Source: Candidatus Acidiferrum sp.
GTDB lineage: Bacteria > Acidobacteriota > Terriglobia > Acidiferrales > UBA7541
Assembly (NCBI GenBank): GCA_041486245.1
Contig: JBGPLB010000003.1
Location: 5,032 to 69,031 of the forward strand
Direction of reading: 5' to 3'
Length of the DNA: 64,000 bases
The notes beneath the pieces are model-generated. The model saw only the letters and a list, made by a program, of their open reading frames with translations, ran no database searches and had not been told where the DNA came from. The translations under genes were made by a program, and so were the position numbers. Below are positions 1 through 64,000 of this stretch, one piece after another (the first letter of the stretch is position 1; every line of letters begins with the position of its first letter).

Positions 1-387
1 CGTAGAATAATGTGCGTTCTGGAAAATACTCAAGTCGGCGAGAGGTCAGTCCGTGGGAAGGCCTAAATTCCCATCTGGAGCTTGTCGATTGCGGTCGGAT
101 GACGGGCAACTCGGAAGTTATCGTTTCTTTGTCGGATTAGTACGGTTAAAGGCTCTTGTGTTGACTGGCTTGACTACTTCCGGACGACGCGTAGGAAGAT
201 CGTAAATCCGCAAGACGCTCCATCGTTAGCGCTCGTGATCGGCGTAGATCGGCCTGTGATCCGTTGAAACTCTGGTTGCACAATAGTTGCACAAATGCTC
301 CCAAACAGTGGGTCTTTGCACGAAAATGGGGCATCGTGTCCGAACGTAACCTATTGATTCCGAACAACAGCGTATGGAATCGGGAAT

Positions 388-448
388 TTGCTAAACCGTT
401 GTAGAGGCCAAAACTCCTACCGGGTGTTCGAATCCCCCCTCTCCGCCA
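388..448 (+). pseudogene. tRNA-Ser(GCU)-like 3' fragment (anticodon loop to CCA); not an intact tRNA
   Basis: TTGCTAA anticodon-loop-like heptamer (388-394). Long variable-arm hairpin GTAGAGG/CTCCTAC (401-420). T-arm GGGTG-TTCGAAT-CCCCC (422-438). Then CTCTCC-G-CCA (439-448). The layout parallels the 3' half of E. coli tRNA-Ser(GCU) as I remember it. No complementary 5' acceptor strand or D-arm lies upstream, the acceptor strand is one nt short, and the T-stem has one mismatch. Confidence 0.4.
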
Positions 449-614
449 GAATCTCGACACTATATTAGTTCATAGTACTATTCAGAATTGACACCGTGGC
501 GATTTGCCTGCATCGCTTGCGAGAGCGAGGCGCTTTCACCAGCCATGTGGGGACGCACTCGCGCCAGGCAGAGTTGAGGTCGCACGGCCGAAGCTATCCG
601 CAAAAGCATACGCA

Positions 615-2921
615 TCAACGTGGACGTGTTGGAGTAGGCTCCCGGTCCTCATGTATCTCAAAATTTGTCGGCGGCGTCACGCCAAGGAGGTATTCGACGA
701 AGTAATCCCATCGCCGGCGGACTAGATACAAGTTCCCGCCCTCCCCGTGGTACATGTTCGGAACGATTAGCATGTCAAAATCTTTGTTGGCCTTCATCAA
801 GGCATCGGCAAACCGCATCGTCTCCACCACATGAACGTTGTCGTCAACGTCGCCATGGACGATCAATAGATGTCCCTTCAGCCGGTCTGCAAGCGTGACG
901 TTCGACTGCTCCGCGTAGTCCGGCCCAACCGGATATCCTTGGTACAACTCGTTCCACCAGGCCTTGTCCAGCCTCGCGTCGTGATCTCCGGAAATGGAAA
1001 CGCAAACTTTGTAAAAGTCGGGGAAAATTAGAATGGCGTGAGCGGCTCCGTATCCTCCCGCGGAGGTCCCAAAGATCCCAACACGCGTAAGGTCCATATA
1101 GGAATTTTGCGCTGCCATCTGCTGGATCATGGCGACGTGGTCTTCGAATGCTCCTCCGAGATTGTGGTATGAATATTCATGGAACGCGCGCGAGCGCCCC
1201 GTTGTTCCCCTGCCATCGACCATTACCACGACGAAACCCAACTCCGCGACCGATTGCAGGCCGCGCATCGCTGCACCGAACGTTTTCGGCACAAAGAATG
1301 CCTGCGGACCCGTGTACGCCATTTCGATGATGGGGTACTTCTTGGCTGCATCGAAATTCGTTGGCCGCCAGATCAATCCGTAGAGATCCGTCGTGCCATC
1401 TTTGGCCTTTCCGTGAAAGGGCATGGGATATTTCCAGCCCATTTGGAGGAGTGCAGCCGCTTCGGTCTGCTCGAGAATCCGAACCTGCGAGCCGTCCTTG
1501 GTGTTCCGGAGAACCACTTGCCCCGGCAAGTCTGGCCGCGAGGCGCTGTCCACAAAGTATAAATGGTCGGGCGATACGCTCACCGTGTGGTTGGCGTTTT
1601 CTGGGGTGAGCAGGTTTAAGCCTTTGCCGTCCAGCCCAACGCTGTACAGGTGAGTCTGATAGGGATCTTCATCTTTCTCGCGCCCGTTCGCCAGGAAATA
1701 GACACGGCGCGATTTTTCATCTACGTCGACGATCCGGCGCACGACCCACGGCCCCAGCGTGACCTGGTTTTTCAGTTCGCCAGTTTTCTGGTTGTAGAGA
1801 TACAAATGATTCCAACCGTCCCGTTCCGAGGACCACACCACTTCGCCGGACTCGTGCAGAAAGCGGAAGAAAGTCTCTCCCGGATCGACATACCGATCAG
1901 ATTTTTCACGGATGACTACCCTCTGCTCTCCTGTGTCCGCATCTACAATGCGTAATTCGATCTCTTTCTCGCCGCGTTCGCCGTGGTCGTAGTAAAAGCC
2001 CTTGCTATCCGGGAACCACTCGAATCCGGGTCCGCCTTGGAATTGCATCTCGAGTGGATCGGTTTTTACATCGATGCGTTTGCCTTTTCGAACGTTGAAG
2101 ACGATTGGCTCCGCCTTTGGCAGCGCTTCTCCGGGTAATGGATAGACAACACGGAACACTCTGGGGCGAAGCTGGCCGGGTGGGACAAATTGCAGGTTTG
2201 TGAATTTGCCCGCATTGCGCGTGTCCATGCGATACGTGACCAGCTTGGAAGAATCCGGCGACCAAAATACTGCGGGGCGCTGCTTCGGTTCCTGGGTTCC
2301 TTGCGTAACCATCGGGCGCAAGGAAGGAATTGACGTGGCGTACTCCCAGCACTGCTCGCCATCGCGCGTCAGTTGCACTATTTCGCCTGTGGGCACGTAC
2401 CGAACATACAGATTGAAATCCTTCACGTACGCGATCCATTCCTTGCTGGGCGATTCATTTTCATAGGGACCAGCGGAAGGCTCGCGTGCCTCTTTGCAGT
2501 TGTACGTTTCGAGGTTGCAACTCCAGGACGCGTTTTCGATTTGGAAGTGAACGGACTTCCCATCCTCGGAAAACTCGAAGGTGTCGAAAGGAAGTTCCGT
2601 GGGTTTAAATGCGCGCTTGGTTTCTTTGGAAAGCGCGGTTGCCAGCCTCGCTTGGTCGAACGCAGGTTTGGTTGTGTTTTGGGGCGAATCAACCAAAAAG
2701 AATTCGACTCCTTTTGGGCTGGCCTTGCGATACCAGAAGCGATTGGTCTTTGCGATCCAGTGCGGCTCCATTTCGGCGACATACAGCTTGTGGCGTAAAT
2801 TTCCCGGGAGAAATTGCTCCGCGCGCTGATAGTCCTCTCGAGTGCCTTGGGCGATCGCCGCGGACACTAGCAACCACGAAGCGAGGAGAACCGGAACTAT
2901 CTGCCGCCCATAGAGTTTCAT
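615..2921 (-). CDS. S9 family serine peptidase, dipeptidyl-peptidase IV-like (prolyl oligopeptidase family), secreted
   Basis: 795-aa ORF. An internal ATG at 2921 with GGAGG (2933-2937, minus strand) gives a signal peptide MKLYGRQIVPVLLASWLLVSAAIAQG. A DPP-IV-type propeller region is followed by an alpha/beta hydrolase with the GTSAGGYG nucleophile elbow and HGDVDDNVH and YHGEGG motifs. Confidence 0.9.
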   Translation of the reverse strand: MKLYGRQIVPVLLASWLLVSAAIAQGTREDYQRAEQFLPGNLRHKLYVAEMEPHWIAKTNRFWYRKASPKGVEFFLVDSPQNTTKPAFDQARLATALSKETKRAFKPTELPFDTFEFSEDGKSVHFQIENASWSCNLETYNCKEAREPSAGPYENESPSKEWIAYVKDFNLYVRYVPTGEIVQLTRDGEQCWEYATSIPSLRPMVTQGTQEPKQRPAVFWSPDSSKLVTYRMDTRNAGKFTNLQFVPPGQLRPRVFRVVYPLPGEALPKAEPIVFNVRKGKRIDVKTDPLEMQFQGGPGFEWFPDSKGFYYDHGERGEKEIELRIVDADTGEQRVVIREKSDRYVDPGETFFRFLHESGEVVWSSERDGWNHLYLYNQKTGELKNQVTLGPWVVRRIVDVDEKSRRVYFLANGREKDEDPYQTHLYSVGLDGKGLNLLTPENANHTVSVSPDHLYFVDSASRPDLPGQVVLRNTKDGSQVRILEQTEAAALLQMGWKYPMPFHGKAKDGTTDLYGLIWRPTNFDAAKKYPIIEMAYTGPQAFFVPKTFGAAMRGLQSVAELGFVVVMVDGRGTTGRSRAFHEYSYHNLGGAFEDHVAMIQQMAAQNSYMDLTRVGIFGTSAGGYGAAHAILIFPDFYKVCVSISGDHDARLDKAWWNELYQGYPVGPDYAEQSNVTLADRLKGHLLIVHGDVDDNVHVVETMRFADALMKANKDFDMLIVPNMYHGEGGNLYLVRRRWDYFVEYLLGVTPPTNFEIHEDREPTPTRPR

Positions 2922-3621
2922 TGTAAGTTCAACCTCCGCTGGGAGTTTGCCTTCAGAACCGCGTCTCATTTGTGCACCACAATCGTGGTTACACCCGGAC
3001 ATCTAAGATCAGAGGCTCGGGAGACTACATGTTGGCAGGACTGATCCTCTAGGAGAATCTCGGCTCGCAACAATCCCCCCTCCCGGCGCTTCTTGTAGGT
3101 ATCCATGCGCAGTATTGATAAGTCTTTTGTTTTTATATCCTTACATAAAGTTGATGCCAGATGAGTCCAAGGTATTACAGCGAGGCGGATACTGAGTCGG
3201 CTCACAAACTCCAACCTGAGTCTGACCAGACTCAAATATGCCAAAAGCTCCCAAGAGTTCCAGGGTCATTTCAAAATCTAGATGAATGGTAGTGAAAAAC
3301 CCGAGAACAAGTCGCAGGACCGAGAGGAAAAAGTGATTGCTCTCGGGCCGGATTATGTATATTGTATGCAAGACGTGATGTCAATATGAATTAAGCGATT
3401 TGTGCGGCCTGCTCTCCCGGCCTTTTCGTTTTGCGGGAGCCTGCTTATTCATTGAAGTATATCGGCTACATTTATGGGCATTCTAGGCGGCGAATATGCC
3501 AAGCTGCGCCGAGTGACTTTGCAAAAATCAGACGTTACCAAAAGCCTACGTACCGTCGGTCTTTCGAGGGCGAGGCAAATTGCAATCCTGAATCCGGAGG
3601 GGTCGGGGAAACCCCATTTCC

Positions 3622-4572
3622 ATGTTTGAACGACTGCAGCGTGTTCACGTAGTTGATTCACACACGGGAGGCGAGCCGACGCGCATCATCGTCTCTGGCG
3701 GGCCTGCGCTGCCTTGCGAAGATATGGCATTGCGTCTCGGCCAGTTTCGAAACGGCCACGATTTCTTGCGGCGCGCGCTCGTGAACGAGCCTCGCGGCTC
3801 GGAGGTTGTCGTCGGGGCGCTGCTCTGCGAGCCCGTGAAACCTGGAAGCGCCGCGGGAGTCATCTACTTTAATAATGTCGGCTACCTGGGGATGTGCGTG
3901 CATGGCACCATTGGGCTGGTAGCCACCCTTTCGTATCTGGGGCGAATTGGCATCGGCGAACACAAGATCGACACGCCGGTAGGGACAGTTTCGGCCACAC
4001 TGCTGGAAACGGGCGAAGTCTCCGTCGCAAACGTTCCGAGCCAGCGAACCGAGAAATGCGTCGCGGTTCATGTACCGGGATATGGAACGGTACGCGGCGA
4101 CGTGGCCTGGGGGGGAAATTGGTTTTTCCTCGTCAACGACCATTCCTTCGATCTGCTGATGGGCAACATCGATGAGCTGACACAATTTACATGGGCGATC
4201 CGCCAGGCCCTTGAAAAGAAGGGAATCAAGGGCGCGGACGGAAAAGAAATTGATCACATCGAGCTCTTCAGTCCTTCCCAGATTCCGGGTGTCAACAGCA
4301 AGAATTTCGTGCTCTGCCCTGGAAAAGCATACGACCGTTCGCCATGCGGCACAGGCACGAGCGCCAAGCTTGCTTGTCTCTACGCAGATGGCAAGCTCAA
4401 CCCGGGCGAGGTTTGGCGGCAAGAAAGTATTGTTGGGAGTGTGTTCGAGGGGCAGGTCCGCATCGAAAACGGGGAAATCATTCCCGTCATCAAGGGCTCT
4501 GCGTTCATCACTTCTGACGCGGATTTCATTTTTGATCCGTGTGATCCGTTCCGCTACGGCATTCAAGAATGA
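3622..4572 (+). CDS. 4-hydroxyproline 2-epimerase (proline racemase family, Cys/Cys type)
   Basis: N-terminus VHVVDSHTGGEPTRIIV. Two catalytic-Cys motifs, GMCVHGTIG and DRSPCGTGTSAKLA. Sits first in the Hyp catabolic gene context. Confidence 0.9.
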   Translation: MFERLQRVHVVDSHTGGEPTRIIVSGGPALPCEDMALRLGQFRNGHDFLRRALVNEPRGSEVVVGALLCEPVKPGSAAGVIYFNNVGYLGMCVHGTIGLVATLSYLGRIGIGEHKIDTPVGTVSATLLETGEVSVANVPSQRTEKCVAVHVPGYGTVRGDVAWGGNWFFLVNDHSFDLLMGNIDELTQFTWAIRQALEKKGIKGADGKEIDHIELFSPSQIPGVNSKNFVLCPGKAYDRSPCGTGTSAKLACLYADGKLNPGEVWRQESIVGSVFEGQVRIENGEIIPVIKGSAFITSDADFIFDPCDPFRYGIQE

Positions 4573-5708
4573 TGCGTGCAACCGATGTCTTGATCGTTGG
4601 CGCGGGAATTGTGGGTGCCGCCTGCGCTTTTGAACTTGCTCGGGCCGGATTGCGTGTGGCCGTCGTGGAAGAGCGCTTCACTTCGGCGGGGGCAACCGGC
4701 GCTTCGATGGGCCACCTCGTGGTGATGGACGATTCGGAAGCGCAATTCACTTTGACCCATTATTCTCAGGTTCTCTGGGAAGAAATCCACGAGGAGTTGC
4801 CGCCCTACGTCGAATTCGAAAGATGTGGAACTATTTGGGTTGCCGTGGATGAAGAGGAACTGGCGGAAGTTCGTCGAAAGTGCGCCTATTATCATGATCG
4901 TGGAGTTCACGCCGAAATCCTCGATCCTCAAGCTTTGCACCAGGCCGAGCCACAACTACGCATGCCCCTTGCGGGCGGACTTCTAGTGGAAGATGATTCC
5001 GTCATCTATCCTCCGGCAGCTGCCACCTTTCTGCTGCAAAGAGCGATCGATTTGGGCGCTTCGCTGCACTTGGGTAAAGCAGTCGTATCACTGTCCAAAG
5101 GAAGCGCCCGTCTGGCGGATGGCACCACCTTGAGCGCTGGACGACTGATCAATGCTGCCGGCCAATTCGCTCCCAGGTTGACTCCGGGCGTTCAGGTCAA
5201 ACCGCGTAAGGGGCATCTTGTTATCACCGACCGTTATCCAGGCACGGTTCACCATCAACTCGTTGAGCTTGGCTACCTCAAGTCGGCGCACTCACTCACA
5301 AGCGATTCCGTCGCTTTTAATGTCCAGCCCCGCAAGACCGGCCAGCTACTCATCGGTTCGTCGCGGCAGTACGATGTTGAGCACGAAGGGGTTGAACCAG
5401 CCATTGTCTCGCGCATGCTGGAGCGCTCATTTGAATACCTGCCGGTTTTGTCTGCATTCTCCGGCATTCGAGTGTGGACTGGTTTTCGTCCCGCTACTCC
5501 AGACAAGCTGCCGCTGATCGGTCCATGGCTCGAGGATCCGACTCTGTACATCGCGACCGGGCACGAAGGGCTGGGAATTACGACTTCCTTGGCCACGGGC
5601 AAGCTGATTTGCGCGCAGCTTCTCGGTCAGACTCCCGCGATTCCGGCCGAGCCCTATTTGCCGTCGAGACAAATGACGAACGAAATAAAAGTCGAAACAA
5701 ATGTCTGA
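4569..5708 (+). CDS. FAD-dependent oxidoreductase (DAO family), D-hydroxyproline dehydrogenase beta-subunit-like
   Basis: Rossmann motif DVLIVGAGIVGAACAFELARAG. The ATGA start overlaps the stop of the epimerase gene. Confidence 0.85.
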   Translation: MMRATDVLIVGAGIVGAACAFELARAGLRVAVVEERFTSAGATGASMGHLVVMDDSEAQFTLTHYSQVLWEEIHEELPPYVEFERCGTIWVAVDEEELAEVRRKCAYYHDRGVHAEILDPQALHQAEPQLRMPLAGGLLVEDDSVIYPPAAATFLLQRAIDLGASLHLGKAVVSLSKGSARLADGTTLSAGRLINAAGQFAPRLTPGVQVKPRKGHLVITDRYPGTVHHQLVELGYLKSAHSLTSDSVAFNVQPRKTGQLLIGSSRQYDVEHEGVEPAIVSRMLERSFEYLPVLSAFSGIRVWTGFRPATPDKLPLIGPWLEDPTLYIATGHEGLGITTSLATGKLICAQLLGQTPAIPAEPYLPSRQMTNEIKVETNV

Positions 5709-5946
5709 AACTCTCACAGTTCGTGTGAACGGCACGCCGGTAAATGTCCCTGCTGGATCTACTGTGGCTGTCGCTGTGCTTCTCTCGAGCGGTGCTTCCC
5801 GAACGTCGGTCTCGGGCCAGCCGCGCGCTCCGCTTTGTGGTATGGGTACTTGCTTCGAATGCCGCGTGGAGATTAACGGCCAACCCCACCGTCGGAGTTG
5901 CCAGGTGGTGTGCGAAGAGAATATGGAAATCAACGCCCATGGATAG
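5701..5946 (+). CDS. small (2Fe-2S)-binding subunit (HcnA / opine-oxidase / LhpE-like)
   Basis: 81 aa with a Cys cluster CGMGTCFECRV...RSCQ. Overlaps both neighbouring genes by 8 nt. Confidence 0.8.
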   Translation: MSETLTVRVNGTPVNVPAGSTVAVAVLLSSGASRTSVSGQPRAPLCGMGTCFECRVEINGQPHRRSCQVVCEENMEINAHG

Positions 5947-7237
5947 TCACGCCCAACAGAGCTTCGACGTCGCGGTGATCGGCGCCGGCCCTGCGGGAAT
6001 TGCCGCCGCGGTTACGGCCGCCGAGTCCGGTGCCAGCGTTGCGCTCCTGGATGACAACGCCGCACCCGGCGGCCAGATCTGGCGCGGCAGCGCGAGTGGA
6101 TCGCTTCACTCGGAGTCGACGCGCTGGCTCGAAAGGCTCTCGAGATCAAGCGTCACTTTGATAGCGGGCACACGCGTCTTCCACGCTCACAACGGCCGCT
6201 TGGAAGCAGAGTCGGACGATTCTCTCTGGCAGATACACTACGGCAAGTTGATCCTTGCGACCGGAGCACGCGAACTTTTTCTTCCGTTCCCCGGCTGGAC
6301 CCTTCCAAATGTCGTCGGCGCCGGTGGGCTCCAAGCCATGGCGAAATCTGGATTATCAGTAACCGGCAAACGCGTTGTTATCGCTGGCACCGGCCCGCTT
6401 CTCCTTGCCGTGGCGGCGTATTTGAGTGAACGCGGAGCCAGCGTCCAGTGCATCTGCGAGCAAGCACCCTTCTCGCAACTGCGGTCCTTCACCTTGGCGA
6501 TGGCCGCGTTTCCTCGCAAACTTGTCGAAGCAGCGCAACTCCGATTCCGCTGCAGGCGCGCTCCCTACCTTACAAGCGCTTGGCCGGTCGCCGCGATTGG
6601 GCAGGACCGCTTGCAGGCAGTTCGAATATCGGATAATGGTCATCTCCGCGAAATCGAATGCGATTATCTGGCTTGCGGATTTCATCTTGTTCCGAACCTT
6701 GAGCTGCCCCGCGCATTACAATGCAGCGTGAAGGACGGTTTCGTCGAAGTGAACGAGCTTCAGGAGACCTCGCAGCCGGATGTTTATTGTGCTGGAGAAC
6801 CCACCGGAATCGGCGGCATGGAGCTTTCGATCGTCGAAGGTCAGATTGCAGGCCATTCGGCGGCCGGCCGTCGCAATTCCGCAAAACAACTGTTCACAGC
6901 CCGCACGCGCTACAGGAGAGTCGTTGGAGCAATGAGGAAAACTTTCGCGCTGCGCTCAGAGCTCGCAACTCTGGCGAAGCCTGACACCTTCCTCTGCCGC
7001 TGCGAAGACGTCTCCATCGAAGACGTCCGCAAGCACGCCTCCTGGCGCGCTGCCAAATTGCACTCCCGCTGCGGCATGGGCCCGTGTCAAGGACGCGTCT
7101 GCGGCGCGGCTGCCGAGTTTCTTTTCGGATGGACCATGGACTCCTTGCGTCCACCGATATTTCCGGTGCGTTGTTCGAGTCTTGCAGCGATGTCGTCGCC
7201 CGCGATTCCGGCGCAACCCCTTGGAGGATCACAATGA
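5939..7237 (+). CDS. FAD/NAD(P)-binding oxidoreductase, D-hydroxyproline dehydrogenase alpha-subunit-like (HcnB-like)
   Basis: The internal ATG at 5939 gives MDSHAQQSFDVAVIGAGPAGIAAAVTAAESG (dinucleotide fold). A second GXGXXG motif is VVIAGTGPLLLAVAAYL. C-terminal Cys motif CRCEDV...CGMGPCQGRVC. The longer ORF from 5744 would overlap the 2Fe-2S gene. Confidence 0.8.
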   Translation: MDSHAQQSFDVAVIGAGPAGIAAAVTAAESGASVALLDDNAAPGGQIWRGSASGSLHSESTRWLERLSRSSVTLIAGTRVFHAHNGRLEAESDDSLWQIHYGKLILATGARELFLPFPGWTLPNVVGAGGLQAMAKSGLSVTGKRVVIAGTGPLLLAVAAYLSERGASVQCICEQAPFSQLRSFTLAMAAFPRKLVEAAQLRFRCRRAPYLTSAWPVAAIGQDRLQAVRISDNGHLREIECDYLACGFHLVPNLELPRALQCSVKDGFVEVNELQETSQPDVYCAGEPTGIGGMELSIVEGQIAGHSAAGRRNSAKQLFTARTRYRRVVGAMRKTFALRSELATLAKPDTFLCRCEDVSIEDVRKHASWRAAKLHSRCGMGPCQGRVCGAAAEFLFGWTMDSLRPPIFPVRCSSLAAMSSPAIPAQPLGGSQ

Positions 7238-8163
7238 AGTGGCAAGGTGTCATTCCCGCAATCACCACATGCTTCGCAAAGAGTTCGCAGATAGACCACG
7301 CATTCATAACCGGCCACTGCCAGTGGCTAGTCGAGAATGGCTGTACCGGAGTCGTCGCTTTGGGTTCTTTGGGTGAAGGTGCGACGCTGTCCTTCGACGA
7401 AAAAGTCGCCGTCCTGAATACCTGCGCCAACGCACTTAAAGGCCGTGCGTCAGTCGTCGCGGCAATCTCTTCGCTGACCACCGCCGAGGCCGTAAGCCTC
7501 GCCAAGCAAGCGCACGCTGCTGGTTGCGACGCTCTAATGGTCCTGCCCCCCTACGTCTATCGCGGCGATTGGCGAGAAATGAAGGCCCACGTCTCCGCGG
7601 TCTTCGATGCCACGCAACTGTCATGCATGCTCTACAACAATCCGATCGCCTACGGCACGGATTTTCTGCCCGAACATATTCGCGAACTTGCCGCAGAGCG
7701 CGCCAATTTCGATGCCGTGAAAGAATCAAGCGCCGACGTTCGCCGTGTTTCTGCCATTCGTGCCTTGCTTGGCGATCGCCTCGCCCTGTTTGTTGGCGTG
7801 GACGATGCCATTCTCGAAGGCGTCGCCGTGGGCGCCGTTGGTTGGATTGCTGGTCTGGCCAACGCATTGCCGCGCGAATCCGTAGACCTTTTCGAATATG
7901 GCATCCAGGGCAAATCCTCGCAGGCTTTTGAGTTGTATCGCTGGTTCCTTCCCTTGCTGCGTCTCGACACCGTCCCGAAGTTCGTTCAACTCATCAAGCT
8001 CGTACAAGAAGAACTCGGTGTAGGCAACGCGGACGTCAGGCCGCCAAAGCTTCGGCTAACGGGTGAAGAGCTTCAAGCCACCAAGGATCTGATCCACGAC
8101 GCGCTCCGCACGCGCCCGCAAAAAGCCAGCACCGAACTCCGGCTCCGGCAAGCGGCGAAATAA
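7234..8163 (+). CDS. DHDPS/DapA-family lyase, likely Delta1-pyrroline-4-hydroxy-2-carboxylate deaminase
   Basis: ATG at 7234 preceded by GGAGGA (7223-7228), with an ATGA overlap on the upstream stop. DapA-like motifs GVVALGSLGEGATLS and FDAVKESS. Confidence 0.85.
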   Translation: MKWQGVIPAITTCFAKSSQIDHAFITGHCQWLVENGCTGVVALGSLGEGATLSFDEKVAVLNTCANALKGRASVVAAISSLTTAEAVSLAKQAHAAGCDALMVLPPYVYRGDWREMKAHVSAVFDATQLSCMLYNNPIAYGTDFLPEHIRELAAERANFDAVKESSADVRRVSAIRALLGDRLALFVGVDDAILEGVAVGAVGWIAGLANALPRESVDLFEYGIQGKSSQAFELYRWFLPLLRLDTVPKFVQLIKLVQEELGVGNADVRPPKLRLTGEELQATKDLIHDALRTRPQKASTELRLRQAAK

Positions 8164-8175
8164 CGGACACAGGCG

Positions 8176-9759
8176 ATGGAAATACTTGGTAAATCCCTGA
8201 TTGGTCTTCGCGACTCCGCATCCACTGGCGCTCCTTTCAGCGCGTGGAATCCAGCCACCGGCGAGAAAATCGCCCCGGCCTTTTTTTCCGCAAGCCCGGA
8301 AGATGTGCGGCGAGCGGCCGAGCTCGCCAGCGATGCATTTCTCGTTTACTCACGCTTGCCTGGGCGTGAGCGAGCTTCTTTCCTCAATCGCATTGCTTCT
8401 CGCCTCGAATCGATCACCGATTTACTCGTTGCGCGCGCGCATGCCGAAACAGCACTTCCCGAGCCGCGCCTGAAATCAGAAACGGCACGCACTTGCAATC
8501 AACTTCGTCTGTTTGCTTCCGTACTCGAGGAAGGCTCCTGGGTTTCCGCGCGCATCGACCACGCGGATCCCCAACGCAAGCCCCTGCCCAAACCTGATGT
8601 CCGCTCGATGTTGTTTCCCCTCGGACCCGTAGTCGTATTCGGAGCCAGCAATTTTCCGCTCGCCTTTTCGGTTGCTGGCGGTGATACCGCCTCCGCGTTA
8701 GCCGCTGGAAATCCGGTGATCGTCAAAGCACATCCCGCCCATCCGGGCACCAGCGAGCTTGTTGGGCGCGCCATTCGTGACTGCCTTCGCGAGCAGCGTT
8801 TACCCGAAGGCGTGTTTGCTCTCCTGTTCGACTGCGGAACGGAAGTCGGCGCGAAGCTCGTTCAGCATCCGCTCGTCAAGGCCGTCGGTTTCACCGGCTC
8901 AATCGCCGCCGGACGCGCTCTGATGGACTTGGCAGTCCGTCGGCCGGAGCCCATCCCCTTCTACGGCGAAATGGGCAGCACCAATCCGGTATTTATTTTG
9001 CCGGGTGCCATGGCTGCGCGCGGAAAGGAGATCGCTTCTCAGCTTCACGCTTCTTTCACTCTGGGAAGCGGGCAATTCTGCACTAAACCTGGCTTGGTTT
9101 TCCTTCCAAAACAGAATGCCTCCACGAATTTCTTTCCTGAATTCCAAGACAAAGTCGCCCATTCCTCCAAATTTACGCTTCTGACCTCCGGCATTCGAAA
9201 CTCCTATCAACGCGAAATCCAGAATCGTAAGGATCGCCGAGATTTAACTCTAGTGGCCGAAGGCGAACAGACGGGCCCCGGCCAAGCCTTCCTTGCGGGA
9301 GTTGCGGTTTTCCAAACGGATGTTCCCAATTTATTGAGCAGTCCCGACCTGGGATCCGAAGTTTTTGGTCCCTCGACACTGTTGGTTCGTTTTTCAACGA
9401 ACGACGAACTTCTCGAGGCCGCTCGCAGTCTCAACGGCCATCTCACCGCCACGATTCACGGCACCGAGGAAGACCTGCATGAATTTTCCGACTTGGTCCA
9501 GATACTAAGAGACAAGGTCGGCCGCATCGTTTTCAACGGTTATCCCACCGGCGTTGAAGTCTGTCACGCCATGGTCCACGGCGGGCCCTACCCCGCGAGC
9601 ACCGACAGCCGCACCACCTCCGTCGGCTCGCAAGCCATTTTTCGCTTCGCACGTCCCGTCTGCTATCAGGATTTCCCGCAATCCGCGCTCCCCGACGAAT
9701 TGAAAAATGGCAACCCGCTGGGAATCTGGATAATGGTAGACGGCAAGTTCACGCGATGA
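8176..9759 (+). CDS. NAD(P)+ aldehyde dehydrogenase, alpha-ketoglutarate semialdehyde dehydrogenase-type
   Basis: 527 aa. ALDH motifs EMGSTNP (catalytic Glu) and GSGQFCTKPG (catalytic Cys). Last gene of the Hyp operon. Confidence 0.9.
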   Translation: MEILGKSLIGLRDSASTGAPFSAWNPATGEKIAPAFFSASPEDVRRAAELASDAFLVYSRLPGRERASFLNRIASRLESITDLLVARAHAETALPEPRLKSETARTCNQLRLFASVLEEGSWVSARIDHADPQRKPLPKPDVRSMLFPLGPVVVFGASNFPLAFSVAGGDTASALAAGNPVIVKAHPAHPGTSELVGRAIRDCLREQRLPEGVFALLFDCGTEVGAKLVQHPLVKAVGFTGSIAAGRALMDLAVRRPEPIPFYGEMGSTNPVFILPGAMAARGKEIASQLHASFTLGSGQFCTKPGLVFLPKQNASTNFFPEFQDKVAHSSKFTLLTSGIRNSYQREIQNRKDRRDLTLVAEGEQTGPGQAFLAGVAVFQTDVPNLLSSPDLGSEVFGPSTLLVRFSTNDELLEAARSLNGHLTATIHGTEEDLHEFSDLVQILRDKVGRIVFNGYPTGVEVCHAMVHGGPYPASTDSRTTSVGSQAIFRFARPVCYQDFPQSALPDELKNGNPLGIWIMVDGKFTR

Positions 9760-9943
9760 CAGTTGTAAATTTGACATTTATTTTATAGTCTCAACGAGGT
9801 GCGCAAAGCTGTCCACAGGACTGGAGTGGCAAATTCGCCTAGTCAGATCCGGGCCGCCGGCAATTTTTGTGAAATCCGGTAACTTTTAGTACTACGTCTT
9901 GGCCCGCTTGCTTGGGTGATACTTGTTTGGTGAACTTGCAACT

Positions 9944-10666
9944 ATGAAAGCAACGAATCCTCGTTCAACTATCGAGTCGATTTCTCCGAGAAAATCGGAC
10001 CCCATCCGAAGGCAATCTCTTTCTGCGGCCGTCGTCGAGCGCCTCCGGGAAAAAATTCTCACCGGCGAACTGCGCGAAGGTGAACAGCTTCGCCAGGATG
10101 CCATTGCCACTGAATTTCAGATTAGCCGCATCCCCGTGCGTGAAGCTCTAAGCCATTTGGCTGCCGAAGGCCTCATCACCATTGTCGCCAATCGCGGCGC
10201 GATTGTTTCTGCTCTGTCACCCGACGAGATCATGCAGATGTTCGAAACGCGCGCCGTTCTCGAATGCTATATGCTGCGTCACGCCATCCCGAACATGAAG
10301 CAAGAGGATTTTCAGCGTGCGGAAGACATCCTCGTTCAGTACGAGCAGTCCCTCAAGAAGGATTCCGAAGTGAAGTCCTGGGGCCAGTGGAACTGGAGTT
10401 TTCACTCCGCCCTCTACGCTCCCGCCAATCGTCCTTTCATGCTCTCTTTCTTGAAGACTTTGAATATCAATTGTGACCGCTACACTCGTCTCCATCTTGT
10501 CTTTACCCGCGACCTCCACCGGGCCGGCGAGGCGCACCGCGAACTTCTCGCTGCCTGCAAGACGAAAGATCCTGAGATCGCTGCCACCGCTCTGTGGAAA
10601 CACATCACGGAAGCTGGCGAATACTTGAAAGAATTCATCACGCGTCATCGCGAACAGCATTCCTAA
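9944..10666 (+). CDS. GntR-family transcriptional regulator (FadR/FCD subfamily)
   Basis: wHTH region LREGEQLRQDAIATEFQISRIPVREALSHLAAEGLI followed by an all-helical FCD-like C-domain. The start is either the ATG at 9944 or the TTG at 9923. Confidence 0.9.
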   Translation: MKATNPRSTIESISPRKSDPIRRQSLSAAVVERLREKILTGELREGEQLRQDAIATEFQISRIPVREALSHLAAEGLITIVANRGAIVSALSPDEIMQMFETRAVLECYMLRHAIPNMKQEDFQRAEDILVQYEQSLKKDSEVKSWGQWNWSFHSALYAPANRPFMLSFLKTLNINCDRYTRLHLVFTRDLHRAGEAHRELLAACKTKDPEIAATALWKHITEAGEYLKEFITRHREQHS

Positions 10667-10700
10667 AACGCCGAAATGTGCCCGCATCGATGCTGTCTCT

Positions 10701-13100
10701 TTATCGGGCAAGGTCTGCGCGGATTATCCGAACGCCAAACACGCCAGGAATATCGCTTCCGGCGGACGCTTCGAACCGTACCGTCACTTTCCGGTTGCCC
10801 TCGATCAACTCGGAGGGAATCGCGTACTCAACGTCGAAGAACTGCACGTCCAGTTCGGGACTTCGTCTTTGCGTTTTTTGTTCTCCCACTTTCTTTCCAT
10901 CCACGAGGATCTCGAACGAGCCATCCCGTCGCGCATCATTACTGAACGTGATAATCAGTCCCATCGGATGACTTGCTTCCACCGGCACGTCAAATGAGAA
11001 CCATTTTGTGCCCCCGCGGCCATAGCGTCCCATCAATTGGACCGGAGCACTATCCTCGCCCTGCTGGTTGAAGTCGCGTTCCGTCTGCATTTGTCCCGGC
11101 TGTGCAAACGCTACAGTTACCGCCTCGAGCCTCTTCTGTTTTTCCTGTTCAGCGGCGACAGCTTCGGACTTTTTCTTCCACTCTTCCGGAGTGTACATGT
11201 CCCAGTAGATGGCGTACCGGCGACGTGGCAGTTGATAGAATGGGACGAAACTGATCTCCGTTTTTAGGCCGGCGCCGGAGGTCACAAACGTTCCGGGCTT
11301 GCCTTCCACTGGTTTCAGCCAGTTGTGGACCAACTGCTCCTTGGCCACCAGCACCGGTGCGGATTCTACCGCGCCTCCGTTTCGTCGTGTCTGCCTTTCC
11401 GGGATCTCCGCCCCGAGATCTCCCGCCAGCACCAGGGGCCCCCACATCACCGCGAATCGATTCGGGTTGTCGGGCAATGTCTCTTTGCGAAGAGTTTTCG
11501 GCAAAACTAATTCCACCATGTCCCCCTTTTTCCACGTCCGAGTGATCTCAACGTAAGAATCAGCCTTCGGTAGATCCTTCACCCCTTGGCCATTCACTTT
11601 GACGCCGAAGCCCGTGCCCGCCCAATACGGCCGCCGCAGAGCCAACGTGAATCTTTTCGGTGATTTGGGCGTGACCCTTAGGGACGCGGCTTCACCCATG
11701 GGGAAATCGGTATTCATTTCGAGTTGAACGCCCGCGGTTTCCCAATTCGCGCGGGACGGCGCATACATGCTTACCCAGAGCTTGTCCGCGGATTCGTAGT
11801 AGATGCCATATCCGTGGAGGGCGTGACTCTCCATGCCGGTGCCCACGCAGCACGTAAAGTCCTCGAACTTGTCCTGATATTCGTGTTGAACTCCGCGCCC
11901 GACAGGCACCATATAGCACACGCGCCCATCACTGGGGTCCTGGGACGCAAGAATGTGATTGAACAGCGCCCGCTCGTGGAAGTCCGCATAGCGGATCTCC
12001 GGATCGACGGAGAAAAGTGTGCGCGACATTTTGATCATGTTGTAGACGTTGCAGGTTTCTGCCGTGCGTCCGTCGATCATGTTGTTCAGCTTGTCGGCTG
12101 GGCCGAAGTATTCATTCTTGCCATGCCCGCCGGTGGCATAACTGTGATGCAGCGCTACCTCGTCCCAGAAGTTTGTCGCGGCTTTGTGGTCGGTTTCATC
12201 GCCGGTGTAGATGTACCTTGCCAGCGATCCAATCATTTTCGGCACCTGCGTGTTCCCGTGCTTGCCGCCAAGGATGTCTTGCCCGGCAACAAGTGGATCA
12301 ATCATGGCGCGGTGCTCAAATTTGCCGGAGAGCGCCAGCCAGCGCGCATCGCCCGTGTCGGCGTAGAGATCGGCGGTCACTTCGTTCATTCCCCCGAATT
12401 CAGTTGCCAGCATCTTTTGCGTTTGCTCGTCGTCCAGTTTGGAAACAATACTCTCGACCCAGCCCGCGAACTTGATCTCGACTTCTAAGGCTGTCTGGTT
12501 GCCGGTGTAACGGTAGGCATCCCGAAGTCCGGCAAAAATCTTGTGCTCCACGTACCACGGCGACCACAGCCCATTCAAATCAAAGCCACCCGATCGGATA
12601 ATGCCTTTGCATAATTCCTGGAATCGTACTTTTCCATCCACGCCTTGATTGTCCATCAGCGCGCCCAGGTAGCCATCGCCTTGCGCATCCTGGATTGTCT
12701 TCAGTTCACTTACGATATAGTCGGCGCGCTCCTTGAAGCGCACATCGCCGGTGGCGGCCCACATCAGACTCACCGCCGAGAGATAATGCCCGGCAATATG
12801 GCCCGTCAGTTGTCTCCCAGGGCCATCCCAGCCCCCGTAACCTTTTGCCTTGGGCTCCAGCCCGGCCCGCTGGCGAAGGAAAGCCAGCATCCGATCCGGT
12901 TCGAGTTCGAGCAAATATTTCGCGTCTAGCTCTTGCGCGTTCTTCAGCGGGCCTCCGGTGAGACGCACGCTATCCAATGGCAGCGGCCGAACTTTCAGAA
13001 TCTTGTTTTCCGAGATCCGCGCGGCGTTGGGAGCCTGTGCATGAGCCGGGCCCTGCAAAAACAATGCGATGAGTGGTACAGCGAACAAGCATTTCCGCAC
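10701..13100 (-). CDS. Glycoside hydrolase family 127 (DUF1680) beta-L-arabinofuranosidase-like, secreted, with a C-terminal beta-sandwich-like extension
   Basis: GTG at 13100 lies 5 nt after GGAGG (13106-13110, minus strand) and gives the signal peptide VRKCLFAVPLIALFLQGPAHAQA. GH127 hallmarks are GGWDGPGRQLTGHIAGHYLSA, AETCNVYN and FTCCVGTGMESHA (the Glu/Cys3 metal-site pattern of HypBA1-type enzymes). Confidence 0.9.
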   Translation of the reverse strand: MRKCLFAVPLIALFLQGPAHAQAPNAARISENKILKVRPLPLDSVRLTGGPLKNAQELDAKYLLELEPDRMLAFLRQRAGLEPKAKGYGGWDGPGRQLTGHIAGHYLSAVSLMWAATGDVRFKERADYIVSELKTIQDAQGDGYLGALMDNQGVDGKVRFQELCKGIIRSGGFDLNGLWSPWYVEHKIFAGLRDAYRYTGNQTALEVEIKFAGWVESIVSKLDDEQTQKMLATEFGGMNEVTADLYADTGDARWLALSGKFEHRAMIDPLVAGQDILGGKHGNTQVPKMIGSLARYIYTGDETDHKAATNFWDEVALHHSYATGGHGKNEYFGPADKLNNMIDGRTAETCNVYNMIKMSRTLFSVDPEIRYADFHERALFNHILASQDPSDGRVCYMVPVGRGVQHEYQDKFEDFTCCVGTGMESHALHGYGIYYESADKLWVSMYAPSRANWETAGVQLEMNTDFPMGEAASLRVTPKSPKRFTLALRRPYWAGTGFGVKVNGQGVKDLPKADSYVEITRTWKKGDMVELVLPKTLRKETLPDNPNRFAVMWGPLVLAGDLGAEIPERQTRRNGGAVESAPVLVAKEQLVHNWLKPVEGKPGTFVTSGAGLKTEISFVPFYQLPRRRYAIYWDMYTPEEWKKKSEAVAAEQEKQKRLEAVTVAFAQPGQMQTERDFNQQGEDSAPVQLMGRYGRGGTKWFSFDVPVEASHPMGLIITFSNDARRDGSFEILVDGKKVGEQKTQRRSPELDVQFFDVEYAIPSELIEGNRKVTVRFEASAGSDIPGVFGVRIIRADLAR

Positions 13101-13188
13101 AATAACCTCCTGAACTACACGAGAAAATTGTTCTGCCTCGTTTATTCGACGTCGAGTTTGCACTAAAGCGCAGCGGTACCGGGCACAA

Positions 13189-15987
13189 TTACTGCTTCGC
13201 AGTGAGCTCCACCCAGGCAATCTTTTTCCTGAGGGGAATCACATAAGCCCCGCGTTCTTCTTTCAGAGGCTCCGTTGGTCGATAGCGGACCGCGGCGCTC
13301 GTCTTCGCGGGTTGTTCGATACGCAGCAGCGCCGAGTGCAGATAGTCTGTCGCGGCCGAAAATCCAAGGCGTATCGCACCCGTCTTCGAATTGACTTCGA
13401 TCTCTTCGAATTGTCCGGCGTCCAATGTCAGCCAAACTCCCGCCTGTGCAAGATAGACACGCATGCGAAACGAATCGCGCGGCGTAACCTTGACGATGTT
13501 CCCAACGACGCGAGTGTTTCCTCCAAACGTCACCCATCCGAATTCCGGGTGATCCACGATGTACGTTGCCGTGTTCCACGCATGTCCGAACAGGTTCGGC
13601 CCGTCGTCTCCAGTAATCCCGTCCGGTCTCAGCATGTCGGGAAACCCATGAAACGCCGGCGCAAGAAATCCTTCCTGATCAATGTCCGAAATTGTTCCCA
13701 TCGTGCCGCCGTATCCCACTCGCAACAGATAAAAATCATTCGGATGCTCCCGGTATTCCGCCAGCAAGGGAATCGCGTTCAGGCTCGATCCGTAGTGGTG
13801 CAACTGGCGTTCAAGCCGCCGAAACTTGCCAGCGAAAATGAAGTCCCAATATCGCCGGGCGCTGCCGTTGTATCCCCAATGAGGAATCGTCGGGTCGTAG
13901 CCAAGAATGGCATTCAGAGTCACCTCCGCTTTTTCCTCGTAGCCGAAGTGCTTCATCCACGCATAAACCTCTTCTTGTCCCGTCGAGTCCCACGGCATCT
14001 CGCTCCCAAACGGATAGGCTTCCTCCTTCCACCTATCTGCGCGCACCCGCATCTTCGCTTCCAGATCGTTCGCTTGCGCGCTCATACCTTCGCGCCGCAG
14101 ATCGGCCAACACCTGAAGAAAGATGTCTCCTTCCATTTGGCCGAACACCGCGTATTCGGGCGCTAACTTCACCATCGCAATCGACGTCTCATACGCATTT
14201 GTCAAATACCAGTCCCACGGATGATTCGTGACCAATCCCTCGTAGTTACGCGCCAACCGGTACAACACCCAGTGGGCCGCGACCACGTGAAGATAATTAA
14301 AAGAGCGGTCCACTCGCTCCGCGTGCGCTTTATCCCAGCTCGTCCACGTAGTCCAATCGAAATCTTTTCGATAGAAGCCCGCCGGCATCTGATCCGGCTG
14401 GTAATAGAACAGACTCTTGCGAACGCCGAATTTCTTCGGGCCCTCTTTGTACTGCAGGCCGCCCCACAACACGCCATCCACAAACTGCTGAAACTTACCC
14501 AGCTCTTCTTTATTCGGCTCACCGAGCTGTTTCATTATCGTCGCCACCCACGCGCCGCCGCCTCCTTCGTCTCCGAGTCCCGCAATCCACGCCCGGCTGT
14601 CTTGCGTCACGATTTCGTTAGTCTCGCGGTCGTAACTCATGATCGAGGGGGCACGATGGAATGGATCGTTGGGTTCGGTGAACCATTGTTTTGTCGTGAG
14701 AAAGTGCCCCATGTCCGCGAGCGCCCGCGCTTCCGGCTTGGTCACAAAATAATGGACTGTCTGAACCAATCCATCCTCGTAAGTAACAGTCAGCCGCGCC
14801 CGTCCCCACTGCTTTCCCTGCACCACGTAGTCTTTCCATCCACCGGCCGTGTGCGCATTTTCTCGGAGCGTCATCGCTCCCGCAGGCTCCACCGTCATCG
14901 ACTTTACCGCTCGGGGATACTCCAGGAACAGCCGGGCTTCCATGTCCGTCGGCAAAACATAGCCGGGAATTCCCACAGCCACTGGCCGGCCGTTCTCCGC
15001 GAGAGTCTTGTCGATATCTCGAATCGAGTCCGCCGTCACAAACTCCACGCCGTATGTCTTCGTTTCGCCTGGGGCCAGTGTCTCCTGCGTAGGCGGATTC
15101 CAAGGCGATGCTTTTTTCCACTCGTTCTCCGCATAGGCAGCGCTGTGGACCATCCATTCGTAAAACCCTTCGAACGTAATTCCTCGCGGTGTCGGATCGT
15201 GGAAAATAGAAGCGCTGCTCGAGCGGCGTGCGTCGAGGATCGGGTTGTACGCCTCAAACCGCGTCTTACCGATGGGAAGAACTAGCAAAGCAGGGCCGTG
15301 TCCGCTCAATCGCGTCACCTGCAGATAACCCGCGTCCCCACCGATGTACGGGTCATAGAACGAACAAATTGCGTGAGCCTGCTCCAGAGATCGATTATTC
15401 AACACATTGTTGAAAATCATCGGGATACCGAGCGCACCGATCTCCACGGGTTGCGCTGACTTGTTTTTCACGCTGAACCGTAAAGCGAGGTTGGTTCCCT
15501 CGAGTCCCCAGGTTCGAACAATTTGCACAGGTATCTCCGCCGGCAGCGTCGGCCCCAAATCGGCCGCGGCCAAGACTCGCGCAGAGGTGGGAAGCGCGCT
15601 AACGGGAGTGCGGGCCAGGGCTGTCGAGTAATTTCTCCATTCTCCTGAATCGCCCGTTCGAAGCCGGAGATCGATGTCACCCAAATGGTAGTAACCGTCC
15701 TTGGATCGCTCCTCCAACAGATCGCCTGGCGTAAAGTCGAACTCACCCGCTCCCTTCGGTTTAAGCGCGGCAATCGTCTGCGAGGAACGTACCAGCCGGA
15801 CGAAGAAACCGGATGTTTCCAAATCCAAATAACCCTGATCAAGCATCGGCCCGGGAGTGGGCGGCTCTTTCTTCCGCTGTTGCTGCGCTCGCCCAGTCCA
15901 TATCACGGTCGCCGCCGCCATCGCGAGAGCCGCAAGGGCAGCCACTCTCCTGCCATTCCATCGAGCAGTGCTCACGTCTGGCTTCAT
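13189..15987 (-). CDS. Large secreted protein of unknown function, paralog A (possibly DUF5695-like; not verified)
   Basis: 932-aa ORF with an N-terminal hydrophobic anchor or signal (RRVAALAALAMAAATVIW). Shares collinear motifs with the divergent gene at 16179-19397. Confidence 0.85.
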   Translation of the reverse strand: MKPDVSTARWNGRRVAALAALAMAAATVIWTGRAQQQRKKEPPTPGPMLDQGYLDLETSGFFVRLVRSSQTIAALKPKGAGEFDFTPGDLLEERSKDGYYHLGDIDLRLRTGDSGEWRNYSTALARTPVSALPTSARVLAAADLGPTLPAEIPVQIVRTWGLEGTNLALRFSVKNKSAQPVEIGALGIPMIFNNVLNNRSLEQAHAICSFYDPYIGGDAGYLQVTRLSGHGPALLVLPIGKTRFEAYNPILDARRSSSASIFHDPTPRGITFEGFYEWMVHSAAYAENEWKKASPWNPPTQETLAPGETKTYGVEFVTADSIRDIDKTLAENGRPVAVGIPGYVLPTDMEARLFLEYPRAVKSMTVEPAGAMTLRENAHTAGGWKDYVVQGKQWGRARLTVTYEDGLVQTVHYFVTKPEARALADMGHFLTTKQWFTEPNDPFHRAPSIMSYDRETNEIVTQDSRAWIAGLGDEGGGGAWVATIMKQLGEPNKEELGKFQQFVDGVLWGGLQYKEGPKKFGVRKSLFYYQPDQMPAGFYRKDFDWTTWTSWDKAHAERVDRSFNYLHVVAAHWVLYRLARNYEGLVTNHPWDWYLTNAYETSIAMVKLAPEYAVFGQMEGDIFLQVLADLRREGMSAQANDLEAKMRVRADRWKEEAYPFGSEMPWDSTGQEEVYAWMKHFGYEEKAEVTLNAILGYDPTIPHWGYNGSARRYWDFIFAGKFRRLERQLHHYGSSLNAIPLLAEYREHPNDFYLLRVGYGGTMGTISDIDQEGFLAPAFHGFPDMLRPDGITGDDGPNLFGHAWNTATYIVDHPEFGWVTFGGNTRVVGNIVKVTPRDSFRMRVYLAQAGVWLTLDAGQFEEIEVNSKTGAIRLGFSAATDYLHSALLRIEQPAKTSAAVRYRPTEPLKEERGAYVIPLRKKIAWVELTAKQ

Positions 15988-16113
15988 GTCCCAGTCCTCA
16001 TCGTCAACCTGTCGAGTTCCGAGCTAATCGATTCTTGCAGCGGTCTACGTTTGTAAGCGCTTCCGCCGTGTTCGTCCCCCACCATTGCGGCCGCGGGAGA
16101 AACCCATTTCGAT

Positions 16114-16128
16114 TGCATAATATATGCA
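16114..16128. promoter_or_regulatory. AT-rich inverted repeat TGCATA-ATA-TATGCA in the divergent promoter region of the paralog pair
   Basis: 6-bp arms read directly from the sequence. An 8-bp palindrome AATCGATT lies at 16026-16033 in the same 190-bp intergenic region. Confidence 0.3.
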
Positions 16129-16178
16129 CTGTGCTACATTGCAAGCGCTTACTTTATTCTTCCTCCGGAGGTCCTTCC

Positions 16179-19100
16179 TTGCGCTTCTCCTTTACCTTCC
16201 TTTTCCTCGCCGCTTTCTCCCTTCCCCCACTCGCTTCCCCTCAATCCCTCCAAAATTCCGAGTTCCATGTCACCTACTCGTCCTCCGGCGTTACCAACCT
16301 CAAGCGCGTTCAGGACAAATACGACACCGACTACATCGCCCGCGGGCGCACTCTTGGCGACATTCTCATTCGCTACCGCTCCGAGGGCGAAAAAGAGTGG
16401 AGGAAAGCGTCCGCGGCACTTCTGGATCCCAAGAATTCTTCGCCCGAGCAGAACGTCACTTTCTCCATCGGTGAGCTCGTGCCTACTCTCGCTTCCCTGG
16501 CTCGCCCCTCGGATTCTGTTCATTCACCCGCAGTTTCTGCCCTCAACGATCAACTCCTGCCGGAAAATTCTCAAGACGAGAGCATTCCACGCTTCTTCTG
16601 GTTCGGCCGAAATGGAACCGCCGAATGGGTGCAATACGATTTTCCCGAGCCAAAACAAGTCCACTCGGTCCAAGTCTACTGGGCTATTCACGACGAGGAC
16701 GCCAACCCCGGCAGGCTGCCCAAGAGCTGGCGCATCCTTTACCGCGATGGCGAGGACTGGAAGGAAGTAAACTCTCGAACTAGCTATCCTGTCGCAGCTG
16801 ACCGGATCAACACAATCGAGTTCGATCCTGTCACAACTTCTGCTCTCCGCATCGAGGCACAGCTGCAAGACGGCGCCACCGCTGGCATGTTCCTGTGGGG
16901 CCTCAATGGCGAAGGTAGAGAGGTCGCTCCAATCCACGACCTGCATGCCAGCGAGAGTTTCCACCTTCAAGACAACGCGCTGATTTGGACGATCTCGCTG
17001 AAAAACGAGTCCACGCGCGAACTCGAAATTGGCGACCTCGCCCTGCCTATTCAGTTCAATACCCAGTATGTTTGGGACAAGACCGAGACGTACACCAAGC
17101 GTCTCATCCCGCACACTCTGATCGCGGGGAACGGCTCATTTCTCTTTTGGATGCGCACCAACACGGAAGGTCCTTACCTAGTGATGACTCCTGCCCCAGG
17201 CAGCGGCCTCGAGTACTTTGAGCCGCGGGGATTTGGACGCGGCGTCGCTTACTACATCCACTCGGCGGCAGCCGGCGAGGAGTTGCAGGCGAAGGGCGGC
17301 ACATGGCGCTTGCCGCACACCAAAATTCTCCTTCAGCCCAGCGGCCAATCTGGCGATTCCGCGACCTATCAATTTCGTTTCCGTTGGGCCGAAGACTACA
17401 GCGCGGTCAGGAATGTTCTTTACGAGGATGGGGATTTCGACATCAATGTCGTCCCCGGAATGACCATCCCCACCGATTTGACGGCAATGTTTTCCCTTCG
17501 CACACACAATAAGATTCGCGCTGTTGTGCCCGAACATCCAGAGGCTACGCGGATTGAATACCTCGGAGTACGCGGCAAAGACGTGCACGTCTACAAAGTC
17601 CGCTTCTCGCGCTTGGGCGAGAATTTATTGAAAGTGGATTACGGAAACTCGCAGTATCTCTCGCTCGAGTTCTTCGTCACCGAACCTCTCGAAACGCTTT
17701 TCAAGAAGCGCGCTTCGTTCCTCGTCTCCCAAGAACAGGTCAACGATTCATCCAAGTGGTACAAGACGGTCTTCTCCCAATGGGATATGAAACATGAAAT
17801 TCTGCGCAGTCCCGACGATTTGGACGGTTTGCAGTCCTACGCCGTAGCGTCCGATGACCCCGCGCTGGGAAAGGCTCCCTACATCGCAGGCAAAAACATT
17901 TTCTATCCTTCACAGCCCGAGATTGATGCCGTTGAAAGCTATCTCAAAGACTTTGTCTGGGGCGGCCTGCAAGAAACGGACAAGGAGCCCTATCCCTACG
18001 CCATTTATGGAATTCCGAACTGGAAAGTAAATCGCGACAGTTCCAAAGACGATCCCAGTGGGAAAAAGCACATCTGGAGAATCTACGATTATCCGCACGT
18101 CATCCTCCTTTACTACAACATGTACAGGGTCGCGAAGCTTTACCCTTCGATGACCAAATACCTCGATAAAGACGCTTACCTCGAACGCGCTTTTGGCACG
18201 GCGAAAGCTTTTTTCACTGTTCCGCTGGAGATTGTGAAATGGTCGCCCTATGAAACCGGAACCTACAACGAGGTAGTGATTCCGGACCTCATCGACGCCC
18301 TATATGAGAACGGTCACAAGGAGCAGGGGGATTGGCTGAAAGCCGCTTGGGAGAAGAAGGTCAAGCATTTCATCAACGACCATCCGTATCTCTTTGGATC
18401 GGAGTATCCCTTTGATTCCACTGGATTTGAGTCCACTCATGCCTTTGCAAAATACGCGATCGGCCATGTCTTGCATCCTCGAGAAACCGCACGCCCGGGA
18501 GAATCGGCCGACGTATTTAACCGAACGGTTAAATATGAAGACGCCGTTTCATTCCTGGAAGAGCAGATGAAGCTCAATCTCGCCTGCCGCGGCTGGCTGG
18601 AAACCGCTTACTACTATCTCGGCAGTGATTATCGCGGTTCGGGCCCTTCCAACTACACACTGAGTTACATGGCGCAGATGGGCGGCTGGGCTGTCTCGGA
18701 TTACGCGCTCTATTTTGCACGCGATCCGATTCCGTACCTGCGGCTTGGCTACGCTTCGTACTTGAGTTCCTGGGCGCTGCTGAATTCCGGCACCCCGGAG
18801 TCCAACTACGGCTACTGGTATCCGGGCAAGAACAACGATGGCGGCGCGGGCGGAGGGTTCGAGCCAAGACCCTGGGGACGCGCGTGGTTCGGCAATAAGG
18901 AGATGGGACGCGGCTCGTGGTGGTACTCCGGCGAAATCGATCTCGGATACAGCGGCGCGCTGCGTTCCGCCGCAACAATCGTGGTAGATGATCCGATTTT
19001 TGGGCTATTTGCGTATGGCGGAGAGCTTTCCAGGGAGAAAAATTTAATTCAGGTGATCCCCAAGGATGGGTTGCGTGCGCGATTCCATATTATGCGCGGC

Positions 19101-19397
19101 GCGCAACGCTGGCATATTCTCCTGGCCCGCGATGGATTTGCGAAGGACAAGCCGGTTTCGTTCGAGGATGGACTTACGACAATTCGATTTACTTTGGAAA
19201 ACCGCGCAACTGAGAATCACGAGACGATGGTTCGAATTGCGGGGTTGCCCGCGGGAAGCTACAAAGCAACGGTACAGAACCATCCGGCGGAAAGACTGAC
19301 AGTTCACGACGGCGAAGAACAGCAGATTCGAATCCCCGTGGAGGCCTCGGGCGCTACTGTGGTCATCGCGCGAGTCCTTGCCTCGACTCACCGCTAG
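16179..19397 (+). CDS. Large secreted protein of unknown function, paralog B, with an inserted discoidin (F5/8 type C)-like domain
   Basis: In-frame TTG at 16179 lies 7 nt after GGAGG (16167-16171) and gives the signal peptide (M)RFSFTFLFLAAFSLPPLASPQS. The longer ORF from 15813 would overlap the divergent gene. The discoidin-like segment is WVQYDFPEPKQVHSVQVYW...WRILYRDGEDWKEV...ALRIEAQL. Confidence 0.85.
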   Translation: MRFSFTFLFLAAFSLPPLASPQSLQNSEFHVTYSSSGVTNLKRVQDKYDTDYIARGRTLGDILIRYRSEGEKEWRKASAALLDPKNSSPEQNVTFSIGELVPTLASLARPSDSVHSPAVSALNDQLLPENSQDESIPRFFWFGRNGTAEWVQYDFPEPKQVHSVQVYWAIHDEDANPGRLPKSWRILYRDGEDWKEVNSRTSYPVAADRINTIEFDPVTTSALRIEAQLQDGATAGMFLWGLNGEGREVAPIHDLHASESFHLQDNALIWTISLKNESTRELEIGDLALPIQFNTQYVWDKTETYTKRLIPHTLIAGNGSFLFWMRTNTEGPYLVMTPAPGSGLEYFEPRGFGRGVAYYIHSAAAGEELQAKGGTWRLPHTKILLQPSGQSGDSATYQFRFRWAEDYSAVRNVLYEDGDFDINVVPGMTIPTDLTAMFSLRTHNKIRAVVPEHPEATRIEYLGVRGKDVHVYKVRFSRLGENLLKVDYGNSQYLSLEFFVTEPLETLFKKRASFLVSQEQVNDSSKWYKTVFSQWDMKHEILRSPDDLDGLQSYAVASDDPALGKAPYIAGKNIFYPSQPEIDAVESYLKDFVWGGLQETDKEPYPYAIYGIPNWKVNRDSSKDDPSGKKHIWRIYDYPHVILLYYNMYRVAKLYPSMTKYLDKDAYLERAFGTAKAFFTVPLEIVKWSPYETGTYNEVVIPDLIDALYENGHKEQGDWLKAAWEKKVKHFINDHPYLFGSEYPFDSTGFESTHAFAKYAIGHVLHPRETARPGESADVFNRTVKYEDAVSFLEEQMKLNLACRGWLETAYYYLGSDYRGSGPSNYTLSYMAQMGGWAVSDYALYFARDPIPYLRLGYASYLSSWALLNSGTPESNYGYWYPGKNNDGGAGGGFEPRPWGRAWFGNKEMGRGSWWYSGEIDLGYSGALRSAATIVVDDPIFGLFAYGGELSREKNLIQVIPKDGLRARFHIMRGAQRWHILLARDGFAKDKPVSFEDGLTTIRFTLENRATENHETMVRIAGLPAGSYKATVQNHPAERLTVHDGEEQQIRIPVEASGATVVIARVLASTHR

Positions 19398-19526
19398 AAG
19401 TCACTTATCTCTAAGAACAGCAAACTTGTGGAGCGTTTGGCAGCGTTTTCAGCGGAATACAAGATTCCGCAAGCAGATATGCGAATTGATGGGGAAAAAT
19501 GAAATGCAAGCGATTGCAGAAAGTCC

Positions 19527-19555
19527 TTGACACTGCCTATTTTATACATTATATC
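19527..19555 (+). promoter_or_regulatory. sigma70-like promoter candidate for TBDR1
   Basis: TTGACA (19527-19532), a 17-nt spacer, then TATATC (19550-19555). This lies about 75 nt upstream of the ATG at 19629. Confidence 0.35.
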
Positions 19556-19628
19556 CAACCTAGTTTTTGGGGTGTCTTGCATCCGCATCACCGATTTTCA
19601 CGCTTTGATTCACGGCAAGGGAGGGGTT

Positions 19629-22600
19629 ATGCCGCAGAAAAGAAATTCGCCCGTTCGATGGAGCTGCGTTCTAGGGGTAGTAGCTTTGCTCGCCGTTGTG
19701 GCTCCCGCCGCATGGCCACAAACGAGTTCCCAAGGCACCGTGACCGTGTTGGTTATGGATCCAAGCGCAGGCATCGTCCAGGGTGCCAAGTTGGTGCTTC
19801 AAAACACGGCCACCAACGAAGTGCATGATGCGGAAACGCAGCAGGTGGGAAGCTACACCTTTGTGGCTCTGCCGCTCGGAACGTACAGACTTACCGTTTC
19901 AAAATCCGGCTTTCAGACGGAAGTCCTGGATTCTGTTGTGGTTCAGGGGGGGCGGGCGACCGATGTCAAGGTTACCCTGAAAGTAGGGGCAGCGACCGAG
20001 AAAGTTGTCGTCAGCGAGAGCTCGGTGCCGCTGGTGGAGCTCACTTCGAGCGCCATCTCAACGACCATCGATACGAAACAAATCGAAGAATTGCCATTGC
20101 AGGGCCGCGATATCAGCAGCCTTGCACAGTTGTCGCCGGGATACAGCGGCACGGGAGGATTCGGCACCTGGAACGGTCTGCCAGTGATCGCACAAGGAAA
20201 CACCATTGACGGTGTGGTTTCCTCGACGAGCCGCATGAAATTCGCGGGCAACGTGCAACCTGGCTTGGAAGCGCGCCTCGAGGATATTCAGGAGATGAGC
20301 GTTCAGAGCAGCCAGGCAGACTTGAATCAGGGAATGGGCCTGGCCGCTATGCAGGTGAATTTCGTGACGCGCAGCGGCAGCAACGACTATCACGGAAGAA
20401 TCTTCGAAGATTTTCGCAATACCGCACTGAACGCCAACAGTTGGTTCAACAATGCGGTCGGTCTGCCGAAGACTCCCATCATTCTCAATGAATTTGGGGG
20501 AAGTGCGGGCGGCCACATCATCAAGGACAAGCTCTTCTTCTTCGGATCGTTCGCGATGGCCAAGCAGCCTGGCGGCTACATCGCCGGCTCTCAAGTGTTG
20601 TCTTCATTGGCACAGCAGGGCATTCTGACGGAAGCGAATGGAACACAAGTTAATCTCTTCACGCAGGTTGCCCAGCCGAATGGGCTGCCAAACTGCGTCA
20701 CTACTCCCAGTATTTGCCAGGCGTTTGCGACTCAGCAGGCGCTGATTAACAAAGGGGTGGCCAGCGGAGGTGTGTCACTTTCCGATTCCGGTGACCCGAA
20801 TGTCCAGAACGTGAGCTGGTTGGTACCTTCGCCAACTACCAAATATTATCCAGCTTTCCGCGTGGACTACAACGCCTCGCAAAAGGTTCGCATCGACTTT
20901 TCGTTCGAGGAGACCAAGGTCAACCAGCCGAATGCGTCTTCTCCTTTTTTCCCCGGCTCGGATTTTGCAAGTCAGGCGGCGTCGTTCAAGTCGAACAACT
21001 ATATCGCCTCGTTGGGAGTGAATTGGACGATCAAGCCGACCCTGATCAACCAGTTCCGCGTGGGCTATTATTACAATGCATTTTGGTACGCGTTCGGTGG
21101 AAATCCCGCTTGGGATACTCTGCCCCAGATCAACTGGGCCATTGGAGCGTCGGGCGAGACATTTCAACTTCCTGTAACGACCTACTACCCGATTGTGAAC
21201 GCCTCCGACAACGCGACTTGGATGCGCGGAAGACACACGGTTACGTTTGGATTCAACTTTTTCCGGGAGCAGGATCACTATTGGAACCCGCCTGACGGAA
21301 TTCCAAGCGTTAGTCTGGGGCTGGTGAACGGCGATCCGGCTTTCCAACCCTTTGAAAACTATTTCCCTGGCGATACACAAGACACGACCGATGCCGAAAA
21401 TCTGTATGCAACTCTCATAGGCCGGATTTCGGGTGTCGGCCCCGTAGGTAGCGGTTTTCCCTATGATCAGAAGACGGGCCAGTATGCTACCAAGCCCGGG
21501 TCGGCCTACAACCTGGACGAACTCCAAAAAGGCTGGGGACTTTACGCGCACGATTCTTTCCGCCTCACCCCGCGGTTAACAATTAACTACGGCCTGCGGT
21601 GGGACTTCACCGGGGACAACCACGATCTGACTGCCGCGTATCACGGCGCTTCGCTAGCCGAAATTTTTGGACCCTCGGGTGCTGGCAACGCATTCCAACC
21701 CGGGACTCTGACGGGTGATCTCAATCCTTCTTACGTAGCGAGCAGCCACCAATACAATGGATGGAATGTAACTCCCCAGCCGACGATTGGGCTGGCGTGG
21801 AATCCGACTGGTTCCGAGGGGTTTCTGGGGAAATTGCTCGGCGGAAATAACACGGTCATTCGCGCCGGGTTCGATATCAAACGATTCACCGAACCCTATC
21901 AATATTTCTGGAATAGCGCTTCGAACCACGGCATGGCATTCTTCCAAAGCTTCTCACTCCAGCCCGCCGCTGGTGGGGGGACAGGCACATTCCCGACTGG
22001 CAGTCTTTCTCTTCCCAGCCAGCCGACTGATGCAAACCTAGCTACTGTCCTCGCCCCCTATCCATATTCCGTGGCTCCGCCAGCTTATGCAGCCAGCCTT
22101 CAGCAGTCGCTGTTTACGTGGAATTACTACTTCTCGGGCGCCGGAATGGATCCCAACATCAAGGAGCCCTACGTGCAGCAATGGAACCTTGGTATCCAGC
22201 GACAGCTGGGAGCCAGCAACGTCCTGGAAATCCGTTACCTCGGCCATAGAACCCTTCATCAATGGATCGGGGTCAACACCAACGAAGTGAACATTTTCGA
22301 AAACGGTTTCCTTCAGGAATTCAAGAATGCACAATCAAACCTGAAGATCTGCATGGCCACGCCAAGCTGTGCTTCTGCTCCCAGCTTCGGTAACAAGGGC
22401 ATAGTGGGTCAGGTGGCGTTGCCGATTTTCGACACAGCGTTTAGGACGGAGTCCGGGGGACCGGGAAGTTTTGCCGACTACACCAACGGTTCCTTCATCA
22501 CAGACTTGAACCGGGGAGCTGCCGGGACCTTGGCTCTCCAACTGGCTTATCCGTTTGGGAATGCACCGTACATTTGCAATTTGGTTGGGTCTTCGCTCTC

Positions 22601-23546
22601 GCCGTGCTCCACACAGTACAGTTATACGACTCCAGGGGCCTACCCAGTCAATTTCTTCCAAGCGAATCCGTATGCCGATGGAATCGGCTTCAAGAATTTT
22701 GGCGATACGGCCGCAAACGCTTCCTTCTTGAGCGCGGCTGGCTTCGGCACCTATAACGCACTTCAAGTGGACTTCCGCCAGAAGCAGTGGCACGGCATGC
22801 AGTTCGATGTGAATTACACCTGGAGCCACACGCTCGGAGTACAGCCGGACGGTCAGTGGACCGGAGCCGTAAATATCTACTCGATCCGAGACCTGAATCA
22901 AGCTTATGCACCGACCTTGTTCGATCTGAGGCACGTCATGCATGCCAGTGGAACGTTTGATTTGCCTTTTGGGCATGGCAAGAAATTTCTCAACCGCACG
23001 GGCGTCCTGGACAAGGTGGTGGGCGGGTGGACGCTCGGAACAATCTTCACTTATCAGACGGGATTCCCGTTTCAGTTGACGGGAGCTTACAAGACGTTTA
23101 ACGAGTATGGAGCAGGCGGTCTGGCACTAAACGGGGTCAGCGTATCCCAGTTGCAAGCCAGCCTAGGCGTGAGAAATCCGAACTGTAGCTCGGCTTGCGG
23201 ATTTGTCAACGACATCAATCCAAGCCTTCTGACGTCACTTGTCCCAGGCAGCGCCTGCCAGAGTCGCTTGACCAGCGTTTGTCAGAACACAACGCCGGGA
23301 ACATTTGGCAGTCAAGTGTGGCTCTACGGGCCTCATCTATGGAACGACGACCTGTCGCTCTCGAAGGTGGTTCCGTTCGGAGAACGGTTCCGGTTCATCC
23401 TCCAGGGAGAGTTCTTGAACGCATTTAACCACCCCAATTTTGCGAATCCCAATGCCAACATTTCCTCTTCGAGCTTTGGGCATTCCGGTCCGAGCAACTT
23501 TAACGGTCCGCGCGTAATCGAGCTGCGGGCCAACATTTCGTTCTAA
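19629..23546 (+). CDS. TonB-dependent outer-membrane receptor with an N-terminal carboxypeptidase-regulatory-like domain (TBDR1)
   Basis: ATG at 19629 after GGGAGGGG. Signal peptide, then a CarboxypepD_reg-like beta-sandwich (GTVTVLVMDPSAGIVQGAKLVLQN...GTYRLTVSKSGF), a plug motif (IEELPLQGRDISSLAQLSPGY), a long beta-barrel and a C-terminal aromatic residue (ANISF). Confidence 0.9.
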   Translation: MPQKRNSPVRWSCVLGVVALLAVVAPAAWPQTSSQGTVTVLVMDPSAGIVQGAKLVLQNTATNEVHDAETQQVGSYTFVALPLGTYRLTVSKSGFQTEVLDSVVVQGGRATDVKVTLKVGAATEKVVVSESSVPLVELTSSAISTTIDTKQIEELPLQGRDISSLAQLSPGYSGTGGFGTWNGLPVIAQGNTIDGVVSSTSRMKFAGNVQPGLEARLEDIQEMSVQSSQADLNQGMGLAAMQVNFVTRSGSNDYHGRIFEDFRNTALNANSWFNNAVGLPKTPIILNEFGGSAGGHIIKDKLFFFGSFAMAKQPGGYIAGSQVLSSLAQQGILTEANGTQVNLFTQVAQPNGLPNCVTTPSICQAFATQQALINKGVASGGVSLSDSGDPNVQNVSWLVPSPTTKYYPAFRVDYNASQKVRIDFSFEETKVNQPNASSPFFPGSDFASQAASFKSNNYIASLGVNWTIKPTLINQFRVGYYYNAFWYAFGGNPAWDTLPQINWAIGASGETFQLPVTTYYPIVNASDNATWMRGRHTVTFGFNFFREQDHYWNPPDGIPSVSLGLVNGDPAFQPFENYFPGDTQDTTDAENLYATLIGRISGVGPVGSGFPYDQKTGQYATKPGSAYNLDELQKGWGLYAHDSFRLTPRLTINYGLRWDFTGDNHDLTAAYHGASLAEIFGPSGAGNAFQPGTLTGDLNPSYVASSHQYNGWNVTPQPTIGLAWNPTGSEGFLGKLLGGNNTVIRAGFDIKRFTEPYQYFWNSASNHGMAFFQSFSLQPAAGGGTGTFPTGSLSLPSQPTDANLATVLAPYPYSVAPPAYAASLQQSLFTWNYYFSGAGMDPNIKEPYVQQWNLGIQRQLGASNVLEIRYLGHRTLHQWIGVNTNEVNIFENGFLQEFKNAQSNLKICMATPSCASAPSFGNKGIVGQVALPIFDTAFRTESGGPGSFADYTNGSFITDLNRGAAGTLALQLAYPFGNAPYICNLVGSSLSPCSTQYSYTTPGAYPVNFFQANPYADGIGFKNFGDTAANASFLSAAGFGTYNALQVDFRQKQWHGMQFDVNYTWSHTLGVQPDGQWTGAVNIYSIRDLNQAYAPTLFDLRHVMHASGTFDLPFGHGKKFLNRTGVLDKVVGGWTLGTIFTYQTGFPFQLTGAYKTFNEYGAGGLALNGVSVSQLQASLGVRNPNCSSACGFVNDINPSLLTSLVPGSACQSRLTSVCQNTTPGTFGSQVWLYGPHLWNDDLSLSKVVPFGERFRFILQGEFLNAFNHPNFANPNANISSSSFGHSGPSNFNGPRVIELRANISF

Positions 23547-23576
23547 AGCCAGTCTAGGCGGCCTTATCGGACTGGT

Positions 23577-23649
23577 GGAGGCATTCACCGAGCAGAATTC
23601 TTCTCCCCCACACCCCGGGAGAGTTCGGTGGATGCCTCCTTTTCTGTTT
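23577..23649 (+). terminator. Rho-independent terminator candidate after TBDR1
   Basis: 15-bp stem GGAGGCATTCACCGA / TCGGTGGATGCCTCC (one G-U pair) encloses an inner CTCCC/GGGAG hairpin and is followed by TTTTCTGTTT. Confidence 0.6.
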
Positions 23650-23824
23650 GCACCACCACGATTGCGCGCGCAAGCACTCACCTCGCGGCGACGCAGGTAA
23701 TCGGATAAAAGCCTTCCGGTCCCTTCGTCGCTGCTCTTTGATGGTTCAATCTTTTTTGAAGCTGTGTGAGAATACTCTTCGCGACGCTCAGCGGCCAGTA
23801 ATTCGAACGGTACTAACTCTAGTA

Positions 23825-23853
23825 TTGACAGGTTGTAACAATCATGCTATCCT
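23825..23853 (+). promoter_or_regulatory. sigma70-like promoter candidate upstream of the TPR-CRTAC1 genes
   Basis: TTGACA (23825-23830), 17 nt, then TATCCT (23848-23853). It would give a leader of about 250 nt before the TPR gene. Confidence 0.3.
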
Positions 23854-24104
23854 TGTTTGTGTATTTTGAGCCAAAAACCCGTAACGCCTCCACCCACGCT
23901 CTTGCTGTGCCCGCCGTTGGTCCCGCGATCGCAGCCGCGAGGAACGAGCCCTTTCCCTCTAACCCCTTTATAATCAACATCTCTAGGCTGCCTCATAAGT
24001 GTTGCATACAAAAGACTTACAGATTTGCTAACTCGTTTAGAATCCGCACTTACAAAAAACCGGGGGGAGGGGGCACGTTATCGTTAACTAGGCCCACACC
24101 CTTC

Positions 24105-25142
24105 TTGTCGGGACTCTCGTGCAGCCAAGTCCGCATTCTTCCGAGGCCCCTTTGCCGCATCCGACGGACGCCGTTTGTATGTTCGTCATTCATAGCCAGA
24201 TTCCTTCGCTCTGTTTGTCTGATTCCTGTTGGAATCCTGGTCGCTACGGCAACAGTTGCTGCCCAGACGCGGCCAGTTGCTCCGCCTTCCGCTGCTCCGA
24301 CGGTTGAGCAAGCTATCGACCTCGCTGCCAAAGGCCGCTGTCAGGAAGCTTTGCCGGTTCTAAAGAAGTCCGCCGCGCATCTTCCCGACAAGGATCTGAA
24401 GTATCGTGTGGCGATGGCCACAGTGCGCTGTGCCATGAGCCTTGACCAGGCGGAGACGGCGGTCACAACTCTTCTTCTCCTGAACCGCGAGTTCCCTCAC
24501 GATCCGCAAGTCCTGTATATCACCACGCATTACTACGGACAGCTCGCTTCGCGCGCTGCGCAAGAGCTGGCCGTGACAGCTCCGTCTTCCTATCAAGCGC
24601 ACGAGCTCGAAGCCGAAGCGATGGAGTCACAGGGAAAATGGGATGAGGCGGCGGCGGAATACAAGAAGATCCTGGAGCAAAACCCGAAAGTTCCTGGAAT
24701 TCATTTTCGGCTCGGCCGCGTTGCACTTTCAAAATCAGAGTCTCCCGCGAACACGGACGAGGCAAAAAAAGAATTTGAAGAGGAATTGAAGATTGATCCC
24801 GCCAACGCCGCCGCCGAGTTCTCGCTGGGAGAAATCGCGCGCAGGGCAGGGCAGTGGGAAGAGGCTATCCTGCGATTTACGAACGCGTCCAAACTGGATC
24901 CGGGCTTCGCCGAAGCATTTGTCGCGCTTGGCATGTCACTGAATGCGGCGGAACGTTTCTCCGAGGCAATCAATCCTCTCGAACGGTTTGTAAAGATGCT
25001 GCCTGCCGACCCAGCGGGGCACTACCAACTTTCCATTGCTTACGCGCGCACCGGCCGCAAAGAGGAAGCTACTCGCGAGATGGCCATCCAACGGCAAATT
25101 TTGGAAAAGTCGCCGAACGGGACCCGCCCTAAGGCGAAGTGA
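24105..25142 (+). CDS. Secreted TPR-repeat protein (TPR1); start uncertain
   Basis: TPR-like helical repeats (WDEAAAEYKKILEQNPKVPGIHFRLG, WEEAILRFTNASKLDPGFAEAFVALG, etc.). The hydrophobic signal-like segment FIARFLRSVCLIPVGILVATATVAAQ has no in-frame ATG or GTG before it. The nearest candidate start is the TTG at 24105. The ORF is open back to the ATG at 23844. Confidence 0.7.
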   Translation: MSGLSCSQVRILPRPLCRIRRTPFVCSSFIARFLRSVCLIPVGILVATATVAAQTRPVAPPSAAPTVEQAIDLAAKGRCQEALPVLKKSAAHLPDKDLKYRVAMATVRCAMSLDQAETAVTTLLLLNREFPHDPQVLYITTHYYGQLASRAAQELAVTAPSSYQAHELEAEAMESQGKWDEAAAEYKKILEQNPKVPGIHFRLGRVALSKSESPANTDEAKKEFEEELKIDPANAAAEFSLGEIARRAGQWEEAILRFTNASKLDPGFAEAFVALGMSLNAAERFSEAINPLERFVKMLPADPAGHYQLSIAYARTGRKEEATREMAIQRQILEKSPNGTRPKAK

Positions 25143-25192
25143 GTTCGCAGCTCTGAGAAACCAAAGCCTGCGAGCGGATAAAATGGGATCAG

Positions 25193-26896
25193 ATGGTCTC
25201 TCGACGGCGCATGCTTCAGATTTTAGGTTGGTCCGGCCTGGGAGCCACTCTTGGGCGAGTGAACCCTGCAAGCGCTGCGCTGGCTGTGAACGAAACCGCG
25301 CCCGCGTTTGAAGAAATCCCACCGTCAGCGAGCGGGATTTCCTGGGTTCATGTCAGCGGCCAGTCGCCCGAGATGTACATGCCGGAGACGGTGGGGCCGG
25401 GATGTGCCTTCCTCGACTACGACAATGACGGCTGGATGGACATTTATCTCGTCAATAGCGGGCCGTGCGATTTTTACAAGCCGGCCGCTCCGCTCCGCAA
25501 CGCGCTGTACCGTAACAATCACGACGGCACATTCACAGACGTTACGTTAAAGGCCGGAGTGGCTGGAAACGCTTACGGAATGGGCGCTGCTGCCGGCGAT
25601 TACGACCGCGACGGCCTGCCGGATCTTTACGTGACGCAGTATCCGCGGAGTATCCTCTACCACAACAATGGCGATGGCACGTTTACCGATGTGACCGCAA
25701 AGGCCGGTGTGGCCGCGCCGGGGTGGGCTACGAGCGCAGTCTGGTTCGACTACGACAACGACGGTCTGCTCGATCTCTTCGTTTGCCGGTTCGTGGAATT
25801 CGATAAGTCCAAGAATATTTATTGCGGCTACGGGGCTGCGAACCGGCGCTGGTACTGCAAGCCAAATGTCTATGTTCCCGCTCCCTGCTGGTTGTTTCGC
25901 AATAATAGCGACGGCACGTTTACGGACGTGAGCAAAGAATCCGGGATCGCCAAATCCTTAGCCAAGGCTTGGGGCGTTGTCGCCGCGGATATCAATAACG
26001 ATGGCTGGATGGATCTATTCGTCGGGAATGATACGGTCCCTAATTTTCTGTTCGCCAACCGTGGTAAAGGCCGGTTTGAGGAAATTGGAACGCTCGCGGG
26101 CGTGGGGTACAACCCTTTTGGACTGGCACGATCGGGGATGGGTGTCGATGCCGGCGATTATGACCAGGATGGCTGGCTCGACCTATTCGTTGCCAATGTG
26201 GATCACGAGTCTTTCGCGCTGTATCACAACGGCAAAGACGAATCGTTTAACGATGCGACGCTCGCGAGCGGGATTGGTTCCTCGACGAAACTCTTGAGCG
26301 GATGGGGATTGAAATTTTTTGATTACGACAACGATGGCAATGTGGATTTGCTCCTAGCGAACGGGCATCCTGATCTGATGGTGGAAAACCGGATGCAGGA
26401 CGTCACTTATCGTGAGCCCGTGCTGTTGTTCCGGAATGCAGGCGGAAGTTTCAAAAATGTGAGCGGTCAAAGTGGTCCGGTTTTTTCGAAGAATTTGGCG
26501 GCGCGGGGGCTGGCCCTTGGAGACTTTAACAACGACGGTGGAGTTGATGTGCTGGTGGCGCAAAACGAGGGGCCGCCAGTGTTGCTGCGGAACAACGCTG
26601 GACGCGGGAATCATTGGCTCGGAGTCCGGCTGATTGGCCGGAAAGCGAACATTGACGCCGTTGGCGCAAAACTGAGTTATCAGTCCGGCGATCTTCTGAG
26701 GCATCAGTGGAAAGTGGGAGGAGGCAGCTACCTCTCTTCACATGATCCGCGCGTGGTTCTGGGGCTAGGTCAACGGACCAAGATCGACTGGCTGGAAGTG
26801 AAGTGGCCGAACCCGAGCGGAAAGACAGAGCGATTCACCGATCTTCCCGTCGATCGCTACATTACAATTGAAGAAGGTAAAGGTCGCTGGAGATAG
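25193..26896 (+). CDS. CRTAC1-family protein: seven FG-GAP/VCBS repeats plus an ASPIC/UnbV C-terminal domain (CRTAC1-1)
   Basis: Tat-like signal [19 protein letters not shown]. Seven repeats of the D-x-D/N-x-D-G-x-x-D type ([27 protein letters not shown], and so on). C-terminal [18 protein letters not shown]...[10 protein letters not shown]. Confidence 0.9.
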
Positions 26897-26905
26897 GGAT
26901 TGCAG

Positions 26906-28093
26906 ATGCACAGCTCCCGATGGATGGCGCTCGCGTTGCGAATAAGATTGCCGGCAACGATTACGATCGTTGCCGGAATGTGGCTGCCTGTTTATTCACA
27001 AATTCCAACTCCTGTCTCCACGAATTCTGCGGCGCAGTCTTCGACGAGTGAGGATCCGCAAGCTGAACACGACTTGCAGTTAGGAATCGTTTTGACGCGG
27101 CGGGGATCATTTGCCGAAGCGATTCCGCATTTTCTTGCAGCAAGGGGCCGCGTTCCAGACGAATACGCCTTAGAGTTCAATCTGGCGCTTTGCTACGTCG
27201 GCACCGGCGAATTCGAGAAAGCCATTGCAGTCTTGACGGCGTTGCACGCCGGTCGGCACGAAGGGGTTGGTGTCGAGAACTTGCTTGCGCAAGCGTATGC
27301 GGGAAATGGTCAGGCGGTCGAAGCGTTCGAGGCGCTGCAGCGAGCGGCAGCGTTTACACCGAAGGATGAAAAGCTTTATTTGTTTGTTGCCGATGCTTTC
27401 CTGAGACGTCAAGAAGATGCGCAGAGTCTTCGAGTGATTGAGCTTGGCCTCGAACATCTCCCTGAGTCCGCGCGGCTGCATTATGAGCGAGGTTATTTGC
27501 TTTCGATGCTCGATGATTTTGACGGCGCGAAACCGGATTTTGAACAAGCGATGCGGCTCGCACCGCACTCCGAGATCGGGTATCTTGCGGAAGCACAAGA
27601 AAATCTCCTTGCAGGAAACCTTGCGGAAGCGATTCGCGTTTCGCGGGCCGCCACTGCGGAAGGTCTGCAGGATTACCAGTTGCTGGCAATTCTGGGCGAA
27701 GCGCTGATCCGTGCCGGGGCGAGCCCTGGGCAAGCGGAATTTGTGGAGGCGCGGGCGGCGCTTGAGAAGTCGGTTGCTGTGCGGGCGAATTATGCGAGCG
27801 CTCAAATCGCGCTGGGGCACGTGAACCTGTTGGATGGGCGGATTGATGCAGCTATCGAGCATCTGGAAACTGGGCGACGGCTAACTCCGCAAAACCCAGG
27901 CGCATATTCGCTACTCGCGGCGGCGTACCGGAAGAGCGGGCGGCTAGAGCAATCGAAAGCGATTCTGGCGATCCTTGCGAAGCTGAATCAAGAGCAGGCG
28001 CAAAGAATCCGGACGGCGCCCGGCGAGAGCAAGGCGATTCCCGGAGCGTCAGGAACAAGTCGAGCGGAGAAAAAGCCGCTGACTGAAAGATGA
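26906..28093 (+). CDS. Secreted TPR-repeat protein (TPR2)
   Basis: The start (ATG 26906 or TTG 26900) lies 4-10 nt after the CRTAC1-1 stop. N-terminal hydrophobic segment followed by multiple TPR-like repeats. Confidence 0.8.
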   Translation: MHSSRWMALALRIRLPATITIVAGMWLPVYSQIPTPVSTNSAAQSSTSEDPQAEHDLQLGIVLTRRGSFAEAIPHFLAARGRVPDEYALEFNLALCYVGTGEFEKAIAVLTALHAGRHEGVGVENLLAQAYAGNGQAVEAFEALQRAAAFTPKDEKLYLFVADAFLRRQEDAQSLRVIELGLEHLPESARLHYERGYLLSMLDDFDGAKPDFEQAMRLAPHSEIGYLAEAQENLLAGNLAEAIRVSRAATAEGLQDYQLLAILGEALIRAGASPGQAEFVEARAALEKSVAVRANYASAQIALGHVNLLDGRIDAAIEHLETGRRLTPQNPGAYSLLAAAYRKSGRLEQSKAILAILAKLNQEQAQRIRTAPGESKAIPGASGTSRAEKKPLTER

Positions 28094-28120
28094 AAAACTA
28101 TTTTGATTCCGAAAATCCCC

Positions 28121-29848
28121 TCAAACCGATTTGGAAGGAACGCGAGGAAAGGGCCGGTGGACCAAGCCTTTGCCTTCCTCGACAGATAGAATCTGACCGG
28201 CTTTCAAGTTTATGAGTTTGGTGAACTCACCGCTGGGCCACTTGATTTCGATTTGATCGATGGCGGAGCGCTGCCCCAGCCCGAAATGCAGGCGCGGATC
28301 TTGCGCGGATTGATAGCTCATACCTCCTTTTCTTTCATCGAAGAGAACCAAATCTCCGGCGGTCAGTTTGACGCGGGCGCCCACGGCGTCACGATTCGAA
28401 TGAGTGCCGATGAGGAAGAGCTGCAACCAGTGATTGGAATTGCCGCCGTCATTGCGCAGGAGTTGCGGGGGCTGGCCGTTGTTGTTGACAAGAATGTCCA
28501 GGTCACCGTCATTGTCAAAATCGCCGATGGCGGCGCCGCGGCTGACGCGCGGCAATAGAAAATCGGCTCCGAGCTGATCGCTCACATTCTCAAAGACTCC
28601 AGAACCGTTGTTGCGGAACATGAGTTTGGGTTCTGCGTAGCGCGTTTCAGCGTGATAGAGCTGGATGTTATCGAGGACATGACCATTGGCGATGAAGAGA
28701 TCGCGCCGGCCATCGTTATCGTAATCCAGGAAGCGGGCGCCAAAGCCGCTCATGTGGAAAGTGGCGTAGGAGATTTTCGAGCGATAGGTGGCGTCTTCAA
28801 ACACGCCGTCGCCGAGATTGCGGTACAGGCGCGCCAGCTGTTGATCCAGATGCGTCACGACCAGATCGAGCCGTCCGCTTCCCGTGGTATCAGCGGCGTC
28901 GGTGCCCATGCCGGCTTCGAATTGACCGTCGATGCCGACGGCCACGCCCGCTGAATAGGCTACTTCGCGAAAAGTGCCATCGCGGTTGTTATGAAACAAG
29001 AAATTCGGCATGGAGTCGTTGGCGATAAAAATATCCTGCCAGCCATCACTGTCGTAGTCGAAGGTTACAACTCCGAGTCCGTTCCCTGGTTTCTGACCGA
29101 GGCCGGAGCGGCTGCTGACGTCCGTGAAGGTTCCGTCGCCGTTGTTGTGATACAAGGTGGGTGCCTGGCCGTGATAGACGTCCGGATGGCAGTAGCTTCG
29201 TAGCCCGGGGCCCTTGCTGCCGCAGTAGAAATTGTTTTGTGGTGACCAGTCGACGTAATTGGCGATGACCAAGTCGAGTTTTCCGTCATTGTCGTAATCA
29301 AACCAGGCAGCGCTAGAAGCCCACTTGCCGACGTTTCCGACTCCGGCTTTTGATGTCACATCGGAGAACGTTCCGTCCCCGTTGTTGTGATACAGGATGC
29401 ATCTTCCGTAGCCCAGAACGAAGATGTCCGGGAATCCGTCGTTGTCGTAGTCACCGACCGCGACGCCCATACCGAACAAGCCTTCCGCGCCAACGCCCGC
29501 GTGCTCCGTGACATCCGTAAAGGATCCGTCGCCATTGTTCTTATATAAAGCGCTACGCAAGTGCTGCTTCGGGGTGTAAAGGCTTGTGGCCGCCCCATTC
29601 ACAAGATAGAGATCCAGCAAGCCATCTTGGTCGTAATCGATCCAGCCGCAGCCGGAGCCCATCGTTTCAATCAGATACTTCTCCGCGGAAGCTGCATTGT
29701 CGTGAGTAAAAACAATACCCGAGGCGCGCGCGACATCTGTGAAGCGGACTTGGGGCGTGCGCGAGGCGCCGGAAAGGCCACGAGCACTGCTCACCAGGCC
29801 TGCGCCGAGATACTTGAAAAGTTCACGCCTTGAAAGGGGCAACGTCAT
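28121..29848 (-). CDS. CRTAC1-family FG-GAP/VCBS + ASPIC/UnbV protein (CRTAC1-2)
   Basis: Tat-like signal SRRELFKYLGAG. The same repeat architecture as CRTAC1-1. C-terminal GGMSYQSAQDPRLHFGLG...IEIKWPSG. Confidence 0.9.
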   Translation of the reverse strand: MTLPLSRRELFKYLGAGLVSSARGLSGASRTPQVRFTDVARASGIVFTHDNAASAEKYLIETMGSGCGWIDYDQDGLLDLYLVNGAATSLYTPKQHLRSALYKNNGDGSFTDVTEHAGVGAEGLFGMGVAVGDYDNDGFPDIFVLGYGRCILYHNNGDGTFSDVTSKAGVGNVGKWASSAAWFDYDNDGKLDLVIANYVDWSPQNNFYCGSKGPGLRSYCHPDVYHGQAPTLYHNNGDGTFTDVSSRSGLGQKPGNGLGVVTFDYDSDGWQDIFIANDSMPNFLFHNNRDGTFREVAYSAGVAVGIDGQFEAGMGTDAADTTGSGRLDLVVTHLDQQLARLYRNLGDGVFEDATYRSKISYATFHMSGFGARFLDYDNDGRRDLFIANGHVLDNIQLYHAETRYAEPKLMFRNNGSGVFENVSDQLGADFLLPRVSRGAAIGDFDNDGDLDILVNNNGQPPQLLRNDGGNSNHWLQLFLIGTHSNRDAVGARVKLTAGDLVLFDERKGGMSYQSAQDPRLHFGLGQRSAIDQIEIKWPSGEFTKLINLKAGQILSVEEGKGLVHRPFPRVPSKSV

Positions 29849-29926
29849 TTTGAATGGGGCGCGCTCCTATAGAGTGCGCGTGGCCACGAACTAAAATGAT
29901 TCTTGATGTGTGATATACAGCACACG

Positions 29927-31006
29927 CTAAAGGTTCGTGGATCGCCCGGCGAGAGCTTTTTCTTTGCCGCCCGGAACGCCCTGGGTTTTCCGGGCAAGTC
30001 CCGTGGATTCCCGAACGACTAGCTCCGGATCAATAAGAATTTCGCGGCCGGTCATCTGCTCTCTTTTCGAATCGGGGAGCAGATTTTCAAATATAGTCCG
30101 GCCAATCTGCTCGCGTGGAATATGCACAGTCGTAAGGGCTGGTGAGCAAAACTCGGCAAGCTTAATGTTGTCAAAGCCCGTTACCGAAATATCATTCGGC
30201 ACGCGGATTCCCTGATCGCGAAGCTCTCTCAGAACACCCACGGCCATGAAGTCATTTACGCAGAGGATTGCCGTAGGGTGAATGTTTGAGGCCAGCAACT
30301 CGCGAGCAGCCTGCCGGCCTCCTTCCAAGCCATCGGCGCCGGCTACGATTTGGCCTTCGCACCCGGGAGTGAAACCTGCGATGGTTTCTAGGAAGGTTTT
30401 TCTTCGTTCGCTGATCGGTCCAAGAGTGGAATGGTGTCCAACAAAAGCCATGCGAGTGTGACCAAGAGAATGAAGATACTCCGCGATTTTCTTCATTCCC
30501 TTCTTGTAGTCCACCCTGACATTGGTGATGTTTTTCCGGGGCGTTCCGACGTCATAGAAGACGATAGGAATTCTACTATCGGTGAGAACCTGCATCAGTT
30601 CCGCATCCATTTCGGAGACGATGGCAGCGAGACCGGCGACCCTCCAGCCGATCATCAAGCGCACGCTGGAGACAAGCTGCTCGGAACGGTAATCGGTGTT
30701 TGCAACAACAACTTCATAGCCGCGCGCGTGGGCCGCAGACTCGAGAGCGCGATAAATGTCGAAGAAAAAAGGGTTTTCCATATTGGAAACAAGAATTCCC
30801 AAGGTTCGGCTCTTGCCGCGGGCAAGAGAACGTGCGTGCAAATTGGGGTGATAATTAAGCTCTCCCGCAGCCTTGAGGACCCTCGCACGCGTCGAAGACT
30901 TGACCACCTTGAGGTCATTGAGGACACGCGACACAGTCGCAGTCGAAACACCCGCCTTCTTGGCTACGGCGTCCAGGTTCATGGATTCGAATCGTTTCAA
31001 TGACAT
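29927..31006 (-). CDS. LacI-family transcriptional regulator (LacI-1)
   Basis: HTH LDAVAKKAGVSTATVSRVLN followed by a periplasmic-binding-protein-like sugar-binding core. The start is ATG 31006 or ATG 30982. Co-directional with CRTAC1-2, 78 bp upstream of it. Confidence 0.9.
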   Translation of the reverse strand: MSLKRFESMNLDAVAKKAGVSTATVSRVLNDLKVVKSSTRARVLKAAGELNYHPNLHARSLARGKSRTLGILVSNMENPFFFDIYRALESAAHARGYEVVVANTDYRSEQLVSSVRLMIGWRVAGLAAIVSEMDAELMQVLTDSRIPIVFYDVGTPRKNITNVRVDYKKGMKKIAEYLHSLGHTRMAFVGHHSTLGPISERRKTFLETIAGFTPGCEGQIVAGADGLEGGRQAARELLASNIHPTAILCVNDFMAVGVLRELRDQGIRVPNDISVTGFDNIKLAEFCSPALTTVHIPREQIGRTIFENLLPDSKREQMTGREILIDPELVVRESTGLARKTQGVPGGKEKALAGRSTNL

Positions 31007-31222
31007 TTTATCAGTTTGTAAGGCGCCCTAAGTCCTTCGAAAATGCATGCCTAAACAGACGCTTGCCAGCTCTGCAGCTGCGGGCGATATTTCGCTCACG
31101 CTGCCAAGCTAGGAGAGTCGGCGCCAATAGGCAGTTCGTGCATCCTCGCATCGATCCATGGGGAATAATCTCATGGAAAAGTCCCCGAAAACTCCTGACC
31201 GGCGTGCGAGATGTAAGATGAC

Positions 31223-31236
31223 TGTAATCGTTTACA
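31223..31236. promoter_or_regulatory. LacI-type operator candidate TGTAATCGTTTACA
   Basis: 14-bp CG-centred near-palindrome (12 of 14 positions symmetric) in the LacI-1 / isomerase intergenic region. A TTGACA-17-ATATCT promoter-like element lies at 31278-31306. Confidence 0.45.
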
Positions 31237-31631
31237 TTATCACAGGATGGCCGCTCCCACGGTCTGCATTCCTGGTCTTGACAAGCATGCGACTTCCGGA
31301 ATATCTTGCCACTGCAAGCGATTACAAACAATGGACGCAAATGTGCTTCACGAACTGACGCTCCAGAGAAAGCCTCGGGGCCATTCTCCGTTAGAATTTT
31401 AGTTTACGGTGACAATTTGTTCCGTTCCAGTTCAGTCGAAGTCCTCCACTGCTTTGGCATACCCAGTGTCTTCCATTTGGCAGAGCCAGAATTGAGCGTC
31501 ATCTACAACGCATTGCGATGGCGGGTAAAGTTACTTTCCAAGCGAGGCATGCGACCATGGACACTTTGTGCGTACGTCTGTGGAGTGCATTTGCTCCAAG
31601 ACGCGCTGTGTGAGGGAGTGGAGATCATCCA

Positions 31632-33044
31632 ATGAGCGTAAAAGCGACACTCGGTGTCATCATCGGCAATCGAGGATTCTTTCCGGATCAACTGGCGAAG
31701 AGCGGCCGTGAAGAAATGATTCAGATTTTGCGAACGGCAGGCATTGAGGCGGTTGTTCTTGGGCCCGAGCAAAGCAAGCATGGCGCGGTCGAAACACATG
31801 AGGAAGCGAAGCGATGCGCGGCGCTATTTCGCTCCGCGAGCGATCGAATCGACGGCGTCATCGTCTCACTTCCGAACTTTGGTGACGAGCGAGCGATCGC
31901 GGACACATTGCGTTTGGCAGGCTTGAATGTGCCGGTATTGGTGCAAGCAACGCCGGACACTCCATCAAAAATGACAATTGCACACCGGCGCGACAGTTTT
32001 TGCGGGAAAATGTCGGCCTGTAACAATCTCTCGCAGTACCGAATTCCTTACTCCTTGACGAGCCTGCATACGGTAGAGCCGCAGTCCGATGCGTTTCGCC
32101 GCGATCTCGAGTGGTTCCTGGCCGTTTGCCGCGTCGTGAAAGGATTGAAGCGTTTGCGAATCGGAGCTATCGGCGCCCGGCCGGCGGCCTTCAACACGGT
32201 TCGCTACAGCGAAAAGATTCTGGAAGCCAACGGAATCTCGGTCGAGACCATTGATCTGTCAGAGATTCTGGGCCGTATCGAGCGGATGAAGGACGACAAT
32301 CCTGGAGCGCAAAAAAAGCTGGATGCCATCCGGCGCTATGTTTCCACCGGAAGCGTTCCAAACTCCGCGCTGCTAAAAATGGCCAAGCTGGGAGCCGTGA
32401 TCGACGGCTGGATGCGGGACGCCGAAGTATCAATCAGCGCCATTCAGTGCTGGACTTCGCTCGAAGAGTACTTCGGGGTTGTACCCTGCACAATCATGAG
32501 CATGATGAGCGACGACGGGCTCTCGAGCGCATGCGAAGTGGACATTGCCGGCGTCGTTGGGATGCACGCGCTGCATCTTGCTTCGGAAACTCCCAGCGCG
32601 CTTCTGGATTGGAACAACAATTATGCGGAGGATCCCGATAAGGCGGTTTGCTTCCATTGCAGCAATCTACCGAAACATTTTTTCAAAGACGTGCGCATGG
32701 ACTTCCAGGAGATTATTGCGGGGACTGTGGGCAAGGAAAACACGTTCGGAACGTGCGTAGGCAGAGTGAAAGCCGGGCCGATGAGTTTTGCGCGGTTTTC
32801 CACGGATGACCTTCAAGGCGCCATGCGAGGTTACGTTGGCGAGGGGAACTTTACCGATGATCCGCTCGAAACGTTTGGCGGCGCAGGCGTCGTGCACATT
32901 CCTCATTTGCAGAAGCTGCTTCGGTACATTTGCGAGCGCGGGTTTGAGCATCACGTGGCCGCGAATTTTTCTACCGTGGCCTCCGCGGTGCACGAGGCTG
33001 CGACGCGATATCTCGGCTGGGACATGTATTGGCATCGCCCGTGA
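31632..33044 (+). CDS. L-fucose/L-arabinose isomerase-family sugar isomerase
   Basis: 470 aa. The N-terminus LGVIIGNRGFFPDQLAKSGREEM and the overall length match the short FucI/AraA-family proteins as I remember them. The substrate is not assignable. Confidence 0.75.
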   Translation: MSVKATLGVIIGNRGFFPDQLAKSGREEMIQILRTAGIEAVVLGPEQSKHGAVETHEEAKRCAALFRSASDRIDGVIVSLPNFGDERAIADTLRLAGLNVPVLVQATPDTPSKMTIAHRRDSFCGKMSACNNLSQYRIPYSLTSLHTVEPQSDAFRRDLEWFLAVCRVVKGLKRLRIGAIGARPAAFNTVRYSEKILEANGISVETIDLSEILGRIERMKDDNPGAQKKLDAIRRYVSTGSVPNSALLKMAKLGAVIDGWMRDAEVSISAIQCWTSLEEYFGVVPCTIMSMMSDDGLSSACEVDIAGVVGMHALHLASETPSALLDWNNNYAEDPDKAVCFHCSNLPKHFFKDVRMDFQEIIAGTVGKENTFGTCVGRVKAGPMSFARFSTDDLQGAMRGYVGEGNFTDDPLETFGGAGVVHIPHLQKLLRYICERGFEHHVAANFSTVASAVHEAATRYLGWDMYWHRP

Positions 33045-33141
33045 GCAGAGTCATCGCAGGCATTGAGATGGGAACGTTGAATTGCCAACTCGTGTTCTTG
33101 AAGAATGGCTGGGGAGCACGAGGAGCGAGTTCGAGGGCGCA

Positions 33142-35376
33142 TCAAAGGGCCACTTTAAGCGGGCTTCCGTCGAAGACCACTGACCGCGTCTGTTGCTCCA
33201 GCTTCACCTCTAATTTTCTCCGGAGTGGAGGAAGCATGCGAGACCCAGCCGCGAGGCGCAGAGTCAAAGTGCGGGTGGCGTCCTGCCAGTCCATTTGAAT
33301 CCCCATCCATTCGCCCTTGCGATAGTTGAAGGAGCTTCCGTCATCTTCGTAAAGCAAAAAGGAAGCATCGCTTCCGGGATAAATGGAAAGTGAGAGAGGC
33401 TGCTCCGCTTTTTCGCCCGTGAACTGTTTGACGGGGCCGAGAGGCAGTATCGACCCGGCGCGAATGTAGAGCGGCATGGTCTCAAGGTCCACGTTGCGGC
33501 TGATTTCGCGGTCCCCTTCAAGATGTTCCTGAGTCCAAAAATCGTACCAGCCGCCGGCAGGCAAGTAGACCTTCCGTGTTGCTGCCTCTCTTTCAACGAC
33601 AGGTGCCACAAGCACATTCTTTCCCCACATATATTGATCGCTGCAAGCGATTGCCCTCGGATCATCCGGATAGTGCAACCAGAGTGCGCGCATAATCGGC
33701 ATGCCGGTAGTCGCACATTCGTGGACCGTGCTGTAGAGATAGGGAAGCATTCTGTAGCGCAGCTCAAGATACTTTCGGCAAATGGTTTCGACCTGCGGAT
33801 TGTGAAGCTGGCTGGAATCCGGGATTGCAGCACCGTTGTAATTGTTGATTTCGACCGGGCCGGGGTCGCCGGTGTTCCACCCCCATGGCAGGCGGAGCTT
33901 CCAAGTGCGGCCGTGACACCGAAACAGCGGACAAAAAGATCCGAACTGAAACCAGCGCAAGTAAAGTTCGGCGGTGAATTCCTTTGTGGGCACGAAACCG
34001 CCGATGTCCGTGCCCCAGTAGGGAATTCCTGTTAGAGCGGTGTTGATGGCGACAGGAATGTGAACTTTGAGAGTCTCCCAAGTGGAGTAAACGTCTCCGG
34101 ACCACAAGAAAGAGCCATACCGTTGCATGCCTGCATAACCGTTTCGGTGGAGGGCGTACGGCCGTTCATTCGGCCTGTCGAGTTGCGGACCTTCCCAGTA
34201 CATGCGGTTGCGGACCAAACGCGAGGAAGTATCCAGCGGATCGCCTTCATCGGGCCACCAGCCATCAACTCCGAGGGCAAAATCCTTGCGGTGAGCGTCC
34301 CAGTGGCAGCTCGCTAGTTCTTCATCGAATCGGGCGAGTTCGCATGCGTCGCGGACGGTCCCACGAAGCTTGTCGGACAAAATAACAACGTGAAACACAG
34401 CCCGGAAATTGTTCTTGTGAAGTTCGCTGAGAATTTCCTTTGGGTCGGGAAACACACGTGAATTCCATACGAAGGAGCCGTTTTCTGTATTCCAGCCGGA
34501 GGGGCAGAATCCGGTGCCCAAATAGATTAGCGCATCGCAGGGGAGTTTTTTCTCGCGGAATGTTTTTGCTTCGGCTAGCACTTCGTCGCGGTTGGCTAGC
34601 GTGCGATGCGATTGCTGATAGCCGAAACTCCAGAGCGGGGGCAGCTCGGCGTGTCCCGTGAGCCTGGCATACTCGGCCATGATCGTCGCGGGATTGCGCG
34701 ACGCGACGAAAAAGAGATCGAGAGGCAGAGCGGATCGCGGAGTAGTTGGCTGGAACTTGCTCTGCGCTCCCGTGAAATCAAACGTGCCGAAGGGCTGATG
34801 GAAGAACATCGCCCAACCAGCCGTGCCGATCACCCATGGGATGGGCACGCGGCCGCCGTGCGTAGCCAGGTGGTAGCCGCCTTGACCACTGTGCATGCGG
34901 TCGGTTGAGCCGCGCCGGTCAAACTGCGGCCCGCCTTCTCCGAGGCCGAGCAACGGTGAATCTCCGGTTTGAAAAGTAAGGACACCGGTGTCTTCCTCGA
35001 TGGAGAGCTGCTGGATTGTTTGTCCTTCGGGTGATGTGATGTTAAAGGAGAGCGGGTTGAGAGAGAACAACACCGTCATATTTCCGCATTTGACCGTTTT
35101 TGTTTTGACGTCGCCGCGGATTGTGGCGGCCGGGAAGCCCCATGATGATCTGACGAGTGGGCCATCTGATGGAATAGTGCTCGCAACACCGCGCCTGAAG
35201 GGAACTAAGCTGAGGCGAATAGTGTTGCCGCTCACGGACGTGAGTTGAACTTCGCAGTCTTCTCCAGCAACGCGCAGACCTGTGCTCGCGATGGTGCTCT
35301 CTTGCGGCAGGAGCATTCCTGCGGAAGCTCCGGCTAATTGAGCCAGCAATTCCCGGCGATTCCACTGTCTGGTCAT
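33142..35376 (-). CDS. Glycoside hydrolase family 31 (alpha-glycosidase; specificity unknown), Tat-exported
   Basis: Tat-like NRRELLAQLAGASAG. GH31 motifs GVDGWWPDEGDP and FLWSGDVYSTWETLKVHIPVAINTALTGIPYWGTDIGGF. Confidence 0.9.
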   Translation of the reverse strand: MTRQWNRRELLAQLAGASAGMLLPQESTIASTGLRVAGEDCEVQLTSVSGNTIRLSLVPFRRGVASTIPSDGPLVRSSWGFPAATIRGDVKTKTVKCGNMTVLFSLNPLSFNITSPEGQTIQQLSIEEDTGVLTFQTGDSPLLGLGEGGPQFDRRGSTDRMHSGQGGYHLATHGGRVPIPWVIGTAGWAMFFHQPFGTFDFTGAQSKFQPTTPRSALPLDLFFVASRNPATIMAEYARLTGHAELPPLWSFGYQQSHRTLANRDEVLAEAKTFREKKLPCDALIYLGTGFCPSGWNTENGSFVWNSRVFPDPKEILSELHKNNFRAVFHVVILSDKLRGTVRDACELARFDEELASCHWDAHRKDFALGVDGWWPDEGDPLDTSSRLVRNRMYWEGPQLDRPNERPYALHRNGYAGMQRYGSFLWSGDVYSTWETLKVHIPVAINTALTGIPYWGTDIGGFVPTKEFTAELYLRWFQFGSFCPLFRCHGRTWKLRLPWGWNTGDPGPVEINNYNGAAIPDSSQLHNPQVETICRKYLELRYRMLPYLYSTVHECATTGMPIMRALWLHYPDDPRAIACSDQYMWGKNVLVAPVVEREAATRKVYLPAGGWYDFWTQEHLEGDREISRNVDLETMPLYIRAGSILPLGPVKQFTGEKAEQPLSLSIYPGSDASFLLYEDDGSSFNYRKGEWMGIQMDWQDATRTLTLRLAAGSRMLPPLRRKLEVKLEQQTRSVVFDGSPLKVAL

Positions 35377-35435
35377 TTTCAGTCCCCTTGGATCGTCCCG
35401 GCGCTCATTTCGGATTTGGAGTCATGGACGCGCGG

Positions 35436-35447
35436 CACCACGTGGTG
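35436..35447. promoter_or_regulatory. Perfect 12-bp palindrome CACCACGTGGTG upstream of GH31
   Basis: Read directly from the sequence. Lies 60 nt upstream of the GH31 start codon (35376, minus strand). Confidence 0.3.
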
Positions 35448-35656
35448 ACTGAGAAATAGTCAATCCACCGTTTGCGAGTCCCGTGTGTTCGTTCGATCAG
35501 TGCAGGAGCGGGACATCGGGCAGCATTGTATGCAATATCCAGTCATGGCTGCGAGTTCATTTCGATGGACGTGAGACGAAGAATGACTATGTGCGCGGTC
35601 AACGCAGGTAGTCCGCAACTCCCACTCAGATCAAACCGCTGACAGCGGCCACACGC

Positions 35657-36124
35657 TTATTTCGCGAACCGCCGAACGCTGAAGGAAATCGGCAGCCCGA
35701 CCACGACCATGTGAACCAGCAGCCCTAGAATCAGGTCATGAAGTTTGTATGGGCCTCTAGAGTGAAGCGCGGAGAGCGGCAAAACGACAAGATTCATCAC
35801 CTCTTGCACTGCAGCGCCAAAGAACAAACCACACACCAGTGGGTGCTCCAGCATAAAACTCAGCCTGCGGCTCGCCATGTAGTAAACAGCCGCTGCCGAG
35901 CAAGCGATAAAGAAGTGCAGCACGACGCCAAGAACATAGGTACCGACGCCTCCCTGGAAAGCCCCCCGCCCCAACAGGCCGGCGGCAATAACTAGCGGGA
36001 TGTCCCATCCAAACAGGATGCAAGCTTGTAGAAGGTCCAAAGTCCCGGCAATCCCGCCGCCCACAGCGATTGCCAATAATGCATTCCTTTTTCCCAATGG
36101 CCTAGGTGCAGAATCTCCAATCAT
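35657..36124 (-). CDS. Small integral membrane protein of unknown function (about 4 TM segments)
   Basis: 155 aa with four hydrophobic stretches (LLAIAVGGGIAGTLDLL, GTYVLGVVLHFFIACSAAAVYY, CGLFFGAAVQEVMNLVVL, LILGLLVHMVVVGLPI). Confidence 0.7.
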   Translation of the reverse strand: MIGDSAPRPLGKRNALLAIAVGGGIAGTLDLLQACILFGWDIPLVIAAGLLGRGAFQGGVGTYVLGVVLHFFIACSAAAVYYMASRRLSFMLEHPLVCGLFFGAAVQEVMNLVVLPLSALHSRGPYKLHDLILGLLVHMVVVGLPISFSVRRFAK

Positions 36125-36221
36125 GCGATATTTCCCCTTTCACGCCTGGCTTGTTTGCAATCCGCAACGCAGTTGCACGATACGCAGGTTGGACCCAAGA
36201 AGAGGGCTAACCCGAGTGACC

Positions 36222-37508
36222 TTACTTGAAGAGCGCGAGATCGATTGCATCGGCCATGGCCTGATAGCCAGCATCATTAGGATGAAGATGGTCTTTTGAA
36301 GCGAAGCGCGGCAACAGTCTGCTGGGGTGATCGGGATCGCGCAAAACCGCATCGAAGTCGATCACCCCGTCAAACGAGCCGCTGGTCCTGATCCATTTGT
36401 TTACCGCCTGCCGAGTTGCTTCCTTCGAATCGGAGTAGTAACCAGGAAGGTCTACGCCTTCAAAGGGACTGATCGTTGCGCAAATCAGCTTGACCCCGTG
36501 AGCGTGAGCGCGGGAAATCAATTGGCGGTACGCGTCGATTAGGTCCTCCGTACCGCGAATGTCAGCCGGATTGGCAAGGTAGCGCTCGCCCAGCTTTGCG
36601 CCGGGGAAACCGATGTCATTGATCCCTTCGAGTAGCACAATGTGAGTTACGCCTGGCAGCGCCAGGGCGTCCCGATCGAATCGAGCCAAGGCACTGACGC
36701 CGAATCCGGCACCGAAGCCGGCGCCGGCGCGGAGGCCATCGCTCAGCAACCGGTTACCGGCTAAGCCCGAATTGACCACTGCCAGCTTCGAATCTTCGGG
36801 CGTCATTCCCAGACGACGGGTGAGATCGCTCGGCCAATTGTGATCCGCGTCCACAGTCGAGCCATCTCCATCCGTGACAGAATCGCCAAACGCCACGACG
36901 AGGCGCTGGGACGACTGAGCAGGGACGAGCACAGCACTAACCGCGATTGACGATTTAGACGTGGCTCCAGCATCTATCTTTACCGCACGAGTGTAGTCAC
37001 CATGCTGCGAGACCACTGCGCGCTTGAGAGCGAGCTCATGCACGGTGGGTGTAGCGACTCGTTTAGGGAAATAGAGGCTGATGCTGATCTCGGCTCCCGA
37101 AATCAGGGGAAAGGCCACCGCGTCACTGAGGACCGCCGCCCCGGCTGGGAGGGTGACCGAATTGCGGCCTGCGAAAGTGACTGTCTGAATCGAGCCTGGC
37201 TTGACGCTCGCGGGATCGTTCGGCACCGCAATAGTCGCCGAGCCGATTAGGAGGGGTGCGGAGCCGTATTCGTTAGAAAAGCGAATGCAGATCTGGGCTC
37301 CCCCGATAGATACGCGCACGCGCTCTCGCACGGTCTGGTCCTCGAGATTGAGCAGCGGAAGCTTTGGATCGGGGTCCGCCCAGTTCGGGCTGGCCGCCCA
37401 AGTGGCGATCCAGGCGTTTCGTTGAGCCCCAGCCAGTTGGGGGACAACCAAGAAAAGGCAAGCTAGAGCGCAATTCCGTAACGCGTTCATGCCAGTGGAG
37501 TTCTTCAT
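36222..37508 (-). CDS. SGNH/GDSL-family hydrolase (probable carbohydrate esterase), secreted
   Basis: Signal peptide. Block I VVAFGDSVTDGDGS. Block V DHLHPNDAGYQAMA. An N-terminal beta-rich domain precedes the catalytic domain. Confidence 0.85.
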   Translation of the reverse strand: MKNSTGMNALRNCALACLFLVVPQLAGAQRNAWIATWAASPNWADPDPKLPLLNLEDQTVRERVRVSIGGAQICIRFSNEYGSAPLLIGSATIAVPNDPASVKPGSIQTVTFAGRNSVTLPAGAAVLSDAVAFPLISGAEISISLYFPKRVATPTVHELALKRAVVSQHGDYTRAVKIDAGATSKSSIAVSAVLVPAQSSQRLVVAFGDSVTDGDGSTVDADHNWPSDLTRRLGMTPEDSKLAVVNSGLAGNRLLSDGLRAGAGFGAGFGVSALARFDRDALALPGVTHIVLLEGINDIGFPGAKLGERYLANPADIRGTEDLIDAYRQLISRAHAHGVKLICATISPFEGVDLPGYYSDSKEATRQAVNKWIRTSGSFDGVIDFDAVLRDPDHPSRLLPRFASKDHLHPNDAGYQAMADAIDLALFK

Positions 37509-37538
37509 ACTAAGATCGAACCTTGTTCAGCCTAGGCC

Positions 37539-38030
37539 TTACTTCATTGCCGAAAAATCGGACGGATGCATATACACTTCATCCACCTTAAACACTTGGT
37601 CCGCCTTTTCTATGAGCGGTACCGCCTGTTTCCTATACTCTGGAAACGCCGGGTCGGCATGAAGCGCGTCCCAATTCTTTTTCGCTTCGTCCCGGCTGGG
37701 ATGAGCCACGAGGTAGATAAATGTGTTGGCCCAAGCAGGATCAACGTCGTCGGGCACCCAGTACCCGACGACGTTGAGATCATGCTTGGCTTGTAGCTTG
37801 GAAACGTCGCGAAAGATCGACTCGAGGGCCGGCACTTTGCCGGGCACAGCGTGATAAACCATGAGCTCGAATACGCGATTGCTGTCGGCCCGCACTTGGT
37901 TCAGGTGCATTAGGCGCACAGTAAGGAGCGATCCAGCGGCAAAGGAGAGCAATGCGGTGGCGCAGACCATCCATCCTTTGAATTTCCGGCGATTGCGCAC
38001 TGCCATGGCTGGTTCATGGTTCGTCTTCAT
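37539..38030 (-). CDS. NIPSNAP-family protein with an N-terminal membrane anchor or signal
   Basis: VFELMVYHAVPGKVPALESIFRDVSKLQAKHDLNVVGYWVP is a typical NIPSNAP ferredoxin-like half-domain. Confidence 0.8.
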   Translation of the reverse strand: MKTNHEPAMAVRNRRKFKGWMVCATALLSFAAGSLLTVRLMHLNQVRADSNRVFELMVYHAVPGKVPALESIFRDVSKLQAKHDLNVVGYWVPDDVDPAWANTFIYLVAHPSRDEAKKNWDALHADPAFPEYRKQAVPLIEKADQVFKVDEVYMHPSDFSAMK

Positions 38031-38067
38031 GAGTTCCTTCTCCTCTGTGGGTTTGTCGCCCCGATAC

Positions 38068-38079
38068 AGTCAGTTGACT
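38068..38079. promoter_or_regulatory. TetR operator candidate, copy 1 (AGTCAGTTGACT)
   Basis: 5-bp inverted arms AGTCA/TGACT. Exact reverse complement of the 12-mer at 38255-38266. Lies 38 nt upstream of the NIPSNAP start. Confidence 0.5.
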
Positions 38080-38254
38080 GACTGACACGATACTGAAAAC
38101 CAGATGCTGGCGTCAACGCCCTCGGGCGACTCATGCAACTTGCTCTCCCAAGGAGGCGCCGGCCGATTGTTCGCATTTGCCGCCGCGCCTAATGATGGAA
38201 TCCTGAGCGCCTCGCCATTGACGTTGGCATCGTCTCGAACTTAACATGTAAGCT

Positions 38255-38266
38255 AGTCAACTGACT
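38255..38266. promoter_or_regulatory. TetR operator candidate, copy 2 (AGTCAACTGACT)
   Basis: Same 12-mer in the opposite orientation, immediately upstream of the TetR start codon. Confidence 0.5.
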
Positions 38267-38279
38267 ATTGGACGGAGTG

Positions 38280-38843
38280 ATGCCAAAATTGAAAGCAGAC
38301 AACCGGACGCGGCTCCTTCAAGCCGCCGAAAAAGTCACCTATCGGCATGGGTTCGGCAACACGGCGCTCGCTGACATCGCGGAGGAGGCCAGGGTCCCTC
38401 TGGGCAACGTCTACTACTACTTCAAGACGAAGGACCAGATTGGCAATGCGATTGTCGAACTGCGCGTTTCGCGATTCAGGAGGTTGCTGCAGGAGCTGGA
38501 CAAAGCAGATTCTCCCAAAGAGCGGCTGTGTGGCTTCGTGCAGATAAAAATCAATAATCGCGAGACGCTGGCGCGTAGTGGCTGTCCTGTCGGGACCTTG
38601 TGCTCCGAACTGCATAAGCATGGGGGCGCGGTGGCAAAGAAATCGACGGTTTTGTTCGCGGAGGCTCTGGCATGGATGGAAGCGCAGTTCAAGGCACTTG
38701 GTAGAGGTGATGATTCGCGTGGACTCGCCGTACATCTTCTATCCGCAACACAAGGCGTATCGGTGCTGGCTCACACCTTCCACGACCCCGGGATGATCGA
38801 AATGGAGGCGGCGCGACTCAAGCAATGGATTCGCGCGCTCTAG
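38280..38843 (+). CDS. TetR/AcrR-family transcriptional regulator
   Basis: HTH region LLQAAEKVTYRHGFGNTALADIAEEARVPLGNVYYYFKTKDQI. The start is ATG 38280 or TTG 38268. Divergent from the NIPSNAP-SGNH-membrane protein gene string. Confidence 0.9.
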   Translation: MPKLKADNRTRLLQAAEKVTYRHGFGNTALADIAEEARVPLGNVYYYFKTKDQIGNAIVELRVSRFRRLLQELDKADSPKERLCGFVQIKINNRETLARSGCPVGTLCSELHKHGGAVAKKSTVLFAEALAWMEAQFKALGRGDDSRGLAVHLLSATQGVSVLAHTFHDPGMIEMEAARLKQWIRAL

Positions 38844-38891
38844 TTGCAATGCCAGGACGACAAAACTTCACGGCAATCCGTAGGTTCCCTA

Positions 38892-38926
38892 TTGACATAT
38901 ATAGATATTTCTTGATATAGATATTT
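38892..38926 (+). promoter_or_regulatory. Promoter candidate overlapped by a 12-bp perfect direct repeat (ATATAGATATTT x2) upstream of padR
   Basis: TTGACA at 38892-38897. Repeat copies at 38899-38910 and 38915-38926 (period 16). A -10-like ATATAG/TATAGA lies at 38915-38921. The padR ATG is at 38929 with no Shine-Dalgarno sequence. Confidence 0.4.
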
Positions 38927-38928
38927 AC

Positions 38929-39282
38929 ATGACTGAGATTGATCCTCAAAGGTTTATTCCACTCAAGACCAATTGGTTTCACATCATGCTGTCGCTTGCA
39001 GGTGGAGAGCAGCACGGTTACGGAATCATGCAGGATGTCCTGAGTCGCAGTACCGGGAAAGTACGATTGTGGCCAGCGACGCTGTATGGATCGATTAAGC
39101 GGCTGTCCGAGGCGGGACTAATCGAGGGGTCCGACGAGCGGCCCGCACCGGAATTGGACGATGCGCGACGCCGCTATTATCGGCTGACAGCCCTTGGCAG
39201 GCGCGTGCTCGACGCGGAATGCGAGCGCCTACAGGAATTGGTTCGTACCATTCGAGTGAAACAAAGCATGGTGACGGAATGA
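38929..39282 (+). CDS. PadR-family transcriptional regulator
   Basis: HIMLSLAGGEQHGYGIMQDV...WPATLYGSIKRLSEAGLIE is the canonical PadR wHTH. Its stop overlaps the next start (ATGA). Confidence 0.9.
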   Translation: MTEIDPQRFIPLKTNWFHIMLSLAGGEQHGYGIMQDVLSRSTGKVRLWPATLYGSIKRLSEAGLIEGSDERPAPELDDARRRYYRLTALGRRVLDAECERLQELVRTIRVKQSMVTE

Positions 39283-41978
39283 GTTTGGCATGGCGGATCT
39301 ACCGGCGGCTGGCGCAAGCTTTTCCGCACGAATTCAAATTGGCCTATGGCACAGAGGTGATGCAGCTCGGGGAAGACGTTGTGGAGGAAATAGCCAAGAG
39401 GCACGGAGCTGCCGGATTGATCCGGCTAATCGCAGACATCGCCATTCGGGTACCACTCGAATACCTGAGCGAAATGCGCGGCGATATGCGCTATGCGATG
39501 CGAGCGCTGATCAAGTCGCCCGGCTTCGCGCTGGTGGGCATCATTTCGATGGGGCTCGGAATTGGGCTGACGACAAACGTGTACAGCTCGAAATGGGCGT
39601 TGCTATTTCGTGATCTGCCGGCAGCGGCGAACGCCAAAGACTTGGTGATGCTTCAACAGTCGGCGGACGGTGATCTCGCCGCTGCGTCGTACTACTACAT
39701 CGAGCAGTATCGCGAGCAAAAGGGCCTGTTCACCGGCGTAGCTGCCTTCGAGACCGGCATCCCGTTCAATGTCACGTTCCAAGGCGATCCGAATGCCAAA
39801 CCGGAGCGCGTCTTTGGCCAACTTGTCTCACCGGATTATTTTTCCGTGCTCGGCGTGCAACCCCAGCGTGGCCGAGTGCTCAGCGCAACAGTTGACAAGC
39901 CTGGCGACGCGCCCGCCGCGGTGATTAGCGATCGATTCTGGCGCAATCGCCTCAACTCCTCTCCCGACGCCGTGGGGCAAATACTTCGTCTGAACGGGCA
40001 AATCGCGACCATCGTGGGGATCACGCCGAAGAATTTCAATGGCGCCCTTTCCATCAACCCCTCTGAGCTGTTCGTTCCGATCACCGCTCCCGCCGCGCTC
40101 GCTCCCGAGCTCGCCAACGACGTGCTTCATCAACGCAACGCCAAGGAGTTCCTGGCACTGATGTGTCTAGCGCCCGGCGTCACCATTGACTCCGCGGAGG
40201 TCGCTCTCGACTCGATCACACGCCGGCTCGACGAGCAGGGTCCTTCCTCGCCACTGCGCATGGACAAAGGCAGACGCGTCACGTTGCTTCCCGCAGGCAC
40301 CAGCGTACCGATTCCGCGGAAATTGAAGCCCGCGTTGATCGGATTCTTTGTCGCGCTGATGGGCCTGGTTATCACGCTTGCGTGCATGAATCTGGCAAAC
40401 ATGCTTATGGCCCGCGGCGCCAATCGCCGCAAGGAACTCGCGATTCGTTTGGCGGTCGGGGCCAGCCGTTTCCGGCTTATCCGGCAGATGATGAGCGAAG
40501 GAATTTTGCTCTCGCTGCTGGGCGGCATTGCAGGTTTCGCGCTCGCGTATGGTCTCGGCGTGATGAATTCCCACTTCACTCCGCCCGCGATCGTGCCGAC
40601 GGAATCCGATTTCTACCTGGATTGGCGCGCAGGCGTCTTCGCCTTCGGCCTGGCGATTGTGTGCGGCATCGGATTCAGCCTCGCGCCCGCCCTGCAAGCG
40701 ACGAAAGCCGACCTGACGCCCGCACTCAAAGAGGGCTCGGCGCTTCATCTGCCTGGCTACCGGCGCATTGGTCTGCGCAATCTGCTGATGGTCGCCCAGG
40801 TTGCGGCATCGCTGATGCTGCTGCTGATGACAGGATTCCTCGTAATGGGAATAAGCAAGGCGAGCAGTATCCAAACCAAATTCGATCCGAACAAGATGTA
40901 TCTCTTGTCCCTCGATCCCGTGCGTGACGGCTACTCGCCCGAAAAGGCACAAGCCCTGTTCGAGAAACTTCCCGAACAGCTCAAAACCGCCGGCTCGGTG
41001 CGCAGCTTCGCCCTGTCCGCGCAGCCGCCCTTTACGAGCGAACCTGAACCCACCCAACTGTCCGCGGAAGACTCCCAAGGATCCTCACAGGTACTGCAGC
41101 CCGTACTCGAGGAAACTGTGGGCCCGGGCTATTTTGCCACGCTCAACGAGCCGATGCTGGCCGGCCGAGAGTTCGTCGAACCGGATGAACGAAGCCACGC
41201 AGCCGGATCGAAGACTTTGCCTGCCGTGCTGAATGAGAGGGCTGCACGCGGGTTTTTCGGAAATGGGAGTGCGATCGGTAAGCGCGTTAGAGACGACAAG
41301 CAGTCCTATGAGGTGGTCGGCGAGGTCCCCGACTTGAAGGATGCACAGGGATTCAGCCAATCGATAATTTATTTGCCGCTGACATCGCGCGATTTTGCGC
41401 GGCCGCCAGCCGGCGGCATGACCATTATGGTGCGGTCGGATGCGGGACCTTTTGCGGGAACAGATGCACTGAGCACGATTCGGAAAGAGATCGCTGCTAT
41501 CGATCCCACTCTGAATATCTTCAATATACAGACGCTCGGCGCTTACCTGGATCGCAGCCGGTCCGCCTTGCGCTTCTCTGTCCAAACGTACGGCGGAATT
41601 GGAGTTTTTGGCTTGGTGTTGGCCGCCATCGGGCTCGCCGGGATCACCGCCTACTCGGTTGCGCAAAGACGCAAGGAGATCGCCATCCGCACGGCGCTAG
41701 GCGCAAGTAGGGCGCAGGTCCTGGGGCTGGTGCTGCGCGAAGGTGCGGCTCTGGTAAGCGCCGGAACTGTTCTCGGATTTGCGGGCGCGATCGGGCTGGC
41801 AAAAATAGTTTCGGCGCTGGCGAACATGTTTGTCGATGCGCTGAGGGTCGGTTCGAACGATCCTCGTTTGCTTATCGGCGCACCCTTGCTGCTGGCGGCG
41901 GTGGCCATGCTCGCCTGTTACGTGCCGGCGCGCAGAGCGGTCAAAATCGATCCGTTGAAGGCCCTGCGCGAGGAATAG
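39279..41978 (+). CDS. ADOP-family duplicated FtsX/MacB-like permease (orphan ABC permease) with a PadR-associated N-terminal prefix
   Basis: 899 aa. MRYAMRALIKSPGFALVGIISMGLGIG follows an N-terminal prefix domain. Two MacB-type periplasmic domains and two FtsX 4-TM modules. No adjacent ATPase gene. Confidence 0.9.
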   Translation: MSLAWRIYRRLAQAFPHEFKLAYGTEVMQLGEDVVEEIAKRHGAAGLIRLIADIAIRVPLEYLSEMRGDMRYAMRALIKSPGFALVGIISMGLGIGLTTNVYSSKWALLFRDLPAAANAKDLVMLQQSADGDLAAASYYYIEQYREQKGLFTGVAAFETGIPFNVTFQGDPNAKPERVFGQLVSPDYFSVLGVQPQRGRVLSATVDKPGDAPAAVISDRFWRNRLNSSPDAVGQILRLNGQIATIVGITPKNFNGALSINPSELFVPITAPAALAPELANDVLHQRNAKEFLALMCLAPGVTIDSAEVALDSITRRLDEQGPSSPLRMDKGRRVTLLPAGTSVPIPRKLKPALIGFFVALMGLVITLACMNLANMLMARGANRRKELAIRLAVGASRFRLIRQMMSEGILLSLLGGIAGFALAYGLGVMNSHFTPPAIVPTESDFYLDWRAGVFAFGLAIVCGIGFSLAPALQATKADLTPALKEGSALHLPGYRRIGLRNLLMVAQVAASLMLLLMTGFLVMGISKASSIQTKFDPNKMYLLSLDPVRDGYSPEKAQALFEKLPEQLKTAGSVRSFALSAQPPFTSEPEPTQLSAEDSQGSSQVLQPVLEETVGPGYFATLNEPMLAGREFVEPDERSHAAGSKTLPAVLNERAARGFFGNGSAIGKRVRDDKQSYEVVGEVPDLKDAQGFSQSIIYLPLTSRDFARPPAGGMTIMVRSDAGPFAGTDALSTIRKEIAAIDPTLNIFNIQTLGAYLDRSRSALRFSVQTYGGIGVFGLVLAAIGLAGITAYSVAQRRKEIAIRTALGASRAQVLGLVLREGAALVSAGTVLGFAGAIGLAKIVSALANMFVDALRVGSNDPRLLIGAPLLLAAVAMLACYVPARRAVKIDPLKALREE

Positions 41979-42128
41979 GGCGATTGCCGGCTCATCGCGG
42001 GCGTCCGCGGCAACGTCAACGCCAGCACTCTGCGCCATCCATCCGCGCATGCAGCCGTGAAGTACAGCATAAAAGTGTTGAGGGCTTCCATCTAGGCCAG
42101 ACCGGACCATCGGTAAGGGTTGCGGTGA

Positions 42129-44048
42129 TTAGTGTCCGCCTTTGCAATTCGGCAAACGGAATGAACCGATCTTCGTTCGATAGGCTTGGTCGCCCTCTTT
42201 CAGGTAGTCGCCAACATACCAGAACGTGCAGTCATCGCTCGGATCCATCGCAGTCGTTGTGTAGTCTTCCCAACGCAGCGTGTTCGTTTGCGACGCTTCC
42301 CCTTTCGCTAGCACGGTCTCGTGCAACGTCAATTGGCCCTTTGGATCGTCGGCCCGCCGCGCGGCGAAGCGCTGCCCGACGAAATTCGGCAACCCACCGA
42401 ATGAATATCCGATGCCGATGTCGCCTTTTTTATCCATCGCAATGCTGGGCATCCAACGATAGAGCCCTTCCGGCGCATATGTGCCCTCTTGATACAGCGC
42501 TGGATTGCGGTTTTTGTCGAGCCGGAACTCGTACCAGCGCACGCCACCGCCGCCTCCATGCGCAGCGACGGAGTGCGCGGCGACAATCGACTCGTGTCCG
42601 GCAACGTTGCGGTAAGCGAGGCGCTGCATGATCTTGTCGCCCTGCACGTCGAGCCGACGTTCGGTATTTGGCTGCGGGACGCAGCTCGACAACTGCCCGT
42701 TGCACAGGTAGTGGTACGGCGCAACATTAATCTTCACCGGGCCATCTGCCTTCGTGTTTGCGGGATTATTCCAGTCGGCATGAACCTTCCAGAAGTAGAT
42801 GCCATCGTCATCGAAGATCTTCTTGAGCTGCGTGCCACCGGCCGCCATCATGATGTTCGGTGCTCCTGGCGGCGGCAGTTTGCCGCCATCGATGTCGGCG
42901 TTGTTCAGGAAATTCACGCCGTCGATGACAATGCACTGCTCGGTAGCCGGTTGGCCCGCAAGCATCTTCGTGCGATCCGCAATGCACACGTGTTTCTGGA
43001 TCACGTCGTCACCCGTGCTGGTTGGCACGTAGTAGCCATCGATCCAAACTGCAGGACGCGGATAGTCCGGGAATAACGTGCGCTCGAACGCATAACGATA
43101 GTATGTGCCAAGCGGGTCCGGCCCGGTGCTGACCGCATAGCACATGGCCCACACTCCCTCTTTTTTCTCGGGTGGCCTTTGCCCGCGTTCCGGCGGAGGC
43201 GGCGGTTGCGGCGGGTTCGCGGGAAGAGCCGCAGCGGCGCCAGGTGAAGACGCCTCACCGGGCTTCGCCAACTGCCCCGCAGGCACAGATTCGCCGCGAG
43301 CCAGACCCGGTATCCCCGGAAACTCGCCGGGGCCAATTCGCGAGAAAATGGGCATCACGATTAGCCATCGCCCCGCAAGCTGATCGTAGCGGACGACTGC
43401 GTCTCCATTGTTGCGTGCTTCGCAGACGCCGCCGAAGCTAGTCCACACGGATTTCGTAGTCACCGGCCCGTACAACACGGTTCCGCTCTTGTCGTATTTC
43501 TTGGCTTTCTTTGAGTAAATTGCGATACGGGAATTGACAATCTGCACGATGTGATCGGGGCCGACTGCCAGGCTGTCGTCGGACGGGCTGCGAAAATTGG
43601 TTGTGCCCTGCGGACCTTCGAACCCAGCGCCTAGTCCATCGAAGCTCTCGAGCAGCGGCACCGCCGGCCGATTGCCTTGGGATGTTTGCTCAACAGCAAT
43701 TCCGGCAGGATTCAAAGTTGGCGGCGGATCAGGTGGAGGGATGGGCTCGTCTGGTCTTCGCTGTTGCGCAATAACTGAGTCATTGTCTTCGGCCGACGAG
43801 CCAGATGGAGCACCGCACGCCGCGCCTTCGCAATCATGCAACGCGGTTCCGTCATTCGACTCCCGTATCGACGCGAGCGGCCGAGAGACGTCGTATTTTA
43901 TTGCGTGGTGCACGAGAACTACAGCTGTTGGACCGGCCCCTTGGCTAAGCTCCGCGCGAAATTGCATTGCCGACCCGCTGGCAAAGACGAAAACTATGAG
44001 CACAATTCCGAGGGCCGTGATGACACTAAAGCTCCCTGCGCGAGACAT
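42129..44048 (-). CDS. Membrane-anchored or secreted hypothetical protein with an internal Pro-rich low-complexity insert
   Basis: ATG at 44048 after GGGGAG. N-terminal TM segment SFSVITALGIVLIVFVFASG. Conserved-looking C-terminal motif LRWEDYTTTAMDPSDDCTFWYVGDY (reminiscent of sialidase/BNR-like propeller hypotheticals). Insert ...PANPPQPPPPPERGQRPPEKKEG. Confidence 0.8.
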   Translation of the reverse strand: MSRAGSFSVITALGIVLIVFVFASGSAMQFRAELSQGAGPTAVVLVHHAIKYDVSRPLASIRESNDGTALHDCEGAACGAPSGSSAEDNDSVIAQQRRPDEPIPPPDPPPTLNPAGIAVEQTSQGNRPAVPLLESFDGLGAGFEGPQGTTNFRSPSDDSLAVGPDHIVQIVNSRIAIYSKKAKKYDKSGTVLYGPVTTKSVWTSFGGVCEARNNGDAVVRYDQLAGRWLIVMPIFSRIGPGEFPGIPGLARGESVPAGQLAKPGEASSPGAAAALPANPPQPPPPPERGQRPPEKKEGVWAMCYAVSTGPDPLGTYYRYAFERTLFPDYPRPAVWIDGYYVPTSTGDDVIQKHVCIADRTKMLAGQPATEQCIVIDGVNFLNNADIDGGKLPPPGAPNIMMAAGGTQLKKIFDDDGIYFWKVHADWNNPANTKADGPVKINVAPYHYLCNGQLSSCVPQPNTERRLDVQGDKIMQRLAYRNVAGHESIVAAHSVAAHGGGGGVRWYEFRLDKNRNPALYQEGTYAPEGLYRWMPSIAMDKKGDIGIGYSFGGLPNFVGQRFAARRADDPKGQLTLHETVLAKGEASQTNTLRWEDYTTTAMDPSDDCTFWYVGDYLKEGDQAYRTKIGSFRLPNCKGGH

Positions 44049-44216
44049 GGTCACTCCCCGATGAGGATGCGAAGCTTGAAGATCATAAAGTATATAAGTT
44101 GCGATGGGCAAAGAGCCTTGTCCCTTTTCAAGGAATGACTTTACGAGGTAAGAGGTTCGGGACGTTTTTCATCCGTCCCACGCTGGCGGCACGCAGGTTA
44201 CAAAGAGAAGTCGCAA

Positions 44217-46580
44217 TTATCTCTCGGCCACGGTCAAAGTCGTTTCGATCAAGTCGACGGAATTCCCGCCCACCATGATTTTGAAGGTCCCCGGCTCGAC
44301 GACGCGATGCATATCGCGATTCAGGAATGACAGGTCTTCGAAACCGAGGGCGAACTCGACGGATTTCGTTTGTCCTGGATCGAGCGTAATCCTCCGAAAG
44401 CCTCGCATCTCTTTGACGGGACGAGTGACAGAACTGATTTCATCGCGAACGTAGAGCTGAACGACTTCGTCTCCGCGAAGCTTGCTTGTGTTGGTCACGT
44501 TTACGCTGACGTGCGCCGTACCTTCGGGACCGATGGTATCGGGCGTCACACGGAGATTGTCGTACTTGAACGTGGAATAGCTCAAGCCCCAGCCAAAGGG
44601 ATAGAGCGGCTCGGTGGTGCTGCCGAGATATTCTCGTTTTGCCGAAGGTTTCTGATAGTAGTAATCGGGAAGCTGGCCGACCGAGCGAGGGACTGTGATA
44701 GGCAATCTGCCGCCTGGGTTGTAGTCGCCAAACAACACTTCCGGCGCTGCGGTGCCGCCCTCCTGGCCGAGATACCAGCCATCAAGAATCGCCGGAACAT
44801 TTTCGGCGAGGTAGGTGATCGCATTGGGCCGGCCATGCAGCAGAAGGACGACGACGGGCTTGTGAGTCGCAAGCATGGCCTTTGCGAGGTCGTCTTGATT
44901 GCCAAGCAAGGTGAGATCATCGCGGTCGCCCTTGTGCTCGGGAGCCCACGCTTCGCGGGACGTTTGCTCGTTGTCGCCGAGAACGAGAATTATGACGTCA
45001 GCTTTCTGGGCGGTTTTGACAGCATCGGCGATGCGCTTGGCATTCAGCGCCGGTTCTCCAAGCACAACTTTGTCCGCATTCCAATCCGGTGGCGTTTCGG
45101 TGATCTTGGTGCCTTCCGCATAGAGGACCTCCGAACCCGATCCAACGCGGTTCTTGATACCTTGCAAAATGCTGACGCCGCGGCCCGGGTTGTTACTGTA
45201 GCCGCCCAGATGAACCTCGGCTGCGTTCGGGCCGATTACGGCGATGCGCTTGTACTTTGAAGCCTCCAGGGGCAGAAGGTGGTCCTGGTTTTTCAGCAGG
45301 ATGATGGTTTCGCGCGCGGCTTGGAGCGCCAGCTTTTGGTGGTCGGCGTCATTGGTGATTTTTTCCGCATAATCGGGATCGACATAGGGATCATCGAAAA
45401 GTCCTGCCAGAAACTTTTCGCGGAGAAGGTTCGCCACAGCGCGATCGATGGTGGCTTCCGCAACTTTGCCATCTTTCACTTGCTGAATCAGGCTGGGGAA
45501 GGCATCTGGAAATGGCAGCTCGACATCGACTCCCGACTCCAAAGCGAGTTTGGCAGCAGCCTCCTTGGTTCCAACGATGTGATGAATCTTGATGAGCTCG
45601 GTGATGCCGAAATAGTCCGACACCAGAACTCCGTTAAAGCCCCACTCCTGGCGAAGAATGTCGATCAAGAGTTGTTTGTTACTGTGCGAAGGAATGCCAT
45701 CGATTTCGTTGTAGGAAGCCATCACACTTTGCACATGGCCTTCTTTGACGGCGGCTTCAAAAGGTTTCAACCAATATTCACGAATAACTCGTTCCGAGTA
45801 ATTGCCGGGCGCGACGTTGGTGCCGCCTTCGGGCTGGCCATGGACAGCGAAATGTTTCGCCGTCGCCAGCACATGGGTTTTGTCGATGAACGGCCCGGTA
45901 CCCTGAAATCCTTGGATGGCCGCAACGCCCATGCGGGAAACGAGATACGGATCTTCGCCGTAGGTTTCTTCCGTGCGGCCCCAGCGCGGGTCGCGCGCAA
46001 GATCCAAAACAGGCGCCAAACATTCCTGCGCGCCTCGAGCGCGGACCTCAGCCGCGGTCGCAGAAAACACATCGTGCACTAAGTATGGATCCCAAGTGGA
46101 CGCCAGCCCGATCGCTGATGGGTAGGAAGTGCCTTTAGGCGCGGCATGCCCGTGCAGGCATTCTTCGTGGAAAAGGACAGGAATGCCAAGACGGGTATTT
46201 TCCTTAACCCATTTTTGCACCATGTTCGTGAACTCCGCCATATTGCGCGGATCGCGGCCTTCGCTAGGACGTGAAATTTCCCCAATGCCATCCTTCAGCA
46301 GGACTGCCGCGTGGTCCGGAAGAAACGCCCCCTTGTCATCTATGAACCGCGATTCAGGAGTCTTCATGAATTGCTGGTTCTCCCAAACACCTTCGAGTTG
46401 CGCGACCTTCTCCTCCAGTGTCATGCGCGAAAGGAGATCGGCGAGGCGCTGCTCAACGGGAAGTTTCGGATTGCGATAGGCGGGAGCCTCCTGCGCCTGG
46501 CCGGCGAGGAACATGGGGCCGCAAACCGCGAGGGCAGCAGTTGCAACTAGAGCAAGCCGAGCGGGAGAAAAAAGCCTCAT
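44217..46580 (-). CDS. Glycoside hydrolase family 3 (beta-glucosidase/beta-xylosidase-like, BglX type), secreted
   Basis: ATG at 46580 lies 7 nt after GGAGG. Signal peptide. GH3 motifs KHFAVHGQPEGGTN and GVLVSDYFGI. C-terminal Fn3-like domain. Confidence 0.9.
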   Translation of the reverse strand: MRLFSPARLALVATAALAVCGPMFLAGQAQEAPAYRNPKLPVEQRLADLLSRMTLEEKVAQLEGVWENQQFMKTPESRFIDDKGAFLPDHAAVLLKDGIGEISRPSEGRDPRNMAEFTNMVQKWVKENTRLGIPVLFHEECLHGHAAPKGTSYPSAIGLASTWDPYLVHDVFSATAAEVRARGAQECLAPVLDLARDPRWGRTEETYGEDPYLVSRMGVAAIQGFQGTGPFIDKTHVLATAKHFAVHGQPEGGTNVAPGNYSERVIREYWLKPFEAAVKEGHVQSVMASYNEIDGIPSHSNKQLLIDILRQEWGFNGVLVSDYFGITELIKIHHIVGTKEAAAKLALESGVDVELPFPDAFPSLIQQVKDGKVAEATIDRAVANLLREKFLAGLFDDPYVDPDYAEKITNDADHQKLALQAARETIILLKNQDHLLPLEASKYKRIAVIGPNAAEVHLGGYSNNPGRGVSILQGIKNRVGSGSEVLYAEGTKITETPPDWNADKVVLGEPALNAKRIADAVKTAQKADVIILVLGDNEQTSREAWAPEHKGDRDDLTLLGNQDDLAKAMLATHKPVVVLLLHGRPNAITYLAENVPAILDGWYLGQEGGTAAPEVLFGDYNPGGRLPITVPRSVGQLPDYYYQKPSAKREYLGSTTEPLYPFGWGLSYSTFKYDNLRVTPDTIGPEGTAHVSVNVTNTSKLRGDEVVQLYVRDEISSVTRPVKEMRGFRRITLDPGQTKSVEFALGFEDLSFLNRDMHRVVEPGTFKIMVGGNSVDLIETTLTVAER

Positions 46581-46609
46581 TTAAAACCTCCAAGAAATAA
46601 TACCAATAC

Positions 46610-46638
46610 TTGCAATCTGAAAAACGGGTGGTACTATA
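46610..46638 (+). promoter_or_regulatory. sigma70-like promoter candidate for xylA-GH67
   Basis: TTGCAA (46610-46615), a 16-17 nt spacer, then TACTAT/ACTATA (46632-46638). Confidence 0.35.
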
Positions 46639-46644
46639 GCACGG

Positions 46645-46660
46645 CCGTTAACGTACACGG
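46645..46660. promoter_or_regulatory. Operator candidate, site A (CCGTTAACGTACACGG)
   Basis: 16-bp ACGT-centred imperfect palindrome immediately downstream of the -10 candidate. Matches the site at 59945-59960 in 15 of 16 positions and the site at 53486-53501 in 13 of 16 (reverse complements). Confidence 0.5.
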
Positions 46661-46723
46661 TCATTTTTCCCGCCGTTCTGCACGCAATGTGGATGAAACC
46701 TAGGTTCGACAAGGAACCCACGA

Positions 46724-47893
46724 ATGAGCAGAAATCCGTTTGAGCCTCAGAAGGAGCACAAATTCTCGTTTGGCCTTTGGACTGTGGGAAATCGCGGGCG
46801 CGATCCGTTTGGAGATTTTGTCAGAGACGCGCTCCCTCCCGACGATATTGTCGCGCTCCTGGCGGAGGTCGGCGCTTGGGGCGTGAACCTCCACGACAAC
46901 GACCTTGTGCCGATTGACGCAACGACACAGGAGCGTGATCGCATCGTGGCGAGTTTCAAAAAGGCTTGCGAGCGTCATCACATCGTGGTTCCCATGGCGA
47001 CGGTGAATGCTTTCTTCGATCCCGTCTTCAAGGACGGTGCCTACACGTCAAATGATCCTGCCGTCCGTGCCTATGCATTGCAGAAGGTCCTGCGCGCGAT
47101 GGACCTCGGCGCGGAGCTTGGTGCAAAGATTTTTGTGGTATGGAGTGGCCGGGACGGCGTGGAAACCGACTCCTGCCGCGATCCGCTGGAAGCCATCAAA
47201 CGCTACCGGGATGCGCTCAACTACATGGCCCGCTATTCCGCGGATCGGGGATACGGATACAAATTCGCACTAGAAGCGAAGCCAAATGAGCCGCGCGCCA
47301 ACATTTATTTTCCCACGACGGGCCATTACCTCGCATTTATCAACACGCTCGACGAGCATGAGAAATTTGGAGTGAATCCCGAAGTCGCCCACGAGCACAT
47401 GGCCGGTCTGAATTGCGCGCACGCCCTGGCTCTGGCGTGGGATGCGGGCAAACTCTTTCACCTGGATCTGAATGACCAGATGGCAGGATGCTACGATCAG
47501 GACTTTCGTTTCGGTTCCTACAATCTGAAATCGGCATTTTTCATTGTAAAATTTCTGGAAGATGTCGGCTATCAGGGGCCGCGGCACTTCGACGCGCACG
47601 CCTACCGCACCGAAGATTACGAAGGCGTGAAGGATTTCGCGCGCGGTTGCATGAGGACGTATCTCATCCTGAAAGAAAAAACCAAGCTCTGGAGCCAAAA
47701 CAAGCAAATTCAGCAAATCCTGCGGGAGATTCAAACTCCCGGGGCGCCTTTTCTGGAGGTGAAAGGCTACTCGAAAGCGCACGCAACAAAGTTGCTCCAG
47801 CACAACTTTGATCGCAACGCACTCGCCAAGAAACCGCTCCCATACGAGCGGCTGGATCAGCTCACGGTGGATTTGTTGCTGGGAGTTCTGTAG
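46724..47893 (+). CDS. xylA: Xylose isomerase (short class I type)
   Basis: FSFGLWTVGNRGRDPFGD, FALEAKPNEPR and NPEVAHEHMAGLN are canonical XylA motifs. At 389 aa it matches the actinobacterial/Thermus-type short class. Confidence 0.95.
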   Translation: MSRNPFEPQKEHKFSFGLWTVGNRGRDPFGDFVRDALPPDDIVALLAEVGAWGVNLHDNDLVPIDATTQERDRIVASFKKACERHHIVVPMATVNAFFDPVFKDGAYTSNDPAVRAYALQKVLRAMDLGAELGAKIFVVWSGRDGVETDSCRDPLEAIKRYRDALNYMARYSADRGYGYKFALEAKPNEPRANIYFPTTGHYLAFINTLDEHEKFGVNPEVAHEHMAGLNCAHALALAWDAGKLFHLDLNDQMAGCYDQDFRFGSYNLKSAFFIVKFLEDVGYQGPRHFDAHAYRTEDYEGVKDFARGCMRTYLILKEKTKLWSQNKQIQQILREIQTPGAPFLEVKGYSKAHATKLLQHNFDRNALAKKPLPYERLDQLTVDLLLGVL

Positions 47894-47915
47894 AACGCTA
47901 GATTTTTCAAATCCC

Positions 47916-50444
47916 ATGCGTCATTTACGATCCATCACGATTTGCGGGGTGCTTCTACTTCTCGCTCTTGGGTCGACATGCGCCCGAGCCGAGACGGGGG
48001 CTGACGCGTGGTTGCGCTATGCCCCGCTGGAGAAGGAGGCCGCCTCAAAGTACTCACGCTTGCCCGCAAACGTTGTGGTGCTCGGCGATTCCCCCGTGCT
48101 CGAATCCGCGAGAGCCGAGTTGATCCGCGGCATTCGAGGAATGTTGGGTAGGACACTGCGCGACTACAAGAACTTGCCGAAGGAGAACACCATCGTCCTC
48201 GGCACACTTTCTGCGTTGCAATCCGCTTCCCCCAATCTCCTCGAGCATACTCATCTTCGCGAAGACGGCTTTTTTCTAGCGACCGAACAAGTGCATGGAT
48301 TCGAATGCGTCATTGTCACAGCAACGAATGACCGCGGCGTTATGTATGGCGTGTTCGCGCTGCTTAGCAAGATCGCGCGGAACGAAAACGTTTCCTCATT
48401 GCATGAAACTCAGCAGCCCTACGCACCCATTCGCTGGACGGACGAGTGGGACAACCTCGACGGCAGTATCGAGCGCGGCTACGCGGGGCCGTCTATATTT
48501 TTTGAGAACGGCAGCGTCCGCGCGGACTTGACGCGCGCCAGCGAGTACGCTCGCTTGCTCGCTTCCATCGGAATCAACGGATGCGCGATCAACAGCGTCA
48601 ACGCCAATCCGCGAGTTATTGAGGACTATTTTCTCCCGCAGTTCGCTCGCGTTGCCGATGTGTTTCGTCCCTGGGGTGTGCAGCTCGCAATCTCCGTTGA
48701 CGTCAGCAGTCCGAAAGTGATCGGAGGCCTCGACACTTTCGATCCCGCGGATGCTCGCGTCGCCGAATGGTGGAGCAAAAAAGTCGACGAGATTTACCGG
48801 CTGATTCCGGATTTTGCCGGCATTGTCGTCAAGGCGGATTCCGAAGGCCGCCTTGGCCCAGCCACGTATGGACGCACGCCCGCCGATGCCGCCAATGTGA
48901 TTGCGCGCTCTCTCAAACCGCATCACGGAATCGTTTTTTACCGCGCCTTTGTCTACAACCATCATCTCGATTGGCGCGATCCCAAAAACGACCGGGCCAG
49001 AGCCGCCTACGACATCTTTCATCCGCTCGACGGCAAGTTCGACGACAATGTGATCATCCAGATCAAACACGGACCGATTGATTTCCAGGTCCGTGAGCCG
49101 GCCTCACCGCTCTTCACCGGCCTCGAGAAAACAAATGAGGCTATCGAGCTGCAAGTCACGCAGGAATACACGGGCCAGCAACGGCATCTGTGTTTTCTTC
49201 CTCCGATGTGGAAGGAAGTTCTCGATTTCGATATGCACGCGGGCGAGCATCCCACACCGGTGAAGGATATTGTGGCTGGCAAGGCCTTTCATCGGCCCAC
49301 GGGCGGATTCGTTGCTGTCGTGAATGTCGGCATGGATGCCAACTGGCTCGGCCATCCGCTGGCCATGGCTAATCTTTATGGATTTGGCAGGCTGGCTTGG
49401 AATCCCCATCTCTCTTCCAAGAGCCTTGCACAGGAATGGACGCAACTAAGTTTTGGAAACGATCCCGTAGTAGTCCAAACAATTTCAAACATGCTGCTGA
49501 CGTCCTGGCCGATCTACGAAAGCTATACGGGTCCGCTGGGCGCGGGAACGCTTACGGATATCCTCGGAAGCCATTATGGGCCGGGAGTTGAATCGTCCGA
49601 ACGAAACGGCTGGGGACAATGGCATTGCGCTGACCACGATGGCATCGGGATGGACCGGACGGCCACCACGGGCACCGGCTATGTCGATCAATATCGCGCC
49701 CCTGTCGCAAAAAGTTACGAGTCCCTGGCCACCACTCCGGACGAACTGCTGCTTTTCTTTCATCATGTGCCCTACACCTACGTTTTGCATTCGAGAAAAA
49801 CAGTCATCCAGCGCATTTACGATTCGCATTACGCAGGCGCGGAAGCCGCGGCAAATCTCATTCAGCAATGGAATTCGTTGAAAGGCCGCGTGGATGGCGA
49901 GCGTTACGCGGAAGTGTTGAAGCGCCTCGAATATCAGGCTGGGCATGCGATTGTTTGGCGCGATGCAGTTTGTAATTGGTTTTTTCGTGTTTCCGGCGTA
50001 CCCGATCAGCACGGCCGAGTTGGACATTATCCCGACCGCATTGAGGCCGAAGCGATGCAGTTGCAAGGTTACGTGCCCTTCGATGTTATTCCCTCCGAGG
50101 ACGCTTCGGGCGGGAAGGCGGTTGAGTGCGCGCCCCCGGCGCAAAAGTGTTCTGCGGCATTCCGCTTCAATGGCGCTGCGGGAAAGTACGAGATGGACGT
50201 CGAGTATTTTGACCAGAACAACGGAAAATCGAAATTTCGCGTCCTGGTTGGCGATCGCGTCGTCGACGAATGGGCCGCCGATGATCACTTGCCGTCGAAA
50301 AAGCCGAACGCTGATTCTTCAACACGGCGCCGGATCACGGGTCTCGCGCTTCGTCCTGACGATAGCATCCGCATTGAAGGGATTCCGGATAGTGAAGAGC
50401 GCGCATCTCTGGACTATATCGAAATCCAGCTTTCGTCCGAATGA
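47916..50444 (+). CDS. aguA: Glycoside hydrolase family 67 alpha-glucuronidase with a C-terminal CBM-like extension of about 134 aa
   Basis: ATG at 47916, 22 nt after the xylA stop. Signal peptide. GH67 motifs GADAWLRY, IQIKHGPIDFQVREP and VTQEYTGQQ. The extension (50040-50441) runs from IEAEAMQLQGY to LDYIEIQ. Confidence 0.9.
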   Translation: MRHLRSITICGVLLLLALGSTCARAETGADAWLRYAPLEKEAASKYSRLPANVVVLGDSPVLESARAELIRGIRGMLGRTLRDYKNLPKENTIVLGTLSALQSASPNLLEHTHLREDGFFLATEQVHGFECVIVTATNDRGVMYGVFALLSKIARNENVSSLHETQQPYAPIRWTDEWDNLDGSIERGYAGPSIFFENGSVRADLTRASEYARLLASIGINGCAINSVNANPRVIEDYFLPQFARVADVFRPWGVQLAISVDVSSPKVIGGLDTFDPADARVAEWWSKKVDEIYRLIPDFAGIVVKADSEGRLGPATYGRTPADAANVIARSLKPHHGIVFYRAFVYNHHLDWRDPKNDRARAAYDIFHPLDGKFDDNVIIQIKHGPIDFQVREPASPLFTGLEKTNEAIELQVTQEYTGQQRHLCFLPPMWKEVLDFDMHAGEHPTPVKDIVAGKAFHRPTGGFVAVVNVGMDANWLGHPLAMANLYGFGRLAWNPHLSSKSLAQEWTQLSFGNDPVVVQTISNMLLTSWPIYESYTGPLGAGTLTDILGSHYGPGVESSERNGWGQWHCADHDGIGMDRTATTGTGYVDQYRAPVAKSYESLATTPDELLLFFHHVPYTYVLHSRKTVIQRIYDSHYAGAEAAANLIQQWNSLKGRVDGERYAEVLKRLEYQAGHAIVWRDAVCNWFFRVSGVPDQHGRVGHYPDRIEAEAMQLQGYVPFDVIPSEDASGGKAVECAPPAQKCSAAFRFNGAAGKYEMDVEYFDQNNGKSKFRVLVGDRVVDEWAADDHLPSKKPNADSSTRRRITGLALRPDDSIRIEGIPDSEERASLDYIEIQLSSE

Positions 50445-50841
50445 TTTGGCTTCGACGAAACAATCCCTGCCCCCGCGCATTACACTTCTAGCGTTTCCAC
50501 CTTGCCAAAGACTCAGTACGATTTGGGAGCCGGTCAGTCTCCGTTGAATGCGTTTACACAAACGTTCATCAAAAAGTGGATCCCTGCGCAGGCGGGAAGC
50601 CTGTTCCCATCCGTTGTCCGCAGGGAGCGGAAAAACCATGTGCAGTACCGAACAGCATTGAGGATTGGATGTTTCTATAATGACGCAAGAGTCTAGATGT
50701 GACTCCGGCCGCAGATGTATGAATTTCGAGTTCCCAACTGCGGCGACCCGGCAAACCATCAGAATCACATCGAAGACACCGAGCTTAGTTGGTCTGATTG
50801 ACCTCCCGCCAGCGAAGGAACATCAGGCAGAAAGAAGCACA

Positions 50842-52071
50842 ATGCGCTTCATCTTATCCATTCGTTCATTGCTGTTCGCACTCGTATTGCTAGCCATCTC
50901 GGCAGCATCATCCGCCCAAATTAGCGTAGGAACCTCAATCAGGATCGCCCCACCCGAACTGCCCGTCTACGAGCAGCCCATCAGCCCCGGTGACGACTAT
51001 ATCTGGACCCCGGGTTATTGGGCGTATGGCGACGACGATTATTATTGGGTACCGGGAACTTGGGTCATAGCTCCCGAGGTCGGCTACCTCTGGACTCCGG
51101 GCTACTGGGGAGAAGATGGCGACGACTACATCTTTCACGAAGGCTATTGGGGAACACAAGTCGGTTTCTACGGCGGAATTAATTATGGCTATGGCTACTT
51201 TGGTCGCGGCTACGAAGGCGGACGCTGGGACAACGGCCACTTTTTCTACAACCAATCAGTGAGCCATGTCGACGTATCCCGTAATCGCAACGTCTACAAC
51301 ACAAGAGTCGAGGACAACAACTCCGGTAATCGCGTCAGCTTTAACGGCGGCCGCGGCGGCAGAAGCGATCGTCCCACGTCTCAAGAAGAAGCTGCCGAAC
51401 GCGAGAGGCACATCGCGCCGGTGGCCGCGCAAACTCAGCATGTTCAGTCTGCCCGCACCAACCCTGAGCTACGCTCCTCCGCAAATCACGGCAAGCCGCC
51501 CATCGCTGCTACCTCTAAGCCGGGAGCATTCAGAGACAGCGGAGCAGTAGCTGCCAGAGAAGGCGGAGCAGTTCATAGCGCCCCTCCCGCTTCCGTGAAC
51601 AACAATGATCGCCCTAGCAACGAGACGGCACGGCCGAGCACCGAGACCGCTCGCCCGAACACCGAGTCTCCACGCCAGAACGCCGAGACCGCTCGTCCAA
51701 ACGCAGAGACTACTCGCCCAAGTCCAGCGACGCATGCCAGGGATCTTCCGCCCGCGGAGCAAGTCGCCGCGTCAAATACCGGCAATGCTAAACGGGACCA
51801 GAAGTACCAGCAGCAGCAGCAAAGGCTTCAAGTACAGCAAGTCAGTGAGCGCACGAAACTCCAGACAAAGCAAGAGCAGGATCATCAGCGGCTCCCGCAA
51901 AGTCCCGCCAATGCACCGCGCCAGCAACAGCTGGAGCAGAAGCACCAACAGCAGACACAGCAACTGGAGCAAAAACACACCCAGCAACAACAACAGTTGC
52001 AGCAACGCCAGCAACCAGCATCGCATCAGACCGCGCCAAAGCCAGAAGAGAAGAAAAAGCCTTCTCAATAG
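50842..52071 (+). CDS. YXWGXW-repeat secreted protein with a low-complexity (7-aa tandem repeat plus Gln-rich) C-terminal tail
   Basis: Signal peptide MRFILSIRSLLFALVLLAISAASSAQ. Repeats YIWTPGYWAY, YYWVPGTWV, YLWTPGYWG and YIFHEGYWG. The tail is described under findings. Confidence 0.85.
   Translation: MRFILSIRSLLFALVLLAISAASSAQISVGTSIRIAPPELPVYEQPISPGDDYIWTPGYWAYGDDDYYWVPGTWVIAPEVGYLWTPGYWGEDGDDYIFHEGYWGTQVGFYGGINYGYGYFGRGYEGGRWDNGHFFYNQSVSHVDVSRNRNVYNTRVEDNNSGNRVSFNGGRGGRSDRPTSQEEAAERERHIAPVAAQTQHVQSARTNPELRSSANHGKPPIAATSKPGAFRDSGAVAAREGGAVHSAPPASVNNNDRPSNETARPSTETARPNTESPRQNAETARPNAETTRPSPATHARDLPPAEQVAASNTGNAKRDQKYQQQQQRLQVQQVSERTKLQTKQEQDHQRLPQSPANAPRQQQLEQKHQQQTQQLEQKHTQQQQQLQQRQQPASHQTAPKPEEKKKPSQ
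51619..51723 (+). repeat. Five tandem 21-bp (7-codon) repeats inside the YXWGXW gene
   Basis: Encodes NETARPS / TETARPN / TESPRQN / AETARPN / AETTRPS, read codon by codon. Confidence 0.8.
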
Positions 52072-52198
52072 ACCCAGCGAACTACCCTGACAGAATTGCA
52101 CAGTGGACGGAGGCAAGCCTGGTATCCACCCCGGCAGTGCCGGGCTTGCTCGCAGTGCGCCGCATAATCGAAAATTGACGCTCTACCGGACGAAAACC

Positions 52199-53305
52199 CT
52201 ACGTTTGCAAAAGAGCACTGCCCTTAAGCACCGGTTCGCTAGGCTTGATTTCCGACAGCCGGATTTCGCGGAAGAGATGCAGGTTCGTGGACATCACGAC
52301 TCCGGGGCTGAGATGCGCTGCCGGAGGGAGGTGAACTTTGTTGGTGAGATTATCGGCAATGAGGCGCACCGCGATCTGACCCTGCCGATACGGATGCTGG
52401 TAAATCGATGCGGTGATGATCCCTTTTTGAAAGTAAGGAGCCATCTCTGCAAAGAGGTCCGTGGTGATTAGCTTAACTTTGCCCTCGAACCCCTGCGCTC
52501 CGAGAGCGCGGCACACCGGAAGGCAGTTGACGGTGTTCACATAAAGTCCATCGAGCACGGGGAAGCGGCGGAGGAGATCAGACGTCTTCTGGAAGCTCTC
52601 GTTCTCATCCTCGTGTCCTTCGACTACGCTGATGATTTTGCCCCCCGGGCAGTGCCGCAGAAATCCTTCCGAGAAGCCGTCCGTCTTCTTTCGATGATCC
52701 TCGGTCGTCAGCATCCCCGCAACGACCGCCACCTTCGAACCGCGTGGAACAAACTTGCCCATCAATTCACCCGCCAGGCATCCGTTCAAGTACGGCTCAA
52801 CGCAAACGATGCTGGAGCGCCGGCTCTCCGGAGCATCCGTGGAAACACACACTACGCGGAGGCCTTTTTCTTCCGCTTCGTTGATCAGCGGCGTAAGAGC
52901 CTTCGGATTTCCCGCCGTGAGGATAATTCCATGTACCCCACTTTCCACCAGTTCCTGGAACGCCTTTTTATCTCCTTCTCCCAACGATTGAACGGGACGG
53001 TTCACAAATTCGATTCCGAGTTGCTCCAGATGCCGCGCCTCGTCCAAAACTCCGCCCCAAAGCTGGTCGTAGAAAAAGTGGATTTCTTTGGGAATGCAGA
53101 CTCCAATGCGAACTCCAGCTCTCGCAACCGAAAGTGCGCGAGCTGCGAGATTAGGCGAATAGCCTATTTGTTGCGCGATTTGCAGAATCCGCTTGCGGGT
53201 CGATTCTTTAATCCCGCCTCGCCCGTGCAGAGCGCGATCCACGGTTCCGATAGAAACATTCGCCATCTCAGCGATTAAATGGATTCCGTGTTTTCCCTTG
53301 CTCAT
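52199..53305 (-). CDS. LacI-family transcriptional regulator (LacI-2)
   Basis: HTH IHLIAEMANVSIGTVDRALHGRGGIKESTRKRI followed by a PBP-like sugar-binding core. Confidence 0.9.
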   Translation of the reverse strand: MSKGKHGIHLIAEMANVSIGTVDRALHGRGGIKESTRKRILQIAQQIGYSPNLAARALSVARAGVRIGVCIPKEIHFFYDQLWGGVLDEARHLEQLGIEFVNRPVQSLGEGDKKAFQELVESGVHGIILTAGNPKALTPLINEAEEKGLRVVCVSTDAPESRRSSIVCVEPYLNGCLAGELMGKFVPRGSKVAVVAGMLTTEDHRKKTDGFSEGFLRHCPGGKIISVVEGHEDENESFQKTSDLLRRFPVLDGLYVNTVNCLPVCRALGAQGFEGKVKLITTDLFAEMAPYFQKGIITASIYQHPYRQGQIAVRLIADNLTNKVHLPPAAHLSPGVVMSTNLHLFREIRLSEIKPSEPVLKGSALLQT

Positions 53306-53485
53306 CTAGTGCACTCCGCCATTCCGCATGCCGTCCGCAACACGCTCTGCCGGAATGCTCCAGCCTGGCCCGCACGATATGACCTTTGAGTTCTCACCAA
53401 AGTAGCCGATTGGATTCAGCAGTCCCGAGCCCCCATCCTAAACTGTCATCCCTACAAAGCAAATTTAGGAGATGAGTCGCGCGGC

Positions 53486-53501
53486 CCGCGTACGTTAACA
53501 C
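53486..53501. promoter_or_regulatory. Operator candidate, site B (CCGCGTACGTTAACAC)
   Basis: Shares the exact 10-mer GTACGTTAAC with site A (as reverse complement). Lies in the LacI-2 / GH51 divergent intergenic region. Confidence 0.5.
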
Positions 53502-53712
53502 GATTTAATAGAGTCTGAGAAAGAATCAATCGACCAAGAAAATTTGCCCCGGAGAATTCCGCGCTTGCACATCTCCATGGATTGGGGAGTACAATCACGC
53601 CCGCCCTCACGACGAATTCGAGGCTCGCGTAAGCTTGGACGCGTCCCCGGCTTTGTTAGCCATGGATGAGAGCGCATTTATTAGGACCGAATTCCAAGTA
53701 GGGAGGCCTCGA

Positions 53713-55332
53713 ATGCGACCAGTCTCGCGGCGGAAATTCCTGCAAAAAGCCTCTGGAGCAGGCATCGCGCTTGGCGCGAATTTCGCCTTTGGAAGGAACT
53801 TGCTCGGCCAGACTTCGCCGAATTTAGCAAAGCCGGTCCGCATCTACGCCGACGCTCGCCGCACCCTTGCCCCAATCCAGCGAGAGCTGTTTGGCTCGTT
53901 TCTCGAGCAGTTGGGCCGGGCCATCTACGAGGGCATCTACGATCCGCAGTCGAAACTCTCGGACAGCAATGGCTATCGTAAGGATGTTACCGAAGAAATC
54001 CGCAAACTTGGGGTTCCCATCATTCGGTATCCCGGCGGAAATTTTGTTTCCGGCTACAACTGGCTCGACGGCATCGGCCCCAAAGCCAATCGTCCGAGAG
54101 TGCTGGACAGAGCCTGGAATACCGTCAACTCCAACGAGTTTGGAACGGATGAGTTTCTCGCGTGGTGCCGTCTCGCCAACACAGAGCCGCTGCTCGCGGT
54201 GAATCTAGGCACTGGGACCGCGGAGGAAGCAGCGGCCCTGGTCGAGTATTGCAATGTGGAGAAAGGCACGCGCTGGAGCGATCTTCGTCGTAAGAACGGA
54301 GTCGCCGGCGCTTACAAGGTTAAAAACTGGTGCCTCGGAAATGAAATGGATGGGCCCTGGCAGATCGGCCACATGACGGCAACTGAGTATGGTTTGAAAG
54401 CCGAAGACGCCGCGCGCCAAATGCGCTACGTGGATCCTTCGCTGAAACTGGTGGCATGCGGATCCAGCGGCCCGGGAATGCCCACGTATCTGGAATGGGA
54501 CCGCGAAGTTCTCGAACAATGTTACGACTACGTGGACGCAATTTCCCTTCATCGCTATTTCAACAATGCCGAAGATACGGGCGGCGATAGCTCCAAGTTC
54601 TTGGCCATGAACTTGAGTATGGAGCGGCAAATCGACGAAGTGGCGGCAGTTTGCGATGTGGTCCGCGGACACAAGCGGTCTTCGAAAATGCTGTGGCTAA
54701 GCTTCGACGAATGGAATGTCTGGTACCGCGCGCGGACCGGCGCCGCGGTTAACGGCGGCAGGCAAACTGCTCCGCATCTCTTGGAAGAAGTCTATAACCT
54801 GGAGGATGCTCTCCTGGTTGGTGGCCTGCTCAATGCTCTGATTCGCAAGGCAGACCGCGTGAAACTCGCCTGTCTCGCGCAACTCGTGAATGTAATAGCT
54901 CCCATCATGACCAACGAAAACAGTCTGCTGCGGCAAACCACTTACTATCCGTACAGCTGGGCGCTGGAATTTGCCCGTGGCGCGGCGCTTGATCTCTTGG
55001 TGGAATCACCGGCTTATGACGTTCCACGATTGGGAGAAGTTCCGTATGTCGACGTAGCCGGAACGCTACAGGCCGAATCCGGGAAAATGGCGCTTTTTCT
55101 GCTGAACCGCGATTTGGCGAAGCCTCGCCAAGTGGAAATCGTCTGGGAAGGCTCATCTCCGCGCGCCGGCGAAGCTATTGTCCTGACCGGGAGTGACCTA
55201 AAGGCTTCGAATACATTTGAAGCTCCTGCGCGAGTGACGCCGCAAAAGGGCGAAAAACCTTCGAACATAGGTGGACGTTCGAGCCTCGAGTTGCCGCCGC
55301 GTTCTTATACCGTTGTCCAATGGACCGCCTAG
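53713..55332 (+). CDS. abfA: Glycoside hydrolase family 51 alpha-L-arabinofuranosidase, Tat-exported
   Basis: ATG at 53713 after GGGAGG. Tat-like SRRKFLQKASGAG. GH51 motifs IIRYPGGNFVSGYNW, EFGTDEFLAW and WCLGNEMDGPWQIGH. Confidence 0.9.
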   Translation: MRPVSRRKFLQKASGAGIALGANFAFGRNLLGQTSPNLAKPVRIYADARRTLAPIQRELFGSFLEQLGRAIYEGIYDPQSKLSDSNGYRKDVTEEIRKLGVPIIRYPGGNFVSGYNWLDGIGPKANRPRVLDRAWNTVNSNEFGTDEFLAWCRLANTEPLLAVNLGTGTAEEAAALVEYCNVEKGTRWSDLRRKNGVAGAYKVKNWCLGNEMDGPWQIGHMTATEYGLKAEDAARQMRYVDPSLKLVACGSSGPGMPTYLEWDREVLEQCYDYVDAISLHRYFNNAEDTGGDSSKFLAMNLSMERQIDEVAAVCDVVRGHKRSSKMLWLSFDEWNVWYRARTGAAVNGGRQTAPHLLEEVYNLEDALLVGGLLNALIRKADRVKLACLAQLVNVIAPIMTNENSLLRQTTYYPYSWALEFARGAALDLLVESPAYDVPRLGEVPYVDVAGTLQAESGKMALFLLNRDLAKPRQVEIVWEGSSPRAGEAIVLTGSDLKASNTFEAPARVTPQKGEKPSNIGGRSSLELPPRSYTVVQWTA

Positions 55333-55417
55333 GCCGGACGTGACAGCCGATTGTAAGTCCACGAGCTCATGGCAATGCCCTTTGCCTCCTGCTATCATCC
55401 CTTCAGGGAAGTGTCTT

Positions 55418-57778
55418 ATGCAGCGACGGTCCGCACTGCTGTTGTTCTCTCTGCTCTTCTTGACCTCCTCCTTATGTTTTAGCCAAGGACCGATAAGGAA
55501 GTCCCTCTCCGGATATATTCGCGAGGAAGGGTCGGGCCACCTCATCACCGGGGCTCGCATAGAACTGCAAAATGCCATGGGTACCCCGATTGGCTCGGCA
55601 TACTCGGATGGTAATGGCGCGTACGAATTTGGCGATATCGGCGGCGGTGATTGCTATGTTTTGGTGCAACACGATGGTTACGACTCGTTCCGCCAGTTCG
55701 TGAGGCCGGATGGCTCGGGTCATGTATACAAAGATGTGTTCTTGCGGCCAGTGAGTCCTGAGTCCAAGTCCAAGTCCATAAACCCAGTTTCCGAGCACCA
55801 ATTGAGTATTCCGCGAAAAGCGCGAGAATCGTTCGACAATGGGATTCAGCTCATCGTTGAAAAGTCAGACTATCGAGGCGCCGTGGCTCAATTTGCCAAA
55901 GCCATCGACAAATATCCCTCTTACTATGAAGCCTTTGCTGCAATGGGCCTGGCACAGGAAAAAATGGGCGATGCGAAAGCGGCGGAGGCGGCGCTCCGAA
56001 AATCGGTTGAGCTGAGCGCGGAAAAGTATCCGCAGGCAATGATCGACCTCGCATCCATGTTCAATGGCCAAAAGCGTTTCCCCGAAGCCGAGCCTCTTCT
56101 CCGTAAAGTGATTGCTCTCGATGCTTCAACCTGGCGCGGCCCGTTTGAGCTAGCCGTTGCCTTGAATGGTCAGAATCGGTTTAGCGAAGCTCTGACAAGC
56201 GCGTCCACCGCCCGCGATCTGAAACCGGAAAACGCTCAAGTCTATTTGCTGCTCTACAATCTTCACATCCGCACGGATGATTTCAAGGCGGCGCTGGGCG
56301 ACACCGAGAGCTACCTCAAGCTCACGCCCGATGGCGCCACCGCTGACCGCGTTCGCCGCATGCAGGAACAAGTTCGAAAAGCGCTACAAACCTCTGTGAG
56401 CTCTCCCGGTCCGTCATCTGAGGTGACTCCTGTCACGCCACCCGCGGACTCCCCCGTTGACGCCGGCTCCTCGGCGCCGGGAGCGCTTTCTAATTTCACG
56501 CCGGTTGACACGGCCGACATGGCGCCGGCAGCTGCACCTGCCGCCGACGCCGCGAAAGTAGCTGCGTCGGTTCCAGCGACGGTGCCTGCAGATTCAGACA
56601 TCGCCCCGTCACCTGCCGCCGCACCATCCGTTGCCGCACCCGTCCCGGCAACTGCTGCCGCAAATGTTCCCGCTCAACCGAACGCCGCTGCTGCTACCGC
56701 ACGAAACGCCCTGATTCCTCCGCGCATGGACGAGATCGTCTCCCAGGTCGCTGTGGATGTTCCTTGCTCTCTCCCAACGATTTTGCTGGGTGCGGGCCAC
56801 CGCGCTGAGCAGCTTTTGAACACGCTACAAAAATTTAACGCCTCCGAGCGAGTCGAACATTACAAACTGAATGCAGCCGGAGTGCCTGGCGCTGCGGACG
56901 TTCGCTCGTTTGATTACGTTGTATCCGTGTCCCACGATGCGCAGGGCGGATTCCAATTGCAGGAATACCGTAACGGCGGCATCGTCCGCGCGCAACAGTT
57001 CCCGTCAGGAATCATCACCGAAAACCTTTCCGAGCATGGCCTCATCTTTCATCCGTTGCTCGCGAGTGGTTTCCATTTCACTTGTGAAGGGCTCGGAGAG
57101 TGGAAAGGACATCCAACGTGGCTGGTTCATTTCGAAGAAAAGCCGAACCAGCTTAATCCGTTCCGGTCGTATGTCATCGGGGGGGTTCGCTATCCAGTCC
57201 AGCTGACTGGCCGTGCATGGATCGACGCGCGCAGTTATCAGGTCGTCCGGCTCGAATCCGATTTACTTAAACCGGTCGAGAAGATCCACCTTGTGCGCGA
57301 CCACATCTCGATTGAATACGCATCAGTTCACTTCCGCACGCGGAATGAGCAACTTTGGCTCCCGCAATCGGCCGATCTTTATGTCGAATTGGGCGGACAC
57401 CGCTTCTACCGCCGCCACTCGTTCACCAACTTTAAGATTTTTTCCACAGACACCGCACAGGAAATCCATACCCCCCGGGAGTCCTACTGTTTCACGAACA
57501 CAACCGAGCTGCTGATTTCTGGAGTCCTGAACGCAACGCCTGTGTCGGGAAAAACTCTCCAACCGTTACCCATCGCGCTGACCATCCCTGCAAACGGTAC
57601 AGTTTGCAAAACCGTCGGGACGGGTAAGGACGTCAACATTCCCGTCGAGTATCTCGCGTCTGCCACGTTTACACACGATGGCCCTCCCGGGTCGGTCGAG
57701 GCAGACGCTTTCCTGCCCAATAACATCGCTTTGGAAGTCATACCCAACAGAAACGTTCCCGTCAGTCAAAACCCTTGA
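55418..57778 (+). CDS. Secreted multidomain protein: CarboxypepD_reg-like domain, TPR repeats, Pro/Ala-rich linker and a C-terminal domain of about 340 aa of unknown function
   Basis: Signal peptide MQRRSALLLFSLLFLTSSLCFSQG. LSGYIREEGSGHLITGARIELQN...GDCYVLVQHDGYDS matches CarboxypepD_reg. TPR-like repeats follow. The linker is about 100 aa of P/A/S/V-rich sequence. I do not recognise the C-terminal domain. Confidence 0.8.
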   Translation: MQRRSALLLFSLLFLTSSLCFSQGPIRKSLSGYIREEGSGHLITGARIELQNAMGTPIGSAYSDGNGAYEFGDIGGGDCYVLVQHDGYDSFRQFVRPDGSGHVYKDVFLRPVSPESKSKSINPVSEHQLSIPRKARESFDNGIQLIVEKSDYRGAVAQFAKAIDKYPSYYEAFAAMGLAQEKMGDAKAAEAALRKSVELSAEKYPQAMIDLASMFNGQKRFPEAEPLLRKVIALDASTWRGPFELAVALNGQNRFSEALTSASTARDLKPENAQVYLLLYNLHIRTDDFKAALGDTESYLKLTPDGATADRVRRMQEQVRKALQTSVSSPGPSSEVTPVTPPADSPVDAGSSAPGALSNFTPVDTADMAPAAAPAADAAKVAASVPATVPADSDIAPSPAAAPSVAAPVPATAAANVPAQPNAAAATARNALIPPRMDEIVSQVAVDVPCSLPTILLGAGHRAEQLLNTLQKFNASERVEHYKLNAAGVPGAADVRSFDYVVSVSHDAQGGFQLQEYRNGGIVRAQQFPSGIITENLSEHGLIFHPLLASGFHFTCEGLGEWKGHPTWLVHFEEKPNQLNPFRSYVIGGVRYPVQLTGRAWIDARSYQVVRLESDLLKPVEKIHLVRDHISIEYASVHFRTRNEQLWLPQSADLYVELGGHRFYRRHSFTNFKIFSTDTAQEIHTPRESYCFTNTTELLISGVLNATPVSGKTLQPLPIALTIPANGTVCKTVGTGKDVNIPVEYLASATFTHDGPPGSVEADAFLPNNIALEVIPNRNVPVSQNP

Positions 57779-57823
57779 CCGCCTTTTCCATTTGGACCGC
57801 TGAACCTCGATGCTCCGGTGTCC

Positions 57824-59713
57824 TCATCCCGGCTTGTTTCGTTCGACTTCATCCTTTGCTTCGCGGATTGTTAAGATGCGATCAACTCCGGCCGGCGTGA
57901 TTTTTTGTCTTGCCCCGCTTGGCCAATAAACCTCAATCGAATCTACCTCAGTGGCTTTGCCCAACCCAAAATGGATGCGTTGATCTGAGCTCGAGCCGTA
58001 GGATCCGCCGCTATATACCTCTCCCCGCTGGCGAACTCCGCCTGCCGTCAGAAATACTTTTGCTCCGTTAGCATCCCGCGGACTCTTTGGCCCGCCGATG
58101 AGCTTCAGGTCCAGCCAATGATTGCCGGTCTTCAGCACATTTCGCAGCAATGTAGGTGTTGCATCGATGTTATTGATCACGACATCGATCGCGCCATCGT
58201 TGAAAATATCGCCGAATGCAGCGCCTCGGGCGGTAATCACGGCCGCAAGGCCACTCCCCGTTGCCGGGGGCACCTCTTGGAATTTCTTTCCGTCAAGGTT
58301 TCGGAAAAGCTGGGGGCGTTCTGCCCAGGTTGTTCCCCAATCTTGCTTGTCCACCTCCGGATACACGTGCCCGTTGGCAATAAAAAGGTCAAGCCAGCCG
58401 TCATTATCGTAGTCGAGAAAGCCGGTTCCCCAGGATAGAAATGGAGTTGTCGGACCGGCAAGCCCCGCCGCATAGGTAACGTCAGAAAAGCTTCCTCCGC
58501 CGTCATTTCGGTAAAGCGTCTTGTAGTCGTCGGAAAACGTTGTGGTGAACAGATCGATTCTGCCGGTGTGCTGGTAATCGCCGACAGCGATCCCCATGGA
58601 TGCCTGCTCGCGTCCGTCCTCGCTAAGTGCGAATCCCGAGGCATAACTCTCATCTTCAAATGTGCCGTTGTGCTTGTTGCGATAGAGATAGTTCGGCGTG
58701 GAATCATTTGCCACCAGCAGGTCCACCCACCCATCGTCATCTACGTCCACGAATGCCGAAGCCAGGCCGTAGTAACGGTTCGGATCGGAAACGCCGGCTT
58801 TAACGCTGACGTCCGCAAACGTACCATCGCCATTGTTGTGGAACAGGTGGTCGCTCTCTCCCGGCAAGCCTCGCGGTCCGCACATCACGGCAATCCCTCG
58901 AAATTGACAAAAATTTGGTGGAATTCGTCCTTGTCCCGCAATCGGCGGATTGTCCACGTCGTACTTCACATAGCCCGGTACAAATAAATCCAGCAATCCG
59001 TCGTGATCGTAATCGCCCCACGTGGGTCCAGCCGACCAGCCGCCTAGCGCCACGCCTGCCTTCTCAGCAACATCCGTAAAGGTGCCGTCGTGGTTGTTGT
59101 GATAGAGACGGTTCTTGCCAAAGTTCGCGACGTAAATATCCGGCCAGCCGTCATTGTCATAGTCGCCCACGGCCACGCCAAATCCCCAGCGCTTGTTGGC
59201 CACACCCGCTTTCTCCGTGACATCCGTAAAAGTGCCGTCATGATTGTTGTGGAAGAGCATGGCTCGCGGCGGAGCTTCCTTCCCCTTCAAAGCCGCTTCG
59301 GTGGAACCATTCAACAGATAGATGTCTTGCCAGCCGTCGTTGTCGTAGTCGAGCAACGCCACGCCGGAGCCGATGGTTTCAAGGATCGTCGTTTTCTCCG
59401 GAGCTCCAGAACGATGCAGGAACTTCTCGAGGCCAGCTTGTTTGGTAATGTCGCTGAACACAACCGTTGCGCCGTCGACAAATCCTCCTGCCGTGATTGG
59501 CCGGGAAAGTGAGTCCTTCACTGCGGGATGCGCAGCGCCGGTTGCAACTCCCATCCCCGAAGAAGGCTGCTTTGTCTTCTGATCTGGCCCCTGCTGGCCG
59601 GGTGAGCCCAGGGCGAGCAAAAAGATGAGAGAAGTGACTGAAATCAAACTCGCTGCTGCTCTCAGTTTTAAGCGACTGGCTTGCTTCGGCCATGGACTTG
59701 GAGACGTCATCAA
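57824..59713 (-). CDS. CRTAC1-family FG-GAP/VCBS + ASPIC/UnbV protein (CRTAC1-3)
   Basis: Same repeat architecture ([27 protein letters not shown], and so on). C-terminal GGSYGSSSDQRIHFGLG...IEVYWPSG. N-terminal hydrophobic signal. Confidence 0.9.
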   Translation of the reverse strand: MMTSPSPWPKQASRLKLRAAASLISVTSLIFLLALGSPGQQGPDQKTKQPSSGMGVATGAAHPAVKDSLSRPITAGGFVDGATVVFSDITKQAGLEKFLHRSGAPEKTTILETIGSGVALLDYDNDGWQDIYLLNGSTEAALKGKEAPPRAMLFHNNHDGTFTDVTEKAGVANKRWGFGVAVGDYDNDGWPDIYVANFGKNRLYHNNHDGTFTDVAEKAGVALGGWSAGPTWGDYDHDGLLDLFVPGYVKYDVDNPPIAGQGRIPPNFCQFRGIAVMCGPRGLPGESDHLFHNNGDGTFADVSVKAGVSDPNRYYGLASAFVDVDDDGWVDLLVANDSTPNYLYRNKHNGTFEDESYASGFALSEDGREQASMGIAVGDYQHTGRIDLFTTTFSDDYKTLYRNDGGGSFSDVTYAAGLAGPTTPFLSWGTGFLDYDNDGWLDLFIANGHVYPEVDKQDWGTTWAERPQLFRNLDGKKFQEVPPATGSGLAAVITARGAAFGDIFNDGAIDVVINNIDATPTLLRNVLKTGNHWLDLKLIGGPKSPRDANGAKVFLTAGGVRQRGEVYSGGSYGSSSDQRIHFGLGKATEVDSIEVYWPSGARQKITPAGVDRILTIREAKDEVERNKPG

Positions 59714-59944
59714 TAATTCCTAGATGGACTCCAAACTAGGAGTCAGTTGCGGAACTTCGTTCGTTGCGCGTCACGAGCAGGCCCGCGCGTTCAGAATCTG
59801 CTCCATTACTAACAGTATCAAAACCGGCCTCCCGGTTCACCGTCCGGCGGTCTCGCCGCAGTCAGTGGAAAGGTAAGCATCAGGGTCGCAGCTGCTACAA
59901 ATTAAAAAAAGTGCTTGACAACACTGTGGCTCCAGTGAAAAGCT

Positions 59945-59960
59945 CCGTTTACGTTAACGG
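59945..59960. promoter_or_regulatory. Operator candidate, site C (CCGTTTACGTTAACGG)
   Basis: 16-bp palindrome, 14 of 16 positions symmetric, 36 nt upstream of the TBDR2 ATG and 24 nt downstream of an A-tract plus TTGACA (59915-59920). Its reverse complement matches site A in 15 of 16 positions. Confidence 0.5.
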
Positions 59961-59995
59961 CGTTTCCAATCGCCGTGGGGTGTGGAGGCGTAACT

Positions 59996-62900
59996 ATGAG
60001 TGTTTTGTCACCGTCTGCGAAGAATATCGTTTTTGTAGTCAATCCTTTTCGGCTCCGCTTTTTATTTGTTCTCTTAGTTGCCCTGATTGGTTTTTCGTTT
60101 TCGACCTTCGCTCAACAAGCCACCATCGTAGGGACAGTTACCGATCCTTCCGGTGCCGTTGTACCGAATGTGGCTGTAACCATCACAAATGCCGAGACGG
60201 GCTTGAGTCGAACGTATCCGACGAACGATGCCGGCCAGTACGTCGCGCCGGATCTTCGTATCGGCCACTACGACGTTAAAGCCACGGCTGCTGGATTCAA
60301 GGTAGCCGAGCAGAAGAGCATCGTGCTGAACGTTGGCGACCGCATTCGCGTTGATTTCCAGATGACGATGGGCGCCGCTCAGGAAACCGTTACTGTCGAA
60401 GCCAATGTTGTGCGCGTTCAGACTGATTCTGGAGAAGCCAGTAACCTCATCACCGGCCAGCAATTGTCGCAGCTTGCCGTGAACGGGCGCGGCATTTACC
60501 AGCTAGCTGCTCTGGCGCCTGGAGCCTCGAGTCGCATCAATCCCTCCGCTCCGAACACACCGGTTGGTGGCGATGCTGGGGTGCAATTCAACGGGATGCG
60601 CCAGAACCACAACATCTATTTACTCGATGGCGGCGAAAATGACGACCGCGGAGGCGCGGGCGGCATGAGCATTGCTCCATCCTCTGACTCCATCGCAGAA
60701 TTCCGAGCTCTCACTTCCAACTACAGCGCTGACTATGGCCTCTCTTCGGCTGCCACAATGACCATGGTTCTTAAGTCTGGTACGAGCCAGTTGCATGCTT
60801 CCGCCTGGGAGTTCAACCGCAACGACGCCTTCGATGCGCGCAATTTCTTCAATCCTGCGCCGCAAAAGGTTGCAGAGCTGCGCGTGAACGTCTTCGGCTT
60901 TAACGTAGGCGGCCCCGTAACCTTTGGCAAGCTTTACAACCCAAACAGAACCAAGACTTTCTTCTTCTACAACATGGAATGGCGCAAATATATTAACGGC
61001 GGTCTCACCAACCAAACGGTTCCGGACCCTGCATCTTATGGCGGTAACTTTAGCTCCAACACCGCCGTGATCAACGTCCCGAGCGCCGCGCAAGTTGCTC
61101 CAAACGTCCTCTTTGGCAATTGTCCCGGTGGCGCTGCCCCTGCGGGAGTTGTCCAGGGATCGCCGTTTCCGGGCAACATTATTCCGGCCTGTATGATCTC
61201 TCCGAACGCGACGGCTTTGCTCACCGCTGGAATTTTCCCCAAGGCCAATGCCGTTGATTCTAACGGGCGCCCCACGTTTATCGGCGGCAACAACTCTCCC
61301 ACGAATTTGAAGGAAGAGATTGTCCGCATCGATCACAACTTCAGCAGCAAGTTTTCTGTGTTTGGCCACTACATCGCCGAACAGGTCTCGCAGGGCTTCG
61401 GGATCAGTCAGTGGAGCGGTGCCAACGTTCCTACCGTCGGCGACACGTTTGGCAACCCGTCGTACAGTGCCGTTATCCATACCACCTATAGCATTAGCCC
61501 AACGCTGATCAACGAGGCTGCCTTCAACTACAACGGTAACCGCATCAACATCATCCCATTTGCGGGTTCCGGTTTGGCTAGCCTGGCCCTCCCGAGCGGT
61601 TACGTCTCCACGAATTCCAGGCTCTTCACCGGCCCGAATAATTCGAACCGCATCCCGAATATCGATTTGAACGGCGGAATTAACTCCCATTTCGAAATCG
61701 CCAGCTGGCCTTGGACGAACAAGGCTGACGATTACCAGGTCCGCGACGACCTATCCCTCACCAAGGGAACGCACCAACTCAAGTTCGGAGCAAGCTGGGC
61801 AATCTATAAGAAGGTTCAGGACCTGTTCGGTACGACCCAGGGTTCCTTCAACTTTGACGGGACGTTTACCACGCCTGCTGGTCAGAAGAGCAAGGCCGGC
61901 AACGACCTTGCTGATTTCCTGCTCGGCACCGCAAAGAGCTACAACGAACTCGCGGTTCAAGATCACGGCTATTGGAACAACGTCTCTTGGGCCGCCTACG
62001 TCCAGGATAACTGGCGCGTAAACCGCCGGCTCACCTTGAACCTGGGCTTGCGCTGGGACGGTGTGCCGCACACTTACGAAGCCAACAACCGCATGGGCAA
62101 CTTTTACCCGTCACTTTACAACACCGCCAACGCGGCCACTTTCGATACCGCTCACAACATCTGCAGCGGGCCCGCGGATCCTGGCTGCACTGCAATCAGT
62201 CCCGGCCTTGGCACTAGCCCCAATTCGATTCTTGCCGGTGTTCCCCTTTACCTCAATGGCATCGGCATCCCTGGCCAGAACGGTGTCCCCAAGGGTCTAG
62301 TGAACAATCACTGGGCCGCCTTCGGTCCTCGAATCGGCTTTGCCTATGACCTGACTGGCAGCGGCAAGACCGTGGTTCGCGGCGGCTTCGGCGCGATGTA
62401 CGAGCGCATCCAGGGCAACGACATGTACAACGCCGGCCCCAATATCCCGTTCAGCTTGGGCGTCACCCTCAACAGCGTAACGTTGGCGAACCCGGGCATC
62501 GCACTTGCCAGTGGGAGCGCAGCTAGCCGTCCAATCAATGCCGCGGACATCACTGGTCTTGCCGTTGACAACTATAAGCTGCCGGTCAGCTACCAGTGGA
62601 GCGTTGGCGTGCAGCATTCGCTGAGTGCCAAGTCGGTGTTATCGGTTTCCTATGTTGGCAACCAGAACCGCCATCAGAACGATTACACCGAGTACAATCT
62701 GCCTGACCCGAGCGTGCTCCCTGCGCTCATCGGTGGCGCCAACTACAGCTCGCAGCCGACCCTGCCCTTTAAGGGTTTCCACTCCATTCGCCAGGCATCC
62801 AACGAAGCCAACGGGCACTACAACGCGCTTCAGGTGGATTTGAACTCGCAGGTCGGCCGTGACCTTCAGCTTCGCGCCTACTACACGCTGTCGCGTACCA

Positions 62901-63526
62901 TCGATCCGACCAATGCCGGCAACGGCGGCGGAGATCTCGGCAACGTTTCAAATCCCTACATCGGATGGCGTTACGACGTTGGCCCAGGCGGCTATGACCG
63001 AACGCACATTGCCGCAATCAATTTCATCTACGACATACCCGTGTTCCGCAATAGCGCGAGCCGGCTTGTAAAGTCTACGATTGGCGGCTGGCAAATCTCC
63101 GGTATTGTGTCTGCAGGCTCCGGTCTGCCGCTCAACATCGGTCTCAGCGGCAACCAAAGCGGCAACGGCCTCCCCAATGCCGCCAACCGGCCAAACTTGA
63201 CCGGCACCGTCTCTTATCCACACACGGTTGCCCAGTGGTTCGATCCCTCGGCATTCACCGCACCGGCGGTTGGTGCCTTTGGGACGCTGGGCCACAACTC
63301 TCTGCGGGGACCTGGTTTCGATAACTGGAACCTGTCTCTCTTCAAGAGCTTCCTGCTCAGCGAATCGCGCGGCAGCCGTCTGGAGTTGCGCGTCGAGAGC
63401 TTCAACACTTGGAACCATACTCAGTTCCAAAACGTAAGCACTAACCTCGGCGACAGCAAGTTCGGCCAACTCACTTCCGCCGCTGACCCACGAATCTTCC
63501 AGCTCGGCGGGAAGATTTACTTCTAA
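59996..63526 (+). CDS. TonB-dependent outer-membrane receptor with an N-terminal carboxypeptidase-regulatory-like domain (TBDR2)
   Basis: ATG at 59996 after GGAGG (59984-59988). Signal peptide. ATIVGTVTDPSGAVVPNVAVTITN...GHYDVKATAAGF matches CarboxypepD_reg. Plug motif LSQLAVNGRGIYQLAALAPGA. C-terminal GGKIYF. Confidence 0.9.
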   Translation: MSVLSPSAKNIVFVVNPFRLRFLFVLLVALIGFSFSTFAQQATIVGTVTDPSGAVVPNVAVTITNAETGLSRTYPTNDAGQYVAPDLRIGHYDVKATAAGFKVAEQKSIVLNVGDRIRVDFQMTMGAAQETVTVEANVVRVQTDSGEASNLITGQQLSQLAVNGRGIYQLAALAPGASSRINPSAPNTPVGGDAGVQFNGMRQNHNIYLLDGGENDDRGGAGGMSIAPSSDSIAEFRALTSNYSADYGLSSAATMTMVLKSGTSQLHASAWEFNRNDAFDARNFFNPAPQKVAELRVNVFGFNVGGPVTFGKLYNPNRTKTFFFYNMEWRKYINGGLTNQTVPDPASYGGNFSSNTAVINVPSAAQVAPNVLFGNCPGGAAPAGVVQGSPFPGNIIPACMISPNATALLTAGIFPKANAVDSNGRPTFIGGNNSPTNLKEEIVRIDHNFSSKFSVFGHYIAEQVSQGFGISQWSGANVPTVGDTFGNPSYSAVIHTTYSISPTLINEAAFNYNGNRINIIPFAGSGLASLALPSGYVSTNSRLFTGPNNSNRIPNIDLNGGINSHFEIASWPWTNKADDYQVRDDLSLTKGTHQLKFGASWAIYKKVQDLFGTTQGSFNFDGTFTTPAGQKSKAGNDLADFLLGTAKSYNELAVQDHGYWNNVSWAAYVQDNWRVNRRLTLNLGLRWDGVPHTYEANNRMGNFYPSLYNTANAATFDTAHNICSGPADPGCTAISPGLGTSPNSILAGVPLYLNGIGIPGQNGVPKGLVNNHWAAFGPRIGFAYDLTGSGKTVVRGGFGAMYERIQGNDMYNAGPNIPFSLGVTLNSVTLANPGIALASGSAASRPINAADITGLAVDNYKLPVSYQWSVGVQHSLSAKSVLSVSYVGNQNRHQNDYTEYNLPDPSVLPALIGGANYSSQPTLPFKGFHSIRQASNEANGHYNALQVDLNSQVGRDLQLRAYYTLSRTIDPTNAGNGGGDLGNVSNPYIGWRYDVGPGGYDRTHIAAINFIYDIPVFRNSASRLVKSTIGGWQISGIVSAGSGLPLNIGLSGNQSGNGLPNAANRPNLTGTVSYPHTVAQWFDPSAFTAPAVGAFGTLGHNSLRGPGFDNWNLSLFKSFLLSESRGSRLELRVESFNTWNHTQFQNVSTNLGDSKFGQLTSAADPRIFQLGGKIYF

Positions 63527-63547
63527 CCACCCCGGAAGCAGCACCCC

Positions 63548-63587
63548 GCCCCGCTCGCACGCACTGCGAGCGGGGCGTTTTCTTTTT
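63548..63587 (+). terminator. Rho-independent terminator after TBDR2
   Basis: 12-bp GC-rich stem GCCCCGCTCGCA / TGCGAGCGGGGC with a 5-nt loop, followed by GTTTTCTTTTT. Confidence 0.8.
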
Positions 63588-63715
63588 GAAGGCGCCGGCT
63601 CAAGACTGTCGCAGCCCCAATTGCTGGCCCGAGCGTGAAAGCACTGCGCTATCATTGACGCGTGAGCTCTTTGTTCCATCGCGCCGCTCTTCTACTTCGA
63701 ACTCGCCGGCCTGCA

Positions 63716-64000
63716 TTGCGCCCTCGGGGCACTAGTTCAGGCATTTCTTGCTCTCTCTTCACGCTGGCGGCTCTCGGGCTGCTTTGGCCAGGTTGTGTTG
63801 CGGCCCAATCCTCTAAACCCAGCCCCTCCGAAGCAATCGCTCTTGAACAGCAAGGGAAACTGGACGAAGCGGCGCAAGTTTGGCAGGCGGTGGTCAAGCA
63901 GAACCCGCGCGATGCCGCAGCGCTCGCAAGCTTGGGAGTAGTCTTCTCGAAACAACAAAAATATCCGCAAGCCGCGTCCGCTTACAGAAAGGCTCTCGCA
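63716..64000 (+). CDS. Secreted TPR-repeat protein, 5' part (runs off the window)
   Basis: This frame is open from 63665 to the window end and is absent from the ORF track because it has no stop. A TTG at 63716 gives (M)RPRGTSSGISCSLFTLAALGLLWPGCVAAQ, followed by the TPR-like AIALEQQGKLDEAAQVWQAVVKQNPRDAAALASLGVVFSKQQKYPQAASAYRKALA. Confidence 0.6.
   Translation, partial: MRPRGTSSGISCSLFTLAALGLLWPGCVAAQSSKPSPSEAIALEQQGKLDEAAQVWQAVVKQNPRDAAALASLGVVFSKQQKYPQAASAYRKALA

Follow-up and report, generated by a model that had tools for sequence, protein, structure and literature searches.

A TonB-dependent transporter, TPR and CRTAC1-like gene cassette in a soil Acidobacteriota genome and its conservation across the phylum

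Among the closest described arrangements is the SusC/SusD pair of the Bacteroidota polysaccharide utilisation loci. As in such pairs, the transporter of the locus reported here has a CarboxypepD_reg-type domain at its N-terminus, before the TonB box; behind it lies a gene for an all-helical repeat protein, and glycoside hydrolases and a sugar-type repressor are in the surroundings. Xanthomonas-type CUT loci are also similar in that they combine a TonB transporter, glycoside hydrolases and a LacI-type regulator without SusD. The further partner at our locus belongs to the CRTAC1-like family, for which no curated NCBIfam model was found; an earlier note on this DNA had named no established biochemical role for bacterial CRTAC1/ASPIC-UnbV proteins, and none was found in the literature searched. 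The cassette of transporter (TBDR), TPR and CRTAC1-like genes, found in a soil Acidobacteriota genome and conserved across the phylum, is absent from the papers searched.

The window, a stretch of 64,000 nucleotides from Candidatus Acidiferrum sp., contains two modules with the following genes and sites.

19629-23546, + strand: TBDR1, 1305 aa; ATG start preceded by GGAGGGG; Pfam
23825-23853, + strand: match to a sigma-70-like promoter (TTGACA-17-TATCCT, also TG) in the TBDR1/TPR1 gap; consensus match only
24076-24089, no strand: LacI-type palindrome-like site CGTTATCGTTAACT upstream of TPR1; two mismatches to CGTTWACGTWAACG, a weak match
24192-25142, + strand: TPR1, about 316 aa, a soluble TPR protein that is exported; Pfam TPR families
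25193-26896, + strand: CRTAC1-1, six FG-GAP_3 matches and UnbV_ASPIC; Tat leader SRRRML
26906 (ATG; or TTG at 26900) to 28093, + strand: TPR2, exported TPR protein; Pfam
28121-29848, - strand: CRTAC1-2, second CRTAC1-like paralogue; Tat leader SRRELF
29927-31006, - strand: LacI-1 repressor; Pfam LacI and Peripla_BP
55418-57778, + strand: CarboxypepD_reg and TPR protein, the fourth TPR protein; Pfam
57824-59710, - strand: CRTAC1-3, third paralogue; Sec-type leader
59946-59959, no strand: LacI-type palindrome CGTTTACGTTAACG, near-perfect, flanked by a TTGACA at 59915 and the start of TBDR2
59996-63526, + strand: TBDR2, 1176 aa; ATG start preceded by GGAGG; Pfam
63662-64000, + strand: TPR4, an exported TPR protein of 407 aa, of which the window holds the 5' part; from translation

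The earlier note had described module 1 with an extra TPR gene and a convergent CRTAC1 gene, a second module at 59996-64000, and totals of three CRTAC1 paralogues, at least four TPR proteins and two TBDRs in the window; Pfam locates every one of these genes and domains where they had been placed. Its further observations, that TPR2 starts right behind the CRTAC1-1 stop, that CRTAC1-2 is co-directional with LacI-1 at 78 bp, and that two of the CRTAC1 proteins carry twin-arginine leaders, also hold. At the first of these junctions either 3 nt (TTG 26900) or 9 nt (ATG 26906) separate stop and start, and the GGAG before TPR2 lies within the 3' end of CRTAC1-1. CRTAC1-2 is convergent with TPR2, 27 nt away, and the spacing of exactly 78 bp to the upstream LacI-1 gene on the same strand is part of an arrangement that recurs in locus L001. 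The TPR1 reading frame is open from 23844 to 25142, and position 24192 corresponds to the start of the TPR1 orthologues, which are mostly 313 aa long; since the window has ATA there, TPR1 either uses a non-canonical start or begins further upstream, at TTG 24105 or ATG 23844. Sigma-70-like consensus sites are no more numerous in the region than in shuffled sequences.

In module 2, the start of the CarboxypepD_reg-TPR gene (55418) is taken from a 786-aa gene call on L082, a contig that encodes a protein identical to CRTAC1-3. This gene is convergent with CRTAC1-3 across a gap of 45 nt, and CRTAC1-3 is divergent from TBDR2. L082 also contains the full TPR4 gene, with strong TPR matches in Pfam, followed by two S9/S15 peptidases and not by a CRTAC1 gene, so that module 2 consists of a TBDR-TPR pair and a divergent CRTAC1, in agreement with the earlier note. 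Each of the three CRTAC1 genes of the window adjoins a TPR gene.

TBDR1 contains a signal peptide, an N-terminal CarboxypepD_reg domain (PF13620, E about 1e-14 to 2e-15), a TonB-box-like EKVVVSE, a plug-like region and a large barrel (OMP_b-brl_4, PF25183, E 3e-125), and we classify it from its sequence as a TonB-dependent-transporter-like outer-membrane protein. TBDR2 matches the same two families (E 1.5e-19 and 1.5e-205) and, weakly, the plug family PF07715 (E 0.005). A profile of 22 TBDR homologues searched against the PDB matches PqqU and YncD (E 3e-4), weakly and in the plug only.

CRTAC1-1, which is 48% identical to CRTAC1-2 and 43% to CRTAC1-3, has six FG-GAP_3 matches (E 2e-61), a UnbV_ASPIC match (E 6e-16) and seven readable DxDxDG loops. 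Its AF2 model (pLDDT 86.5, pTM 0.87) is that of a seven-bladed calcium-blade beta-propeller with a C-terminal beta-sandwich corresponding to UnbV_ASPIC. The best Foldseek match is murine CRTAC1 (9etn; E 1e-30, TM 0.71-0.73 over 577 columns), also found by sequence search (E 3e-17), followed by the GlcNAc-binding propeller lectins AAL2, PVL and PAL, aldos-2-ulose dehydratase and teichuronic-acid-bound UmbA4, although any FG-GAP propeller can be expected to give lectin-like matches. Of 100 CRTAC1-like ORFs of related loci, 55 have a strict Tat pattern and just six a lipobox-like match, and the propeller is predicted to be exported through Tat or Sec with no lipid anchor. Outside the calcium loops E65, C222, P224, D280, N289, M316, R438, N467 and W538 are invariant; pairwise alignment shows that murine CRTAC1 differs at M316, R438 and N467. 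Conservation analysis found neither a universal His/Cys metal triad nor a known catalytic motif in the family, and His residues are not universal in the alignment.

Foldseek aligns the TPR1 AF2 model (pLDDT 82, 15 helices) with generic TPR superhelices, SusD does not appear in its 50 best matches, and neither TPR1 nor TPR2 has a SusD/RagB domain in Pfam. A hydrophobic signal-type region is present in 53 of 68 TPR neighbours in related loci and a lipobox-like match in seven. The TPR partners are thus modelled as ordinary soluble TPR superhelices and not as SusD-fold lipoproteins, and because lipoprotein signals are lacking on both TPR and CRTAC1-like proteins, a surface-anchored lid is unlikely and the periplasm is the simpler reading. 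The SusC/SusD analogy of the earlier note thus holds in part only, and its specific logic is not supported.

The adjacency of these genes extends well beyond the source genome. We compared 79 other species-level genomes or loci from several Acidobacteriota classes, selected by CRTAC1 similarity. Neighbours were labelled by phmmer with the window proteins, which makes the percentages minimum values. A co-directional TPR gene covers 40-41% of the kilobase directly before the CRTAC1-like gene but 0-2% of the sequence 6 to 10 kb ahead of it, and co-directional TBDR coverage is 23-28% between -2.5 and -4.5 kb, compared with 6-9% at distant positions. A TPR gene follows within 500 nt behind 28 of 45 TBDR genes. 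The whole block is retained with a 90%-identical orthologue, and the order TPR, CRTAC1, TPR with a convergent CRTAC1 is kept in L001, L002, L004, L005, L024 and L062. Among ten long family members tested, eight are TPR-CRTAC1 fusions, in both domain orders; L007 is a fusion of this type and L055 a CRTAC1-redoxin-TPR fusion, and the CarboxypepD_reg-TPR protein of the window is a further sign of physical coupling. In these Acidobacteriota loci the adjacency is above chance, and the supposed TPR-CRTAC1 partnership is reflected in both the recurrent fusions and the position-specific TPR enrichment. These patterns of synteny support TBDR, TPR and CRTAC1 as a conserved functional unit.

A component that the earlier reading did not include is a single family of seven-haem cytochrome c, which 19 of the 79 loci, or about a quarter, encode within the cassette or next to it; it did not include the cytochrome and redoxin fusions either. 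P0350 is a cytochrome-CRTAC1 fusion, L076 a Pfam-confirmed cytochrome-TPR fusion, and an ORF of L074 has four CXXCH motifs and a phmmer TPR label. A CRTAC1-family gene has also been reported within hydrazine-synthase homologue clusters (PMC12758564). The cytochrome and redoxin links suggest that the cassette may not only bind its substrate but also transfer electrons; the cassettes of the window itself contain no cytochrome (no ORF has three or more CXXCH motifs), so a redox step is not required for the core.

The window also encodes a GH127/GH146-like enzyme, two DUF5695 proteins, GH31, GH3, GH67 and GH51 enzymes, two LacI proteins and an AP_endonuc_2 protein. Sites related to CGTTWACGTWAACG are intergenic at CRTAC1-3/TBDR2, at GH3/AP_endonuc_2, at GH67/WXXGXW and upstream of TPR1, and four of the five palindrome sites of the window are intergenic (P 4e-4 including the seed site, about 0.003 without it). 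Looser matches with three mismatches are located in the LacI-2/GH51 and LacI-1/FucIso regions, and comparable sites are present between the LacI and TBDR genes of L035 and L069 as well as beside TBDR genes in L019 and L055. This operator-like palindrome connects the cassettes of the window with the GH3, GH51 and GH67 genes. Of 51 fully flanked loci, however, only 14 have glycoside hydrolases of the window types and seven have LacI, so the substrate class is not fixed.

We propose, tentatively and with slightly less than even confidence, that the cassette serves TonB-dependent uptake as a module of an Acidobacteriota type, with TPR-scaffolded and possibly redox-coupled substrate handling in the periplasm. 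The SusC-like transporter, with its periplasmic CarboxypepD_reg domain, TonB box, plug and very large barrel, would carry the substrate across the outer membrane to a periplasmic complex of one or two soluble TPR scaffolds and the CRTAC1-like propeller with its C-terminal sandwich, exported folded (Tat) or unfolded (Sec). The TPR protein would be a physical adaptor that holds the propeller and, in many lineages, the seven-haem cytochrome, and it may dock these onto the periplasmic N-terminal domain of the transporter. The propeller would be the substrate-handling part, binding or chemically transforming what is imported, and this step would probably pass electrons where a cytochrome is present. 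For the window we infer that the substrates would most likely be pieces of plant cell-wall glycans or hydroxyproline-rich glycoproteins, under LacI-family control.

Alternatively, the TPR protein could form a SusD-like cap over the transporter at the cell surface, with the propeller as a surface glycan-binding feeder. The SusC-like N-terminal domain of the transporter, the helical-repeat gene behind it in 28 of 45 cases, the propeller fold like that of fungal GlcNAc lectins and the glycoside hydrolase and LacI context are all consistent with this, and Tat-exported proteins can be passed on outward by type II secretion. However, the generic TPR superhelices among the top 50 TPR1 matches, the lack of SusD/RagB domains, the near absence of lipoprotein signals, and the occurrence of a periplasmic-type seven-haem cytochrome and a redoxin domain in the same cassette or polypeptide make it improbable. 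The tight linkage to a very large barrel gene, and weak sub-threshold TPR matches to BepA and Slam models, could instead suggest biogenesis factors that aid folding or insertion of the unusually large barrel; the TPR and propeller pair is reminiscent of BamD (a TPR protein) and BamB (a propeller). We regard this analogy as very unlikely to hold, as the TPR and CRTAC1-like proteins are not lipoproteins, the stoichiometry varies (here two TPR and two CRTAC1 genes per transporter), cytochrome or redoxin partners make no sense for assembly, and the shared operator-like palindrome suggests co-regulation with catabolic enzymes.

A sharper version of the uptake-module proposal, which we consider doubtful, is that the TPR-scaffolded propeller represents a new enzyme family, either a cytochrome-coupled oxidoreductase or a Ca-dependent lyase or hydrolase, with imported oligosaccharides, glycopeptides or other organics as possible targets. 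It would account for the Tat leaders on most Terriglobia orthologues, the single-family cytochrome in 19 of 79 loci, the P0350 and L055 fusions, the peptidase in the slot behind the TBDR-TPR pair of module 2 and the structural match to aldos-2-ulose dehydratase, as well as the invariance in bacteria of E65, D280, N289, M316, R438 and N467, the last-named M316, R438 and N467 being replaced in murine CRTAC1. The calcium blades are homologous with those of PL11 rhamnogalacturonan lyase (PMC3123361), and a similar scheme has been put forward for six-bladed PQQ propellers that have cytochromes next to them (bioRxiv 10.64898/2026.07.10.737718). Against it, there is no recognisable cofactor or catalytic motif and no universal His, the cytochrome is absent from three quarters of the loci including the window, and Tat export is no proof of a cofactor. 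The multihaem cytochrome and the seven DxDxDG calcium-blade loops per protein could also be read as metal acquisition, in which chelated Fe(III), Ca or a lanthanide is imported, the cytochrome reduces or releases it, and the propeller is a periplasmic metal or metallophore carrier; among PDB transporters the TBDR profile matches PqqU and YncD best, though weakly and in the plug only, and periplasmic lanthanide carriers docking to TonB transporters have been proposed in a preprint. This seems quite improbable, as the regulators in the window are LacI-type sugar repressors and the neighbours glycoside hydrolases and peptidases, no Fur, siderophore or PQQ-biosynthesis match was found among the window ORFs scanned, the PqqU likeness is generic plug similarity, and in integrins, lectins and PL11 the calcium blades have a structural role (PMC3123361).

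Several known systems share parts of the cassette. Vertebrate CRTAC1/ASPIC (murine 9etn) has the same core of propeller and C-terminal beta-sandwich with DxDxDG loops, whereas the bacterial proteins carry a Tat or Sec leader and their genes form operons with those for TPR proteins and transporters, and those of the window have no EGF-like Pfam match at E <= 0.001. The fungal seven-bladed GlcNAc lectins PVL, PAL and AAL2 (2bwr, 5mb4, 4tqm) are the next structural matches (E about 1e-10) and have homologous calcium blades (PMC3123361), but identity is 16-17%, TM is 0.36-0.5 and the C-terminal sandwich is lacking. The UnbV_ASPIC domain is shared with UnbV (SgcE4-type), and JGI names many homologues 'enediyne biosynthesis protein E4'; this name is an annotation transfer and does not testify to enediyne chemistry, and the window ORFs scanned have no polyketide-synthase match. 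Xanthomonas-type CUT loci are not known to have a conserved TPR or CRTAC1-like accessory pair. Quinohaemoprotein alcohol dehydrogenases and six-bladed PQQ enzymes (bioRxiv 10.64898/2026.07.10.737718) likewise combine a periplasmic Ca-binding propeller with a c-type cytochrome that is adjacent or fused to it, in some cases within carbohydrate-uptake loci; the 19 cytochrome-bearing cassettes and P0350 share this logic by analogy only, as their propeller is of the FG-GAP type with seven blades and no PQQ-binding residues identified, and their cytochrome has seven haems. The cassette differs from SusC/SusD in its phylum, Acidobacteriota, in a partner that is a canonical seven-repeat TPR superhelix instead of a SusD fold, in partners without lipoprotein signals, and in a third, obligatory-looking partner, the CRTAC1-like propeller, often accompanied by a seven-haem cytochrome.

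Pfam scans of the large open reading frames of the window (53-61% G+C; its nearest relatives are Candidatus Acidiferrales/Acidoferrum and other Terriglobales genomes) recover all of the genes named in the earlier note. They lie in two cassettes, module 1 around TBDR1 and module 2 around TBDR2, both TonB-dependent-transporter-like outer-membrane proteins; the three CRTAC1 paralogues are FG-GAP propeller proteins with a UnbV_ASPIC domain, and TPR1, TPR2 and TPR4 are exported TPR proteins.

19629-23546, plus strand: TBDR1 (module 1), with an ATG start after GGAGGGG, a signal peptide, a CarboxypepD_reg domain and a PF25183 barrel
TBDR1-TPR1 spacer, 633 nt: carries a TTGACA-17-TATCCT promoter match
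Open from 23844: ORF of TPR1 (module 1)
25193-26896: CRTAC1-1 (module 1)
From 3 nt (TTG) or 9 nt (ATG, GGAG ahead) past the CRTAC1-1 stop: TPR2
28121-29848, minus strand: CRTAC1-2, convergent with TPR2
78 bp upstream of CRTAC1-2, minus strand: LacI-1, a LacI-type repressor gene
55418-57778: CarboxypepD_reg-TPR protein (module 2)
57824-59710, minus strand: CRTAC1-3, convergent with the CarboxypepD_reg-TPR gene
59996-63526: TBDR2, divergent from CRTAC1-3
From 63662: TPR4, cut at the window end

The 78-bp spacing of LacI-1 and CRTAC1-2 and their shared direction on the minus strand are as the note had described them, and TPR2 does begin close behind the CRTAC1-1 stop, with a gap of 3 or 9 nt. Promoter and terminator scans gave site counts not above those of shuffled sequences. 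The TPR1 orthologues (mostly 313 aa) start at a position that is ATG in the related locus L001 and ATA in the window (24192), an anomaly that could reflect a non-canonical start, initiation further upstream at TTG 24105, or a product extended at its N-terminus. A 93%-identical TPR1 relative is also called as a longer 429-aa form.

Module 2 can be followed beyond the window end in the JGI contig L082, which encodes a protein identical to CRTAC1-3 and was found via the ATG-start form of that protein (look-ups of TBDR2 and of the TTG-start form gave no match). Full-length TPR4 is a TPR protein of 407 aa in this contig, where TBDR2 and TPR4 are followed by a PD40-propeller S9 peptidase and an S15/S9 peptidase, with no CRTAC1 gene in this stretch (L082:1-4767), so that module 2 has a peptidase where module 1 has CRTAC1. 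Between the modules, a 660-aa ORF (42129-44111, minus strand) is without a Pfam or NCBIfam match; it has a homologue in L001 (18964-21000), a few kb from a LacI gene.

The proposed recurrence of the cassette holds beyond this genome, and across 79 species-level loci the adjacency of transporter, TPR and CRTAC1 genes is conserved and is more than chance. These loci (80 fetched from one-genome-per-species collections, 79 counted) sample the Terriglobia, Blastocatellia/Pyrinomonadaceae, Vicinamibacteria and Bryobacterales together with one Poribacteria genome, and their ORFs were labelled by phmmer with the window proteins as queries; the synteny figures are lower bounds because TPR detection used three query proteins. 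Of the first kilobase upstream of the anchor CRTAC1 gene, 40-41% is taken up by a co-directional TPR gene as against 0-2% at 6-10 kb, and a co-directional transporter takes up 23-28% at -2.5 to -4.5 kb as against 6-9% far off. The colinear order TBDR-TPR-CRTAC1 is present in 17 of 62 loci, with two looser cases, and 28 of 45 transporter genes have a TPR gene behind them within 500 nt. On a 238-kb contig, the locus of an orthologue with 90% identity retains the whole order DUF5695-DUF5695-TBDR-TPR-CRTAC1-TPR followed by CRTAC1 and LacI in reverse orientation, and the block of TPR, CRTAC1, TPR and a reversed CRTAC1 recurs in L002, L004, L005, L024 and L062 with the transporter on the opposite side. 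Many loci from metagenome-assembled genomes (L003, L007, L011, L024, L050 and others, mostly 'MFD' assemblies) have transporter or TPR genes split into several ORFs, which look like assembly frameshift errors and not pseudogenes; the fragments were merged before counting.

Both transporters match the barrel family PF25183 (OMP_b-brl_4) over its full length (E 3e-125 for TBDR1 and 1.5e-205 for TBDR2), and the transporter profile also weakly matches the Cir barrel (E 7e-3). The plug domain PF07715 is matched weakly by TBDR2 (E 0.005, 17.7 bits with a cut-off of 23.9) and not by TBDR1. TBDR2 as a single sequence finds no match in the PDB and a profile is needed; that built from 22 transporter homologues matches the plugs of PqqU and YncD (E 3e-4). 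The assignment is thus strong for the barrel and weak for the plug. The transporters have a SusC-like N-terminal extension (PF13620, E 1e-14 to 1e-19; PF13715 weakly, E 4e-4 to 1e-4), and right behind this CarboxypepD_reg domain the 22-sequence alignment contains a TonB-box-like consensus, ETVxVT (EKVVVSE in TBDR1), recognised from its pattern alone.

TPR1 is modelled as 15 helices (pLDDT 82) and its Foldseek matches are designed consensus TPRs, the OGT TPR domain, APC/C subunits and MamA. The earlier note had likened the logic of the module to SusC/SusD, but neither TPR1 nor TPR2 has a SusD-family Pfam match, and the top 50 Foldseek matches for TPR1 are generic TPR proteins. Domain fusions link the TPR protein to the propeller. 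Locus L007 encodes a TPR-CRTAC1 fusion, and in L055 (3461-7309) a single 1283-aa ORF joins a Tat leader, an unassigned 280-aa N-terminal region, a CRTAC1-like propeller, UnbV_ASPIC, an AhpC/TSA-redoxin domain and a TPR array. Fusion frequency was taken from the long matches of a cluster-representative search, in which Pfam places CRTAC1 before TPR in five of ten long representatives, TPR before CRTAC1 in three, and a multihaem cytochrome c before CRTAC1 in one (P0350). Fusion in both orders is a classical sign of two proteins working in one complex, and the fusions lend independent support to the view that TPR protein and propeller are physically coupled.

Two of the CRTAC1 proteins have the twin-arginine leaders that were predicted for them (SRRRMLQ...PASA in CRTAC1-1, SRRELFK...SGAS in CRTAC1-2); that of CRTAC1-3 is Sec-type. 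Of 100 related CRTAC1-like ORFs, 55 fit a strict Tat pattern, chiefly Terriglobia orthologues of CRTAC1-1 and CRTAC1-2, and the rest look Sec-type; among the TPR neighbours 53 of 68 have a Sec-type hydrophobic leader. None of the CRTAC1 or TPR proteins of the window has a lipobox, and lipobox-like strings occur in 6 of the 100 CRTAC1-like N-termini and 7 of the 68 TPR neighbours; on this evidence lipoprotein anchoring of the cassette partners was rejected. Judged by their leaders, the simplest inference is that the CRTAC1-like and TPR proteins would be soluble and periplasmic, and onward secretion beyond the periplasm is conceivable.

The three CRTAC1 paralogues are 43-48% identical, each with seven DxDxDG loops, and match both the propeller family PF13517 (E 2e-61, 2e-55 and 5e-48) and UnbV_ASPIC (PF07593; E 6e-16, 2e-20 and 7e-21). 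The AF2 model of CRTAC1-1 (pLDDT 86.5, pTM 0.87) is a seven-bladed propeller with a seven-stranded C-terminal sandwich. Its top Foldseek match is murine CRTAC1 (9etn_A, E 1e-30, TM 0.71/0.73), followed by the GlcNAc lectins AAL2, PVL and PAL, ITFG2 of KICSTOR and aldos-2-ulose dehydratase; further matches include a Tc-toxin propeller, teichuronic-acid-bound UmbA4 and integrin alpha. Vertebrate CRTAC1 has a C-terminal EGF-like domain; the propeller and sandwich core are alike, whereas the window proteins have no EGF-family match (Pfam, E <= 0.001) and end with the UnbV_ASPIC sandwich. Calcium blades of the FG-GAP kind are common to integrins, PVL, the PL11 rhamnogalacturonan lyase and CRTAC1 (PMC3123361).

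Outside the calcium loops, E65, C222, P224, D280, N289, M316, R438, N467 and W538 are invariant among 111 CRTAC1-like ORFs, and His53, His392 and His474 are conserved in only 72-80% of them; a universal His/Cys metal site was looked for among the conserved residues of these ORFs and none was found, and the conserved propeller residues fit no known cofactor motif. Because M316, R438 and N467 are replaced in PDB CRTAC1 in a pairwise sequence alignment, the bacterial proteins may have a site of their own. The family is large, with 13,562 clusters at 50% identity (HMMER, E <= 1e-30, 1.84 billion cluster representatives), and no NCBIfam model scores above its cut-off for any cassette protein. An enediyne cassette, one context of UnbV, is not supported, as the window ORFs scanned with Pfam have no polyketide-synthase match.

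Several upstream neighbours without a phmmer label are c-type cytochromes. Of the 79 loci, 19 have an ORF with three or more CXXCH motifs, and in 16 it is 350-470 aa long with seven; 18 of the 19 ORFs with at least five motifs form one homologous family whose members share their haem spacing and have a signal peptide. Within it, 13 core members are 36-57% identical across classes.

L012, L013, L029, L031, L034, L035, L037-L039, L042, L045, L047-L050, L053, L071: loci with the seven-haem cytochrome c (for example L042:8720-9889)

The gene lies within or directly beside the cassette at positions that vary among loci (in the transporter/TPR, TPR/TPR or TPR/CRTAC1 gap, or just past CRTAC1, in either orientation). 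The CRTAC1 proteins of these loci are 55-67% identical to CRTAC1-1, many with Tat leaders; the cytochrome is absent from the window itself. Against the PDB it has weak matches only, to cytochrome c554 and NrfA-type proteins. In L076 the upstream gene encodes a cytochrome fused to TPR (Pfam), an ORF in L074 combines four CXXCH motifs with a TPR label, and in a random 101 unlabelled flanking ORFs multihaem cytochromes are the commonest family (six), followed by AP_endonuc_2 (four). A CRTAC1-family gene has been reported within clusters of hydrazine-synthase homologues (PMC12758564).

The surroundings of the cassettes suggest plant material. Upstream of module 1 (10701-19397) the genes for a GH127-family enzyme and then for two DUF5695 proteins, one of which carries an F5/8 type C domain, stand in a row, and this trio adjoins the cassette in L001, L005, L006, L054, L061 and L062. 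The best PDB relative of the enzyme is 5opj (E 2e-140), which we take to be the GH146 beta-L-arabinofuranosidase BT0349; DUF5695 has no PDB relative by sequence. This beta-L-arabinofuranosidase-like gene adjoins a set matching bacterial 4-hydroxyproline catabolism (proline-racemase-family epimerase, DAO, Pyr_redox, DHDPS-like, aldehyde dehydrogenase and GntR/FCD) with a DPP-IV/S9 peptidase beside it (615-10666). Other genes near the cassettes encode GH31, a GDSL esterase, GH3, an AP_endonuc_2 TIM barrel, GH67, GH51 and two LacI proteins. Carbohydrate-active enzymes and a regulator are thus co-localised in the window, but in only 14 of 51 related loci. Because glycoside hydrolases, the 4-hydroxyproline set, the DPP-IV-type peptidase and the S9/S15 peptidases surround the cassettes, the gene content suggests that the substrates are plant glycans rich in arabinose and glycoproteins rich in hydroxyproline.

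Between a TTGACA and the start of TBDR2 there is a near-perfect palindrome, CGTTTACGTTAACG, which belongs to a family of sites in the window.

24076, 31229, 46646, 50551, 53487, 59946: CGTTWACGTWAACG palindrome family, beside GH3, AP_endonuc_2, GH67, GH51, LacI-1, LacI-2, TPR1 and TBDR2

Matches with at most three mismatches number 18 against 3.5 expected. At most two mismatches to CGTTWACGTWAACG leave five sites, four of them intergenic (CRTAC1-3/TBDR2, GH3/AP_endonuc_2, GH67/WXXGXW and upstream of TPR1) in a window that is only 9.7% intergenic (P 4e-4 including the seed site, about 0.003 without it); the LacI-2/GH51 and LacI-1/FucIso regions contain looser matches. Comparable sites occur in the LacI/transporter gaps of L035 and L069 and beside transporter genes in L019 and L055, and in the closest orthologous loci no operator-like site was found upstream of the cassette within two mismatches. 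Matches of the CGATTACGATAACG type within CRTAC1 genes arise from the coding sequence of the DYDND calcium loops and were left out as artefacts. The palindrome is a candidate regulon operator through which the cassettes may be co-regulated with glycoside hydrolases, the in-silico evidence for this being short of proof. The WXXGXW-repeat protein (50665-52071) lies in a stretch where the AT skew is unusually high (0.159 for the bin at 50-52 kb), and its gene is kept beside LacI-2 in L082.

We tentatively favour a reading in which the transporter imports a substrate and a TPR-scaffolded CRTAC1-like propeller receives it in the periplasm, and judge it the best supported, at somewhat less than even odds. 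A SusD-like model of surface capture, after the SusC/SusD logic of the earlier note, has in its favour the SusC-like transporter extension; this model fails on fold and on anchoring, the TPR fold not being that of SusD and lipobox-like matches being rare, and we regard it as improbable. Metal uptake is contradicted by the regulators and neighbours in the window and seems more improbable still. An involvement in barrel assembly, by analogy with BamB and BamD, is contradicted by the missing lipoprotein anchors and the redox partners, and its likelihood is slight.

Receipt of an imported substrate by the propeller has a sharper version, rather unlikely in our estimate, in which the propeller acts as an enzyme and may be coupled to the cytochrome. 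The broadest form, which we consider unlikely, is that bacterial CRTAC1-like propellers are a very large and so far unrecognised family of periplasmic enzymes acting on TonB-imported organic compounds, held by TPR proteins and in many lineages exchanging electrons with a seven-haem cytochrome c. If true, an example would be the oxidation of imported oligosaccharides with electrons passing to the respiratory chain, and vertebrate CRTAC1 would have arisen from an enzyme family or have a common ancestor with one.

Acidobacteriota rank with the most abundant bacteria of soils, and their genomes encode many TonB transporters of the CarboxypepD_reg type that are not known to have partners. The cassette offers such transporters a concrete and repeated set of partners: a scaffolding TPR protein and a CRTAC1-like propeller, joined by a seven-haem cytochrome in roughly one locus in four. 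The propellers, a large family, have neither a curated bacterial family nor an assigned function. With a defined operon, a candidate regulator site, a plausible substrate class and a link to a cytochrome that had not been expected, the function of the bacterial CRTAC1 homologues becomes testable. As human CRTAC1 is a widely measured biomarker (PMC10477339), the result could also inform its biology.

We found no literature linking ASPIC/UnbV/CRTAC1-family or FG-GAP/VCBS proteins to TonB receptors, SusC/D or Acidobacteria, and as far as we could find the accessory set of TPR protein, propeller and cytochrome is new, both to the literature and to curated families. A preprint proposes that six-bladed PQQ propellers and adjacent cytochromes oxidise imported sugars (bioRxiv 10.64898/2026.07.10.737718), to which the cytochrome-bearing cassettes stand in analogy and not in relationship. 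The kind of system is already known, as a TonB-dependent nutrient uptake locus with accessory proteins. SusC/SusD loci and the window are alike in the transporter extension and in having carbohydrate-active enzymes and a regulator, whereas no SusD/RagB-family match was found for TPR1 or TPR2; should the propellers prove to be enzymes of this kind, the Acidobacteriota would have in the TBDR-TPR pairing their own counterpart of SusC-SusD, made of different components.

Follow-up and report, generated by a model that had tools for sequence, protein, structure and literature searches.

The main question raised by this locus is whether three nearly identical 16-mers in separate intergenic regions are operators of a single regulon, and which protein would bind them. 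In the window (the whole stretch of DNA that was analysed, 64,000 nt), the three 16-mers reported in the preliminary description were found as described, with CCGTTAACGTACACGG at O1, CCGCGTACGTTAACAC at O2 and CCGTTTACGTTAACGG at O3 (Table 1). The exact 9-mer that they were said to have in common, GTTAACGTA, had exactly three matches on both strands of the window, all in non-coding DNA, compared to a mean of 0.12 in dinucleotide shuffles, and none of the 100 shuffles produced three. Non-coding DNA makes up 5761 of the 64,000 bases (9%) and the chance that all three sites fall there was approximately 7e-4. The 9-mer is embedded in a CG-centred 16-bp palindrome, nCGTkwAC/GTwmACGn, and all three 16-mers carry CG at positions 8-9. 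A search of the window for the 16-mer with up to 3 mismatches showed a single additional near-miss, which was in coding sequence at 23067. A matrix made from 62 half-sites produced the half-site consensus n-C-G-T-[T/G]-[A/T]-A-C with C2, G3, T4, A7 and C8 near-invariant. In a window scan with a palindromic half-site matrix, the three sites scored 25.0, 23.8 and 17.6 and the best non-site position, within GH67, scored 13.1. The sites are 35-180 nt from start codons (O3 35 nt; O1 64 nt 5' of GH3 and 63 nt 5' of xylA; O2 180 nt 5' of LacI-2). Overall, the features of a LacI-family site were found here, namely a palindrome of even length (16 bp, where the family range is 16-22 bp), a CG at the centre, a promoter-region position and a nearby LacI gene.

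Table 1. Predicted operators, candidate promoter elements and genes discussed in the text, with their positions in the window.
Feature	Position	Strand	Remarks
GH3 glycoside hydrolase	44217..46580	-	Pfam Glyco_hydro_3, Glyco_hydro_3_C, Fn3-like; predicted target
TTGCAA, candidate -35 of xylA-GH67 promoter	46610..46615	+	16-nt spacer to TACTAT; conserved in alignment
Conserved box TGCTATAGTACCA	46629..46641	-	6 nt from O1; candidate extended -10 (TGnTATAGT) of GH3
TACTAT, + strand reading of the box	46632-46637	+	candidate -10 of xylA
Operator O1 (predicted), CCGTTAACGTACACGG	46645..46660	.	middle of 143-bp GH3/xylA divergent region
xylA, Arthrobacter-type xylose isomerase	46724..47893	+	NCBIfam TIGR02631 equivalog; predicted target
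GH67 alpha-glucuronidase, 3' of xylA	47808..50444	+	Pfam GH67 N, M and C domains
LacI-2, LacI-family regulator, candidate repressor	52199..53305	-	LacI HTH and Peripla_BP_4 (Pfam)
Operator O2 (predicted), reverse complement GTGTTAACGTACGCGG	53486..53501	.	weakest of the three, score 17.6
TTAAAT, candidate -10 of LacI-2 promoter	53503..53508	-	1 nt from O2
Candidate GH51 promoter, TGCACA-18-TACAAT	53566..53595	+	hexamers conserved in alignment
GH51 alpha-L-arabinofuranosidase, LacI-2 neighbour	53635..55332	+	NCBIfam ArfA equivalog
CRTAC1-3, FG-GAP and ASPIC/UnbV beta-propeller	57824..59713	-	Pfam; divergent from TBDR2
TTGACA, candidate -35 of TBDR2 promoter	59915..59920	+	conserved
Operator O3 (predicted), CCGTTTACGTTAACGG	59945..59960	.	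score 25.0; 35 nt 5' of TBDR2 ATG 59996
TBDR2 outer-membrane barrel, SusC-like domain order	59996..63526	+	Pfam; predicted target
Intrinsic terminator after TBDR2	63547..63577	+	13-bp stem, 11 GC pairs, then TTTTCTTTTT

For O1, almost all of the 43 loci with a GH3 orthologue had the identical 16-mer 64 nt 5' of this gene, and variants of it were present in distant loci with non-conserved flanks. The adjacent box TGCTATAGTACCA occurs only once in the window and its block is 90-100% conserved in an alignment of 44 unique upstream sequences. The box was also found 5-7 nt from the operator in loci L034, L037, L038, L049, L062 and L069 despite their divergent flanks, and a putative promoter role is assigned to it here. 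Comparison of xylA with TIGR02631 produced 510.9 bits (cutoff 447). The start of the listed GH67 ORF is probably over-extended. Where a species has no xylA, GH67 and GH3 form the divergent pair directly, and the operator is found between them.

At O3, the candidate -10 of TBDR2 (AAAAGC or AAAGCT) runs up to the operator. The TTGACA hexamer is 90-100% conserved among 40 unique upstream sequences and precedes the operator by 23-24 nt in the window, L038 and L066, with differing spacers. The -35/-10 hexamers that had been named at xylA and TBDR2 exist and are supported by conserved spacing in other genomes, but in the consensus promoter scan both the TTGCAA/TACTAT pair of xylA and the hexamers of TBDR2 scored under the threshold, with no call made at TBDR2. 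The TBDR2 protein consists of CarboxypepD_reg (residues 43-124, 70.6 bits), Plug (residues 144-252, sub-threshold with 15.7 bits vs a cutoff of 23.9) and OMP_b-brl_4 (residues 258-1169, barrel PF25183, 685.7 bits), and had no sequence match in the PDB.

A whole TBDR2-TPR-CRTAC1 cassette had been placed in the regulon, and from this only TBDR2 was kept. About 30 orthologous loci have the same hairpin and T-run 3' of TBDR2, and the divergent loci L037, L049 and L053 have other stem sequences in this position that are still hairpin-forming. Since a strong conserved terminator separates TBDR2 from the downstream TPR gene and no site was found in front of the latter, co-regulation of TBDR2 and TPR as a unit is unsupported. 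The product of CRTAC1-3 matched human CRTAC1 (PDB 9etn) at 5.7e-18. Within the 261-bp CRTAC1-3/TBDR2 divergent region, O3 abuts the TBDR2 promoter candidate and is 232 nt from the CRTAC1-3 start. Most close loci contain CRTAC1-3, as do L041, L042 and L049, but it is missing from L007, L055 and L060, and in these last three the operator stays with TBDR2. CRTAC1-3 is a conserved neighbour that shares the intergenic region with TBDR2, and its co-regulation is unsupported.

In related species, O2 was found to be a conservation island, ATTAAATCGTGTTAA[C/G/T]GTACGCGG, between variable flanks, and approximately half of these species have GG or TG in place of the central CG. Sites scoring ≥15 were present 5' of LacI-2 in 24 of 66 loci in addition to centre-variant sites. 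In L040, L041 and L048, the sequence TATATC, TATATT or TATAAC is followed by 1 nt and then by the operator 5' of LacI-2. The TTAAAT hexamer in the window is a putative LacI-2 promoter element and, as O2 abuts this -10 candidate facing LacI-2, the arrangement suggests that LacI-2 is autoregulated via O2. The site had been assigned to LacI-2 and GH51 together. The GH51 protein scored 636.9 bits with the ArfA equivalog (cutoff 625), but the -35 of its promoter candidate is approximately 65 nt downstream of O2, and no operator-like sequence overlapped that candidate (best matrix score there 0.4). The assignment is kept for the LacI-2 side only.

Phylogenetic footprinting, which had been proposed as a check, was performed with 70 acidobacterial loci retrieved via the neighbouring LacI-2 gene. 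In these LacI-2-centred loci, the motif was present 5' of GH3 in 43/43, TBDR2 in 47/50, xylA in 20/25 and xylB in 4/5, and the TBDR2 loci with a site include those with the tandem order LacI-2 then TBDR2. A total of 130 matrix sites scoring ≥15 were found in the 1.30 Mb of these loci, compared to 3-7 in shuffled copies. Close relatives keep the entire 5' leader at O1 and O3, and the operator is therefore not an isolated island at these two sites. Loci in which LacI-2 has 55-80% identity showed rearranged gene order and unalignable flanks and still retained the core CGTGTACGTTAACG, which precedes xylA, FGGY-kinase(xylB)-xylA operons, GH3, GH115, TBDR2 and LacI-2. The motif was thus conserved 5' of orthologues including those of distant loci with divergent flanks, and the link of GH3, xylA-GH67, LacI-2 and TBDR2 into one predicted regulon was upheld. 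The co-occurrence of the motif with LacI-2 in this set is partly by construction because the loci were selected through LacI-2, and only the motif-first scan is free of this bias. In that scan, made on metagenomes with the exact 14-mer, 27 of 120 matches were beside xylA, xylB, GH3, GH67, GH115, a TBDR2 homologue or a LacI-2 orthologue, and 16 of those 27 loci had a LacI-2 orthologue (54-79% identity) within a few kb. Approximately 18 further matches of the 120 adjoin other LacI-family genes.

The proposal that LacI-2 is the binder was also supported, and LacI-2 is the best putative candidate, its orthologues adjoining the motif even in the motif-only scan. LacI-2 scored 43.6 bits with Pfam LacI (above cutoff) and 162.9 bits with Peripla_BP_4, and contains the hinge motif ARAL. 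Its HTH is divergent, its effector domain is closer to periplasmic binding proteins than to classical LacI cores, and its NCBIfam matches were all sub-threshold, to diverse LacI members. It is improbable that the palindrome is a real operator bound by another factor (a LacI paralogue elsewhere, or LacI-1) with LacI-2 regulating something else. The atypical HTH of LacI-2, whose binding is a prediction, would fit such an explanation, as would the exact 14-mers that occur in other phyla next to unrelated genes of the LacI family (21-44% identity), from which it follows that sequences of this type are not confined to LacI-2. However, LacI-2 orthologues were at most a few kb away from the motif in the 16 motif-first loci and in all rearranged loci, and in several rearranged loci the site abuts the -10 candidate of LacI-2 itself. 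As for LacI-1, its gene lies 15 kb away from the closest site and is missing from most LacI-2 loci, it has only 38% identity with LacI-2 over the HTH with a different recognition helix, and its own candidate operator is a different one, TGTAATCGTTTACA, with the conserved motif TGyAAnCGnTTrCA.

The TBDR1-TPR1-CRTAC1-1 cassette bears a different conserved motif, TGCAAGCGnTTGCA, which is of the LacI-1 type. A weaker relative of the palindrome had been reported at 24075-24090, 15 nt before TPR1-CRTAC1-1. This 16-mer is present but scored 7.5 (rank 25 in the window) and, as most of the better-scoring positions are intragenic, it is not above chance. In addition, it was absent from four orthologous intergenic regions and is approximately 100 nt, not 15 nt, upstream of the TPR1 orthologue start, and the claim was abandoned. 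The TPR1 paralogue has a mature length of approximately 290 aa and a Sec-type signal with no lipobox.

An action of the palindromes as RNA, in the form of 5'-leader hairpins such as a terminator or attenuator at xylA, is very unlikely. The terminator scan flagged 46643-46662 (6 pairs, loop 8, then ATTTTTCC), but this O1 hairpin is weak and at chance level (0.8 per region in shuffles), and O2 and O3 had no terminator-like flag. Moreover, the 62 half-sites are conserved as sequence with no pair covariation, the sites serve divergent promoters on both strands and no Rfam family was matched. Hardly credible at all is a reading in which the sites lack a regulatory function and are alike by chance, or because intergenic DNA of close relatives is neutrally conserved, since, although whole leaders are kept among close relatives and GTTAAC, GTAC and ACGT are common restriction-type palindromes, the motif exceeded the shuffles both in the window (3 vs 0.12) and in the loci (130 vs 3-7), outlasts flanks and gene order, and is found 5' of functionally coherent, non-orthologous genes (xylB, GH115).

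Overall, nCGTkwAC/GTwmACGn is very probably a LacI-family operator, most likely that of LacI-2, of an XylR-like xylose/glucuronoxylan regulon in soil Acidobacteria of the Terriglobia (Ca. Acidoferrum clade). The regulon core elsewhere (xylB-xylA, GH3, GH67 and GH115) is, as predicted from its genes, one of xylose and glucuronoxylan utilisation. For control by LacI-2, we infer the binding, the direction of control, the precise promoters and the effector as follows. Without inducer, a LacI-2 dimer would occupy each palindrome, with its hinge-helix leucine entering the central CpG, and RNA polymerase would be blocked. O1 would act between back-to-back promoter candidates, covering approximately +1 to +16 of the xylA-GH67 promoter and also the -35/spacer region upstream of the extended -10 of GH3. 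O3 would act immediately after the -10 candidate of TBDR2 and O2 immediately after that of LacI-2's own promoter, which would produce autoregulation. The inducer would most likely be D-xylose or a xylo-oligosaccharide, which would enter the Peripla_BP_4 domain and cause release of the repressor; D-xylose is suggested by the core xylAB targets only. Such a mechanism is ordinary, and the novelty is the operator and regulon in Acidobacteria, as no earlier description of the half-site CGTkwAC with its target set was found in the literature searched.

A wider proposal, which is speculative and rather doubtful, is that the abundant acidobacterial cassettes of CarboxypepD_reg barrel, TPR and CRTAC1-like proteins are the counterpart of SusC/SusD modules for polysaccharide uptake in this phylum, each wired to a substrate-specific LacI-type repressor. 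If true, TBDR2 and the neighbouring CRTAC1-3 would be wired to the LacI-2 xylan regulon, while TBDR1-TPR1-CRTAC1-1 would belong to a second regulon (TGyAAnCGnTTrCA, probably of LacI-1) that also takes in GH31, DUF5695 and an isomerase. In that case, the transporter would have the TPR and CRTAC1 proteins as partners that bind or process glycans.

Xylan PULs of Bacteroidota combine SusC/SusD with GH67, GH3, GH43 and GH10 under the control of a hybrid two-component system or an ECF sigma factor. The present locus resembles them in the clustering and apparent co-regulation of a CarboxypepD_reg barrel with glucuronoxylan-debranching enzymes. However, no neighbour at the window locus had a Pfam match to the SusD family and, unlike the SusC/SusD pair, the barrel here is followed by a small secreted TPR protein. 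Control by a LacI repressor (predicted) and the termination of TBDR2 by its own terminator are further differences from these PULs.

XylR regulons reportedly include alpha-glucuronidase, xylosidases and TonB-dependent outer-membrane transporters. The regulon content here is similar, with the motif 5' of xylA, xylB (FGGY), GH3, GH67, GH115 and TBDR2. In Caulobacter crescentus and Xanthomonas spp., XylR is a LacI-type repressor with a CG-centred palindromic operator; it controls xylose catabolism together with xylan-degrading enzymes, and xylose lifts the repression (PMC10380989). A LacI-family repressor (predicted here), a CG-centred promoter palindrome and a joint xylose/xylan regulon are shared features. 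In contrast, the operators differ (xyl-box TGGTAGCGCTAACA vs nCGTkwACGTwmACGn here), and the xyl-box TGGTAGCGCTA(A/C)CA was not matched anywhere in the window when up to 3 mismatches were allowed. The phylum is also a different one and LacI-2 has an effector domain of the Peripla_BP_4 type, unlike XylR of Caulobacter and Xanthomonas. Finally, Ravcheev et al. 2014 (PMC4052901) described local LacI sugar regulons with sites mostly 30-140 nt 5' of start codons, in a survey whose text does not contain the word Acidobacteria. The regulon predicted here resembles these in its even 16-bp palindrome with a central CG, in the autoregulation suggested for LacI-2 and in the position of a carbohydrate locus beside the regulator gene.

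All three 16-mers named in the preliminary description were present in the window at exactly the coordinates reported, and each of them (O1, O2 and O3) was an imperfect 8+8 palindrome with a CG centre. The 9-mer GTTAACGTA was common to the three sites; with both strands counted, the window contained three copies, with a mean expectation of 0.12 in dinucleotide-preserving shuffles, of which 0 of 100 reached three occurrences. One extra match to the 16-mer at ≤3 mismatches was found in the window, within the outer-membrane barrel gene TBDR1. With a palindromic matrix built from the six half-sites, the three sites scored 25.0, 23.8 and 17.6 while the runner-up position in the window, within GH67, scored 13.1. 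Non-coding DNA, which made up 9% of the window, held all three sites. A near-site beside GH67 was rejected as an operator with a matrix score of 9.4, a centre other than CG and no conservation in the comparison locus L002. No second operator was found in the intergenic region between CRTAC1-3 and TBDR2 (next best score 1.0), and no RNA families of known type were found in the window.

Positions of the predicted operators, rejected candidates and neighbouring features
Feature	Record	Position	Setting
O1	window	46645-46660	middle of the 143-bp divergent region, GH3/xylA
O2	window	53486-53501	between LacI-2 and GH51 arabinofuranosidase
O3	window	59945-59960	between CRTAC1-like FG-GAP/UnbV protein (CRTAC1-3) and TBDR2
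Box TGCTATAGTACCA	window	46629-46641 (minus strand)	6 nt from O1
TTGACA	window	59915-59920	before O3
Terminator	window	63547-63577	20 nt past TBDR2 stop
Near-site (rejected)	window	50550-50565	GH67/WXXGXW spacer
Weak site (rejected)	window	24075-24090	upstream of TPR1
TGCAAGCGATTGCA	window	19505-19518	immediately before the TBDR1 TTGACA
TGTAATCGTTTACA	window	31223-31236	LacI-1/isomerase intergenic region
TGCAAGCGATTACA	window	31313-31326	LacI-1/isomerase intergenic region
TBDR1-TPR1 spacer	window	23547-24190
GH127 and DUF5695 genes	window	10701-19397	directly upstream of TBDR1
Catabolic-type cluster	window	3622-10666
TGyAAnCGnTTrCA	L193	2827; 14539
TGyAAnCGnTTrCA	L194	2564; 15068
TGyAAnCGnTTrCA	L195	2856
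Xylan-type operator copies	L195	15682-15697; 15963-15978
CGTGTACGTTAACG	L073, L074, L089, L111, L121-L123, L137, L138, L140, L167, L183, L185, L187, L191		beside unrelated LacI-family genes

The genes around the sites were read from Pfam and NCBIfam profiles. The xylA gene scored above the TIGR02631 xylose isomerase equivalog cutoff (510.9 bits vs 447) and was followed downstream by a GH67 alpha-glucuronidase, and the GH51 arabinofuranosidase was an ArfA equivalog. The candidate repressor LacI-2, encoded at 52199-53305, had a LacI HTH that passed the Pfam cutoff, a Peripla_BP_4 domain and the hinge motif ARAL; in LacI-family complexes the leucine of the hinge motif enters the central CpG. TBDR2 combined a large barrel with a CarboxypepD_reg domain and a Plug match below threshold; a sequence search against the PDB gave no match for it, and a partial TPR gene downstream of TBDR2 was located at the window end.

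Conservation of the sites was assessed in 72 loci with LacI-2 relatives, searched with one genome per species. A total of 70 loci were from Acidobacteriota MAGs, most of them carrying the label Ca. Acidoferrum or Terriglobia, and their LacI-2 identities ranged from 55% to 99%. Two MAGs labelled Verrucomicrobiia and Betaproteobacteria (L005, L034) had LacI-2 identities of 83-87% and full acidobacterial synteny; these contigs were probably mis-binned or mislabelled. In the 1.30 Mb of LacI-2 loci, 130 sites scored ≥15, compared with 3-7 in block-shuffled copies. Within these loci, a site was found ≤400 nt upstream of GH3 in 43/43 loci, of TBDR2 in 47/50, of xylA in 20/25 and of the xylB-like FGGY kinase in 4/5. 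Throughout the close clade, O1 did not vary in sequence and its distance to the GH3 start was always 64 nt; both also applied to the many species lacking xylA, where GH67 was directly divergent from GH3. Close relatives conserved the whole 5' leader along with the site, so the distant loci (LacI-2 identity 55-80%) were the informative cases. There the gene order was rearranged, with arrangements such as LacI-2 and then TBDR2 as a tandem, a divergent xylA/LacI-2 pair or a divergent xylB-xylA/GH3 pair, and the site flanks were unalignable; the core CGTGTACGTTAACG was located upstream of TBDR2, GH3, xylA, LacI-2, FGGY-kinase(xylB)-xylA operons and a GH115 xylan alpha-glucuronidase. A half-site matrix from 31 distinct 16-mers read n-C-G-T-[T/G]-[A/T]-A-C, with positions 2, 3, 4, 7 and 8 near-invariant. 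In addition, L195 carried the xylan-type operator in two good copies, flanked by a further CarboxypepD_reg barrel gene and a pentose-like minus-strand cluster of five genes (two short ORFs, Aldolase_II, SSF transporter and FGGY kinase), and in some genomes the regulon may extend to another pentose operon and to a second transporter.

Metagenome contigs were also scanned with the exact 14-mer CGTGTACGTTAACG in place of the degenerate CCGTKWACGTWMACGG, a selection independent of LacI-2, which returned at least 120 loci. Many of the matches listed were plain chance matches in long ORFs or coding DNA of low-GC organisms. At least 27 of the matches listed, on contigs of approximately 55-65% GC, adjoined xylA, xylB, GH3, GH67, GH115, a TBDR2 homologue or a LacI-2 orthologue, and a LacI-2 orthologue (54-79% identity) was found within a few kb in 16 of these 27. 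Approximately 18 more of the matches listed adjoined other, unrelated LacI-family genes. These neighbours showed that the sequence type is that of the LacI family and that the version found here tracks LacI-2 and xylose or xylan genes. The unrelated LacI-family genes directly beside CGTGTACGTTAACG had 21-44% identity to LacI-2 and were on contigs of widely varying GC; several LacI lineages may have taken up similar operators.

The geometry of the sites relative to promoters was inferred from sequence, and a consensus promoter scan called none of the promoter candidates at O1, O2 or O3. At O3, a spacing of 17-18 nt separated TTGACA from a weak -10, with the operator directly behind the latter. 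In L038 and L066, TTGACA likewise preceded the operator by 23-24 nt, but the spacers differed and the -10 read CAGATT or GAGATT. At O1, the conserved box TGCTATAGTACCA kept its spacing from the operator (5-7 nt) in L034, L037, L038, L049, L062 and L069. This box would be an extended -10 towards GH3, placing the operator over the -35/spacer region, and on the opposite strand TACTAT, with TTGCAA before it, would serve xylA and place the operator at approximately +1 to +16. The box is partly palindromic (GGTAnnnTACC in relatives). It could represent extended -10 elements that overlap and serve the two divergent promoters, or else a second site for protein binding.

At O2, a -10 candidate (TTAAAT) abutted the operator on the LacI-2 strand, and a similar arrangement was found in L040, L041 and L048, where TATATC, TATATT or TATAAC was separated by 1 nt from the operator. 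O2 was a conservation island in the alignment of L002-L068, with the neighbouring 24 bp fixed and the central C (53493) varying by species (about half had C, most of the others G and two T). For a LacI operator such a polymorphic centre is unusual; it suggests either that autoregulation through this site is deliberately weak or that the site has a second function. The conserved GH51 promoter candidate began approximately 65 nt past O2 and had no operator of its own (best matrix score 0.4). The proposed site between LacI-2 and GH51 was therefore retained as a conserved operator but GH51 was not supported as its target. Together with the polymorphic centre, this makes O2 look weak and autoregulatory.

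The preliminary description had placed a whole TBDR2-TPR-CRTAC1 cassette in the regulon. This held for TBDR2, whereas the TPR gene and CRTAC1-3 were connected by neighbourhood only, and the link of the TPR and CRTAC1 proteins to the regulon is a hypothesis from gene neighbourhood. The terminator after TBDR2 was a 13-bp GC-rich hairpin (11 GC pairs) with a T-run, and an equivalent followed approximately 30 TBDR2 orthologues, with differing stem sequences in divergent loci. The TBDR2 barrel gene thus looks monocistronic or attenuated. Co-transcription of TBDR2 with the TPR gene was not supported since this conserved terminator intervenes and no operator was found upstream of the TPR gene. CRTAC1-3 belongs to a very large family (8000 candidates, all with E-values ≤1e-50). 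The sole site in its intergenic region with TBDR2 was the one at the promoter of TBDR2, at a distance of 232 nt from where CRTAC1-3 starts, and in L007, L055 and L060 CRTAC1-3 was absent and the site remained with TBDR2. Two observations speak for CRTAC1-3: it was a conserved neighbour across clades, and in L041 a separate site was found within approximately 100 nt upstream of the estimated CRTAC1-3 coding start.

A weaker relative of the motif, previously noted upstream of TPR1, was discarded as its matrix score of 7.5 equals background. The motif was absent from four orthologous TBDR1-TPR1 intergenic regions (best scores ≤1.6). The TPR1 ORF start at 23844 was spurious, as orthologues were 313-322 aa and the alignment began at approximately 24192. 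The TBDR1-TPR1 spacer contained extra DNA, with approximately 650 nt here vs approximately 190-410 nt in four orthologous loci. TPR1 had a mature length of approximately 290 aa and a Sec signal without a lipobox, and there is a low probability that the TPR partners are SusD-like proteins.

A second, distinct LacI-type palindrome, TGyAAnCGnTTrCA, was present in two copies in the LacI-1/isomerase intergenic region (TGTAATCGTTTACA, the candidate operator of LacI-1 itself, and TGCAAGCGATTACA) and once at TBDR1 (TGCAAGCGATTGCA). LacI-1 and LacI-2 shared 38% identity across the 71-residue DNA-binding region and differed in the recognition helix. Motifs of this type were found upstream of TBDR1 orthologues in 3/4 loci (L193, L194 and L195), and also in the vicinity of a GH31 gene and of an orthologue of LacI-1. 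Since TGCAAGCGATTGCA is located at TBDR1 and a like motif at its orthologues, the TBDR1-TPR1-CRTAC1-1 cassette is probably part of the LacI-1 regulon, which the motif suggests to be separate. A gene for a GH127 beta-L-arabinofuranosidase was located directly upstream of TBDR1 together with two large DUF5695 genes, of which one carried an F5/8 type C domain, and DUF5695 adjoined the cassette in L193 and L196 too. These neighbours hint at the substrate of the TBDR1 cassette. An operator-unrelated cluster resembling hydroxyproline or proline-derivative catabolism was also observed (proline-racemase-family, FAD oxidase, pyridine-nucleotide oxidoreductase, DHDPS-family, aldehyde dehydrogenase and GntR/FCD regulator genes), adjoined by a DPP-IV/S9 peptidase gene.

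Overall, operator, candidate repressor and targets form a testable predicted regulon for hemicellulose use in Terriglobia Acidobacteriota, which rank with the most abundant and the least tractable bacteria of soils. The secure new element is TBDR2 as a predicted xylan- or xylose-regulated outer-membrane transporter, by which a member of a large uncharacterised acidobacterial barrel class would be firmly tied to xylan/xylose uptake. The paralogous TBDR1 cassette bears a different sugar-repressor motif, which suggests that substrates could perhaps be assigned to such cassettes via their operators. No description of the LacI-2 regulon or of acidobacterial barrel-TPR-CRTAC1 cassettes was found in searchable literature, nor any of operator-level regulation for Terriglobia Acidobacteriota. 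The regulon prediction is solid and well conserved, with a mechanism that would be ordinary, in a phylum without an earlier description.

A published survey of LacI-family sites reported even palindromes, a central CG, autoregulation and a promoter-proximal position (PMC4052901), and the properties of O1-O3, with autoregulation as a predicted one, match these. The LacI-2 locus is not a SusC/SusD PUL because it has no SusD gene and its regulator type differs. The XylR regulons of Caulobacter and Xanthomonas include TonB-dependent transporters. In these bacteria, xylose catabolism and the enzymes of xylan degradation are governed by a LacI-type XylR through a palindromic xyl-box (PMC10380989). 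The xyl-box sequence itself had 0 matches in the window. The predicted LacI-2 system would operate in the same manner, and LacI-type repression of a xylan locus including an outer-membrane transporter is a mechanism already well known from Caulobacter and Xanthomonas.
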